Source of the DNA: Marsupella aquatica
Lineage: Eukaryota > Plantae > Marchantiophyta
Reading direction: 5' to 3'
Length of the DNA stretch: 64,000 nucleotides
Assembly (NCBI GenBank): GCA_973895155.1
Contig: OZ316899.1
Span: 2,193,573-2,257,572 of the forward strand
Part shown: positions 1 through 64,000 of the stretch, one piece after another
How the letters are laid out: each line of letters opens with the position of its first letter
How positions within the stretch are numbered: the first letter of the stretch is position 1
Notes under the pieces: generated by a model
Database searches by the model: none
What the model was told of the DNA's origin: nothing
Seen by the model: only the letters and a program-made list of their open reading frames with translations
Program-made: the position numbers and the translations under genes

Positions 1-698
1 CCCTTGTAAGCAGCAACAATGGTAGAGCCAACTCCAACAGTAACTCTTCTTGGCTTCTCAGGGTACAACAGGGGTAGCAGAAAGCTGAAGACTCATCTCA
101 GATCAGGATCCAAACACTTAGAAACATTGAACCCGTCCTTACTGTTGATGGCTCCTTTGAAGTAAGGAAGGATTAGGTTGACAGCTCTCCCCACTGGACC
201 TTCTCCTTCATCTTCCAATACAAAAGCTCCTGCAATCATCATCTGAGTCCATCGCTCAGGTTGGCCTCTAGAGGTATCATTAAACTCAGCCGGACACTCC
301 TTGGATCGGATCTCTCTGATCATATCTTCGCTCTGATAACTCCAGGGTAGCTCCATCAGAGACTCACAGCCCATCCTGAGCAAAGACTCCCTCAGTTTGA
401 CCTTCTCAGCTTCACTATCCGGAATAGCTGGCCTCAGAATTTTCATGGCAATGGGGACCTCCTTTCTCTTTGATCGTCTCACAGGGGCTTTAACCGGAGT
501 AGGTGCAGGTGATGTTGAGGTTGAATGCCCCTTAGAGAAGCGAGAAGTGGACATTCCGGCTGGATCCGCCCCTTGCTCCATAGGATTTCTGGAAGCAGAA
601 AATTGATTTCTGGTAAATGTTCTGCCTCCTCTACGGCGAGCTCTACAATGATGCGACTTTAGAATGTTCAATCTCTTCGGTGTCGACCACTGGTACAA
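1..698 (-). pseudogene. Retrotransposon accessory ORF fragment (plant mobile-domain-like), running off the window
   Basis: ORF 93..698 contains LMELPWSYQSEDMIREI...IAGAFVL...FKGAINSKDGFNVSKCLDPDLR. After a TGA at 93-95 the same frame continues as VFSFLLPLLYPEKPRRVTVGVGSTIVAAYKG to position 1. The motif order matches the domain in the giant-LTR ORF. Confidence 0.55.
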
Positions 699-1574
699 AT
701 GTCCGGGTCGGCCTGGCAGCAGCGTTTCTGATCAACTGAAAATTGTTTTGGAAGAATTGCATCAAGATTTCATTAACCACAATGCAGGGTCATCTAACGT
801 GGGGAAATGCTAGACTCAATCGGGCCTGCAATGGTAATGGCCGGGTCGACCTGGCCTCCCTTCTCACAACCGATGTATCCACGATCAGGATCTCAAACTT
901 CCTGCCTTGACTTCCAGCGGTGGAGTAGGCATTCCCCTCACAACAAATCAGTCAGTACCCTCATATCCAGGCTCTCATCATGCAATGCAAGATTGGTCCT
1001 ATAATCCGGACCCAAGATCCTCTACCAAAAGGGTAGAGCCTCCTCACTCTATTGCTTAAACAGCCTAATGCGCTCGGGAGCTCAAAACCTACTAAGTTTG
1101 GCTTTGAGAGGTGTGAGAGGCCGGATCGACTCTCCTTCCTTATATCCGGATTCTGCTGTGGTCGTGCCTGTGTTTGACTTATGGTTTTAAAAACTTTGGC
1201 AATGGACAGCTGTTGTTGAGTAGAGTCTCGGTATAAGCTTTATATCTCATTCAAGGCTTATAGTAAAAAGTTCCGGGTCGATCCTCCTTCTCTAATATCA
1301 ATCCGGGTTGACCTCAGATGGGCTTGAAAGTCTCATAACACTTCAAAGTAGTCTTCAGGTCCCTCTTCGGCCTCATTTGAGATCTTAAATGTAAAAATTC
1401 TAAAATTTATGGTTAGTTAACCCTTCTTTCATAAACATCCTTATCTCACACTTCTGCCCAAACAATGTCTGTCACAAGACCAGGGGTCGCAAGTCAATTG
1501 CCCAACTTCCCGTAGTACCCTCATCTCTAAAAGTTCTTCGAGGGACAGAGTTAACTCCTCATGAAATCAGCTTC

Positions 1575-2123
1575 TTGCTTGGCTTGGGTTTTCAGATTGA
1601 TGGTCTCTATTACATGGATTGTGAACCAGATGGCAGCGTTGCTCCTCCAGGTCGTGTGGAACTTCGAATTGACGTTAACTCTTTCCCAGAAAAGGTTGAT
1701 GTAAACTATTTGAATAGACGACTCAGGACACAAAATGGAAAGGGTGCTCGTCAACGTTTCAACTTCGCTGCAGAACTTGTTAAAAGGATTCAGTCTGCAA
1801 ATGAAGAGCAAATGAGGATTGTGGCTTGTGAGAAGATCATCCAAGGAAATGGATGGGGAAGACAGTTTTTGATTGCGACGCATGAAAACAACCCTAGTAA
1901 ATGTAGTAAATATTGGATTCAGTTGTGCGTCTTCCCATGTTGCTCCTGTGAGGATTTCTATAAGCGGCGTTCGCATGGAAAGCCTTACATGTCTTGTAAA
2001 CATATTCTTTGGGTTTACAAAAATGTTTACCATTTGAACCTAGAGACTTCCGATGTAGTCAAGCAGCCTGTTTTAACTGTCGCTGAAGTTTCCGATCTGA
2101 TCCAAAGGGGAGTTGAGGTTTGA
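1575..2123 (+). CDS. SWIM zinc-finger protein (C-terminal exon or fragment), probably TE-associated
   Basis: CSCEDF...CKHILWV fits the SWIM CxC-x(n)-CxH pattern, in the context KYWIQLCVFP...QPVLTVAEV. The true start is uncertain. Confidence 0.7.
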   Translation: MLGLGFQIDGLYYMDCEPDGSVAPPGRVELRIDVNSFPEKVDVNYLNRRLRTQNGKGARQRFNFAAELVKRIQSANEEQMRIVACEKIIQGNGWGRQFLIATHENNPSKCSKYWIQLCVFPCCSCEDFYKRRSHGKPYMSCKHILWVYKNVYHLNLETSDVVKQPVLTVAEVSDLIQRGVEV

Positions 2124-2840
2124 GATTGTCCAATTTAGAGTGAGGTTTGGTTTTAATTTAAGGTTTTCAATGGTTTTTTATATATATTTAAGTACCGTTG
2201 GGAGTAGACGTTCTTTGTGCTGGTAGGAGACATGATATTTCCACTCTATATGAAATGACCTTTAATTTATATATAAAACACCAGATATTGGTTGATCAGT
2301 TTTGCTAGCGAGGTCGCTAGCTATATTTTTGGAAAAGTTTGTAACTGGTTGATGTTTGGACCCTGGTTTGTTACTGACTGAGAAAACAGTCATGTTGCCC
2401 CAATAAGGTTGGATATCATGTCTTTATAGACTTGGCTTTTTGAACAGTTGGCAAGTCTCCCTGAAATTACTGCCAACCTTGTAAGTTGGTTATGGTGCCA
2501 ATTTTGTATGTTTATCTGAGATACCGATGACTCCCAATGTCCAGACCCATATTCAAATTGAAAGTTAAACTCATTTCCAAGTGCTTTGGTGATGATCTTT
2601 ATGTCTATTTCGGTGTCCGACTTGTTCTAAAAAAAAGTTACATTGACATACTTAACTCAAAAGGTTTATTAGGGAAATAGTAATGATTCAAATATGAACA
2701 GACTGTTGGATGGGTTTTTGCTAGCGAGGCTTGCTGTTACTAGCGGCCAACAAGTTCAAACCTTGGTATGAGGAAAAAAATTACTGTTACGAGAAGATTT
2801 TTTCCTGTTTCCTCGCATGGTAGTCATACCCCTCTTTTGG

Positions 2841-5800
2841 GGGAGAAGTCTGAATTCGGGATGAAAGAGGTGAAAGTCGTTGGGCAAATGTGCAGATCTT
2901 ATGGAAGGAAGCCAAACATGGACAAGGTGAGAGCTATTAGTGAGATGAAGGATTGCAAATCGGTGCCGGAAGTTTGGAGGTTTTTGGATGCTTGTGTCTT
3001 TTACAAGATCTGGATCCCTCACTTCTCGCACCTGGCGGACCCGCTCTATGAGTTCTTGAGGAAAAAGGTTAAGTGGAGATGGTTACCCAAGCATAGTGAA
3101 GCAATGGCCAAGCTTAAGAGCGCTCTCATGACCCGCCAGTTCTTCGAGCTGCGGACTATGAGAGCGGGCGACCACTGATCATGACTGTTGATGCGAGTCC
3201 GTTCGCAGCCGGGTGGACTGTTGGGCAAGATGACGAGAATGGGGAAAGGTATAGTCGCGGAACTCGACTACCTTAACACTTAGCTCCAGCATCGCTGACT
3301 CCAACGCCAAGCTCCCTTATGGTCCAGGCCCGGATAGGCCATCCGGGGAAGACTTAGCATGGGGAGACTTGTGGGCAATGAGACGTGGCACTAGCCAGGC
3401 AAGGAGCCAAGCAAGGGGCACACACTAAGGACTTGGACTAGCCTATGGCAGATCGGGTCAAGGGGAAATGGGTCGGGCTCAAGGATGGCCGTCCGAAACT
3501 TTGGATGGACTTTGAGTTCTGAGGGCTTGGGAGTGAGCTCCTCTTGGGCCCAAGGCCAATGGAGTTGACGCCTTTGGCAATGGACGTTTGGGGCGCAAGT
3601 TGTGGCCCGATCCGGTCGGGGGGCCCGAGCGACAATCAGACCTGAGGGCCTAGGCATGAGCACTGGGTCGGCCTGGTCACAACGGGCTAAGGCACTCTGC
3701 CTACGGATGCCTATCAAGAAACTTATGGGCGTTGCCAGTTGGTGGCGCGCCCATTATGCGCGATGGGATCCGGGTTGGGGGCCAAATGTTTAGGAACCAA
3801 AGCTGGTCTAGGGGTGACAGGTATCCAGAAGCATATATGAGGGGAGTGGTGTCTCCCTGGGGGCTCAGGCCGAGCCGAAGTCGTGAGCCGCGGCGGTCGC
3901 GACACTAAGGGAAATTGCCAAACGGAAATGGTGATATCTTCTCAATGGGAAGTCCGTTGGAGGACTTCTTGGGTGCGTTGGAAAGCTCTTGAGGAGGGCT
4001 ACGTCCTTCTGAGATCAGCTGGGTCTGGGGTGCTGTGGGTTCCCGTGGTTTACGGGTGTTAGCTCGCCTGCTTGCCAAATCCTGCTGAACAGCAGCCAAG
4101 CCGGGTTCAGTTTCCCAAGGGAGCTTGCGTTGGGGAGGCAAGGCCAAGTAGGTGTGGAGGATGAGTCCCAAGGGTGATCGGCCCCTAGACCACCAGTGGG
4201 GCGAACCAGGAGCGGGTGCTAGAGTCGGGGCCGTTCTGGTCCCGGCGTGTTGGGACAAGCTTAGGACAAGCTTTGGGACAAGCTATTTGGGCCATGAGCA
4301 TGTCCTGGGGTCAGGGCGGTCAGTTGGTGATGGATAGGTACGAGGGGGAACCCGGGCCGCGCCCAAGGAAGGAGCTATTCTGGACAAACAGTGGGCGTGG
4401 GTTCTGGTTCTGGCTTATGGCATCGGGAGGACCTATCACTAATCTATTTACCAACGTCTGTTGAGCTTGAGTTAGGATCCTAGACTTGGCGAGTTCTAGA
4501 TCCTGAAGGGTTACTTATCGAGGTGTTTGGTTGCTTGTGCAGATAGGGAGGACCGTTGAGTAGCGGTCGTGTTAGAGAGCAAGTGCAGCTTTGTATGAGA
4601 GGGGCCGCTGGCGGTGCAAGGGGCACTAGGTTGCTTGCTTGAGGTATTCCGTGGAGGCGTTCGGGCACCAAGGGCACTTAGGCGTGAGTGCTGGGATTGG
4701 TGAGGGTGCTGGGTGGTAAGGTCCACCACTGGTATGCTATCAGATTTGGGGCAAAAATATTTACGGAAAGGCAAACGAGATATGCCCAAGTTAAGAGGGA
4801 GCTTTGGGGTGCCAAAGTGGCACTCCATCAGGAGTGGAACTATTTGATTGGGGCGGCGGTGGTGGTTGAGACTGATTGCCAATCGCTGCTGGGGATGATT
4901 GCAAATTGTGACACGCCTGACATAGCGATGCTCAGGTGGATCACTTTCATTTGGATGTTCAACCCTGAGCTAAGTCACATTGCGGGAAAAGGATAATCTG
5001 GTTGCCGACAAGCTGTCCAGGGCGAGATTAGGAAATAAGGTAGCGACAAGAGTTGGCGAGGTGACCGGAACTAAAAGTGTTGGAAGTCTAGAGTTCAAGG
5101 AAGAACTCTACTCGGGAGAGTTGCTGGATATCGGGCTTTACATTAGCACTTTGGAGAAGCAACCAGAGTGGAGTTACCAGGAGTTCGTCAAGATCCGGAA
5201 GAGATCTTACAAGTTCCTATTGAGGGAGAGCTACTTGTGGCGAAGGCATAAGGACCAAATTCTCAAAGAGTGCCATGATGCTGACATGGTTGGGCACAAA
5301 GGGGTGCATTCAACTTACGAGAGGGTTCAAAAGCTATATTGGTGGCCAGGTTTATACTTGGCCGTTCGAGACTATGTTGAGACTTGCAAGATTTGCCAGT
5401 TTTACTCGAGGATCCGACATAGGGATGGATTGGTTCTGACTTACCCCGTGGCTCTACTCTTTCAATGGGCTATTGATGTGGTGTACATGCCGAGAGAGAG
5501 CAATGGGGCGAGATACTTGGTTTTTGGCGAGAGAAGACTTGTCTTCTTATGTGGAAGGGAGAGCATTGGTTTCAAACACTACTGCTGCCATTTGCCAGTT
5601 CATACTTGAGGATATCATTGCAAGGCATGGGTGCTTTACAAGGATCAGAGCTGATAGGGGGGAGCTCAGCTCCAAGGAAGCGCAAGAGTTTTTTGACCAA
5701 TACCGCATCAAACTGAAGCTGACTTCGAGTTACAATCCGGAAGGCAATGGGAAATCTGAAAGGGGGCACATTCAGATTGCGAGCGCTTTGGCTAAGGCTT

Positions 5801-6320
5801 GTGATGGGGACTTGGGCAGGTGGTCGAGTCTCCCTCCACTTGCTCTGTTAGCGGATCGAATGACTTGTAGCTCAGTGACCGGATACATTTCGGCTGAGCT
5901 ACTTACTGGGCACTTGTCGATGATGCCACTTGAGGAAGATGTTTGTAGCTGGCGACTGATTGGATGGAAAGATGAAGTTTCAAGAGAGGAGTTGCTAGTT
6001 TGAAGGATCAAACACTTCAACTTGTTACCTGCAAAGATTGAGGTGGCTCGGAAGCAATTGAAGATGGCGAGGTTAAGGAACAAGGGCAGGTTCGACATGA
6101 CTCATCGGTTGAGGCCTGTCTTGGATAAGGAAGGGGATTGGGTTCTGGTTTACGAAAGCAAGTTGGACGAGCAACACTTGAGCCAAAACAAGTTTGCTCG
6201 GAGGTGGCAAGGTCCGTATGTGGTGGTTGTTGTTCATGCGAATGCGACCTAAACTATTCGGGAGTTGGATGGAACTGTTCACCAAGTACCTTACGCAGGG
6301 AAAAGGGTGAAGATCTTGAG
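2841..6320 (+). pseudogene. Ty3/gypsy pol remnant (end of RT, RNase H, integrase), frameshifted and interrupted by a solo LTR
   Basis: RT connection FGMKEVKVVGQ...WIPHFSHLADPLYEFLRKK. RNase H TVDASPFAAGWTVGQDDENGER|YAIRFGAK...VETDCQSL. Integrase H-H-C-C region (HKGVHSTY...CKICQ), core WAIDVV...RADRGE...PEGNGKSERG, and C-terminal RWQGPYVV. Confidence 0.9.
3253..4720 (+). mobile_element. Solo LTR (1468 bp) of the chromodomain gypsy family, termini AGTCGCGG...CCACCACT
   Basis: Flanked by a perfect 5-bp direct repeat GGTAT (3248-3252, 4721-4725). Removing the element plus one TSD restores the RNase H frame GERYAIRFG. Homologous to the sequence directly after the PPT of the chromoviral pol at 61728. 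Confidence 0.9.
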
Positions 6321-6344
6321 GAGGAAGTGGTCCAGGCGCATCAT

Positions 6345-7171
6345 CATCCCAATGGGAAGTCCATCATCTTCCCAATGGGAAGTCCGTTGGAGGACTTCTT
6401 GGGTGCGTTGGAAAGTTCTTGAGGAGGGCTATGTCCTTCTGAGATCTGCTGGGTCTGGGGGCACCATGGGTTCTTGGGGTTTGCGGGTGTTAACTCGCCC
6501 ACTTGCCAAATCTTGTCGAACAGCAGCCAAGCCGCGTTCAGTCTCCCAAGGGAACTTGCATTGGGGAGGCAAGGGCAAGTAGGTGTGGAGGTTGAGTTCC
6601 AAGAGTGCTCGGTCCTTAGACCGTCAGTGAGGCAAATTGGGAGTCGGTTGCAAGAGGTGGGGCCATTCTGGTCCCGACGTGTTAGGACAAGCTTGGGACA
6701 AGCTTTAGGACAAGCTATGCTATTTGGGCCATGAGCATGTCCTGAGGTCAGGGCGGTCAGTTGGTGATGGATAGGTATGAGGGGGAACCCGGGCCTCGCC
6801 CATGGAAGGAGTTGTTCTGGACGAACAGTGGGCGTGGGTTCTGGTTCCGGCTTATGGCATCGGGAGGCCGGACCTATCGTTGACCTATTTACCAATGTCT
6901 GTTGAGCTTGAGTTAGGATGCTAGACTTGGCAAGTTCTAGATCCTAAAGGGTTACTTACCGAGCTGCTTGGTTGCTTTTACAGACAGTGAGGATCATTGA
7001 GTAGCGGTCGTGTAGGTGAGCAAGTACGGCTTTGTATGGGAGTGGCCGCTGATGGTGCAAGGGGCACTAGGGCGCTTGCTCGAGGAATTCCGTGGAGGCG
7101 TTTGGGCACCAGGGGCACTTAGGCGTGGGTGCTGGGATTGGTGAGGGCGCTGGGTGGCAAGGTACACCACT
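6345..7171 (+). repeat. 5'-truncated copy of the AGT...ACT chromoviral LTR
   Basis: Aligns to about 3935-4720. Ends GGTACACCACT, then switches to unrelated ORF sequence AACGTCAATC. Confidence 0.85.
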
Positions 7172-7503
7172 AACGTCAATCAAGCTGCTCATTTTTGGGG
7201 ATGCCTGTTTGAACGGGCAACTGAGTACATTGGGACCTACGAGGATGAAGAATCGGAAAGGGCAGCACGAGAATGGCAAGAGCTCGCTCGACTGTGGGAA
7301 CTACAGAAGTTTGCCTTCCTTGGAGGGGAGTTCATCAAGGCCGAGTTTTTGTGGACTCCTACTGCCAATCAGCTCGACGACCTTCTATTTTGTGAGAACA
7401 GAATTGTCGGCATCCGGGAAGCCATCAACCATTGCAACGACATACATTGGGACCTAAAGGGTAGCACGGAGGTGTGGACAAAGGCAACTATGCTCGGAGG
7501 AAG
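7172..7503 (+). pseudogene. Fragment of a diverged paralogue of the giant-LTR ORF
   Basis: NVNQAAHFWGCLFERATEYIGTYEDEESERAAREWQELARLWELQKFAF...WDLKGSTEVWTKATMLG is highly similar to the ORF region at 46675-47000. Cut on both sides by later LTR insertions. Confidence 0.85.
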
Positions 7504-10500
7504 TGTGGTGCGTCCCATGGCTCCCTAAACCCAAGAAACCCCCCAGCTCAAGCCGATTCCCGCGGGTTTCGCGCTTGGCGAGGCCATTTCCGCGGCTTAG
7601 CGGCATGGGACGCTGCTAACCTTCTACTACTACTATTAACATTTTACACACATATACTGGACAGATCCTTCATCGGGTCATGAGATACGTAGCCGGCCTA
7701 ATCTAGGCCTTCCCCTGTCTTCCCCTGTCTTCCCCTCCGTCTTGTTAGGTATGTTTGGATTCCGCCGCCGGAATGATCCCCAATAGGCTTGGTTAAGCCG
7801 CTAAGACCTCTCTCAGCTCGACACATCCAACTCTCACTCCCCTGCTTACTTTCCTTCCTTTGGTTGATGTGGGCACTCTTCACACAAGTTAATGCGACAC
7901 ACAAATAGCAAAATGACTCATTCTGACTGAGTCATACCATGCACTTGCCATACAAACAGTACATCTCATACACAAGTTCTACGAACTAAGCCGTGAGGCC
8001 AACTCTATTCAGCTCTTAGGCATGAGGAAACATGAATATACACAAGGGTCACTGTATGACTAACCGAGAGCTTCTCGTACTACTTGATCCCAGCCCGGCT
8101 GGTGCAAACTAAAAACTTGCTAAAGAAGAGGCCCTGAGCTCCCCGCTGCCCAGGTACTTATCCTGGTAGTGGATCCGCCATTCTTTGCATCGTAAGCCTA
8201 ATCTACTTAACAGTAATCTACTTGCCGGAATCTACCTATGTACAGCAAGGCAGGAGCACAAGTGTTGCTCCTACTAGTGGGACCGCAATCCCACTAAGCT
8301 AAGTGTCAGGGCCGCTCCTGGTTCTGATCCTAATCCTAAACGTGGAGATCCGCGCCCGCCCTGCCCACTCACGCCTCCTCCCTCCACGTCCGCCCTCCCT
8401 AAAAGGAACGGCGCCCTTGCACCGTCACGACACCGGTGGTGGATCCTTAATGGACGCCCCCAACGCTTCCTCCTCAGCCACTGCCGTAGGCTCATTCCCT
8501 GACAGATTACCTGCCCTTGACTGAGTCAACTCTCCATCGGCCTGACTGGGTCCACCATCGGCGTCGGCATCGGCTCGAGAATCGGTTACGGCCTCAGCCT
8601 CGGCTACGGTCTCCCCGGCCTGCTCAAGAGGCGGATCTGGAATACCGGCCTCCTTACTGAGTAGTTCGGCTTGGGCCGCACCACCCCCACCTGTGATCAT
8701 AGCGGGATCTATTGCCGTATTCATGTCGGAGGATGGTGTTGGTTCTACCTCTTTGGTCACCACGGCTTGTGGAGTCGGATTACTCCTTGACCCTGAAGGT
8801 TTCCGCTTTTTCTTCTTTTCTGGTTCGGCAGCTGGTCCCTTCCCCTTCCCACTTACCTCCGGCACTGGTGCAGTTGGCGCGGCTTTTTCTTCGGCCAGTA
8901 CCACTCCTGGTAACTTGGTTGCCCCAATTGGAGTTGGGCCTGATGAAGACAAGCACTTAAATACTGCGGCTTGTTTCTTCAGCCGCTCCGTTTGGTTGTC
9001 GGCCCGCCGCTGGAGGTTCTCCATCTTCCTCGTGATTTCCTCCAACTCCTCCTGGGTCTCATCCAGGTCCTTGCGTGCCTCCTCTAGTTCCTTCTGGGCT
9101 TCCTCCCGTTCTTGTTTCAAGGTAGTCCTCTCCTCCTGGGTTGCTTTTAGCTCCTTGTCGAGCTCTGCAATGATGACAGACTCCATCTGGTTCATCTTGG
9201 CGTAAGTCTGTTCGAGCATCTCGTCCCTCTCCCTTAGGTCGGCCTTGAAGCTGGCCGTCAGGGACGCAAGCTCCTACTGCAGCGCCATAATCCCTTGATA
9301 GGATTTCCCTAACTCGGCCTCCTTCTGCTCAAGGGCTCCACGGATTTTCTCGAGCTCCCCTTTCAATGCCCATTCCTTTCTTTGGGTCTCCGCCATGGCC
9401 CGGCTGTTGGCTGTTATGTGGGCCTCCTCTGTATTCTTCAGCTCTTGCTTCCACTTCTCCCTCTCTTTGATCGTGTCAGCCAACTCTCCCTGGGTCTGAG
9501 TCAGTTTATCCTTGATATTCTGATTATCAGCCTGCGCGGTGTCCAACTGCCCCTGCATGATGTTCAGCTCATGTCGTTTAATCCGCAGTTCATCTTGGGC
9601 TTTCTTGGCCACCCTTAGATCTTCAATCTCGGCTTCCATCCTCCTAAGCCGCCGAATGACCTCGTCCTTCTTGCTTCTCTCTAAAGCCACCGCTTCTTCT
9701 AATTGGTGCTTCTCCAACTGCTCCCTATGGAAAAAGGGTCCTACCTCCAACTCTTCTCCAAAGATGCCGAGCGCAAGTTCCCCACACATCTCACCATACT
9801 CCATGGCTCTATTCTTAGCGTAGGTGGAGTAAGTAGAAGTGATCGGGATCGCCCATCGCGGCCTCTGCTCCCAAGCCGTCCTGCGGATCTCTTCAATCGT
9901 GGCTAGAGGTTTGCTTCCTTTTTTGGCTAGCCGCCTGATGTCCTCCGGCCAATCTCCTCCTGGTAAATCCTTTTCCTTAGCCAGGGCTGCCTCCTCCTCC
10001 TGCTTGATTCGCTCCTGAAATTCCTGCACCGTCTGTTTTATGCCGTCGAAGCTCGGGGGAGCAACATCTGGTGGGGGAGACTCAGGGCTACTCTGCTGGT
10101 TGGGGTCCCCTCGCACTACCCTTGGAAGTGTGGGGACAAACCGGCCACAGGTCCTTACTCCTGGAACGTGATGGTCCGACCCATAGCCGGAATTATCATG
10201 GCTGCAGTCCTCCACTGCCTCCTCTACCTCTTGGACATCCGGCTTCTCCCTCTCCTCTTCGTCGGTAGGAGCTTCAGGCAATTCTGCCTCAGATTCGGAG
10301 CTTGAGGTTCCCACGTACATTCGAACACCTGGCTTGGATTTCGGCCTGATTCTCTCCTTGTCTCCAGCAAAGGGGTTTTCTCTTGTGAGCCGGTGTAGGC
10401 CTACCTCTGTAGTAGTGTCCTGCATTGTTGCCGTTGCCGTTGTTGTTGCCGATGCCGATTTCTTTTCTTTCTCCAGTAGTTTCAGCAGACTCTGCATGCC

Positions 10501-12172
10501 TGGTTGCTGCATCGGCAAGTCCTCCTTCCTGGGCCTAAACACCTGCTCGATCGTAGGGCTAACAGGTGGTTGAGGCTTCTCAGCCAACGGCCTCGGCGTT
10601 GGAGCTTCCTCGGGTGCCCTTACCTGCAGGGGAAGTACCGGGGCAAAAGTCTGACCTCTGGCATACCGGCACAACAGCGGCATGTGATAGCCAAGCCGCG
10701 ACACGCTCCCCATGCCGATTACCTGCTGCTCCTCCTTTAAGATCTTCTTCAATTGGTTGAGGAGGTACCCGTTGTAGTCCCGGCTTGGGTCTGGCCTTTC
10801 TGCCAGATAGACCTGTGCCTTGCCGATCTCTGCCCTCGGCAAGTTACAATGCATGGTCACCCGCAAGAAGTCGATCATCTCTCCTATGTGCGGGTTGGTG
10901 CAGGTGTTCCGGAAGAAGCCATTCTTCGTTGATGGCCCGGGGAACGACCGGAACTCCTTGTCAGGCAAGGTCTTCCTGGTATCAACTTTGGTCTTATTGC
11001 CTATCGGCAAGCCAAACACTTCGGCAATTACCTTGGGAGTAAGATAGAAATCCTTCCCATATATCCTCGTGCAATTGGTCTCGGGTTCCCATGACCCCAC
11101 GAATTCTAATAGGTCTGACTCCGGTACCTCCGGCTTCAGCCATGGTAATCTTACAAAGGCCTCTAAGCCGGATCCGGCCATGAAGCCTTGGTACTTCTTG
11201 GTCTGCATGGCCGTAAAGCATGCATCCTCCTCCCGTGCAAAATGTAGTTGCACCTCCACCCGTAGGGTTGCCGCCCAGCCCTTCCAGGTGTCATCCCTGG
11301 TTGGAATGGCCTTGATGGGATCGACCTCCTCCTCTTCGGCTTCTCCCTGCCTCCTGCTCTGCTGCTCGGCTGGCTTCTTTGGTGCCGCCGACCTCGTTCT
11401 TTTTGCCGGGGTGGCTTCATCGTTGACGGCTCCCTTCCTCTTCATCTCTGCTGCCGTGGAGGTTTCTCCTAGCACCGTTGCTTGGGTCCACCTTTCCGTG
11501 CTTCCCTTTAATTCCCAGTGTATGTCGTTGCAGTTCTTGATGGCCTCTCGGATGCCGACGACGCTGTCTTTGCAAAACAAAAGATCGTCGAGTTGATTGG
11601 AAGTAGGCGTCCACAGGAACTCGTCCTTGATGAGTTCGCCTCCTAAGAAAGCCGTCTTCTGCAGCTCCCACAATCGAGCGAGCTCCTGCCGTTCTCGAGC
11701 TGCCCTTTCTGATTCCTCGTCCTCGTAAGTCTTGATGTACTCAGTTGCCCGTTCGAACAGGCATCCCCAGAAATGTGCCGCTTGATTGACGTTGCTCATA
11801 CCCTCCTTAGGTCGATCGTCGGTATCTACTCTCTCCCCGAGTGCTTGCCTAAGCAGCTGACAGTAGTTGGCCTCCCGTAGTCGTCTGCCTAGTTCGTGCT
11901 CGCAAATGAGCCACCATCTCCTGCAAGCGCTCCTTACCCCTCTCCTCTGCCGGTCCTTCTTCCCGTTGATCCTTCCTAGCCGCCGACGCTTAACGCGCCC
12001 TAACCCTAATCGGGTTTTCACCCTCAGTCTTACCTCCGGCCTCGGCCCGGGTTCCATGGTTGCCCCTAATTGTTTATATTTTCCTTGTTTTGTCCCTATA
12101 CTAAGGTGTTCCTAGGGTGCCTTCCTGCTTTACCCACTTAACCGGCCGAGTGATTCCTGTCTAGGCATCACA
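7504..12172 (-). repeat. Giant 3' LTR (4669 bp), TGTGATGC...GCACCACA
   Basis: Colinear over its whole length with the TSD-flanked solo copy 46293-50984. Starts just downstream of the purine tract AAGTGGGGAG (spacer CTA). Termini form a 7/8 inverted repeat. Confidence 0.9.
8425..12057 (-). pseudogene. LTR-encoded ~1210-codon ORF with one premature stop
   Basis: ORFs 9274..12057 and 8425..9219 are in the same frame, split by TAG at 9274-9276 where the intact copy has CAG (MALQ*ELAS vs MALQQELAS). Confidence 0.9.
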
Positions 12173-15100
12173 TAGCTCCCCACTTAATTGTGAAGCGTCC
12201 TCGCGAACAACTTCATCTTCGTCCATATAGTATTTCTTGAGGCGGTCATAATGGATGCGAACTGGATATACCTCTCCCGTAATGTTGGCCAATTGTACGG
12301 AGCCATTGGGGAACATCATGGTTACTCTAAAGGGTCCTAACCAGCGAGTGTAAAGCTTTCCTGGAAACCTACTATACCTACTGTCATAAAGTAGCACAAG
12401 ATCACCGGTATGAATACTAACTACTTTCAATTTTTTATCATACTGCTGCTTCATGATATTCTGTCTATATTCTACTCTCTCGGCTGAAATCATTCTCGCT
12501 TCCTCTAAAGCTTCTAACCTATATTCTCGCTTCTTTAGGCTCTCCTCCGCTGAGGCTCTTTCCTCAATTGTAACTTGAAATGTCGGTATCTCAAGTTGCA
12601 TGGGTACCAGGGCTTCTTGTCCAAAGGTTAAGAAGAAGGGTGTATGACCGGTAGTGGATTTATAGGCAAGATTGTAAGCAAAAACAGCAGCAAACAATTT
12701 ATCGTCCCAATCAAGTTTGTTCTGAGCTACTGTTTTGTTCAATATCTTTCCTATAATTCCGTTTGCTCGTTCTGTCAACCCGTTTGCCTTTGGATGGTAG
12801 GGAGTAGTAGGCCTATGTTTAACTAAATACTGCTCATTTAAACGACTAATTATATCATTCAAAAAATGGGTTCCTCTATCACTAACTAATTCTAGGGGTG
12901 CTCCATACCTGGTGAAGATCTGCTCATACATGAATCTAGCCGTAGTAATTGCATCATCCTTCGTTGTTGGTCTGGCCTCTACCCATTTAGTTGCATAATC
13001 CGTAGCCAGGATTATGTACTTGTTCCGTCGAGGGTGGGTCAGTGGTTTCAGAGGTCCAATGTAATCAATACCCCACTTCTCGAATGGTGCCAGAGGTAGA
13101 ATAGGGTGCAGTGGATGCCTAGTGGACGCCCTTGGTCCTCCCGCTCGTTGACAAGGATCGCATTGTTTGATAAACTGATAGACATCTTTGTGCAAGGTGG
13201 GCCACCAGTAACCGGCATTTAATATCTTCTTAGACGTGGTTACTGGGGCAAAATGTCCTCCGGCCTCCTCTCCATGCATGGCCCGTAGGACTCGTTTTAC
13301 CTCTCTCTTTTCCAAACATCTTTGAATCGTGCCGTTGATTCCATGCTTGTGCAGTATGCCTTTAATGCACTGATACTGTCTGACCTTCCGCACAAAGACT
13401 GCGGCTTGCTCTCGGCTTAATCCTGGCTGTAATCTGGAAGTGCTGAGAAATTGTAAAATCTCAGGGTACCATGTACCAGCTATTTCCACAACGAATAGCT
13501 CCTCATCGGGGAATCGATCATCGATGCAATCCGTGGCAGGTTTACCTGTGATCCTTGAAAAGAAGTCGGCATTGGCATGTAACTTTCCCGGCTTGATTCT
13601 CAACTCATAGTCAAACTCCTATAATAGCAAAATCCATCTTGCTACTCTGCCTGTAAGGTCCGGCTTATTGACTAGGTACTTCAAACTTTCATGATCGGTA
13701 TGAAAGATTACCTTGTACCCTAGTAAATAATGCCTAAACTTTTTACAAGAATAAATGACTCCTAATGCTTCTCTTTCTGTGGTAGAGTAGTTCCGTTCGG
13801 CATCGGCAAGCTGACGGCTTGCGAAGTATATGGGATGGTCCCTTCCTTTTTCATCCAACTGACTTAGTACTGAGCCAATACAGAAGCCCGAGACATCTAC
13901 AAAAACATGAAAATCTTTGTTCCAGTCCGGTGCTATCATGACTGGGGCCTCTACTAACATCTGCTTCAATTCTACCACCGCTGTGACTCGTTCGGGTGTG
14001 GGTTCGAAGTCTGCTCCTGCCTTGAGCATGTTGGTTAATGGTAAAGCTAGCTTGGCAAAATCCTTGATGAACCGGCGATAGTAACCAATGCATCCCAAGA
14101 AGGATCTTACATCCTTTATGTTCTTAGGTTGCATGATATCTAGCCATACTGCTAGCTTACCTTTGTCAATCTCAATGCCCTTCCTTGATACCTTGTGACC
14201 TAGTAGCACCCCCTCGGTTACTGCAAAGAAACATTTATCTGGGTGTAACTTGAGACCCACCTCTCTACATCTCATGAAGGTTTTCCTGAGGTATTTAGCA
14301 TGTTTCGATGCCTTCCCGAATACTGCAAAGTCGTCAATGAAGATTTCCATGAACTTTCTCAAGTAATCATGAAAAATGTTCACCATTAATCGTTGAAACA
14401 TAGCTGGTGCGTTGCAGAGTCCAAACGGCATACGATTGAAGACATAGATTCCCCATTCCGTGATGAAGGCCGTCTTGATTTGGTCTTCCTGCCGAATCCT
14501 GATTTGGTTATAACCAGAGTATCCATCCATGAATGAATATAGTTCATGACTGGCTACCATGTCTAGTACCATATCAGTAAACGGTAAAGGAAAATGGTCT
14601 TTTAATGTTGCTTCATTCAGCTTCCTGTAATCCTGACAAACCCGGATCTTGGGTTTACCATCGGGTCCAGCTTTCTTGGGAACTATCACAATTGGAGACA
14701 CCCAGTTTGAATGCAGGACTGGAGTGATGAATCCAGCTTCCACTAGTTTGTCGATTTCTGTTTTGACCAGCAGGGAATACTTCGGGTTCATCCTTCGAAT
14801 TGGTTGTCGAAATGATTTGGCTCCTAACATGAGATCAATTCGATGTTCCCCTAGTGTTGGATCTACTCCCTTTAGATCTTGGTGACTCCATGCAAACACA
14901 TCCTGAAATTCAATCAATAAGTCACTGATCTCTTTCTCGAGCTCAGGTGCTAGGTTTCTCCCTAAGTTCAGTTCTCTTCCCTCTCCTAAGTCGAGCTTCC
15001 GATATTGCCGTGCTTGGATCATATTAATCTGCTTCTTCAAATTCGGGTCCAGTTCGGCTTCTAGTCTCTCTAATCTCATGCCTCCATAAACTGGAATCTC

Positions 15101-16710
15101 GGCTGGACTAGCCGAGTCGGTCCCTTCCTTGGTGTCCCTAGATTGTCCCCTTGCCGGTCTATTCGGTTTTGAATTGGTGGTCGGCTCCCCTTCCTGCCTT
15201 GGCTCTGGATCATGTCTGTCCATCTCATCCACCTCTTGCTCCTGAGAGTTAGGCCGCTGTGCTCTCTCGGCTTCTAATAGGGCCTCAATTTGTTCTGCCC
15301 TCGTAATCGGCTTGTATGCCGATCCCTTGGTATTTAATTCCTTGCCGATGATCGATGGCGTTGTGAACCCTGCCTGCTCTGCCACAACGCCTGCAGAAAA
15401 TCCACTGTCCCTGCTACTGCTCCTCACTTAGCTGTTTCATCCAATTGGTCTACATCCTTTACTTCCTCCGGAATTGCAGCTAAAAAGGTGGATTCTATTG
15501 TAAAGCAGTCCTCGACCTCTTCGTCTTCTTCTTCCAAGTCACCTTCCATTGGTTCTTGCCATAATCCGCTGGGGGGTACCTCTGGTCCAAAGACACCTTC
15601 TTCGGTTAGGTTAGTGAGGCATTCTAACCAACGTACTTCATCGGCTGACTCCAGTCCACTGTCGTACCCATCTACTTCCCTTATGCTTTTCCTACGGTCA
15701 TCCTTAGTGTCCCAGGATACCGTGATAGAGGGGGTCCCGAAAGTGAACTGCTTTTTACCCCAATCTTCTATTACCTCGGCTAGGTACAGCCATGGCCTAC
15801 CAATCAATAGCCGGAATGACGTAGGATTTACCGGCTTCATTACTACATAGTTAATGCTAAAGAAGATACCTCCTATCTCTGTCTTGATGCCGGTTAACAC
15901 TCCCGTGGGAATGACCTGATATCCATTGGCCATGTTCAACACTCTTCCAGTCATCTCCGGTGTTAGACCCCACCCTTTTGCTGTTGAATCAATCATAATA
16001 CATACCCCTGATCCTCCATCGATGGGTACCCGTAGTAATAATTCTCCTTGAATCATTAAGGGTAATGTTGGGGCTCCTTGATCTTCTTCTATCATTAGTA
16101 CGTCGGATCTGGTTGCTACCTTGGGTAACCTCGGCTTGCCGAGAATAGCCTTCCTTAATTGCTTCCGGAAGTACGGGCTATTTTTCAATAGTTGACCTAC
16201 TGTTGCCGAGACTCTAGATTCTAGTACATCTTTAGCCAGGTCATAGGGAACAATCGGCTTCTCCTCTGGTGGTGTTTCCGTCTTGGATTCGGCCAGTTTT
16301 GCCACGCTAGTCTCCACAGCTGTTGGGTCTTCCGAAGCAAACAATGCTTTTGCTCGTTTTACATCCTTGGCAATGGCTTCGGTATTCTCCAGGGTTTCTA
16401 ATTCTCTTAGTTGTTCCTTAACACTAGCCGTAACAGAGGGGTAGAACAACTTAGGATGATCTCGATTGAAGTCGCTATCTTGTGAAGGATTGGTTTCACT
16501 GGTGGGCTCATGGCTTACCTGTATTGCCGGAGCCCTCCCTTCTCCTTCTGTTGATGTTGACGAAGAGTCGATCCTTTCCTCCGTAACCTTCCCTTTATTT
16601 TTGGCCAGCCCATCCCACCTTTCCTTCCTTCTGGTAGATCGAGTAGAGACCCGGTAGCAATCATGATCTAAATCCTCAATTACTTGAAATAATGTCATTT
16701 GTGAACACAC
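12161..16710 (-). pseudogene. Ty3/gypsy pol (protease, RT, RNase H, integrase) with a frameshift near 15425 and a stop at 13619-13621
   Basis: Protease-like RVPIDGGSGVCIM. RT RVCQDYRKLN...FMDGYSGYNQI...MPFGLCNAP...IFIDDFAV. RNase H VFVDVSG...NYSTTEREAL...FHTDHESL. Integrase H-H-C-C, WGIDYIGP, SDRGTHF, KANGLTER, RWLGPF. Confidence 0.95.
12176..12185 (-). other. Polypurine tract of the giant-LTR gypsy element
   Basis: AAGTGGGGAG on the minus strand, 3 nt before the TG of the LTR, inside the last integrase codons. Confidence 0.7.
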
Positions 16711-17109
16711 CTATTGTTACTATAAATATCACCGATAGTGGAGTCACAAATGGATTTTGTCAAAATAACTTTAAAATATTTTAGTGACAAAGACATTTTT
16801 ACAAACAACTTAAGACTGAGTGGATTATTTGTCACTGTCCAAAAGTCTTTAAATAAAGTCATTGTTATCACATATTGTACGGCTACAAATGTCACTCATA
16901 TTAGAGTCCAATAAATATTATTTGATGCAACTTTAGACCAAGTGCCACATCCTCCATAGTCCAAAATCACTCTAAAGAACATCATTTTCTTCATACATTT
17001 TATTAACTCCAAATGCCACTAAGAGTAGAGTGCCAATGCAAGGCCTTGCGAATGACTTGAAATGAAGTGGATCATCTTCCATTCTCAGAAATCACTATAA
17101 ATAATGTCA

Positions 17110-17267
17110 TGTTGTAAGGTATAGAACAACTGATTCTTCATTCCCTTCCATATCCTTACATATAGGCTATCGAATAGCCAGGCGGTTAGACAGTTAATGT
17201 GGTCTAACCTGAGTAGGCGTAAACCTAGTTAACCTCATGTATGGTCTGGTTAACTCGGGTTACAACA
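17110..17267 (-). repeat. Copia-1 3' LTR (158 bp)
   Basis: TGTTGTAAGG...GGTTACAACA on plus; next to CTCCCCCTT (PPT on minus). Confidence 0.95.
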
Positions 17268-18285
17268 CTCCCCCTTGGGTGTAACATGATCTGGGGAGGA
17301 ATGTTGCACCCACCTCTAGCCTACTCTAAATGTGAAATGTGTATTCTGAGGTTTGTGGTTTGGGGGGAATGTAACCTCATTAAAACCCCCCCTCCTTTCT
17401 TGCTGGGGGAAAGAGTGTTACCATTCCATCCCTAAAAACCTTAGAATCATGGTTAAGTTATGAGTAATCAAATGATTAGAGTTAAAGTTGTGTAAGGATG
17501 TCATATGCTATGTAACGTTATTGGAACTAGTAAAGACCTAAATGTCTCGTATGAGTTTCAAAAGTGAGAGAATTTGCATGGCGATTTTTGGTGGTTGCAG
17601 TAGCGAGGTTTTTGGTGTTGTCTGCTACAGAGTGAGGGTCGTCTCGAAGGAATGCACATTGCATAAGTGTCTCTTTTGTAGTTTCGGCATTTTGTTGCTT
17701 CGAAGATCTTGAATGTGCTTTGGTTGGGTGGAGGGCGGACTCGTGTCTGAGATGATCGATGTTCGCTGCTCGGTTTCTTCACGTTAGATGGTTGACGCGC
17801 GTTGTGGTCCTGGTCGTCTGTTAGATGTCGAGGGGCAATGGACTCAACTTTCTTCCTGAAGAAGTGGTGCAGGGCCTAGGCGTGTTCGTCACAAGGTCGA
17901 TGGTTTTCGGTGGGAGGTATCTGCAGCTGCATTGTTGGTGGTCGTTCTTTCTGAGGTCGGGCGATTCTTCTTTGTTCAGTTTGATTTTGTGCGATGGGAG
18001 TGTCGGGGAGCGGATGTGGCGAACTGTGGCCGATAAGATTTGTTCCCGACTGCTTTACAGGCGAGATTGCGCATTGCTCCCCCTGAGTCATTCACTTTTG
18101 TGGCTCTCTTATAGTCATTCATTTTGTCATGTTGGCGCAGCTGCCGTTTCTTGTAGATGTCTGTTGTGATCTTTGTTCGAGATCTGTTCGACTGAGGTGA
18201 GTTGGTCCGAGCTTCGCGGTGTAGTCTACGGATCGAGGTCTCCCCCTGAGCAAAACGAGCGCAGCCACTGTAAGTATAAGTGTGT

Positions 18286-21200
18286 TTAATTTTGTAGTTC
18301 AGTTAAGGTCCGTAGACCTACTGAAATGGCATGTTGCTTATGTAATGCAGGAGGTAGGGATTTGGTAAACATATCGGCAATGTTCTTTGAGCTTTGTATC
18401 CATTTGACTTGAATACTACTGCCTTGCTGTTCATGCGTAAAGAAGAACTTAGGAGCGATGTGTTTGGTGCGATCTCCCTTGATAAAGCTTGCTTGAATTT
18501 GTTCAACGCAGGCTCGGTTATCTTCATGGATTTCTGTCGATGTTGACAGTGTAGGTACGCCGGTATTCTCATGAATGTGATTGATAACGTTGCGTAGCCA
18601 GATACACTCCCTGCTTGACTCATAGAGAGCTATGATCTCTGAATGGTTTGACGATGTCATGGTTAGTGTCTGCTTGCAGCTTCGCCATGAAATGGCTGTC
18701 TCGCCCATCAGGAAAACGTACCCTGTCTGGGACTTGGCGTCCTCAGGGTCTAAAAGGTAACCTGCATCAGCATACCCAGTGAGAAAATAATTAGTATTTG
18801 ATGGGTAGAATAGTCCCAGATCCATGGTACCAGCTAGGTAGCGGAAAATGCGCTTTATGCCGTTCCAATGCCTAATAGTTGGCTTGGCACTGTGGCGTGC
18901 CAGTAAATTTATTGCAAAGGCTATGTCGGGCCTTGTCTGGTTCGAAAGGAACATCAAGACACCTATAGCAAATAGGTATGGCTTTTCTGGGCCAAGTAGT
19001 GGCTCTGTTTCGCTCCTCTTCCGGAAGAGATCCTTTTCTTTGTCAAGTGAGCAAATGTCCATGGGAGATCTGACTGCAGTGGCTTTGTCCATGTTAAATT
19101 GCCTTAGTATCTTCTTGAGGTATGTGGACTGATGCAGTAGAATGCCATTGTGCAGGTGCTCAAATTGCAGGCCTAGGCAGAAAGAAGTCTGACCAAGGTC
19201 GCGCATCTCAAAGGCCTTTTTCAGTAATGTAATAGTTTCAGTCAGAATCTTTTTAGTTCCGAACAGGTTCAGATCGTCTACATAGATGGCTACAATAATG
19301 AATTCTTTGTTCTCCCGCTTCAGAAATAAGCAGGGTGCTATATCAGCATTCTGAAATCCCATAGCTTGCATCTCGGCCTTAAATCGTTTGTACCATGTCA
19401 GGCCGCTTTGCTTAAGGCCATACAGTGATCTTAGCACCTGTACTGCGAATCTAGTTCTCCGGGTGGTGTCCCTCTGATTCGGTGTAGGAGCTTTGAGGGC
19501 TATCTTGGCTGCAGTCTTGTGGAGTATTGCTGAATTTGTGTGTTTGAATGTTTCCGGCTGATTTTGGGTTGCTGCAGTATGGAGTTGTTTCCCTTTGCTG
19601 TGGTATGCGACTCGTTTCACCAATTCTGGGGGGGCCTCCATGTATATAACTTTGTCTAAGTGTCCGTATAAATACGCTGTCACAATATCCATTTGATGCA
19701 TGGATAAGTGATGGCGTTGTGAAAATGTAATGAGGTATCTGTAGGTAATGACATCCATTACCGGGGAGTATGTTAGGTCATAGTCCCTGTCGGGGACTTG
19801 AGTAAATCCTCTGGCCACCAGTCTGGCCTTATGCCGTGTCACATCACCTTTCGCATTTCTTTTCTTGACTAAGGTCCATTTATAGCCAGTGAGATGGGCT
19901 TCAGGTTCAGCTATTAATCACCTATTCATTAAAAGTGTATTTTATTTTGTTCGCTTTTAGGCCTCGAAATGTACACTTTTGGGTCTCTAAATGTACACTT
20001 TTTAACCCCAAAAGGTATACTATAGTACAATACTCTACACCTAAATAGTCAATTGTAAACTTGAGGGAGAAAAAATGATCTTTACTAGAAGGAGTCTCAT
20101 CCTAGTTCATTTATAAAAGATGAACATGGTGGTATGTCTGATGGCCATCACTTTTATTTCTTGCCCAAATGTACACTTTCTATTGCCCAAATGTTCTCGA
20201 ATTGAATAATAATTCACTTTTAATGAATAGATTGATTATTGTGATCGGTCCGAATACTTGGCGAGCTATGAGGGAGTCCAGTTCTAAGTGAATGGCCTGT
20301 TCCCATTCAGGCCAGTCAGGTTGGGCCTCAGCTTCTTTGATTGTGCGGGGGTCCGGCTGTTCGTCGTCGATCTGCTGTGCTATATGAAATGCAAATTGTT
20401 CGTCTATAGTAGTGTGCTCTCTGTCCCATACATGCCCAGTTCTTCCGTAGTTGATTGAGATCTCGGCATTGTCTTCTGGTACATTGGATTGACTGGGAGT
20501 TGGGTCCCTGGTGGATGTACTGGGTACAGGTGTTGGAGCAGCTCTACGCTGTCGTGGTTGTCTGTCGACAGCTCCCAGTGGGCGGCCTCTCTTTGCTTTC
20601 GGGGCTGTTGTTGTTGCTGGTGTGGTATCCATTTGGATTCTGGATGGTGCATTTGCTGCTGGGATATGAGAGCGTGTCACCTGGGCGGCATCTGTGAAGG
20701 AGTCTGGTAGATGTTCTACCATCCTTGCTAAGTGTAAAGTTCGTTGTACTTCAGTGTCCGCGTGACTGTCCCTGGGGTCGTTCCAGAATCCTGCGTCAAT
20801 TTGCCAAGTCAGTTGGGAGTTTTTCTCTGTGTCGTGTTGCTTCGTATGTAGGTTGGGGAATATATCTTCATAAAAGTGGCAATCTACAAAGCGTGCTTTG
20901 AAGACATCAGAGGTTGTGGGTTCCATATATCTAATAATGGAGGCTGAGTCGAAGCCTATGTATATCCCTGGGTGTCTCTGGGGGCCCATCTTGGTTCTCT
21001 TAGGTCCGAGGGTGGGTACCATTACCTTACAACCGAATGTTCTCAGGTGAGAGACATTTGGTATGGTCCCTAGTGCTAGATGATGTGGGGTAAAGGAATT
21101 AAAGGATGATGGTCTGTAGCTGAGTAGTGCAGCAGAGTGGAGAATGGCATGGCCCAAGGCAGCTGTTGGTAGGTTCAACTGCATTAGGAGGGGCCTAGCG

Positions 21201-23215
21201 GTCATCTGTAATCGTTTGATCAGGGATTCAGCTATTCCGTTCTGAAAATGAACATGGGGCACTGGGTACTGTACATCTATGCCAGTCGCCTGGCAGTAAT
21301 CTTCAAACGTTTTGGAGGTAAATTCTCCGGCATTGTCCACTCTGAGTGTTTTGATCTGGTGTTCGGGAAATTGTGCTCTCAGTTTTAGTATGTGCACTAG
21401 GAGTCGGGAAAATACCAGGTTTCTTGTGGATAATAAAGATATTTGACTCCATTTGGTTGATGCGTCTATGACCGCTAGGAAAAATCGGAATGGGCCGCTG
21501 GGGGGGTCGATCGGCCCACATACATCGGCGGGTATGCGCTCCAGGAAGTGGGGGATTTGGCGCTCAGTTTTGGGTGGTGAGGGACGGATTATGAGCTTGC
21601 CCTGTGAGCAGGCTAAACAAGGGGCTTTTATGGACGTAGGGTGGACAGTGTCCGGTATGCCGTGAGTTTCTCTGATAAGTTTCTGGAACATTGTTGTTCC
21701 CGGGTGGCCCAGTCTCCTGTGCCAGATCTCGGTAAGTGTGCCTTGGAGTGTTCCAGTATAGAAACTGTGGATTTCAGTAGTGTAGCAACCGGGGGGGTGA
21801 TGCTCTCAGGATCTCTCTGATCTTGGTATTTATTGGTTCCCCCGAGGTGATGTACAAGACTTCCCGTCCTTGTTGAGTGCCAGTCTTAATATGTAACTTG
21901 TTAGCACGGATATCCCCAAAGCTTAGCAAGTTTCTGGTTGCCTTTGGGGCGTATATCGCTGACTCCACATGAATTATCGTCCCCCGGGGTAGGGTGACCA
22001 ATGTTGGTCCAAATCCCTCTTCCAATTGATGCTGGCCCATAATCGTTGTAAGTTTTCTTTGTGATGGTGTAATTTGCTTGAAGTATTCTTTGTGCTTGAA
22101 AATGGAATGTGATGTACCACTGTCTACTATGCAGTGAGAAGAATTGTCTTTTATATTAGAATCAGATGTGATGTTTAATGTGACCATATGTATAGATGGT
22201 ATGATCTCCGTAGATTCTAAAAAGGTCCCATACGTCTCAGGTTCATTTTGTGCAGTGCTCTTCTTGTATAGTTGCACCAGGTGTGCGGGTGTACGGCAGA
22301 ATTTTTGAATGTGGCCTTTAGTGCCACAACGAAAACAGGTAGAGGGGTTTTCGTATTTATCTCTTTGAGTGCTTTGTTGTTGATTTGTCCTCGCTCGGTG
22401 TTGATAGTTGCCTTGCTGCCAATTGTTTCTGGAGTTATCGCCGGTGTTTTGGTATCTTCCCCTGGATCTGCCTCTGAAGTTGTTGCTTCTGCCTCCACGT
22501 CCTCTGAAAGAGCTGCCTCGGCCTCTGTATGTGGTTCTCCCCCTGAAACTGCCTCGACCACGGTAAGATGAGCCCTCTCCCCTCTGGGTTGTAACATAGT
22601 GGGATTCTGAATTTGTGACTGGAGGGAGAGTACCAGGGGGTCGTTTTTGGGAATTCTGTAATAGCAATAGCTGGTGCTTTTCAGCCAGGAGCATATGGGC
22701 AATCAACTCGAAGTATTGGGTGAATCGCATATTGCGATATTGGGTAGAGAGGATGAGATTTGTAGAGTGAAGGGTAGAGAGCGTTTTCTCAATCTGTTCG
22801 TCATCATTAACGGGGTGGCCACATATGGCCAATTGGGATACAATCCGAAATAATTCGCAATTGTAATCTGCAATTAATTTATGGTCCTGGACCCGGAGAT
22901 TTATCCAATCGTGTCTGGCCGCAGGCAGGTGTATGGTACGCGTGTGGTCGAAGCGTGATTGAAGTGTGTCCCAAAGGACTCTCGGATTATATTCGTTCAT
23001 GTACTGTCGCTTCAAGGAGTCACTCAAATGGTGTCGAATTAGTATCAATGCCTGCGCTTTTTGCTGAAGTGTTTGGCCATTGTCAGTTATTACTGTATCC
23101 TGTAGATTCTTTGAAGTTAGGTGAGCTTAAGCATCGAGCGTCCAGGACAAGTAGTTGGCACCATCGATGTTGAGTGGTTGGAATAAGAGTTTCTCCATAG
23201 AATTCTTTGACATAT
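18286..23215 (-). pseudogene. Copia-1 gag-pol, disrupted by a nonsense codon in gag (about 23130), a +1 frameshift in a C7 run (about 21795) and a MITE
   Basis: ORF pieces 21774..23048, 20180..21691 and 18286..19842, compared by eye with the second copia copy. Confidence 0.9.
19916..20237. mobile_element. MITE-like non-autonomous DNA transposon (322 bp) nested in copia-1
   Basis: About 22-bp TIRs AATCA(C/AT)CTATTCATTAAAAGTG, probable 3-bp TSD ATT (19913-15, 20238-40), internal repeats AAATGTACACTTT near 19968, 19989 and 20168. Absent at the equivalent site of copia-2 (GPITIAEP). Confidence 0.85.
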
Positions 23216-23554
23216 TGCAAGATTCTAGTGGTATAATTTCTTGTTGGTAAGCACAAGGTTGCAATTATATTTTGGGTGTTGAATCTCAATTTCATTCCAT
23301 TGTTGAAATTTGGGAAAGAGGAAATGGAATTGCAAATTGTAGTTGGTAAATTGTAATTTCTTATCTCAATCGTCCAATTTGTCCAATGTGTAATCTTGAT
23401 TTATAACATTCCATCCCCCTTGATTGATCTAGCCACCGCTGCACCTTCGCTTGCCATTAATCCTTTCCTAAGAGGTTGCCAATCTATCTCAAGAGAAGAA
23501 AAAGCGAGGTAATTTTAAAAAAATTTGATTCAAATCAGCATCGTGCTGATAACG

Positions 23555-23712
23555 TGTTGTAAGGTATAGAACAACTGATTCTTCATTCCCTTCCATATCC
23601 TTACATATAGGCTATCGAATAGCCAGGCGGTTAGACAGTTAATGTGGTCTAACCTGAGTAGGCGTAAACCTAGTTAACCTCATGTATGGTCTGGTTAACT
23701 CGGGTTACAACA
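23555..23712 (-). repeat. Copia-1 5' LTR (158 bp)
   Basis: Identical by eye to 17110-17267; followed on minus by PBS CGTTATCAGCACGA. Confidence 0.95.
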
Positions 23713-23939
23713 TGTCATTCTTTAAATACATTTTGCAACTACAAATGCCACCAGCATTAGAGTGTCAAAACAGTTTTGACACTTGACTAAAAATTGGACA
23801 GATTATTTTGTGATGTCCAAAACCTTTCCCAATGATGTCATTATCAACAAACATTTTCAGTCAAGATATGCATGCCACTCGAATTACAATGGCAAACGCA
23901 TTCTATCTTACAACTTGTACCCAAACCACTACAGAACAG

Positions 23940-26900
23940 GTAGTTATAGGGTTTTGGGCACCTGTCACTTGAAATACCACCGTGTTTTGAGTTGGGAAAA
24001 TTATGTGTTTGAACTTGCCATGAAGTGCATTCATATGTACCAACCCAAACCACTTCACATAAGGTCGTTTCGGGCCCTCACCTTTTGGCGACTACAAATT
24101 GCACCCGTATTTGAGTCATGCAACATACTTTGGTGCGACCACTTGCTATGAACTAGTGCTAAAAGGAGTGAATTGTGTGCACGCATCACATAAGCTCCAT
24201 ATTTGTAATTCCGTAGAGTCTTGGAGTGATTTGGGTGGAGTTCATGATGTTCCATAACTTGTGTGCCTCAAATCTCTTCACCTTGGCATTTTATGCGTCA
24301 CAACCTCATTGTCGTTGCTATAACTAGTTGGCACACGTGATGGGGGTGTCCCACGGCTTCACCATGGGGTGGCTAACACAAAGGAACTTCCTCCTTTAAT
24401 GGTGGCCCTCCGAGAATTGTCACAAGGTGGATCCACTTCTCATTATCCATTGTAAGTTTGTCACTCCCCAAATCACTAAAAACTTTGTTCTTCAAAACCC
24501 TCATTTCTAGCGACTAACATTATCACTCAAGCTGGGGTGGTACATCACGCCCTCTAAACAACTTCTCATAAAGTGGTAGTCCTAGGGTGAGTACGTATTG
24601 GTCCCAAACCACTACAAATGTGGTGGTTTTAGGGTTTAGGGCAAATGCAACTTAAGATACCACCGTTATTTGAGTTGAGAAGTAAATTGGGTGTGAACAC
24701 TTGCAATCAAGTGCATTTGAATGTACCAGCCCAATTGACTAAAAAAAAGGTCCTTTTAAGCCCTCGCCTTTTGGCGACTACAAATTGCACCCGTATTTGA
24801 GTCATGCAACACACTTTAGTGCGATCACTTGCCCTGAACTAGTGCTATTATAAGAAGTAAATTATATGGACGCATCACATAAGCTCCATATTTGTAATTC
24901 CGTAGAGTCTTGGAGTGATTTGTGTGGAGTTCATAATGTTCCATCACTTGTATGCCTCAAAGTTCTCCACCTTGGCATTTTATGCATCCCAACCTCATTG
25001 TCGTTGTTATAACTAGTTGGCACACATGATGGGGGTGTCCCACGGCTTCACCATGGGGTGGCTAACACGGAGGAATTATGATGGCGGCGGGTCCAACCCT
25101 CCTCCTTTAATGGTGGCCCTTTGAGAATTGTCGCAAGGTGGATCCACTTCTCATTATCCATTGTAAGCTTGTCACTAGTGGTGGACCTTACCACCCAGCG
25201 CCCTCACCAATCCTAGCACTTGCGCCTAAGTGCCCTTGGTGCCTGGACGCCTCCACGGAATACCTCGAGCAAGCATCCAAGTGCCTCTAGCACCACCTGT
25301 GGCCCCTCCCATACAAAGCCGCACTTGCTCACCTACACGACCGCTACTCAATGGTCCTCACTGTCTGCACAAGCAACCAAGCATCTAGGTAAGTAACCCC
25401 TCCGGATCTAGAACGCGCCAAGTCTACCATCCTAACTCAAGCTCAACAGACGTTGGTAATTAGGTCAGCGATAGGTCCTCCCGACGCCATAAGCCGGAAC
25501 CAGAACCCATGCCCACTGTTTGTCTAGAACACCTCCTTCCTTGGGCACGGCCCCAGTTCCCCCTTGTACCTATCCATCACCAACTGACCGCCCTGACCCC
25601 AGGACATGCTCATGGCCCAAATAGCTTGTCCCAAAGCTTGTCCTAAGCTTGTCCCAACACGTCGGGACCAGAACGGCCCCGAGTCTAGGTTCGCCCCACT
25701 GGTGGTCTAGGGGCCGATCACCCTTGGAACTCAGCCTCCACACCTACTTGGCCTTGCCTCCCCAATGCAAGCTCCCTTGGGAGACTGAACCCGGTTTGGC
25801 TGCTGTTCGGTAGGATTTGGCAAGCGGGCGAGCTAACACCCGCAAACCACAAGAACCCATGGCACCCCAGACCCAGCTGATCTCAGAAGGACGTAGCTCT
25901 CCTCAAGAGCTTTCCAACGCACCCAACTCCAATGGACTTCTCGTTGGGAAGATATCGCCATTTCTGTTTGGCAATTTCCCTTAGTGTCGCGACCGCCGCA
26001 GCTCACGACTTCGGCTCGACCTTAGCCCCCAGGGAGACACCACTCCCCTCATATATGCTTCTGGAGACCTGTCACCCCTGGACCAGCTTTGGTCCCTAAG
26101 CATTTGGCCCCCAACCCGGATCCCATCGCGCATAATGGGCGCGCCACCAACTGGCAACGCCCATAAGTTTCTTGATAGGCATCCGCAAGCGGAGCGCCTT
26201 AGCCCGTTGTGACCGGGCCGACCCAGTGCTCATGCCTAGGCCCTTAGGTCTGATCGTTGCTAGGGTTTAGGGCAAATGCAACTTAAGATACCACCATTAT
26301 TGGAGTTGAGAAGTTAAATTGGATGTGAACACTTGCAATCAAGTGCATTTGAATGTACCAGCCCAATTGACTGGAAAAAGGTCCTTCTGAGCCCTCACCT
26401 TTTTGTGAATACAAATTGCACCAGTATTTTGAGTGATGCAACACATATTGGTGGAACGACTTGCCATGAACTAGTGCTAAAAGAAGTGAATTGTGTGGAT
26501 GCATCACATAAGCTCCATATTTGTAATTCCGTAGAGTCTTGGAGTGATTTGGGTGGAGTTCATGATGTTCCATCACTTGTATGCCTCAAAGTTCTCCACC
26601 TTGGCATTTTATGCGTCACAACCTCATTGTCGTTGCTATAACTAGTTGGCACATGTGATGGGGGTGTCCCATGGCTTCACCATGGGGGCGTTAACATGGA
26701 GGAATTATGATGGGCTCTGGCCCAACACGCCACCTTTCATTGTGGTGCTCCAAGAATTGCCGCAAGATAGATCCCATTCTTGTTATGCATTGTAAGTTTG
26801 TCACTCCCCAAACCACTCAAAACAATGTTCTTCAAAGCCCTCTTTACCAATGACTCAAACTATCACTGAAGCTTGGGTGGTACATCACGGATTCCTCCAA

Positions 26901-27700
26901 ATAACTTCTCATGAAGTGGTAGTTCGAGAATGACCATTGTACCCAAATCATTACAAATGAGGTGGTATGAGGGTACGTTTAGGGCAAATGCAACTTGAAA
27001 TACCACCATGTTTTGAGTTGGGAACTAAAGTGTATGTAAACACTTGCCAGAAGTGCATTCTTATGCACTAGCCCAAACCATTACAAATATGGTCCTTTGG
27101 AACCTTCACCTTTTTGGCACTACAAATTGCACCCATATTTTAGTGATGCACAACACAATGGTGCAACCGCTCGCCATGAACTAGTGGTAAAAGGAGTCAA
27201 TTGTGTGGACGCACTACATTAGCTCTATGTTTGTAATTTATAGAGTCTTGGAGTGATATGTGTGAAGTTCGTGATGTTCCATCTCTTGTGTGCCTCAAAG
27301 CCTCCACCTTTGCATTTTATGCATCATATATAACTCCATTGCCATTGTTCTAAGTGGCTGGTACACATGATGGGGGAGTCTCCCCGCTTTACCATGGAGG
27401 GGCTAATAGGGAGGAATTATTATGGCCGCTAGCCCAACACTCCGGCCCCTTTGGTTGTGGCCCTTCACAAAATGGTACCAAGGTACTACATCCATGGCTC
27501 TTGGGATTGTCCTCATGAACTACTCAAAACCATTGCAAACAATGTTGTTCCAAACCTTCACATGTATGCCACTGCTATTATCACCTATCATTGAGTGATT
27601 CAATACATGATAAAAATGTTCTAGCTTCCAAATAACTCACAATCATGTAGTGGGTGTAGACCTACTCGGGTGAATACCACTACAAATGACGTAGTACCAG
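23940..27700. repeat. Tandem array of about 4 diverged ~690-bp units (non-coding), interrupted by a truncated chromoviral LTR
   Basis: Unit starts of the form TAGGGTTT(A/T)GGGCA..CTT(G/A)A(A/G)ATACCACC at about 23947, 24631, 26261 and 26978. Shared blocks ACTACAAATTGCACCC, TAGAGTCTTGGAGTGAT and GATGGGGG(T/A)GTC. Related ACTACAAAT-containing flanks at 16695-17109, 23713-23940 and 32882-33100. Confidence 0.85.
25177..26260 (-). repeat. 5'-truncated copy of the AGT...ACT chromoviral LTR
   Basis: Reverse complement of about 3630-4720. Begins on plus exactly at AGTGGTGG after host GTCACT. The other end is lost at a tandem-unit boundary, so no TSD survives. Confidence 0.9.
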
Positions 27701-27887
27701 ACCGTCACCAAAGTGCAACAAGAATATCACCAATATTTTAGTGATCCATTACACAATATGTGAAACAACTTGCAGCCAAGTAGTGAGCCTGTGTTAATCA
27801 GGCCAATTTAACCACTTTGAATGTGGTTGTTCCCAACTCCCTTGTTTGTGACACATTACACTTTCTTTGAAACAACTTACAATCAAG

Positions 27888-30800
27888 TGTTATAACCCAT
27901 ACCTAAACCTACCCTACCTAGGGTTAAACCCTACTACAGTTAGGCTAATTCCAACCGCCTAACTACCTAGCCTCCATAGGAGCCATATGTAATGGGGAGA
28001 TGATAAATGAAGTGATCAGTTGTTCCACACCTTACAACACGGTATCAGCACAATGCTGGATTTGAATCATTTTTTTTTAGGGATTACAATTGTTTTCCCT
28101 CCATAGTAAGATTTTTTTCCACCATTAAGGGAAGGATTAAAGGCAGACAAAGGTGCAGCGGTGGCCGAAATCATCCCGTGAGACTAGATGTCAATGATCA
28201 AAACGAATTGGATACAAAATCGGGCAATGAGATAAGAAACTCCAAATTTGCCAAACACGATTTGAAAGTTTATTCTCAATTCCTTCAACTTCACCAATTG
28301 AGTTTATCAATAAGAAATTATCCAGAAAAATGTCAACGAATTCCATGGAGAAACTTTTATTTCAACCACTCAGCATCGATGGCGCCAATTACTTGTCCTG
28401 GTCGCTTGATACTGAAGCTCATTTAACTTCAAAGAATCTACAGGATACTGTAATAACTGACAATGGCCTAACTCTCCAACAAAAGGCGCAAGCATTGATA
28501 CTAATTAGATACCATTTGAGCGACTCCTTGAAGCGGCAGTACATGAACGAATACAATCCAAGGATCCTTTGGGAAGAACTCCAATCCCGCTTCGATCACA
28601 CGCGCACCAGGTGCCTGCAGCCAGACACGATTGGATCAATCTTAGAGTCCAAGACCATAAGACGATTGTGGACTACAACTGCGAGTTATTCCGGATAGTA
28701 TCACAACTGGCCATATGTGGCCACCCTGTAAATGATGAAGAACAGATTGAGAAAATGCTATCCACCCTCCACTCTACCAATCTCATCCTCTCCACGCAAT
28801 ACCGCAACATGCGATTCACCAAATACTCCGAATTGATTGCACATATGCTCCTAGCTGAGAAGCATCAGCTATTGCTATTACATAACTCCCAAAAATGACC
28901 TCCCGGCACCCTCCCCCCAATCACAAATACAGAATCTCATTACGTGACAACTCAAAGGGGAGGGGGATCATCTTACCGCGGCCGAGGCAGCTTCAGGGGG
29001 AGAAACACAAATAGAGGTCGAGGAGGTCCCTTCAGAGGAAGCGGGGGCAGAAACAACTCTTTCAGAGGCAGATCTAGGGGACGATATCAAAACAATGGAT
29101 ACAACTTCAGAAACAATGGGCAAAGAGACAATTCTCAACCCCGAGCGAGGATACCTCATCAGCAAAGCGCTCAAAGAGATAAATACGAAAACCCCTCTAT
29201 ATGTTCCGTTGCAACACTAAGGGCCACATTCAAAAATTCTGCCGTGCCCCTATACACCTTGTACAATTATATAAGAAGAGCATTGAACAAAATGAACCCG
29301 AGACATATGGGACCTTCTTAGAATCCACTGACCTAATACCATCTATAAATATGACTATATCAAGCGACGACTCTACCATAAAAGAAAATCTATCCCACTA
29401 CATAGTCAACAGCGGTACATCGCATTCCATTTTCAAGCATAAGGAATAATTTAAGCAAATTATACCATCACAAGGAAAACTAATGACTATTATGGGCCAG
29501 CACCAATTAGAAGAGGGATTTGGACCTGCAGTGGTCACCCTACCTGGCGGCATGCCCATTCAGGTGAAGTCTGCCATTTATGCTCCAAAGGCAACCAGGA
29601 ACTTACTGAGCTTCGGAGATATCCGTGCTAACAAGCTACACATCAAGATGGGCACCCAAGATGGACAGGAGGTTTTGTACATTACCTTGGGGGAACCACC
29701 AAACACAAAGATCAGAGAGATCCTATGTGCTTCACCCCCTGGCTGTTATACTACTAAAATCTACAGTTTCCACATTGAAGCACCCAAGGAACACTTACCA
29801 AGATCTGGCATAGGAGACTTGGCCACCCTGGAATGACAATGTTCTAGAAGCTCATCAGAGAAACCCAAGGTATACCGGAGAAGATTGCCACTTCTATGAA
29901 GAGATTTTTCCCAGTTTACAAACGAAACAACAACTCGACACAGAGAAGAATACTCACCTTACTTGGAAAATTGATACTGAATTCTGGAACGACCCACGGG
30001 ACAGCCACGCAGACACCAAAGTACAACGGATCCTCCACTTGGCCAGGATGGTAGAACGCCTACCCGACTCCTTTACAGATGCCGCCCAAGTGACCCGCTC
30101 CCACATTCCAGCAGCAAACGCCCCATCAAGAATCCAAATGGAGACCCCACCAGCATCAGTCACTGCACCGGAAGCAAAGAGAGGCCCGCCACTGGGATCT
30201 GCAAATAAATAGCCAAGACAGCGCAAAACATCCCCAACATCTGCACCAAATACATTGATCAGAGACCAAACCCCAATCCAACCAAATGTACCAGAAGACA
30301 ATGCAGAGATATCAATCAACTATGGAAGAACTGGACATGTATGGGACAGAGACCATACCACGATAGACGAACACTTTGCCTTCCACATAGCACAGCAGAT
30401 CGAAGAGGAATTACCAGATCCACAAACAATTAAAAAAGCTGAGGCCCAACCTGATTGGCCTGAATGGGAACAAGCCATTCATTTAGAACTGGACTCATTG
30501 ATAGCCCGCCAGGTATTCGGACCAATTACAATAGCAGAACCTGTGGTGCATCTCACAAGCTATAAATGGACACTGGTCAAGAAAAGGAATGCGAAAGGCA
30601 AAGTAACCAGACACAAGGCAAGATTGGTGGCCAGGGGATTCACACAAGTCCCCGGCAGGGACTACGACTTAACATACTCGCCGGTAATGGATGTCATCAC
30701 TTACCGGTACCTTATCACATTCTCACAACGCCACAACTTATCCATGCACCAAATGGATATTGTAACAGCCTACCTATATGGACACTTAGACAAAGTCATA

Positions 30801-32876
30801 TACATGGAAGCTCCACCATAACTGGTGAAATGAGTCGAGTATCACAGCAAAGGGAAACAAACACATAAAGCTAGAATCCACAACCAGGCGGAAACATTCA
30901 AGCATACAAATTCAGCGATACTCCACAAGACTGCAGCAAAGATAGCACTAACAGATCCTATCCAACATCAAAGGGACACCACCCAAAGAACTTGATTTGC
31001 AGTACAGGTGTTAAGATCCCTATATGGCCTCAAGCAAAGTGGCCTCACATGGTATAAACGTTTTAAGTCAGAAATGTTGGCAATGGGATTTACAAATGCT
31101 GACATTGCACCCTGTTTCTGAAACGGGAAAACAGAGAATTTATTATAGTAGCCATCTATGTGGACGACCTGAACCTGTTCGGAACAAGAAAAATTATGGC
31201 TGAAACTATCATACTCCTAAAACAGGCTTTCGAGATGCGCGACCTAGGGCAGACTTCTTTCTGCCTAGGACTACAATTTGAGCACCTGCACAATGGCATT
31301 TTCCTGCATCAGTCCACGTACATCAAGAAAATCCTGAAGCAATTCAACATGGACAAAGCCACTGCAGTCAGATCCCCCATGGACATCCGCTCACTTGACA
31401 AAGAAAAGGATATCTTCCAAAAGAGAAATGAAATGGAGCCACTGCTTGACCCAGAGAAGCCATACCTATCTGCTATAGGTGTCCTGATGTTCCTTTTGAA
31501 CCAGACAAGGCCAGATATCGCCTTCGCAGTCAATCTATTGGCTCGCCATAGTGCCAAGCCAACTATTCGGCATTGGAATGGGATAAAGTGCATTTTCCGC
31601 TATCTTGTGGGTACCCCTTATCTGGGACTGTTTTACCCATCCGAAACTAATTACTCACTTACAGGATATTCTGATGCAGGTTACCTCTTAGACCCGGAGG
31701 ACGCGAAGTCTCAAACCAGGCATACCTACACTATCAACACCAACAGAAATTCACGAAGATAACAGAGCCTGCGTTGAACAAATTCAAGCAGGCTTTATCA
31801 AGGGAGATCGAACCAAACACATTGCCCCCAAATTTTTCTTTACGCATGAACAGCAAGGCAATAGCATCGCAGTTAAATGGATACAAAGCTCCCAAAACAT
31901 CGCAGATTTGTTTATGAAATCACTTCCCCCTGTACTACACAGACAACATACATTCTTTATAGGATTGCGCAACTGAACTGCATTGCAGGACTAACACCTT
32001 TCGGACTACTTTTGACCTACTTGTCTCCTGCCCAGGGGGAGAATAAAAGTGAACCTCGCAACTACACAACAATGCGTGAAGGAGCGACCAGAAAATACCA
32101 CATCAGGGGGAGCAGAAAGCACACAGCACACTCTCACGCCAATGAAGCAGAAAGAATCCAACATTACCACAACTCGTTTGATGCACAAGTGCCCCAATCA
32201 CGAACCACCGAAGAGAAGCGCCCAACATCATCAAGAACAACGATCCTAAAATGCAGCAGCGCATAACCTGATAACTGCAAACACGGCAATGAAAGCAGTC
32301 CGAACATCGAACGCCACCTCGAACACTCTCGATCAAACAGATGAACCTATCGAATTCCACATAGTTCCACTGCCCTAAACACAAACTACGACTAACTTTG
32401 GACCTGTAGCACGTAGAGGACTTACACACAAATTACAGTAGAACCTTACTGTATAAGGCTACTGACCAAACGATACGGGTACAAAGTCTATAAGACAACC
32501 CACTTAATTTTTTTTAACAGACTACAATAACTTTACATTAACATATAGCTTGAGAAAATGGTAACACTCTTTCCCCCTACAAGAAAGGAGAAGGGGTTTT
32601 AATGAGGTTACATTTTCATTCCTAACTATAAACCTTTCAAAGACTAGGACATATTACACATTAGAGTAGGTTTTTCTTAGATGGTTGCAACATTACCCCG
32701 GGTCATGTTACACCCAAGGGGGAGTGTTATAACCCATACCTAAACCTACCCTACCTAGGGTTAAACCCTACTACAGTTAGGCTAATTCCAACCGCCTAAC
32801 TACCTAGCCTCCATAGGAGCTATATGTAATGGGGAGATGATAAATGAAGTGATCAGTTGTTCCACACCTTACAACA
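27888..32876 (+). mobile_element. Second Bianca-like Ty1/copia element (different subfamily), internally deleted
   Basis: 152-bp LTRs 27888-28039 and 32725-32876 (1 mismatch seen), TSD TCAAG, PBS CGGTATCAGCACAA 28040-28053, PPT AAGGGGGAG 32716-32724. Integrase core deleted near 29870, part of RNase H deleted near 31720, several stops and frameshifts. Confidence 0.95.
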
Positions 32877-33687
32877 TCAAGTACACACTAGTCTAGTCTG
32901 GATCATTTTGGGACTGGCCAAAACCACTTTGGGTGTGGTGTTTCCAAACCATCATACCTGCAGGACTACAAATACCACTAACATTGATGGACTGGCTAAG
33001 TGACCAAAGTAGTGCTTTGAGGAGTGATGCAAAGGGTTGAATGTACCCAAATTGGCAATTCAAGAAAAGTTATTTTTTAATCAAGTACTATATAAATTAA
33101 AAGGTGTTTGCATTGTCAAGAAATGTTTGGCATTAGGACTCATATGGATCACGTCATTTCTTGTTGATTGAAGCTGAATGACTTGCACTTCTGGACCTAG
33201 CTTCACTCCATGATTGACAAATTGAGCACTAGATTTAGATAGGATATCTCTGACTTTGCAAATTGAGCAGAATCTTTATTTTTAGTTGATTCAAATTTAG
33301 GTAGGCTATGTCTTTGCACGGAAAACATAAATCTTTGTTTTTACTTGATTCTAGGGAGTGCCCTCGTTTTCTCTTTTGTCATATTGAGTATAAACTTAAG
33401 AGTCAATATAAAGTTCCTTGATTTATTTTTCTCTTTTGTTATTTAATGTAGGTTTCCTTAAATCCATTTAAATTTTATAAATTTGAGCCACGAAAGCCCC
33501 GCAGCAAGGGGAACAATCAGAAATTAGAAGCATCAGCAAAGGGGACACCAATATTCCAAACAGCCATCAGTGCAAGTGTCTCAAGTCCCAGAGTGCATCC
33601 AGGGGCAGCCCATCGACCTATCCAAGTACCCTTGATAGACAGAACCCTCATCATCTACAAAACATCAACCTCAAACAAACTCTACTT

Positions 33688-36600
33688 CTAGCCTGAAGTG
33701 ATCCAGATATCCCTCCGGTTAATCCATAGCACCCTTTCCCTATTTACCATCTCCTTGGCCCTAAGTAGCCTCGTTCTTCTATTACAAGCCGGTAAGGTGA
33801 GTATCACAGCAGAGACATGGTCCGCCACTTTAGAGAGCATAAAGCGCAGGTCCAGCTTTCTGGTTCCCTCTGTCTTGAACATGTGCTCGTTCCTGCCATT
33901 CCACAACGTCCAGAGGATCTGGTATAGCATAAACAATTTTGCTACTTTACATGGGTTCCTTCCGATAGCAGAGTCAAGCATCCCAATCAGGCCTCCAAAG
34001 CGATCCGCAAATGCACCATCAAAACATCCCGCACATAAAGCCCAGCATTTCTGTGCATGTGCACAGTCAATGAAGAGGTGGGGAATGGTTTCTAGAATCC
34101 CAGGACACAGCTTGCACTCACCAGTTCCTTTACCTATCTTTATCGCCCTCACTCCAGTATACAAACCAGATGCAATTATCCTCCACAGAAAAGTCTTAGC
34201 CCTCATAGTCAACCCAGATCTCCATATACCAGTCCATCCTACATTCCACTCCCCCGTTGTCTTGGAAATCCCCCAAGTTCTGTTCAGACTGGGGGTGTCG
34301 CTGCACTCAGTCCTGATCATCCTATAAGCTCTCCTATTCTGGATTCCAAAGCTCTTCAGTGGATCCGGACTGTCTGCCCAACACCAGCATCGAGGACCAG
34401 GCTCGTAACCCCAAACACACTGTCTGATGCTCACTAGTGCCTCTATGAATTTCCTTCCCAGATTACGGTGTTCCAGTGAAAATCCCCTCAGGTTCTCCCG
34501 TCTCTCATTCACCATTCTCCAACCCTGTCTCTCCTCCGCCCACAGATCCTGTATACACCGAATGCCCAGTCGCCCACAGAGCCTCGTGACAGCAACCATG
34601 TCCTCATTGCTCCATGCCTGAAAGCCTTTCAATCACCTGATTGTGTCCCCTACTGCCCATCTTCCTGGTACTCGATCCATGGAGCAGAATATCAAATTCA
34701 CCCGTAGCTGTTCCCATGCCTTCCAAAGCCCACCTGTATATGCTAGACCATGAAGTGCTCGCGGGTAGCAGAGTAGCATCTTGTCCCTAAATGTGTAGTT
34801 GTTTCTCCTTACTACCTTATAGTTGGCCCATCCAATCAGTTTCAAATTCGCAGCAAACAAGTAGGCCCATTCCGATCTGGGGGAATCCAGCGCCCCAGTA
34901 AACCATTTGGCGAGTAATGCATCCGAATGGCTTCTGAAATCCTTGATTCCAAGTCCCCCCTCCGTCTTAGGGCGAGAGATGCAAGCCCAGGAGACCAATG
35001 GTACCCGCCTACCTCCCTCCTTGTTATACCCCCACAGAAAGTCTCTACAAAGTGCAGTCATTTTTCTTGCAAGCGCATTAGAAGCCTTTAGGAACATCGA
35101 GTGATATACTGGTATTGCCTGTAAAATGTGCCTTATAAGCAGAGTTTTGCCTGTGAATGTCAACATCTTGTTGGCCCAGGATGAGAGCCTTTGTCCAATC
35201 TTATCCAATACATACCTGTGCAGCTGCTCCATTTTCAGGTCTACCCCCAGTGGAGCTCCGAGGTATTTCTGGAGTTCCCCCTACCACTGATCACACAGCC
35301 AGTATCCCTGAGCCACCGTGGCGTTGTTGTTACTAGTGGTATCACAGTGGATTTCCGTAAGTTAAGGCGAGCCCCTGTTGCCAATTCATAGCATTTCACC
35401 ACCTCTATTACCTGTTGAAAGTTTCTCTCCTTTGCCGGGATAAACATCCCCAAGTCATCCGCGAACAGCCGGTAGCAAATGGTTAGTATCTCTGAAACTT
35501 GTATTCCTTCCAGCCTGCCCGCAGCTAGTTCTGCATCCATAAAATCCATCAATGGTTGTGTTGAGATCACAAAAAGGAGAGGAGACAAGGGGCATCCTTG
35601 TCTGACCCCCCGTTGGAGCCCAATGTTAGTGAAAGCATACCATTCAGGTGTATCCTGGATGTAGCGTGCTGCATCAGTGCCTGCACCAATTTGATACAGG
35701 TGCTACTGATACCGAGCAAGTGCATAGTTTCCCAAATGTATCCCTGGTCTACTCGGTCAAATGCCTTCTCAAAGTCTAGTTTAAGAAAAAGTGCCTCATA
35801 CTTTCTATTCTTCAGCCAATCGAAAGTCAACCATGCCATTGATATGTTCTCCAGTATGTTTCGGCCAGGGATGAACCCTGTCTGTTGAGGGCTGATCAGT
35901 CAGGGCAGGATACATATCAGCCTGCGAGCCAGAATTTTAGCAATCAGCTTGTACACTGTATTCAACATGGTTAATGGCCGCCAGTCCTTTAGCATCCGTT
36001 TATCCGCCTTCTTAGGGATGAATTTGATGATCCCCTCCTTGACCCCACTAGCCAGCTTCCCTGTCAACCAAAATTCCTGTATCATGGCAACCAGATCCTC
36101 TTGCAAGAATTCCCAGCATGCCTGATACACCTCTGCAGACAGCCCATCCGGTCCCGGTGCCTTGTCCTTTGGGGGCATCCAAAGTACCTCTTTTATTTCC
36201 GTGTTTGTGGGCAGTTTCTCTAGCATGGTTGTCTCTGCTGTGGTCAGTGCCGCCCTGGTATGCTTCAGCAGCCTGCTTCATTCGTTTAGTGAGATCAGCC
36301 GCTCCCCCTGCGTTGGGGCCCCAGGAGCATACAATGCCAGGCAAGTTTGTTCCACCTCCTTCATTATGTGCACTGGGTCTGTAATCACCGTCCCCTTCCA
36401 ACAACAAACTCTTCATCGCTTCTCGTTCTCTCTTAGCCTTAACAGTTGCAAAATAGAAATGTGATGGTTCGTCTCCCTCCCCCAGCCATTTAATTCGCGC
36501 CAATCTTCTTCCTCTATGAGCCTCCTCCAGCTCCGTAGCATGTAGTAAGTCCTCTGTGTCAACGTACTCTTTGAGTTCATTTTTAGAGTATTCCTCCATT

Positions 36601-37601
36601 ATTGTCATCTTCAGCATCCTTAATTTATCCCGCAGCAGCAGCAGTTCTTCTTCTCTTCGCTTAGGTGACCCTTGCTTCTCAATATACATTTTCCTCATAT
36701 TGCGACTCGCCTTGTCAAAAGCCATTATTGGTTCAGTACACCCCCCTTTTCCTTCCATCCATGCCCGCTGGAGTGCTTCCACTGTGCCTTCAATTTTCAC
36801 CAGAGCCGGGTTCGCTTTGAAAAGTGTCATTCGCACCCTACCACCCTCAGCCTGTACACCGCTCGTGAGTTGCAAGCTCAATACCACCGGATCGTGGTCC
36901 GAGAGGGCCAAGCCCCCATCATGCTTGAGTTCCCCAATCAGTTTGATCCATTCCCCATTGTTGCTAAAGTAAAATCTGTCCAGCCGGGACTGTGTCAGTA
37001 TCCCGTTCCTGCTTCTGCGCCATGTGAATCTAGACCCCTTGTCAATTCCTTTGAATTGTATAGCATCCACCAGATTGAATCGTACCTTCAGAAATCTCCA
37101 AAATTCAGCCTCGCGTCCTTTTATCAAGGGTGAGTCTCCTGTGGAGTCCTCCCGCATCTCCGTCATATTGAAGTCCCCGCATGCAATCCATGAAGCCGGG
37201 GGGAGTCCAAGTTTGAGTTCATTCCAGAGGATTGCCCTCCTCCTCGGTGAATTGGGCGCATAGACGCTGATTATTCCAAAGTTACATCCTTCATATACTA
37301 CTAGCGCCCAAACAGCCCTTCCTAAATCGAACACCCCTGAGTCCACAATTTTGATCCCTGGGTGTATTAGTAACGAAGTGCCCCCGCGACCCTCATCTGG
37401 GGCAGAAGTAATACACTGATACAATGGCAGTATCACCCTCATAGCCACATCGAGTCTGAACTGGTCCACCTTAATCTCCTGCAAGGCCAAGATTTCCACC
37501 CTTCCCTTTCTGGACTCTATCCAGTTCTTTACTACATTCTTCCTATTGGGCTCACACAACCCGCACACGTTCCAAGATGCAATTCTCAACAGTTCCCCCA
37601 T
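33688..37601 (-). pseudogene. LINE ORF2 (AP-like endonuclease, RT, zf-RVT) in several frameshifted pieces
   Basis: Endonuclease IASWNVCGL...LALQEIK...SVYAPN...CGDFN...RLDRFY...SDHDPV. RT KAPGPDG, WRPLTMLN, LDFEKAFDRV, QGCPLSP, LFADDL, YLGAPLG. C-terminal FLWRI...CKLCPGILETIPHLFIDC. Confidence 0.92.
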
Positions 37602-37624
37602 CGCTCCCTCATTCTTTCAATGCT

Positions 37625-39876
37625 TTAGATACGAACACGTCCACCAGAAGAAGTACCAGAGCCCGCACTCCCCCGCCTACGGTGAGTCGAAGTAGCCATT
37701 GCAATTTCGCCTGTCTCCTCCATTTGATAATCCACCTTTAGCTCCACAGGGTTCCTCTTCCCCGTCCAATCCTCCGATCCTGGTGTGTTAGCGATATCAA
37801 TTGTCGGTCCCTCATTCCCGTCCACAGAAGCAGGCTTCTCAATTTCTGCAGCAGGGACAGAAGAGTGTGACAATTTCAGAGATCGTTGCTTTTTAGGTTC
37901 TTGGGAAACTCTATCCTTCTTAGCTGCTGGAGGTGTCCTTTTGTCAAGCTTCCTCGCTCTATCCTTCCCCTTACTTGAAACATATGCTTCATATTCAGAC
38001 ATATCTACGTCAGTGTCCCCATGATATGAAGATCCGTTCAGCTCAGCACTTTCGCTGTGTGAGTCCATCGATGCTACTATCTCAGCCGCGGCCACCCCCA
38101 CTTCAATAGGTGTAAAACTTGCTGCCCCAGCATCCAATGGAATTATTGGCAAGGTATCTGTGGTCAATACATTAGGAATCTCTACCCGGCCCGGCGCAAT
38201 CCGCAGCCTCTGACTTCCTTTGTTCCCATCCTCCTCACTACTAGAATTTATCCTTCCCTCCTGTGCAGGTTCGGCCAGAGGGGGTTCAGCTTCCGCTCGC
38301 ATAAGAGCTTCAACTGCTTGTATATCTGCTGTCACCGTGCCTTCCTCTCTAGGGACAATTGGGCCCGCTCCCGTCCTTACTCTTAAGTTCATAGCTAGTT
38401 GTATCCTCAGTACCTCTTCTGGGTCTCCTTCGGCTGTCGCATCCAATTCTTCAGGGGTGTCATCGATGTCCTCCCCATTGTTTTCCTGATCTGCTTCCGC
38501 TACTACATTCCTCCCTTCTCTGCACTCCCGAGCCAAATGGCCCCGCTTGTTGCACTTGAAGCAGTGGTAAGGTATGTTCTTGAATATTATCGGCTGCCAG
38601 ATGACAATGTCATCCCTGATCCTTACACGAGCACTCTTTGGCAATTCTCGTTCAGTATCCCAGAGAATACAGGCTCTATCGTGGGGATAAGAGCTGTATT
38701 CAGCACCCTGAATGTAATGTAGCAGCTTGCCCAAAGACTCCGCAATCTTGATACGGCACCCTTCCAGCACCAGAGCTCGAAAAGGGAGCTCAATCCATAC
38801 AGGGAGCTTAGTAAACTTTTCAGCCCGAATGTCAAATGAGGGGTCCCAATGGAATGTGTATACCAGCTTGCGCTCAAGGAACCATGGTGCAGACGACAAG
38901 GCAAGGTCTCTGTGATCCGCATTTTCAAAAACCACCAAGTAGAAGCTTTTTCCGACAAATTGATTTGTAGCACTGGCCCCTCAACCATCCATTCTTCAAT
39001 CCATGCTCGAAACCCAGGTAACATAGGAGTCCAATCCGTAAAGTAACATAGCATGCCGCAGTTGTATAATTGCCTGACATTGCACGCCGCTTCCTCAAGA
39101 TTCCAGTCTACAGACGTAAACAACTTAGTGCTCCAGTCTCCCTTTGAGTTCGCTGCGATTTCTTTTAGAATCGTAATACATTCCTCAGATACCTTCGTCC
39201 CCTCCTCTCCCTCCGAGTGTTCGCCCACATCCACCTCCTTGATCCCCGGCTCAGCACTACGCCCTTGATGGGGACCAGATTCAATTCCCTTCGCGCCGCG
39301 GTCAGTTGTTGCCCGAGAGTGGATCCTCGTGGAATTGCAGGTCTCCCATGTTGATGATGACAGCTCTGTGTCTTTTCCTTTACGTCCTTGATCAGAATTG
39401 TCAGATAGATCATAGGGCTCCTGCGCCTTATACTGCGGGCATCTGAAAGAGGAACCTAGAAAGCCTCTACCATTAGGGGGAGCTGCACTCCGAGAATCCT
39501 GTTTGCTAAATCGTTTGTTTGCCTCCCTAGCATGTGCACTTAGTCCTTCCTTGTTCCCCGGGGGAGCCAAGTCCGTGTGTCCACGCAGTTGTTCTGTCCT
39601 GTTCTTCCCTAACTCCGCCTCGGTTCCAATGATTGACATTACTTGGCTATGTCAGACAGTTAGATCAGAAAGTAAAACAGGGAGATGTCCCTTCTCACCT
39701 CCCACTTGAAGTAATCTCGAATGCCTGTATCTCCCTGCAGATCTTCCACCTTGCTCCGTTGCAAACCCTTCTCTAGTTACTTTGTTGACTTCTTGTTTGG
39801 CCGAGTCTCCACTTTCACCACTTCCGCCCGTGCTCCTGCTTGCCCATAGGTTTTCGCAATCGATCCCTACGTCCAA
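37625..39876 (-). pseudogene. LINE ORF1 (DUF4283-like region plus CCHC zinc knuckle), frameshifted
   Basis: VVFENADHRDLALSSAPWFL...LPVWIELPF and CFKCNKRGHLAREC; ends 24 nt upstream of the ORF2 start. Confidence 0.85.
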
Positions 39877-42800
39877 ACCTTTCTTACTTGCCTCCCCGTC
39901 CCTGTTTGAGGATTAAACTGCTCACCTTTTAAGAAGACAACGGTTTTGCCGTCCTGACCCTTACTCCCGATAGCCCTAATCCTACCTTTGTCATGCGCTC
40001 AACATTTCCTCAACCAAATCCAATAATGCTAATCGCAAACAGTAGGGAATCACGACCGTCATCTCCTTCCAGATTACCTAGTCAAACAGTGATCCAAAGT
40101 GATGACCCAGCCAAGAACATCCACCCTTCTCACGTCCGCTGGGCTCCTCAGTCCTCCTCAGTCCCCGGATCTTATTTAATGTAGGTTTAATTTGCACTCA
40201 TTGTCTTTTTATTCCTTTACTATTCATAATTTAATAGATTCTTTCCCCCTTTTCAATTTAAAAAGTCATTTGGTGAGGGTTTCCACTCGTTGCCCTTTCA
40301 TTTGCTTACTATTCACTCTTTATTGAAATCATATTTGGGATCATATTTTTCTATTTTTCAATAAAAAAGTTGATGTTTTCATGTTTTCACTCTATCTCCA
40401 TTTATTTATTTTTCTCTTTGGCTCAGTCCAAGAATAATTAAAATCAGATTCCTTTTTTGGGTGATTTTTTTTAATTGCGCAAAGTCAAATGGCAGGTCTA
40501 ATTTGCAACATATATTTCAAAAGACCACATATGCAATATTGCGTAAACAATCCTAGTGGCCAGGTGAATATATATATGTTAGAACCCTCTTCCCCCAATA
40601 TCAATAGGTCAAAACTTGCTAGCCAATGATATAATATATCCTTCAAGCATACAATACCTTGGATCATTGAGAAAAAACCAACTCGGGCCAAATGGGGAAA
40701 CGCAAGAGAGAAGAGGGTATGTGGAGCGGCTTGCTCTTGCTCAGCTCGGAACCTTTCCTTGAGCGCATAGATTGAAGCTTGCACCGCAAGCTATGGAAAG
40801 GTTGAGGGTTTTGCGGCTTGGCCCTCCAATAGTTGAGTTGTGAGAGGGCGAGAAGCCCGGGCGAGAAGAAGACAAGAGCTCAAAGAGTTGGGATATACCA
40901 AGTCTTCTACGTGGTAATTGTCATTCAGCCTATTGGCCGTGATAGTTTGTTCCTGGTTTTCCAGTTTTGTTGTGGTGCTTTATGCTCAATTCATGATACG
41001 AGCAGTCAGCGGGCAGCAACAATGCAGAGCCGACAACCACTTTTGTGAGTGCTGCAAGGTGGGTTTTCTTTGCTTTCCTCTTCTATTCTTGGCTGTCAGT
41101 CTATTCTTCACCCCATCTCTTAATGCATTTTTCTGCGCATCTTCTGTCTTTGGAATCCTTGCTGCGATAGGTCTTAGTAAGCGGAGAGGTGATCAATCAG
41201 GTCCCGGGTTTATCTCTTCCTTAGGTTTGTGTACGAGCCACGATCTGTATTTTGGGACAGTTTTGTATGGGAGATGCCGGGCAACATTTTAGGTCGGGAG
41301 ATTGAGGTCATGATACACAGTGGAATAACGTGGATTTGCCTACTGGGAGCTTTGATTTGCAGAGTTAAGCCTTTGAAAACATATTAAGCTTCTTCATTAT
41401 TTCTTCCCCTGGTGTCACACTGTGCACAAAAAAATCTATGGAGAATTGCTGCCTTCTATAAATTGGTGGCAATATGAGGATAGTTCAGGACATGTTTGTG
41501 AATGCTCACTAGTGTAGCGATCAATTGGGATGATGTTTTTACAGCTTGAGTGTCCAATTCTCAAACTTCCTTCCTTAGCCTGCTTCATCTTGCAGAAGAT
41601 TTGCTCTTCAACAAGTGAGTATGGCGTTCATCTTTTATCGTACTAATAAGGCGCTAATCATAGTAGGCGTGACTATTGAATAATATCAGGGCTCCAAAGA
41701 GTCGCCCGGGGCAGAGAAGAATGAAATTAAAGCTTGCAAGATAGTGTTTCAATATCCAAGAAAGACCCCTTGGCTTTGTCGTGGGTGACATCAAGAACAT
41801 GTGTGTTTAGAATTCTCAATTCATACAACAGTGCGATAGGAAATGGAAGGTTTCTATGTGCACTATGGCACATAGTGCACATAGAAACCTCCTGTCCGAA
41901 TAGTTATCTATTGAATTCTTCTTGGATAGATTCAATTATTCAGTTCCCCAATTCCAAAGATTTCGTACACTGCCAATAAATTTTATCCATCCAGCATTGT
42001 AGAGTCGTTGGCAGACAGTCGTATTGTACTAACTAGGTAGCAACGGTGTAGAGGAAATTAGGTAGGTGTTTCCAAGGTGGGTTGTGGTTTGATGAACGTG
42101 TCCAGTATCTTGTCGCTTCCTTTCCGCGTCCTCAATGCCCTTCTCCAATTTCAGCTGAAGCTTCAAGGACTTTGCTTAGAATTGTTCAAGATGGGAACTC
42201 GTGTGCAAACTTACGTTATAGAGGTGAGTCTGAACAGAGAAACTTTTATGCCAATGAGATAAACCCTCCGGAGAATGGTAAAGTTTTTGACCTGAGATTT
42301 GACAGAATGCAAAGTATCATCAACGACCAATGTTAGAATATAGGTGAACCCCTGATGGTCAGAATGTTCAATGTTTTTGTCCAGGACTATGATTTGCGGT
42401 GCACTTCATTTGGAGTACCTTGCTATACTCATTCAACACGCAACTTTGAGTCTGAAGGCTGCACTACGTTGTTTGACAAAGATAAACTGAGACCCGAGGT
42501 TGAGAACAAGGAGCCAGATTTGAAGGTCGAGGAGGAGAATTTGGAAATAACTACAAAGAAGTGGAAGGGAGTTGTTGCCAAAGAAGCTGAGACATCAATG
42601 TACTCTTCTCTAGAGATCTTGACAAGGCTCACTACTGCCAATCTCAAAAATTATTCAAAGCTGAGGTATTTAATAAAGTAGACAGTGTCGGCCCTGTAAG
42701 TTTTTTTGGAGCTGTTCACACATTTTTCTGTAACTTGCGCAAAATCTGCCCTGATCTTTCCCAATGTGCGTACATATATAGAGAATTTAATCTGAGGAAC

Positions 42801-43114
42801 TTATAGGTTAGAAAATTGATCTAATGATGGCGTTGGCTGTGGATCTGGAGATCCAAAAGGGTCTCAAAATAGAACAATCATCTTCTCTTTGCGAGTGCTA
42901 TTGGCAATTATTCTTAGTTGATGATTTGACATAAACCATGCAGCCAATTTCTTTTGGTTGACCGATGGGTCCCATCAACAAATGATAGTGATTGATTTCA
43001 CGTTGTTCTGATCTATAGTGGGTAGAAGGGAGTCATTTAATTTGTCTTAGCAAATCTTGTGTAGGGTAAGCAGGGAGGATGGACTAGAGTAACAATAATC
43101 TTTCAACTGTGCAG

Positions 43115-45168
43115 ACCACATGCAGCATCTAGAACTGTATTGTGGAGCTAGAAGGAGTTTGACGAAACAAAAGTTAGAGATTTTGCTTTTCATCCAAAAT
43201 TGGATACTATAGTTTCAGTGGGAGCGCTTTTAGAAATGCCTCCTAACACAGTCCGTTTCAAAGAGCTCAAGGATCAGGGAAAAAACGTGCCCTTCTTTGG
43301 TGAGTGTCAAATTTGATGGTGACAGGATTCAGTTCGTTTTTTATTGCCCACCAGTGAATCTGATGACGTCGGTAACACAACGGGCCTTCCTTGCATCATT
43401 GCTTGCTTTTGCCATCACTAGAAGTGTTGTTTATGTCAATAATGGACTGCATTGTATGATTGGGTGTATCGATTGACTGTCCTGCTATCAACAAAGTAGC
43501 AGATGCTCCAACCAAGAAAGGTAATGTACCTGTCCAGCTTAAACCTGATAATCATATTGATGTTGCTACTGGTGTGCGGTCAGGGCCTTCCGCCCATAGG
43601 ATGACAATGAGTCCATCTGAGTATGGCAAAATTGGTAACCTAGCTACTTTGATGAACTCTTCTGGCTAGACTCTAACTCAATTAATTAGAGAGGTCCCTG
43701 TGGGGGTCCCTGTTGTATTTATGTTTTGGCGGGCAAAATTGAACTGTATCTAGGCTTGGCTGCAAAGGGTGGGTTGTAGTTCAGAAAGTTAGGAATTAAT
43801 GCCACAGATAAGGCTGCATGAAGGATTGCTGGCCCTAGACAAATAAATGTTAGAATGTGATTGTGTGAGATTTTTTTGGATATTTCAATGAAACCTTGCC
43901 TCCCCTTTTCATAGCAATAAAGAAATAAAAATTACTGAGGACAGGCGCATAAACCCCAATCCACAATTATCTTGAGCTATAGGTAACAACGTTTTTATGG
44001 TGGGATGGAATAGGAGAGCCAGAACCTGCAGCAGTGCCGGAAGTTCACATGCAACGGAGTGATATTCAGATTTTGTCAAACTGCCTTCAATCTAATTATG
44101 TCCACCATACACATCCCTGCACTGTGGATACAGCCGAAGAATCAGCCTTTTGCTGAATTCTGTGTACACAACTAAATTCATGAGGTGAACAGACAAAACA
44201 AATTCTATTGGTATTTAATAATAATGGCTTGCATCTCTGTTAATTAAAGGCACAAAATGGGATTTTGCAGAACCTTTACTTCAGCCATTTGGTTTTCCAA
44301 GATGTGGTAAATTGTATTTGCATGGTAGGTGACGACACTTGAAGATACAAGATGCCAAGATGGTCCCCACCGAGGTCCCCACAGGGTAAAGCTTAGTTCA
44401 CTAGGACCAACATATATTGACATGCGCTTGCACACTCCTTGCTTTGACTACATCGTAGTTCACTAAACAAAGAATAATTTAAACTGTGTCTTGGAAAATG
44501 TGCAATGCAACGTGAGTCTGCAGTATCTTTCTCCAATTGTGCTCAGTTGTGAATGTGTGGTGAATGCCAATTCCCATGCCCCTTTTTTGCTACCTTTGTC
44601 CTTTTGTATGTTTTCACCCAGATAGTCAGAGTACAATATTTAAATATTTTTGTGGTATTTTGTTCAGGTCAAACTTGTTTTGTCTCATATACAAACAGTG
44701 GAGTTTGTAGCTTGTATTGTTGGGTACTTCCTATCCTTGTTTTCCTCCAGTAATTAGAAGGACATCATATCACTGCCCTTTCTATGATTAATTTTATCTG
44801 CCAACCGTTATCCACTTGCAACTGCTAAAGATTCTGAGATTTTCCAATTATAAGTATTGCACACTTCACCTTATTTTGCATTTGCAGGCAGTAGGACATA
44901 TCTTACCTTGGACTACTGGATCTCTCGACAAGATCTTTTTCTAAATAGAAACTCCTTTCTTGGACATCAGTACTAGGCTGGTAATGTAATTCATTTTCAA
45001 TTAAACCATTGAATATTTGTCTCTATATTGCAAGGAAGGTGTGCTGGCTTTCTGTTTGGCAGGGATCTGAAACTGCTGTGTGATGAAAGGTGATGCGATG
45101 CAAACTACCAAGTGTGAACATGTCTTTATTTTTTCAGGTGTGCTTTTCATCCTATATCCATTGTTAAG
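43115..45168 (+). pseudogene. Possible degenerate spliced host-gene remnant with WD40-like motifs
   Basis: AG/GT-bounded candidate exons 43115-43299 (KVRDFAFHPKLDTIVSVG, with an in-frame stop) and 45138-45168 (CAFHPISIVK). No continuous ORF could be assembled. Confidence 0.25.
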
Positions 45169-46292
45169 GTAATTCTCTGCAACCTTTGGAAAGATGCTGA
45201 GAAACTTAGTTGCCATTTGGCAATCTCTTGTCTTGGCTAAAATTTGTTATAAATCAATTCAAATGCAAGGAAAACATTTGGGGAGTATGTGACATATGCA
45301 GTATTAGGCAATTTTGATTTACGACAACTCCAACATTTTAATCAAGCATATCTGGCCAATTTTTGTTGTTGGCAATCCGTGTGTGGGATTGGAACCTGGA
45401 TGAGAATCACTTTAGACAATAGGCTTTTGTTCTTGGTCAAACTCAATTAGACTAGATCAGGCTAGAAGCTCTATACCAACTTCATCTTTGAAGCTGTCCC
45501 TATAAAGCCAAGAAGGACACTACTTTTTATGTGGAGTTTTGACAAGGACTCACATGCTTTGTGAACTTTTGTTTAACATTACTTTTTTTTAACTCGTTGG
45601 CAGTGGTATGTTGGAAGTGAATTGTGTCAAAGGACGAGAGGATACAAGGTACCACTGGTCCCTGTGCCACCCTAGAAAAGGTGTTTTCCTTTCTCCAAAA
45701 TTATTTGTTGGTCCTAGTCCCTTTGTTGGGTAACTTCTTGCATGTGCTGTTGCACTTCTGATTGATACTAGGTCCTTTGTTGACTAAGACCAGGATGACC
45801 ATGTTGGCAATATTTCTGTTCAATGATTCAACTTGGTGACAGGAGGATATTTTTGAGAGACCAAGCCTTGACCTCAATGGTTGCAAGAAGTAGTTCAGGT
45901 ACATGAAGCAACATAGGTGGTGTTTAGTTTGCTTGCACAGCATGAGTATATAGGCAATTCAAGTGAAGCTAATCAAGGTAAAGTGGTATCATCGTCTTCT
46001 AAACTTAGTACTACTATTGCATGTGATGCTTTCATTTTGGAATTCTGCTATATGAATCTGTAATGTGAACCAGGATGGTTGTCTAAAATTCTTGTTGCCT
46101 GTTTGTAAACAAGGAATTTTACGGTGCGAGCAAACAGGAGTTTTTGCTAGCGAGGCAGCATTGTTAGCGAGGCACATTTTATGGTCAAACTCACAACACA
46201 TTAATGGAAAAAACGACCAAATTTCACTATTTTCCCTCTCTCAAAGTAATGAAAGTGTTATAACTACGGAAATTCATGCATGATTGTCATAT

Positions 46293-49200
46293 TGTGATGC
46301 CTAGACAGGAATCACTCGGCCAGTTAAGTGGGTAAAGCAGGAATGCACCCTGGAAACATCTTAGTATAGGGACAAAACAAGGAAAATATAAACAATTAGG
46401 GGCAACTATGGAACCCGGGCCGAGGCCTGAGGTAAGGACGCTGGGGGTGAAAACTCGATTAGGGTTAGGGCGCATTAAGTGTCGGCGGCTAGGAAGGATC
46501 AACGGGAGGAAGGACCGGAAGAGGAGAGGGGTAAGGAGCGCTTGCAGGAAATGGTGGCTCATTTGTGAGCACGAACTAGGCAGACGACTACGGGAGGCCA
46601 ACTACTGTCAGCTGCTTAGGCAAGCACTCGGGGAGAGAGTAGATACCGACGATCGACCTAAGGAGGGTATGAGCAACGTCAATCAAGCGGCACATTTCTG
46701 GGGATGCCTGTTCGAACGGGCAACTGAGTACATCAAGACTTACGAGGACGAGGAATCAGAAAGGGCAGCTCGAGAATGGCAGGTGCTCGCTCGATTGTGG
46801 GAGCTGCAGAAGACGGCTTTCTTAGGAGGCAAACTCATCAAGGACGAGTTCTTGTGGACTCCTACTTCCAATCAGCTCGACGATCTTCTGTTTTGCAAAG
46901 ACAACATCATCGGCATTCGAGACGCCATCAAGAACTGCAACGACATACACTGGGAATTAAAGGGTAGCACGGAAAGGTGGACCCAGGCAACGGTGCTAGG
47001 AGAAACCTCCACGGCAACAGAGATGAAGAGGAAGGGAGCCGTCAACGATGAAGCCACCCCGGCAAAAAGAACGAGGTCGACGGCACCAAAGAAGCCAGCC
47101 GAGCAGCAGAGCAGGAGGCAGGGAGAAGCCGAAGAGGAGGAGGTCGATCCCATCAAGGCCATTCCAACCAGGGATGACACCTGGAAAGGCTGGGCGGCAA
47201 CCCTACCGGTGGAGGTGCAACTACATTTTGCACGGGAGGAGGATGCATGCTTTACAGCCATGCAGACCAAGAAGTACCAAGGCTTCATGGCCGGATCCGG
47301 CTTAGAGGCCTTTGTAAGATTACCATGGCTGAAGCCGGAGGTGCCGGATTCAGACCTATTAGAATTCGTGGGGTCATGGGAACCCAAGACCAATTGCACG
47401 AGGATATATGCGAAGGATTTCTATCTTACTCCCAAGGTGATTGCCGAAGTGTTTGGCTTGCCGATAGGCAATAAGACCAAAGTTGATACCAGGAAGACCT
47501 TGCCTGACAAGGAGTTCCGGTCGTTCCCCGGGCCATCAACGAAGAATGGCTTCTTCCGGAACACCTGCACCAACCCGCACATAGGAGAGATGATCGACTT
47601 CTTGAGGGTGACCATGCACTGTAACTTGCCGAGGGCAGAGATCGGCAAGGCACAGGTCTATCTGGCAGAGAGGCCAGACCCAAGCCGGGACTACAACGGG
47701 TACCTCCTCAACCAATTGAAGAAGATCTTAAAGGAGGAGCAGCAGGTAATCGGCATGGGGAGCGTGTCGCGGCTTGGCTATCACATGCCGCTGTTGTGCC
47801 GGTATGCCAGAGGTCAGACCTTTGCCCCAGTACTTCCCCTGCAGGTAAGGGCACCCGAGGAAGCTCCAGCACCGAGGCCGGTAGCAGAGAAGCCTCAACC
47901 ACCTGTTAGCCCTACGATCGAGCAGGTGTTTAGGCCAAGGAAGGAAGACTTGCCGATGCAGCAACCAGGCATGCAGAATCTGCTGAAACTACTGGAGAAA
48001 GAAAGATCGGCATCGGCAACGACAACGTCAACGGCAACAATGCAGGACACTACTCCAGAGGTAGGCCTACACCGGCTTACAAGGGAAAACCCCTTTACTG
48101 GAGACAAGGAGAGAATCAGGCCAGAATCCAAGCCGGGTGTTCGAATGTACGTGGGAGTCTCAAGCTCTGAATTTGAGGCAGAATTGCCTGAAGTTCCTAC
48201 CGACGAAGAGGAGAAGGAGAAGCCGGAAGTCCAAGAAGTAGAGGAGGCAGTGGAGGACGGCAGCCATGATAACTCCGGCTATGGGTCGGACCATCACGTT
48301 CCAGGAGTAAGGACCTGTGGCCGGTTTATCCCCACACTTCCAAGGGTAGTACGAGGTGACCCCAACCAACAAAGTAGCCCTGAGTCTCCCCCACCAGATG
48401 TTGCTCCCCCGAGCTTTGACGGCATAAAACAGACGGCGCAGGAATTTCAGGAGCGAATCAGGCAGGAAGAGGAGGCAGCCCTGGCTAGAGAAAAGGATTT
48501 GCCAGGAGGAGATTGGCCGGAGGACATCAAGCGGCTAGCCGAAAAAGGAAGCAAACCTCTAGCCACGATTGAAGAGATCCGCAAGACGGCTTGGGAGCAG
48601 AGGCCGCGGTGGATGATGCCGATGACTTCTACTTCCTCCACCTATGCTAAAGACAGAGCCATGGAGTACGGGGAGATGTGTGGAGAACTGGCGCTCAGCA
48701 TCTTTGGGGAGGAGTTGGAGCAGGGACCCTTTTTCCAGAGGGAGATGTTGGAGAAGCGCCAATTAGAAGAAGCGGTGACCTTGGAAAGAAGCAAGAAGGA
48801 TGAGGTCATCCGTCGGCTTAGGGAAAGGGAAGCCGAAATCAAGGACCTGAGGGTGGCCAAGAAAGCCCAAGATGAGCTGCGGATTAAGCGGCATGAGCTA
48901 AATATCATGCATGGCCAGTTGGATACCGCACAATCTGATAATCGAATGATCGAGAATCTACTGACGCGGACCCAAGGAGAGTTGGCCGATACGATCAAAG
49001 AGAGGGAGAAGTGGAAGCGAGAGCTGAGGAATGCAGAGGAGGCCCACATAACAGCCAACAGCCGGGCCATGGCGGAGACCCAAAGAAAGGAATGGGCGTT
49101 GAAGGGAGAGCTCGAGAAAATTCGCGGAGCCCTTGAGCAGAAGGAGGCCGAGTTGGGGAAATCCTATCAAGGGATTATGGCGCTGCAACAGGAGCTTGCG

Positions 49201-50984
49201 TCCCTGACGGCCAGCTTCAAGGCCGACCTAAGGGAGAAGGACGAGATGCTCGATCAGACTTACGCCAAGATGAACCAGATGGAGTCTGTCATCATTGTAG
49301 AGCTCGACAAGGAGCTAAGAGCAACCCGGGAGGAGAGGGCTACCTTGAAGAAAGAACTGGAGGAAGCCCACAGGGAACGGGAGGAAGCCCAAAAGGAACT
49401 AGAAGAGGCGCGCAAGGACCTGGATGAGACCCAGGAGGAGTTGGAGGAAATCACGAGGAAGATGGAGAACCTCCAGCGGCGGGCCGACAACCAAACAGAG
49501 CGGCTGAAGAAACAAGCCGCAGTATTTAAGTGCTTGTCTTCATCAGGCCCAACTCCAATTGGGGCAACCAAGTTACCAGGAGTGGTACTGGCCGAAGAAC
49601 AAGCCGCGCCACCTGCACCAGTGCCGGAAGTAAGTGGGAAGGGGAAGGGACCAGCTGCCGAACCAGAAAAGAAGAAGAAGCGGAAACCTTCAGGGTCAAG
49701 GAGTAATCCGACTCCACAGGCCGTGGTGACCAAGGAGGTAGACCCAGCACCAACCTCCGACATGAACACGGCAATAGATCCCGCTATCATCAAAGGTGGG
49801 GATGGTGCGGCCCAAGCCGAACTACTCAGTAATGAGGCCGGTATCCCAAATCTGCCTCTTGAGCAGGCCGGGGAGACCATAGCCGAGGTTGAGGCCGTAG
49901 CCAAGAATGATTCCCGAGCCGATGCCGATGGTGGACCCAGTCAGGCCGATGGAGAGTTGACTCAGTCAAGGGCAGGTAATCTGTCAGAAAACGAACCTAC
50001 GGTAGTGGCTGAGGAGGAAGCGTTGGGGGCGTCCATTGAGGATCCACCACCGGTGTCGTGACGGTACAAGGGCGTCGTTCCTTTTAGGAAGGGCGGACGT
50101 GGAGGGAGGAGGCGTGAGTGGGCAGGGCGGGCGCTGATCTCCAAGTTTAGGGTTAGGATCAGGACCAGGAGCGGCCCTGACACTTAGCTTAGTGGGATTG
50201 CGGTTCCACTGGTAGGAGCAACACTTGTGCTCCTGCCTTGCTATACATAGGTAGATCCGGGCAAGTAGATTACTGTTAGGTAGATTAGGCTTACGCTGCA
50301 AAGAATTAGGCGGATCCACTACCAGGATAAGTACCTGGGCAGCGGGGAGCTCAGGGCCTCTTCTTTAGCAAGTTTTTAGTTTGCACCAGCCGGGCTGGGA
50401 TCAAGTAGTAAGGGAAGCTCTCGGTTAGTCATACAGTGACCCTTGTGTATATTCATGTTTCCTCATGCCTAAGAGCTGAATAGAGTTGGCCTCACGGCTT
50501 AGTTCGCAGAGCTTGTGTATGAGATGTACTATTTGTATGGCAAGTGCATGGTATGACTCAGTCAGAAGGAGTCATTTTGCTATTTGTGTGTCGCATTAAC
50601 TTGTGTGAAGAGTGCCCACATCAACTAACAGAAGGAAGGAAAGTAAGCAGGGGAGTGAGAGTTGGATGTGTCGAGCTGAGAGAGGTCTTAGCGGCTTAAC
50701 CAAGCCTATTGGGGATCATTCCGGCGGCGGAATCCAAACATACCTAACAAGACGGAGGGGAAGACAAGGGAAGGCCTAGATTAGGCCGGCTACGTATCTC
50801 ATGACCCGATGAAGGATCTGTCCAGTATATGTGTGTAAAATGTTAATAGTAATAGTAGTAGTAGAAGGTTAGCAGCGTCCCATGCCACTAAGCCGCGGAA
50901 ACGGCCTCGCCAAGCGCGAAACCTGCGGGAATCGGCTTGAGCTGGGGGGTTTCTTGGGTTTAGGGAGCCATGGGACGCACCACA
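46293..50984 (+). mobile_element. Solo giant LTR (4692 bp) of the non-chromoviral gypsy family
   Basis: TGTGATGC...GCACCACA termini, perfect TSD CATAT (46288-46292, 50985-50989), colinear with 7504-12172, no gag/pol inside. Confidence 0.93.
46408..50061 (+). CDS. Intact LTR-encoded 1217-aa protein (plant transposon/mobile-domain-like region, acidic linker, long coiled coil)
   Basis: Uninterrupted 3654-bp ORF. Domain FVRLPW...LLEFVGSW...FYLTPKVIAEVFGLP; C-terminal third is E/K/Q-rich and heptad-like. The real start could be the downstream ATG at MSNVNQ (about 46669). Confidence 0.85.
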   Translation: MEPGPRPEVRTLGVKTRLGLGRIKCRRLGRINGRKDRKRRGVRSACRKWWLICEHELGRRLREANYCQLLRQALGERVDTDDRPKEGMSNVNQAAHFWGCLFERATEYIKTYEDEESERAAREWQVLARLWELQKTAFLGGKLIKDEFLWTPTSNQLDDLLFCKDNIIGIRDAIKNCNDIHWELKGSTERWTQATVLGETSTATEMKRKGAVNDEATPAKRTRSTAPKKPAEQQSRRQGEAEEEEVDPIKAIPTRDDTWKGWAATLPVEVQLHFAREEDACFTAMQTKKYQGFMAGSGLEAFVRLPWLKPEVPDSDLLEFVGSWEPKTNCTRIYAKDFYLTPKVIAEVFGLPIGNKTKVDTRKTLPDKEFRSFPGPSTKNGFFRNTCTNPHIGEMIDFLRVTMHCNLPRAEIGKAQVYLAERPDPSRDYNGYLLNQLKKILKEEQQVIGMGSVSRLGYHMPLLCRYARGQTFAPVLPLQVRAPEEAPAPRPVAEKPQPPVSPTIEQVFRPRKEDLPMQQPGMQNLLKLLEKERSASATTTSTATMQDTTPEVGLHRLTRENPFTGDKERIRPESKPGVRMYVGVSSSEFEAELPEVPTDEEEKEKPEVQEVEEAVEDGSHDNSGYGSDHHVPGVRTCGRFIPTLPRVVRGDPNQQSSPESPPPDVAPPSFDGIKQTAQEFQERIRQEEEAALAREKDLPGGDWPEDIKRLAEKGSKPLATIEEIRKTAWEQRPRWMMPMTSTSSTYAKDRAMEYGEMCGELALSIFGEELEQGPFFQREMLEKRQLEEAVTLERSKKDEVIRRLREREAEIKDLRVAKKAQDELRIKRHELNIMHGQLDTAQSDNRMIENLLTRTQGELADTIKEREKWKRELRNAEEAHITANSRAMAETQRKEWALKGELEKIRGALEQKEAELGKSYQGIMALQQELASLTASFKADLREKDEMLDQTYAKMNQMESVIIVELDKELRATREERATLKKELEEAHREREEAQKELEEARKDLDETQEELEEITRKMENLQRRADNQTERLKKQAAVFKCLSSSGPTPIGATKLPGVVLAEEQAAPPAPVPEVSGKGKGPAAEPEKKKKRKPSGSRSNPTPQAVVTKEVDPAPTSDMNTAIDPAIIKGGDGAAQAELLSNEAGIPNLPLEQAGETIAEVEAVAKNDSRADADGGPSQADGELTQSRAGNLSENEPTVVAEEEALGASIEDPPPVS

Positions 50985-51616
50985 CATATGCATTCCATAC
51001 TTGACTCTGCGCACAACGATATTGGAAAATAATAACCGAATGGCAGGCACTTTCATGAGAACATGGTCATTCTTTACACATTGAAAGTATGGATATCCAA
51101 AAACCAGCACATGCACAGAAAAAACTATAAGAGTCGATGGTAAGTAGTACAACCAGTTTAACACTGAAGCTATTGCATTAGTCATAAACCTCATCTTCTG
51201 AATCATCAAATATTGAACTTCTACTGGGATCGCTACTGGTCTCCCTCTCAGTAGACTCGGCAGACTCATCTAAATACTGGCTGTCCCCGCTTCATTGTCA
51301 ATAAACCTTGAACAATCCAGATATCTACAAGCTCCTCTGATTGAGCGAAGCCCTTTTGCCTCCCAGGTCAAGACCATAGGAGCGTCATCAACCTCCTTCG
51401 CCGACTTCTCAGCATAGCACGGAAGAGTGAAAGGCTTCTCTGGAGTAACCACGATGGATTCCTCCACTTCCTTTCGAAGATGAAATCTCTCCTCAGAAAA
51501 CCAATCCACCCTCCTATCACTGAAGCAACCACCGACATCAGTTGAGGAAGAGCAACAAAATGAATAAAACAAGAGAAACCAAATTGGGAGTCCGACACCA
51601 GAAGAGACCAAGTACT

Positions 51617-54600
51617 TTACTCTAGGTCAAATTCATCTTTCTCGCTTGAAGGTCCAGCCTGTTCATCTCCTGGTATCGTGAACTCATCATCAGACCTAGC
51701 ATCCTGATGACCCTTCTTTTCCTGATCTTTAATCATCTTGGACTTGCTAGAGTACCTCTCCAGAACGCTTGTTAAACCTTTCTGAGCACAGGAATGGAGA
51801 ATGTCCCTGTCCTCAACACCAACAACGAACCGACCGGAGTATTCCCCTAGGGAAAATGAGCTTCCATTGCACACAGTCCAGTCAAGGACGATATCTCTCG
51901 GCTTCGTGAGGAACTCCATCACGGCTTGCATGAAGCCAATTGATAGCCTTTTTGATCCAGCAACGACTGCTGTTGGACAGGGGTCAATCTTTGGGTAACA
52001 AACGCTCAACATTGATTTATGCTTGGCATCTTCCAAAGACGTCAACGGAACATAGGCAGGGTCTTTGGGAATTTTTGCATTAAATTCCACTCGACAGAAG
52101 ACGTCCAGAATGAGAGTGCACACCTGAAGGAAGAATGACATTCTATTAGAAAAGCCCGGAAACTTTGTTAGCAAGATCGCTAGCATTAATTCAAAGATGG
52201 AAATGAACCTTTTTTGAATTGAAAATGACAAGATGTTTGTTAGCAACATTGCTAGCATAAACCGCATCAAAAATAGCTCAGTAATATGTACCTCAATATC
52301 CATATCGGCTCTCCATAAAGGAGTGGATAATAAAACTGTATATTGCTGTACGTGTTTGAATTTGTTTTTTTGCTCGACCGCAGTAAATATTTGCCGCATG
52401 TGATTGAAATCCAAGCTATGAAGCACAGCCACATATCCTTTGTCCAAAAGCATGGGTCTCATGACTCCAAAAAAGTAATAAGGCAACTTCTCGCTCCACA
52501 CATTCCAGGATGGGACCTCTAAGTTTGTCTGTAACGCGTGTTCTATGCCCTGTTGGAAGAGAAATGAATACCAAATGTGCTCCAATCCCAGCATATGGCT
52601 TGCCGTTAACGATGACAGGGTTTGGGCGTTCGACGCTCTTGGACATCCCAGCAATCCATCAATCTCCATCTCCCATCCAAGATGGCCTTACTTTCTTTAC
52701 GCTGGTAGATTTTGCAGTGTCGGTCAAATTACTGCGAGCAAGGAAATGTCTCTGGCCATCCATCTTCAACCCACACATCCGAGCGACGCCTTGAGCAACT
52801 GAAACTTCATCATCGTCCAAATCCGACAGAATCTGGACATTCCTCTTTCATTTCAAACGCTTTATACTTCCCAAATCCACTGTGCTCTTTGTTGTTACTT
52901 CGACATTTGGGGACTGAGGTTCCTCTCCATCATCTGCCCCGCTCTTCAAAATCTCAAAAGCAGTACCCTTCCTCCTCTCTGTCAAAAAATAGCTATTAGA
53001 ATCTGTCTCTTCAGAAACACATAAGATTGTGACAAGAAAATGAAACAAAACATTGACACACTTACTTGGCTTTCCCGATATTTGGGACCCATCTTTGGAT
53101 GTGTCTTTCACTACACCTTTCCTTGGCTTTTGAGACCGACTCCTATCCACTATTGCAGCTACACCAAGACAAGCCTTTTCCATAGCCTTGCAACCACCAA
53201 CTTCAGAGTGCGTGGGTGCCAATTTGGACTCTGAGATGTAAGACTCCGGAAGGAATCCACGATTGATCATATGAAGAGCGGCTTTCTCTGCAGTGTTGAA
53301 GGTGACAGACCACTTGTCCGAGTCCAAATATCATGGACAATGAAGAATCTCCCACTTGCTCATTCTCCTCGGAGCCTCACATCCCTCGCAAGGAAACATA
53401 GAATAATCCCCAAATTTGTCACCTGTAGGATCCTCTTTAACTCCTGCAATCCATGGGGAGAAGCAAGCTAGGTAGGACCACCAGTAGAATTTGTCTGCTA
53501 CTTCTCTGTCTACAAAAAATTGATACGTGTATCTCTTTGCTCTCCTTCGGAACAATGCAATCTTGATCTTCTCTCCTCTCTTGGGAGGCCAAATCTGCTT
53601 GAAGAAACGAGTCTTCACACGAGTCTGGAAATCCTCAAAATCCTCCTCAATGTCAAGGATGAGCGAAGCTTTGGTCTTTTCTGAAGAACTAAGGATCCGG
53701 GACTCTGGGACAGTAGGCATAACCTCAGACACAATTTCAGGCGTGAGGGAAGACGCAGTCGACTCGACTTGCTCCCACACTGCCCAACGGTGAAGCCAAA
53801 GCTTCGTTTCACTATCTAAAAATTGACCAGGATGAAAGAACTTCTTTTGAAGCTATGGAAGCTATGGACGACACTGCGCTTCCAAGAGTGTACATTGGAG
53901 TTCTGGGGATAAGGACGTCACCCTTGGGGAACAACCGAGCTCGATCAAGACCACAAGAAACATTTCCTCATCCTTTGTCATCAGTTCTCTGGGCCTCCTT
54001 TCTCTCATTCTCGCAGTAGTTATGCATTTCTACACATTTCTTGAAAAAGTCTCCAAATTCTGGATTCAGTAATGGACAGATCTTAGGAACTTTCACATTC
54101 CAATCAGCCAATTGCTCCTTCATCATCTCCCGCATTGCTAAGTCCTGTGAGGCCTTCGACAGGGGCTCCCCTTGAGCTTCCTTCAAAGCAAACTTTTTCT
54201 TGAGGTCTTCCGTCTGAGATGCAATGTTAGCAGCGGATAGAATATAAGTGCAGGCATCCAACGTCATGTTCTTGGAATACCAAGCTGCCTTCCGCACGTT
54301 TGCCATCTTTTGCTGGAAAAGTTTGTAATTCTCAGCATCGATGATATCCTTGTAAACTGACAAGTCGTTGTTCAGAATCTTCTGGACCCGTTCGGCCTCC
54401 AAAACCCAGGAGTTTTCAACGTGACATTGTGTCAACCTGCCAGAGAATTTTCATGTTAGCGAGATCGCTAGCAGAAAGTAATTAACTGAAACACAAATTT
54501 CAGGAAACAGCTTTTAACTACATTGGCACTAAAGATGTGGCAAATTACAATATTGCCATTGTTTTTAGAGTATTTATAATACTGCCACCCTTTTTGTATG

Positions 54601-55250
54601 CGGTTACTTGGGACTACTCGAGTTAACCCACGGTTGATGTGTCTCACCCTCATAGGCTGAATAATCCATCAGGTTGTTAATGGTGAAGTTTCCGTCCAAT
54701 GTTCAGCCAAACTCTCCCTCCCGGACTGCGCAGGACTGTTGTTCATCCATAGTCTGCAGTTTGGCGAGACATTTCAACACAACATAGAAATCAGTGGGAA
54801 TCACCCTAGCAACCTTCAAATAAGCATGGCTGCAGGCAGAATGTTCATGGCCGGGTTGGAATGAAGGATGAGTGCGAAGTCACTGCGCACAGGCCCTGAG
54901 CGTCATCACCAGCTGTTTTAGTCCCGGGATTTAGTAATGATGCTTTGATCCTTCTTGCCGCCTTGCAATTGCACCCTAGAGGACAAAAAAATTGTCTACA
55001 TTTTGCTCTATCAAAAATGCTGATGACTAGCTGAATTGCACATTCATCACGTGTTTAGTGGAAGGAAGCAGGCCGAAGTGGTTCAGGCGAGTGAAGTTTA
55101 GTGATCGCGAGCTGAAGACGGATCATAGTGAAGACACAGATACATGCAGTTGCATTTGAAGCCGTTATGAGAAAATTGGCTATGCCGTGGATGTCTTCAA
55201 GGCAAAGGTATTAAACTATCCCATACTATAATGGCATTGATGCAAGGTCT
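51617..55250 (-). pseudogene. Degenerate multi-exon gene with C-terminal beta-class (N4C/N6A) DNA methyltransferase-like domain
   Basis: EFLTKPRDIVLDWTVCNGSSFSLGEYSGRFVVGVE (about 51805-51915) matches the T-x-PGDxVLDPFxGSGST...GR.FIGIE SAM-binding region. Upstream IDGLLGCP and MLLDKGYVAVLH fall where motif IV and the following strand should be. In-frame GT-AG intron 52291-52124; 3' splice site near 54437; stops and frameshifts between ORF pieces. The 5' limit is approximate. Confidence 0.55.
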
Positions 55251-55935
55251 TTGGTAGGTCCCTTCTCGACAGGCAATCTTAGTGTTTCAGTACGTAGGCA
55301 ACATTCACATTCCAACATCAAAACTAATATTGTTGACACGAACACTACATGAGTTCAGTTCCGGCCTTCTTCAGTGTGATTGGAAGCCTTTGTCTTTTGC
55401 GGAAGTGGGAACGGAAGCATTACCCCAACACTCTATTGCACAAAAAAGTTGACTTGGAAATGTTTTCATTCATTTCCACGGCTCAACATTGACTCTGCTA
55501 GTGTACCTATCTCAACTTAGTACCCCTTAAATTCAGTTCCCTGGCTTTGGAGATTGAGTTGGGAGATTCCTTGCTCCGATAATGTTTTGTACACTGAGGA
55601 CATCTGTTTGAGCATTTTATCTTTTGATCCTATCAGATTTCTCAAGGCATCAGTTTATTATTTGCTCTGAAGTGCCTGGCCTAGTATCTGGTATGCTCTC
55701 AACCCCACGCCTATCCATATATAGCCAGAACTTTTATCTTTCCTGTTTGAGCATATTCTCTGTGCACTGAGGACATCTGTTTCAGCATTTTTGTTATAGT
55801 TTTTTTTTTTTGTGGGGGGGGAACTACGCCAAAATGGATGCTTTGATCCCATCTGTTTATATAGGCCTGACTTGTGACATCCTTTTTTTGTGTGTATGCA
55901 GAGGATAAAGTTTTTGGGTGTAACATACTACAGTC

Positions 55936-57720
55936 ATGGTTGTTGCTTCTTTAAAGAAAGGTGAGACATTTGAGTGTTGGGATGATGTCAAGATGGCAAT
56001 TGTCAGGCATGGGGTGGCAATAGAACGGGTTATTAAACTTACAAAAAGGACAGACTATGTTTTCTTGGGAAATGCAAAATGTGGTGGCATGAAAACCCTA
56101 CCCAGAAATGTCAGTGGTCCATTCGAGTCATTATGAGCTCCAAGACGGAAACTATTTATTACCATTACGCAATTGAATGATCACCATACTTGTTGTGCAG
56201 CAGATCATTACATTAGGCGAATGCATATTTCATTTGACATTTTAATTAAAAATAGACAAACCAAAGCTTGCTCTTTGAGGGACACTGCCCAGGCTATTTG
56301 GCATCCAGATGTTAGGTATCACACAACACATACAGCCAAGAAAAAGGCTCTTGTCCGACTAGATGGTGATGAGAAGGAGTCCTTCCATCTCATTCCTAGT
56401 CATTGTCACCACATTTTACAAAGGGATCCAGGGGCTGTGGCGAACTACACAACGCCAAATGGATCCTTTGAAACTCTCTTTGTGTGTCCTTCAGCATCTC
56501 GAAAGGCTTATCCACACTATAGGCTGCTCGTTGCTTTAGATGGCACTCACACCAAGTCAGCATATCCTCAGATGTTATTGGTAGCCATAGTGTTAGATGC
56601 TAATAACACTGTCTTGATTCTGGCTTATTGCATGGTTCCGTCAAAAAATGAACAATTTTGGATGAGATTTCTGAAGTGTTTGCATGATGCAATCCCAGAA
56701 TTGTCTCATAGTTGTACTGTTTTTTATTTCAGATAGAGAGAAGGGACTGCAGAATACTGTGGATGAGGTCTTCCCACTAGCATTCCATGCTTTTTGCACA
56801 TGGCATTTGGGAAAAAATTTGCAAGCCCACTCCAACAAGGCAGCAAGGAAAGCCAATGAGGATCAGTACTTGTGGAGGCTAGACCGCATTGAACATGAGC
56901 ACCCATCAGCATTTGAGTACATTGTGAACACTGCTGATCCATCTCATTACTCAAGAGCATTTATGCCCTATCCCAGGTCGTACTTCATACACCCTACCCA
57001 TTGATGCATTAGTCATTCAACTCCTCTGAAGAGAAATTCAGTGTTTTGTTTTGATGTTGTTATTGGCATTGTCATTATTAGGTGGGGCCACGAGACATCC
57101 CAGCAAGCTGAGTGCACAAATTGAGCACTGAAGGCTGAGCGACAAGAAGTGGCCTTCAAACAATCCAATCTGATATGGGATTACATGACGAAGCACTACT
57201 ATGAGAAGAGGGTGCTTGCAGAGTCTTTAAGTACACCATTTCCTCCAAACATCATGGAAATACTGAGGGATCGACATGAGGAAGGTCTTCAACTTGTTGC
57301 AAACCCATCAAGCCCTACGGAAGTCAGAATTACAGATTCGAGTGGCAGGCATTTCCTGGTCAGTTTGGAGCCACCAAAGGAATGTTCATGTGGTGATTGG
57401 CAGGATGTGGGCATTCCATGTAGTCATGCTTGGAGAGCTATTACCAGATTGCATCTTTGCCATTACGATTTTGTTTCACCATTTTATTCTGTGGATTCAT
57501 TCAAACAGACGTATAGTAGTAGCCTTCCTGCAATTTTGAAGGATGATCTACACCCTGATTCATGGTGTGGCCCACCTTTGAAGAGGCGGAAGTGAGGACG
57601 TCCAACTGAGAAACCAAGGATGAGGTTCCTAGAGGAGGATGGGGTCCGATTGCCCAGGACCTGGGGTTTCTACAAGGAAAGGGGCCATGACAAGCGAACT
57701 TGCCAGCTTAAGAAGGATCA
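55936..57720 (+). pseudogene. Mutator/MULE transposase pseudogene (MuDR N-terminus, DDE core, SWIM)
   Basis: LKKGETFECWDDVKMAI; LVALDGTHTK...LVAIVLDANN...LAYCMV; ISDREKGL...HAFCTWHLGKN; CSCGDWQDVGIPCSHAW; degenerate knuckle GHDKRTC. Frameshifts, stops and probable introns. TIRs not identified. Confidence 0.9.
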
Positions 57721-57901
57721 ACTTGGACATGGGCAGGAGAACCTGGACAGAACTCACACTTGTGGTGAGGAGTTTGAAGACATCAGATTCTGGCAATGGA
57801 GATGACAATGATGACATTGTGGATATAAACTAGTCAGCACCATTCATGGAGGACGACAATGAAAGCAGCCCATCTTTAACTTGCCCTTTCAAAATGGGTT
57901 C

Positions 57902-60200
57902 TGTGATGCCTTGCCAGGATCACGAAGTAATAACTAAGCCTAAAAAAATGGCTAAATAAGGATAGATAGAGAGTATAAAGTAACAATAAAGATCGATGCT
58001 GATTTCTACGTGTAGATAATAAAGGAAAGGATCCAACGGTTGAGATCCAGCGAATTGGAGTTATGACCTAATCCATGCTTGATCACAAGGACCCCTAAGT
58101 GGCGGCTTTGGAGTAAGGTGACCAATACTCTGCCATTTTGCATTCTCGTGTACACGGTTTCGACATTGAGGAGCGACTGTCAGTCGAGTGCTAAGGTGGA
58201 TTGGGAGATTGTGCAAATTCTTGGCATTCGGTGGAATGAACACGGTGAATCAGGCAGGGAAGTTTTGGGGCTGTTTTCTTGAAGAAGCAAGGCAGCTGAT
58301 ACCTACGTATGAAGACGTTGAGCCGGAGCGCGCAGCCAGAGAATGAGCGGAGCTTGCGCGATTGTGGGGAATTCACAAAACGACATTCGTAGATATGGAG
58401 GAGGTGTTGGAAAAGTTCTCGTGGACACCCACCAATGCGGAGCTTGACAAATTGCTGATCCGGGAGAATAAGGTTGTGGGGATTAGGGAGGCAATCAAGA
58501 ACGCAGGGCAGCCACTTTGGGAATTGAAGGGTCACACTGCAAAGTGGACAAAGAAAGCCATTCTCGGGGAGTATTCAAGCGCTGAAGAGATGAAGCGCAA
58601 GGGAGGTTTGGCATCCGCCACTCCAGCAAAGCGAACTAGGTCGGAGAGACCAATCAAGATGGAATCCGGGCCAGTTAGAGATCGGGCTATAGAGGATAAA
58701 ACCATGATAGGGTGGGTGAACAGGTTACCTGCCGATTTACAATTACAGTTCGCAAGAGATGAGGATGAGGTCTTCAGTGCCGTTCAGGATAATAAATATG
58801 CAGGATATATGAATGACACCGGGTTGGAGGGCTTTGTCAGGTGTGCTGGAGGATGGTAGACATACTAGATGAGGATCTGTTGGACTTCGTGGGATGCTGG
58901 GAGGCTTCTTCCAACACGGCGCTGTTGTATGAAAAGGTGTTTGAACTAACACCTGCGCTTATTGAAGCCGTCTTTGCTTTACCAACAGGAAGGAAGACTA
59001 AGGTGGAGCAGAGGAAGACGTTGTTGGATGACCAGTTCAGATGTGACGCCATTGGAATTTGACAAGATGAAGGAAGCTGAAGCCGGTCTACAAGAGAGGA
59101 TTAAGGAGTGGGGGCCCGGAATGCAGAACAGGAATGCCAGCTACTAGGAGGAGAGTGGCCGGAAGAAATAAGATGGCTTAGTGAGAGGCAGGCCAAACCT
59201 CTCACTGACTTTGATCAATTACGGGCAGAGGCTTGGGAGAGACGACCTTGATGGCAGATGCTAGTATCACCTGGGAGGTCAAACTACGCAAGAAATCAGG
59301 CTAAGGAGTATGGAGACATGTGTGGACTCTTAGCCTTAGAAATCTTTGGTAATGAGTTGGAATCCGGGCCATTTCTTAGAAAAGAAGTGGCTGATCAAAC
59401 GAGATTGGAGGAGGCAATGACGTTGGAGCGGTTAAAGAAAGAGGAGGTAATCACTCGGCTTCGCTCCATGGAAGCCGAAGTTGCTAAGACAAAGTCTGGT
59501 CAACCAACTCAGCAGGATCTCTTGCCTAAGCAGCAGGAATTGGAGGTGGCGAACAACCAATTGGAAAACTACCAATTGGATAACCAGCAGATCAAGGAAA
59601 AATTGACAAAGGTAGAGCTGGAGTTAGCCGATTCAAAAGCATAAGTTCAGGGTCTAAATCGCCAGGTCGAGAGGCTGAGAAAGACGGCTAAGGATCAGGC
59701 CACCCAGAGCGAGAAGGCCTTGGCAGAAGCCCAAAGGAAGTATGACAAGTTACTCGACCGGTTGGAGGCCATACGTGAGAAGCATGATGACGCCATGTGC
59801 ACAGCGGCCAATGATCACCTAAACCGGGTTCAACAGATACGCAAGGAGCTCCAGGAGGAGCTAACCAGGACAAAGCAGGCATGGACGGACGAGGTCACAA
59901 AACTAGAAGGCATCAACGACTCCTTGAAAGCAGCCGTAGATAAGCAAGAGTTGGAGATCGTGCAGATCTTAAATGAGGAGCTGAAGATGGCCAGGTCCGA
60001 GATACAATGGCTTAACGATGAAGTTGAAGACGTATCTCAGGAATTGGAGGAGGCCAAGGATAAGATGCTCGGGTTGCAGAAGCGTGCCGACAATCAAACA
60101 GAGAAATTGAAGAAGTATGCCGAAGCGGGATATGGGTCACCAACTGAAAGGCTTCCCGTCAGTAGTATGGTAGGCGGAAATACAGTGAAGCCAAAGCCAA
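57902..60200 (+). mobile_element. Diverged, 3'-truncated and internally deleted member of the giant ORF-bearing LTR family
   Basis: Starts TGTGATGCCTTGCCAGGATCAC (compare TGTGATGCCTAGACAGGAATCAC). Fragmented ORF FSWTPTNAELDKLL...GIREAIKN...WELKG...EMKRKG, YGDMCGLLALEIFGNELESGPF and LQKRADNQTEKLKK. Confidence 0.8.
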
Positions 60201-60224
60201 AGAACAACCAATCTCCTCAATCTA

Positions 60225-60395
60225 AAATGAGAATGCCTTGCCATGCTCCATTATCATCTTTTGAAATGCCACTTGCTCAACCTCCATAAGTAACCCATCT
60301 GAACCACTTCGCCAAACTCTCTTGAGTAAACTTATGCCCTATCCGATCAGTTGGCCTCAGCCTTGGTTCCAATCTTGCTCGATCCATCACCTCCA
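60225..60395 (-). pseudogene. Short Ty3/gypsy pol fragment (pre-RT region)
   Basis: Translates as RARLEPRLRPTDRIGHKFTQESLAK..., recognised only by resemblance; lies between two truncated LTRs. Confidence 0.3.
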
Positions 60396-60397
60396 TC

Positions 60398-61728
60398 GCA
60401 CTCAACGGTCCTCACTGTCTGCACAAGCAACCAAGCACCTCGGTAAGTAACCCTTGAGGATCTAGAACTTGCCAAGTCTAGCATCCTAACTCAAGCTCAA
60501 CAGACGTTGGTAAATAGGTCACCAATAAGTCCTCCCGATGCCATAAGTCGGAACTAGAACCCACGCCCACTTTTCGTCCAGAACAGCTCCTTCCTTCGGC
60601 GTGTCCGGGTTCCCCCTCGTACCTATCCATCACCAATTGACCGCCCTGACCTCAGAACATGCTCATGACCCAAGTAGCGTAGCTTGTCCTAACGCTTGTC
60701 CCAAGCTTGTCCCGACACGCCAGGACCAGAATGGCCCCGCCTCTAGCAACCAACTCCCGACTCGCCCCACTGATGGTCTAGGGACCTAGCACACTTGGAA
60801 CTCAACCTCCATACCTACTTGGACTTGCCTCCCCGACGCAAGCTCCCTTGGGAGACTAAACGCGGCTTGGCTGCTGTTTGGCAGGATTTGGCAAGCGGAC
60901 GAGTTAACACCCGCATACCCCAAGAACCCAAGGTGCCCCCAGACCCAGCTGAGCTCAAGAGGGCGTAACCCTCCTCGACAGCTTTCCAACGCACCCAAGA
61001 AGTCCTCCAACGGACTTCCGGTTGGGAAGATATCGCCATTTCCGTTTGACGGTTTCCCTTAGTGTCGCGACCGCAGCGGCTCACGACTTCGGCTCGCCCT
61101 TAGCCCCCAGGGAGACACCACTCCCCTCCTATATATGCTTCTAGAGACCTGCCACCCCCGGACTAACTTTGGTCCCTAAACATTTGGCCCCCAACCCGGA
61201 TCCTATCGCGCATAATGGGCGCGCCACCAATAGGCAACGCCCATAACTTTCTCGTTAGGCATCCGCAAGCGGAGTGCCTTAGTCGTTGTGATTGGGCGAC
61301 CCAGTGCTCATGCCTAGGCCCTCGGGTCTCATCGCCGCTCGGGGCCCCCGATCAGCCCAACCCGGATCGGGCCATAACTTGCGCCCCAAGCGTCCGTTGC
61401 CCATGGCGTCAACTCCATGGGCCTTGGGCCCAAGAGAAGCTCACGCCCAAGCCCTCAGACCTCAAGGTCCATCCGGAGGTCCAGATGGTCGTCCTTAAGC
61501 CCGGCCCATTTACTCTTGACCCGACCAGCTCCCAGCTAGTCCAAGTCCTTAGTGTGTGTCACCAGCTTGGCTCCTTGCTTAGTTTGCTAGCGCCACATCT
61601 CGTTGCTCACAAGTCTCCCCATGCTAAGTCCTCCCTGGATGGCCTATCGGGGCCTGGACCATAAGGGAGCTTGGTGTTTGAGTCAGCGACGCCCGAGCTA
61701 AGTGTTAAGGTAGAAGAGTTCTGCGACT
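60398..61728 (-). repeat. 3' LTR of the chromoviral gypsy (distal ~140 bp lost)
   Basis: On minus it reads PPT AAGGGGGGG (61741-61733), TGCA, then AGTCGCAGAACTC..., homologous to the solo LTR 3253-4720. Confidence 0.88.
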
Positions 61729-62134
61729 TGCACCCCCCCTTAAAAATGGTCACGTCCGCGTGACCTAAGTAAACGTTCCAATACGCCTAGACCACTTTGG
61801 GCCTTAAAATTTTTATGAGGTAACAAATGGTTTGCCCATAAGGCTGAAGCAAACCAGGTTGGTATGCGTATCCCAGACTTAGGAAATTCCAACCTATCCC
61901 ACTTATCCAAGTAGGATGCCAGTCCAATCGGGTAAGCTAACTCCCAACTCGTCGGACCCATTGTCCTCCCCTTGGGGTACTCCCCTTTAGTTTGAACCAG
62001 CCCACCCACAGATGTAAGGCGGGCACCATCTACTTCCACTTGCAAAAAACAAATCGGCCGCCCAACAACCTCTAGCCCCAACGCAATCCAACTTTATCCT
62101 TAAGAGGCCGAGAGGAGTGAAACTAGGATACAAC

Positions 62135-64000
62135 TCACAAAGGTAGCTTACGATAGCTTCCAAGGATCTCTGAGGCATTACCCAAATTTTCTTCCGGTTC
62201 CCAACTACTCTCGGCCTGATCATAGCCAGCCCACTTCACCAAATACTCTAAGATTTGCCTTCCCAACTTGCGTTTGTAACAGTGGTCCAGAATTGCCTCC
62301 ACCTCAAACTCCTCAGCGTCCTCCACTAGCATGGCGTCCGGACGCAAGACCTGATCCTAGTTGGGATCATCGTCTTTGACAAACTTCTTGAGCCGGCTAA
62401 CATGGTAGCTTTTGCCCACGCCCATTTCCTTGGGTGTCTCCAACACCACCAAAACCAAATTATCCTTGTGGGCCCATCGTATGATGCGATAGGGCCCCGC
62501 ATATCTGGGGGCCAGCTTCCTACTTATGTTCCCGTGGTATTTCTCAGGTCTCAACTGCAACTAGACGCTCTCCCCAATTTCAAAGCTTACCTGGCGTCGA
62601 TGTTTATCCCCTTGCTCCTTGTACCAACTTTGGGCAAGGGTCATACCCTTGGTAGCCGCTTCCACAACTAGGCGCCGCTCTCAAATAAAATCATCCGCAG
62701 AAGGAACCTTGCTTTCCGTCCGCCAAGCTTCCGGATTTATAAACCAGGAGGGCGCCCTCGGCGTCCTCCCTGTGGCCAACACAAACGGTGCAAACCCCGT
62801 CGCTGAATGCTTGGTCGAGTTATACCTAAACTCGGCCATTGTTAAGTGTTTTGCCCAATCCTTTTGATTGGCCGTCACAAAGTGACGCAAGTAGTCCTCC
62901 ACGATACCATTCACCTGTTCTATTTGGCCATTTGTCTCATGATGATACGCTGATCCCCTAGTCAGGTCCGTTTCGGATAACCAGAACAACGCCTTGCAGA
63001 AATGGCCTGTGAACTTGGTATCGCGATCGGAGAGGATGTGAAACGGCAATCCCCATTGTCGGAAGACATTGTCAAACACTAGACCGGCAACCTCTCGGGC
63101 CGAAACCACTTTTGTAGTAGGCAAGAAATACGCCATCTTGGAAAAATGATCCACGATTGTTAAGATGGAGTTACTGCCGTGGGACTCAGGTAACCCAACA
63201 ATGAAGTCCATGGAGATAGACTCCCATGGAGCCGCAGGTACCGGTAAGGGTTGCAGAAGTCCTCCTTTTGCCCTATAGACCGTTCGGTTCTTTTGGCACA
63301 AGTAACAACTTTGCACGTGGCGAAAGACCAATTGCTTCATGTCCGGCTAGTACACATCTTGCAACATGCTGCGATACGTAGCGGCTTGTCCTCCATGCCC
63401 TCCCCAGGGCGAGTTGCCTCTAACCTTAGAGACTCTGGTATGTACACACGCCTCTGCTTGTATCGCCATACCTGAACATTATGCATCGTATCCAACCCCA
63501 ATGACACGTGCCTTACCTTGCCTTGGCTACCCCCATTGCTTTGCCATTCCTTAGCCAACCTGTCATCCTCATACGCTGCGGCCAGAACCTTTGGCCACTC
63601 AGATTCGAGCATCGTGATCCCATTGACACAATGATGGTCCTTACGCGATAATACGTCAGTTGCCATGTTTGTCTTCCCAGGAACGTGACGGACTTCGAAA
63701 TCAAAATCCGCCAAGAACATCTGCCAGCGCATTTCCTTGGCGTTCAACATTGGCTTAGAATTCAAGTACCCAACGGGCAAGCTATCTGTGTGGATTACTA
63801 CTTTGGGACCATTCTTAAGGTAAATCTCCCACTTCTTCAACGCATAGATCACAACATACATTTCCCTTTCAGGTGTGATCCAATGATTTTCCAACTTACA
63901 TGACTCAAAGGCCACAGGACGCCCATCTTGGTGAAGACAGGCGCCAATGGCATAATCACTTGTGTTTGTCCAAATCTCAAACGGCTTCCCCATCTCAGGT
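62135..64000 (-). pseudogene. Chromoviral Ty3/gypsy pol 3' part (RNase H, integrase, chromodomain), with stops and frameshifts; continues beyond the window
   Basis: RNase H EIWTNTSDYAIGACL...IHTDSL. Integrase CYLCQKN...PWESISMDFI...SDRDTKF...ETNGQIE. Chromodomain EFEVEAILDH...YLVKWAGYDQAESSWEPEENL. Confidence 0.95.

What the first reader, a model, noticed from the sequence alone, without database searches (positions are those of the whole stretch)
46293..50984. 4.7-kb retrotransposon LTR that itself encodes an intact 1217-aa protein
Seen: this segment has TG...CA ends with a 7/8 terminal inverted repeat and a perfect CATAT TSD, so it has the structure of a solo LTR. The second copy (7504-12172) directly follows the PPT and integrase of a Ty3/gypsy pol, so it is a true 3' LTR. 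About 78% of the LTR is one ORF. Known: accessory ORFs of plant Athila/Tat/Ogre elements normally lie between the LTRs; LTR-resident genes are best known from retroviruses (MMTV sag, the nef overlap with U3). Inference: each full element would carry two copies of the gene, and solo-LTR formation leaves a complete gene, possibly with its own promoter, scattered in the genome. The protein could be an anti-silencing or chromatin factor, or a particle or targeting scaffold.
Basis: partly seen in the sequence, partly recalled or inferred. Interest (0 to 1): 0.88.

Follow-up and report, generated by a model that had tools for sequence, protein, structure and literature searches.

The report
Retrotransposon LTR carrying its own gene
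The 4.7-kb segment is a genuine long terminal repeat of a liverwort-type Ty3/gypsy retrotransposon that contains a complete, selectively maintained 1217-codon accessory gene, so every insertion carries the gene twice and every solo LTR leaves one copy behind.

Summary
Window 46293-50984 is a TG...CA unit flanked by a perfect CATAT duplication. It has a 94%-identical second copy (7504-12172, minus strand) that starts directly after a polypurine tract and the integrase end of a Ty3/gypsy pol. One ORF (46408-50061, 1217 aa) fills 78% of it.

The window has no element with this unit at both ends, but relatives in the liverwort Calypogeia fissa do. One complete 16-kb element has 4.8/5.1-kb LTRs (98% identical), TG...CA ends, a CCATT duplication and the same polypurine tract. 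A homologue of the ORF lies inside both of its LTRs. A nested solo LTR there has its own 5-bp duplication.

The ORF is a real gene: dN/dS is 0.27 between the two window copies and 0.12 against a third fragment, while control frames give 1.1-1.5.

In a sister family the homologous gene is internal, between integrase and a 1.7-kb LTR. The likeliest origin is therefore an upstream shift of the polypurine tract that moved a 3' accessory gene into U3.

The protein has no Pfam, PDB or fold match. It has a conserved domain with about 20 relatives, a coiled-coil-like stretch and basic clusters. Its function, and its U3 versus R/U5 placement, remain unproven.

The parts
46288..46292 (.). Left target-site duplication CATAT of solo LTR A
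   Evidence: Read directly from the sequence. It is identical to 50985-50989.
46293..50984 (+). LTR copy A, a solo LTR of 4692 bp with TG...CA ends and a 7/8 terminal inverted repeat
   Evidence: No gag or pol lies next to it, and it has a perfect 5-bp duplication.
46408..50061 (+). Intact 1217-codon accessory ORF inside LTR A. It starts 115 bp from the LTR start, and its ATG has A at -3 and G at +4.
   Evidence: dN/dS against copy B is 0.27, with control frames at 1.15 and 1.46.
47149..47823 (+). Conserved domain of the ORF (aa 248-472). It is the only part with detectable relatives and the most constrained part (4 non-synonymous against 8 synonymous differences).
   Evidence: It has no Pfam, PDB or fold match.
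48640..49527 (+). Coiled-coil-like part of the ORF (aa 745-1040). It is almost proline-free and 66% E/K/R/L/Q/A.
   Evidence: It gives only weak hits to coiled-coil families (ATG16, PUMA_CC, APG6_N).
50062..50984 (+). Non-coding 0.92-kb tail of the LTR, proposed to be the ancestral core LTR (promoter, R, U5 and the 3' end recognised by integrase)
   Evidence: It is 2.7% divergent between A and B, against 5.4% in the ORF. In C. fissa only the last ~870 bp of the LTRs align between subfamilies. The functional assignment is inferred.
50985..50989 (.). Right target-site duplication CATAT
7504..12172 (-). LTR copy B (4669 bp), the 3' LTR of a Ty3/gypsy element
   Evidence: It is 94% identical to A over its whole length. 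It starts directly after the polypurine tract and the pol end.
8428..12057 (-). Copy of the accessory ORF in LTR B. It is broken by one premature stop. It has no frameshift and differs from A by five in-frame indels.
12173..12191 (-). Polypurine tract with its flanking bases, directly upstream of LTR B. The same 19 nt precede the 3' LTRs in C. fissa loci L001, L003 and L004.
12161..15427 (-). pol of element B (RT, RNase H, integrase zinc-binding and core domains). It is interrupted once by an in-frame stop, and its stop codon lies inside the LTR.
15424..16710 (-). gag-like ORF of element B (428 aa, no Pfam hit). It is in a different frame from pol, which may be the native arrangement. The element is cut off upstream of it: no 5' LTR or primer-binding site is present in the window.
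   Evidence: (34-45% identity to the C. fissa gag regions).
7172..7502 (+). Fragment C, a piece of an older LTR of the same family (82% nt identity, 83% aa identity to ORF aa 89-198). It lies between the ends of two later insertions.
   Evidence: dN/dS against A is 0.12.
57902..60396 (+). LTR D, a diverged LTR that starts with the same 9 nt as A and is cut off at its 3' side. It carries a broken ORF homologue (58233-60121, 37-51% aa identity).

Best explanation
The 4.7-kb unit is the true LTR of a non-chromodomain Ty3/gypsy retrotransposon family of liverworts. Its first ~3.8 kb is a sense-strand accessory gene and its last ~0.9 kb is a conventional LTR core. The proposed mechanism is as follows. 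In the ancestor the gene was an ordinary 3' accessory ORF lying between integrase and the polypurine tract, as it still is in a sister family. In this family the polypurine tract that primes plus-strand DNA lies directly after integrase, so everything downstream of it, including the whole gene, is U3 by definition. The genomic RNA then carries the gene once, at its 3' end. Reverse transcription copies U3 to both ends, so the integrated DNA carries the gene twice. LTR-LTR recombination leaves a solo LTR that still holds a whole gene (copy A). The protein is a trans-acting element protein maintained by purifying selection. It has a basic N-terminus, a conserved ~225-aa domain of unknown fold, disordered acidic stretches, a ~300-aa coiled-coil-like rod and a lysine-rich cluster, which suggests an oligomeric, probably nuclear factor. 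Shown here: the LTR status, the gene inside it, selection on the gene, and the internal position of the homologue in the sister family. Inferred: the U3 placement, the direction of the boundary shift, the route of expression and what the protein does.
For: LTR status in the window: TG...CA ends and the CATAT duplication of A; B follows the polypurine tract and integrase, and the pol stop lies inside it. Relatives: a complete C. fissa element in L004 spans 2029-18173. Its LTRs are 4773 and 5123 bp (98% identical), it has a CCATT duplication and the same polypurine tract, and the ORF homologue lies in both LTRs. In L001 the 5' LTR is 8748-13611, the annotated homologue P0009 lies inside it, and the 3' LTR starts right after integrase. 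L003 has an LTR pair plus an inverted solo LTR (12070-16706) with an AAGCA duplication, and each LTR holds the homologue. Coding: dN/dS is 0.27 for A against B and 0.12 for A against C, with control frames at 1.1-1.5. Copy D keeps 37-51% amino-acid identity although its DNA similarity is almost gone. Origin: in L005 the intact 889-aa homologue P0148 (10001-12670) lies between integrase and a polypurine tract plus a 1.67-kb LTR (12851). L002 is a second copy with the same layout. In L007 a 679-aa post-integrase ORF runs ~0.3 kb into a 1.69-kb LTR and is a weak profile match to the domain (probability 61%, E 8e-5). Core: the last ~0.9 kb of the LTR is the best-conserved DNA, both in the window and in C. 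fissa. The protein has no membrane segment, a proline-free coiled-coil-like region and basic clusters.
Against: The window has no element with the unit at both ends. B's element lacks its 5' LTR and primer-binding site. The primer-binding site could not be verified in any locus: no tRNA genes were at hand, and a conserved motif sits 3 nt after the LTR in L005 but 55-60 nt after it in L001, L003 and L004. No RNA data exist, so the transcription start and poly(A) site inside the LTR are unknown. A TATA-like run lies about 20 bp upstream of the ATG and would fit a start upstream of the gene. The LTRs of the two families share no detectable DNA similarity, so the idea that the tail is the old LTR rests on size and conservation only. 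The direction of the change (internal to LTR) is assumed by parsimony. In L004 the LTR gene is split into several pieces, and at least two interruptions are shared by both LTRs. That copy therefore inserted with a broken gene, so the gene is not needed in cis. Protein function is unsupported by any homology.
Confidence: 0.72

Rival explanations
1. The unit is an LTR, but the gene lies in R/U5 rather than U3. Transcription would start in the first ~0.1-0.4 kb of the LTR, making the gene the first cistron of the genomic RNA, upstream of the primer-binding site.
For: A TATA-like run lies ~20 bp upstream of the ATG. Homology among copies C, D and A begins only at about aa 87-89, next to the second in-frame Met. 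The real start could therefore be later, leaving ~375 bp for a promoter and leader. Differences in aa 1-87 are too few to show constraint (3 synonymous, 6 non-synonymous).
Against: The homologous gene in the sister family lies 3' of integrase and upstream of the polypurine tract. A shift of that tract alone puts it in U3, whereas moving it into U5 needs more steps. The best-conserved DNA is the last ~0.9 kb, the size of an ordinary LTR with promoter, R and U5.
Confidence: 0.15
2. The 4.7-kb unit is not an LTR. It would be a separate mobile element, or a nested insertion that landed twice, once by chance next to a pol gene.
For: In the window it is never seen at both ends of one element.
Against: The unit has no internal terminal repeats or transposase or RT of its own. 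The pol stop codon lies inside it, and the polypurine tract abuts it. In C. fissa the homologous units flank gag-pol as 94-98% identical direct repeats, with a single 5-bp duplication outside the pair.
Confidence: 0.02
3. The ORF is a decaying relic, either a transduced host gene fragment or a chance ORF, with no present function for the element.
For: It has no Pfam, PDB or fold match and only ~20 relatives among 1.8 billion representative proteins. Several copies are broken (B, D and the L004 LTRs). L004 inserted with an already broken copy.
Against: Synonymous changes are in excess in two independent comparisons. Protein similarity is retained after DNA similarity is lost (copy D, and C. fissa). 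Intact copies of 1217, 889 and 518 aa exist in two genomes. Every homologue whose context could be read lies in the same place relative to integrase.
Confidence: 0.06
4. The intact copy in solo LTR A is no longer an element gene. It would be a domesticated host gene expressed from its own or a flanking promoter.
For: Copy A is fully intact although it is detached from any gag-pol. In C. fissa, P0019 lies in a locus with no pol within 10 kb and is annotated as a gene, apparently with more than one exon.
Against: A has a perfect duplication and is only 5% from B, so it may simply be young. There is no orthology or expression evidence. The surroundings are nested transposons.
Confidence: 0.05

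Closest known systems
Plant Ty3/gypsy elements of the Athila/Tat group (Tat, Ogre, Retand) with additional ORFs and very long LTRs
   Same: The pol order is RT, RNase H, integrase, and Pfam finds no chromodomain. The best flowering-plant hits of the RT include proteins that also carry the ATHILA ORF-1 (PF03078) or PF20167 domains. The element has a sense-strand accessory ORF downstream of integrase, multi-kb LTRs and a 5-bp duplication. Liverwort Tat elements without the extra RNase H are described in PMC13468544.
   Different: The reviews I read place additional ORFs in the internal region (PMC7264820, PMC11963269). Here the polypurine tract lies upstream of the ORF, so the ORF is part of the LTR and is duplicated. 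The protein matches none of the known additional-ORF families in Pfam. Lineage placement by an RT tree was not done.
The sister family in Calypogeia fissa (loci L005 and L002) with the homologous gene internal
   Same: It has a homologous domain (25% identity, E 8e-13 to P0148), the same gene order, the same TGTGAG start and GGTTAACA end of the LTRs as the long-LTR C. fissa family, and acidic and coiled-coil-like tails.
   Different: Its LTRs are only 1.67 kb. The gene ends ~180 bp before the polypurine tract and is single-copy per element. Its RT is 47-57% identical to the window's, against 60-67% for the long-LTR family.
Retroviral accessory genes that lie in or overlap U3
   Same: The position is analogous: a gene downstream of pol or env that falls inside the 3' LTR, is therefore present in both LTRs of the integrated DNA, and would need its own mRNA.
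   Different: No sequence or fold relationship was returned by any search. The gene here is far larger (1217 aa, 78% of the LTR), and the host is a liverwort retrotransposon without an env gene. The U3 placement is inferred here, not mapped.

Membership tests
LTR of a Ty3/gypsy LTR retrotransposon | TG...CA termini with a short terminal inverted repeat | tested here: met
   A and B start TGTGATGC and end GCACCACA. The C. fissa LTRs start TGTGAG and end TAACA.
LTR of a Ty3/gypsy LTR retrotransposon | 5-bp target-site duplication at the outer boundaries | tested here: met
   CATAT flanks solo LTR A. CCATT flanks the whole L004 element. AAGCA flanks the L003 solo LTR. It is not checkable for B because its 5' end is missing, and it is not clean for L005 or L007.
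LTR of a Ty3/gypsy LTR retrotransposon | The same unit as a direct repeat at both ends of one gag-pol element | tested here: met
   Not met in the window. Met in relatives: L004 (98% identical), L003 (96-98%) and L001 (94-95%; its 3' copy is cut by the locus end).
LTR of a Ty3/gypsy LTR retrotransposon | Polypurine tract directly upstream of the 3' copy | tested here: met
   The same 19-nt tract abuts the LTR in the window and in L001, L003 and L004.
LTR of a Ty3/gypsy LTR retrotransposon | tRNA primer-binding site directly downstream of the 5' copy | tested here: inconclusive
   The window has no 5' copy. No tRNA genes were found in the window or in loci L001-L004. Candidate motifs differ in distance from the LTR end between loci.
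LTR of a Ty3/gypsy LTR retrotransposon | pol domain order RT, RNase H, integrase | tested here: met
   RVT_1, RT_RNaseH, then Integrase_H2C2 and rve on the minus strand at 15427-12161.
Athila/Tat-group elements with an internal additional ORF | Additional ORF lies between pol and the polypurine tract and 3' LTR | tested here: not met
   In the window and in L001, L003 and L004 the polypurine tract precedes the ORF. The feature is met only in the sister family, L005 and L002.
Athila/Tat-group elements with an internal additional ORF | RT groups with the lineage in a reference phylogeny | not tested
   I only have a ranked hit list: C. fissa 63-67%, Riccia and Marchantia 49-59%, flowering plants 41-51%. 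No reference RT set was available.
env-like additional ORFs (Athila type) | Signal peptide or transmembrane segments | tested here: not met
   The highest 19-residue Kyte-Doolittle mean is 0.74, so there is no hydrophobic segment.
Retroviral U3-resident accessory genes (sag, nef) | ORF within U3, downstream of the polypurine tract and upstream of the transcription start | not testable with these tools
   The position downstream of the polypurine tract is shown. The transcription start is unknown without RNA data.
Retroviral U3-resident accessory genes (sag, nef) | Sequence or fold relationship to those proteins | tested here: not met
   No such hit came from Pfam, PDB sequences or Foldseek. 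The structure models were of low confidence (pLDDT 50-52).
Known plant transposon protein domains (PF20167 Transposase_32, plant mobile domain PF10536) | Match to the Pfam model | tested here: not met
   No match up to E = 10 for the window protein, its five pieces or 13 homologues. I had these two families in mind because of a helix, hairpin, helix motif.

The most novel reading that the evidence does not exclude
This would be a stable lineage of plant retrotransposons in which a large accessory gene has become part of U3. Each transposition would then duplicate the gene, and each solo LTR would seed the genome with a complete, independently expressible copy. The protein would be a new class of element-encoded nuclear coiled-coil factor, for example one that counteracts host silencing or directs integration. 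The solo-LTR copies would also be a ready pool for host domestication.
Probability: 0.15. Interest if true: 0.8.

Novelty: new variant of a known kind. Interest (0 to 1): 0.62.

Why it matters
Accessory genes of plant LTR retrotransposons are described as lying between the LTRs. Here the same gene family is seen in two states, possibly three: internal, perhaps overlapping the LTR start, and wholly inside the LTR. This shows that the LTR boundary can move over a gene simply because the plus-strand primer site is relocated.

There are three consequences. First, LTRs of nearly 5 kb arise that automatic annotation will split or misread as genes. Second, the gene dose doubles per insertion. Third, solo LTRs, normally regarded as dead remnants, can retain an intact protein-coding gene. 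The arrangement is a plant counterpart of the U3-resident genes of some retroviruses. It also offers a natural system for studying how such genes are expressed and whether hosts recruit them. The protein family is uncharacterised and so far seen almost only in liverwort sequences.

Tried and rejected
1. A whole-protein search in the 5.8-billion-sequence collection found nothing. An exact look-up of the ORF found it on no public contig.
2. Pfam gave no significant family for the whole protein, for five pieces of it, or for 13 homologues up to E = 10. The only hits were weak coiled-coil families.
3. The PDB sequence searches, one with a profile of the domain and one with the coiled-coil piece, gave only chance-level hits.
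4. Two AlphaFold jobs (aa 240-480 with 14 sequences, aa 85-480 with 25 sequences) gave mean pLDDT of 50 and 52. Only a ~35-residue helix, hairpin, helix patch reached 80-86. Foldseek against PDB gave nothing below E = 1. I did not run the viral library on such a poor model.
5. A profile search for more domain relatives added only one protein, P0148. A scan of JGI metagenome contigs found none, and the alignment was too diverse to seed that scan.
tblastn against all fetched loci found no match outside the domain, apart from copy D in the window.
7. I looked for the 5' LTR and primer-binding site of B's element. A nucleotide BLAST of LTR A, tblastn with the ORF, and a conserved leader motif from C. 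fissa all failed in the window.
8. DNA similarity between the 1.67-kb LTR of the sister family and the tail of the long LTRs was not detectable.
9. A purine-rich run followed by TG shortly after the ORF stop in A, and a similar junction at the start of the conserved tail in L001 and L004, could be relics of the old LTR start. They are too weak to count.
10. Loci L006 and L002 gave no clean LTR boundaries with duplications in a pattern scan.
11. Tandem Repeats Finder cannot see the ~0.7-kb-period array upstream of B's gag.

None was put into a tool or used as evidence. An earlier count gave the bounds of the longest open stretch of copy B's ORF, which discloses where that copy is interrupted. 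Some tblastn tables printed by my scripts show segment bounds from which interruptions could be guessed. I have not repeated these in the report and have deleted nothing.

Full report
**1. The observation**

- Window 46293-50984 (unit A, 4692 bp) starts TGTGATGC and ends GCACCACA. It is flanked on both sides by CATAT.
- A BLAST of A against the window finds one other full-length copy, unit B at 7504-12172. B lies on the minus strand and is 94% identical: 228 substitutions (174 of them transitions) and 10 indels.
- Read on the minus strand, B is directly preceded by a 19-nt purine-rich tract (12191-12173). Before that comes the end of an ORF with the integrase zinc-binding and core domains, and further upstream an ORF with RVT_1 and RNase H, then a gag-like ORF.
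- The pol stop codon lies 10-12 nt inside B.
- A holds one ORF of 1217 codons (46408-50061), which is 78% of the unit.
- A has no internal direct or inverted repeat of 25 bp or more, so it is not a small element with its own LTRs.
The one omission is that B is in the opposite orientation to A, so the two cannot be the two LTRs of one element.

**2. Is the ORF a gene?**

- Between A and B the ORF shows 99 synonymous and 96 non-synonymous differences. dN/dS is 0.27. The same calculation in the two other frames gives 1.15 and 1.46.
- The window holds two more relatives.
  - Fragment C (7172-7502, plus strand) is 82% identical in DNA and 83% in protein to ORF aa 89-198. Its dN/dS against A is 0.12, with controls at 1.08 and 1.52.
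  - LTR D starts at 57902 with the same nine bases as A. It carries a broken homologue (58233-60121) that keeps 37-51% amino-acid identity although DNA similarity has almost vanished.
- B's copy has one premature stop, no frameshift and five in-frame indels relative to A.
- Constraint is strongest in aa 248-472 (4 non-synonymous against 8 synonymous differences).
- The ORF is therefore a protein-coding gene that was under purifying selection while the family spread.

**3. Is the unit an LTR?**

The window cannot answer this by itself. B's element lacks a 5' LTR and a primer-binding site. Upstream of its gag lie an AT-rich stretch, a nested copia and a tandem array. I therefore looked for relatives.

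- An exhaustive HMMER search with ORF aa 1-520 found only 20 proteins in 1.8 billion representatives. All matched parts of aa 92-508. The only ones with a named source organism were from the liverwort Calypogeia fissa.
- The window's RT is closest to C. fissa proteins (63-67%), then to unnamed environmental contigs and to Riccia and Marchantia. The window therefore probably comes from a liverwort that is absent from the collections. This is an inference.

Loci fetched around these proteins settle the question.

- **L004** holds a complete element at 2029-18173.
  - The 5' LTR is 2029-6801 and the 3' LTR is 13051-18173. They are 98% identical, and the 3' copy has ~0.37 kb extra.
  - Both start TGTGAG and end TAACA, and the whole element is flanked by CCATT.
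  - The 3' LTR is preceded by exactly the same 19-nt tract as in the window, and the integrase ORF runs a few codons into it.
  - tblastn places the ORF's domain inside both LTRs.
- **L001** shows the same layout. The 5' LTR is 8748-13611 with the annotated homologue P0009 (518 aa) inside it, and the 3' LTR starts at 19937 right after integrase.
- **L003** has an LTR pair plus an inverted solo LTR (12070-16706) nested in its integrase. That solo LTR is flanked by AAGCA, and all three LTRs hold the homologue.

The pol of these three elements is 60-67% identical to the window's. So units of this kind sit at both ends of gag-pol, with duplications at exactly these boundaries, in three independent cases. 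The 4.7-kb unit is a true LTR, A is a solo LTR and B is a 3' LTR.

**4. How the gene came to be inside the LTR**

- A more distant C. fissa family (RT 47-57% and integrase 35% identical to the window's) carries the homologous gene in the conventional place.
  - In L005 the LTRs are only 1.67 kb (1875-3543 and 12851 to ~14517, 97% identical).
  - There the intact 889-aa gene P0148 (10001-12670) lies between integrase and a purine tract that abuts the 3' LTR.
  - L002 is a second copy of that family with the same order.
  - P0148 aligns with the window protein over aa 262-421 (25% identity, E 8e-13).
- In an environmental contig (L007, RT 59% identical to the window's), a 679-aa ORF follows integrase and runs about 0.3 kb into a 1.69-kb LTR. 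Its N-terminal part is a weak profile match to the domain (hhalign probability 61%, E 8e-5). I treat this as a tentative intermediate.
- In the long LTRs, the last ~0.9 kb is the best-conserved DNA.
  - In the window the tail is 2.7% divergent between A and B, against 5.4% in the ORF.
  - In C. fissa only the last ~870 bp align between L001 and L004.

The simplest reading is that the long LTR is an accessory gene joined to an ordinary ~0.9-kb LTR core. The polypurine tract that defines the LTR start lies upstream of the gene in this family and downstream of it in the sister family.

- By the standard mechanism of reverse transcription (established knowledge), everything between that tract and the RNA's 3' end is copied to both ends of the DNA. 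A shift of the tract alone is therefore enough to duplicate the gene.
- I infer that the gene lies in U3, is present once in the genomic RNA, and needs a subgenomic, spliced or reinitiating route for translation.
- The ATG has a good context (A at -3, G at +4), lies about 100 nt after the pol stop, and is in a different frame. The ORF's frame is closed upstream of that ATG, so it is not a pol extension.
- The rival placement in R/U5, with a start site in the first few hundred bases, is not excluded without RNA data.

**5. The protein**

- It has no Pfam family, no PDB sequence relative and no usable structure model.
  - Mean pLDDT was 50 and 52.
  - Only a helix, hairpin, helix patch around aa 314-349 reached 80-86.
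  - Foldseek gave no hit below E = 1.
- Its composition divides it into these parts:

| Residues | Character |
|---|---|
| 1-87 | Basic (29% K+R) |
| 248-472 | Conserved domain |
| 473-744 and 1041-1217 | Proline-rich, net-acidic stretches |
| 745-1040 | Almost proline-free, 66% E/K/R/L/Q/A, weak hits to coiled-coil families |

- There are basic clusters at aa 37 and aa 1088, and no hydrophobic segment, so the protein is not env-like.
- The C. fissa homologues share the domain and the long acidic and helical tails.
- My best guess is an oligomeric, probably nuclear, trans-acting element protein. This is inference only.
- In L004 the LTR gene is in several pieces, and at least two interruptions are shared by both LTRs. 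That copy therefore inserted with a broken gene, which means the gene is not required in cis.

**6. Comparison with what is known**

- The element resembles the Athila/Tat group of plant Ty3/gypsy elements. Pfam finds no chromodomain, it has a sense ORF after integrase, and its LTRs are very long. An RT tree was not made.
- The reviews I read place additional ORFs in the internal region (PMC7264820, PMC11963269). A phrase search for ORFs within LTRs returned nothing relevant to plants.
The resemblance is positional only, and no homology was returned.
- I rate the finding as a new variant of a known kind.

**7. Limits**

- The window has no full element.
- The primer-binding site is unresolved.
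- The U3 assignment, the direction of the boundary shift and the protein's function are all inferred.
- Synonymous divergence is very uneven along the ORF: the synonymous proportion is 0.05 in the domain and 0.27 in the coiled-coil part. A and B may therefore be mosaics of different lineages.
- The slips I noticed are declared under "tried and rejected".

Noticed in passing
window 17110-23712: A copia-type element lies on the minus strand, nested just upstream of B's gag. Its 158-bp LTRs are 100% identical and it has a TGACA duplication, so the insertion is very recent. A related copy (about 80-84% identical, inverted, with 154-bp LTRs 99.4% identical) lies at 27886-32876.
   Followed up: partly
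window 23920-27443: A tandem array has a period of about 0.68-0.71 kb and four units that are 79-88% alike. It is interrupted at 25174-26265 by a 1.1-kb repeat ('X'). X also occurs at 3253-4733, 6366-7172 and 60397-61728, in two cases just downstream of the integrase of a different gypsy family, so it is probably that family's LTR. Tandem Repeats Finder cannot see the array because of its period limit.
   Followed up: partly
window 7172-7503: The old LTR fragment C is bounded on one side by the end of repeat X and on the other by the end of LTR B. It seems to have been hit by two later insertions only ~330 bp apart. LTRs of this family appear to be frequent landing sites.
   Followed up: no
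window 46408-50061 compared with 8428-12057: Synonymous divergence between copies A and B varies about five-fold along the gene: 0.05 in aa 248-472 and 0.27 in aa 745-1040. This suggests recombination between diverged lineages of the family, or a mutation hotspot.
   Followed up: no
window 33688-39639 (minus strand): A LINE-type element is present, with an endonuclease/exonuclease/phosphatase domain, a zf-RVT domain, and an upstream ORF with DUF4283 and a zinc knuckle.
   Followed up: no
window 56173-57595 (plus strand): A remnant of a MULE transposase (MULE and SWIM domains) ends ~0.3 kb upstream of the start of LTR D.
   Followed up: no
L001 ~13670, L003 ~7060, L004 ~6850, L005 ~3550: A conserved T-run followed by GGCG lies 3 nt after the 5' LTR in the short-LTR family but 55-60 nt after it in the long-LTR family. 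If this is the primer-binding site, the spacing in the long-LTR family is unusual. If it is not, the bases directly after those LTRs are not conserved between copies.
   Followed up: partly
L002 12493-14519: In this C. fissa locus the LTR that follows the accessory gene is itself followed by sequence matching the 5' internal region of the same family. Two elements seem to lie in tandem and share one LTR.
   Followed up: no
L006 10001-12034: The C. fissa homologue P0019 (612 aa) is annotated as a gene, apparently with more than one exon. No pol lies within 10 kb and no LTR boundaries were recognisable. It could be a decayed solo LTR or a domesticated copy.
   Followed up: partly
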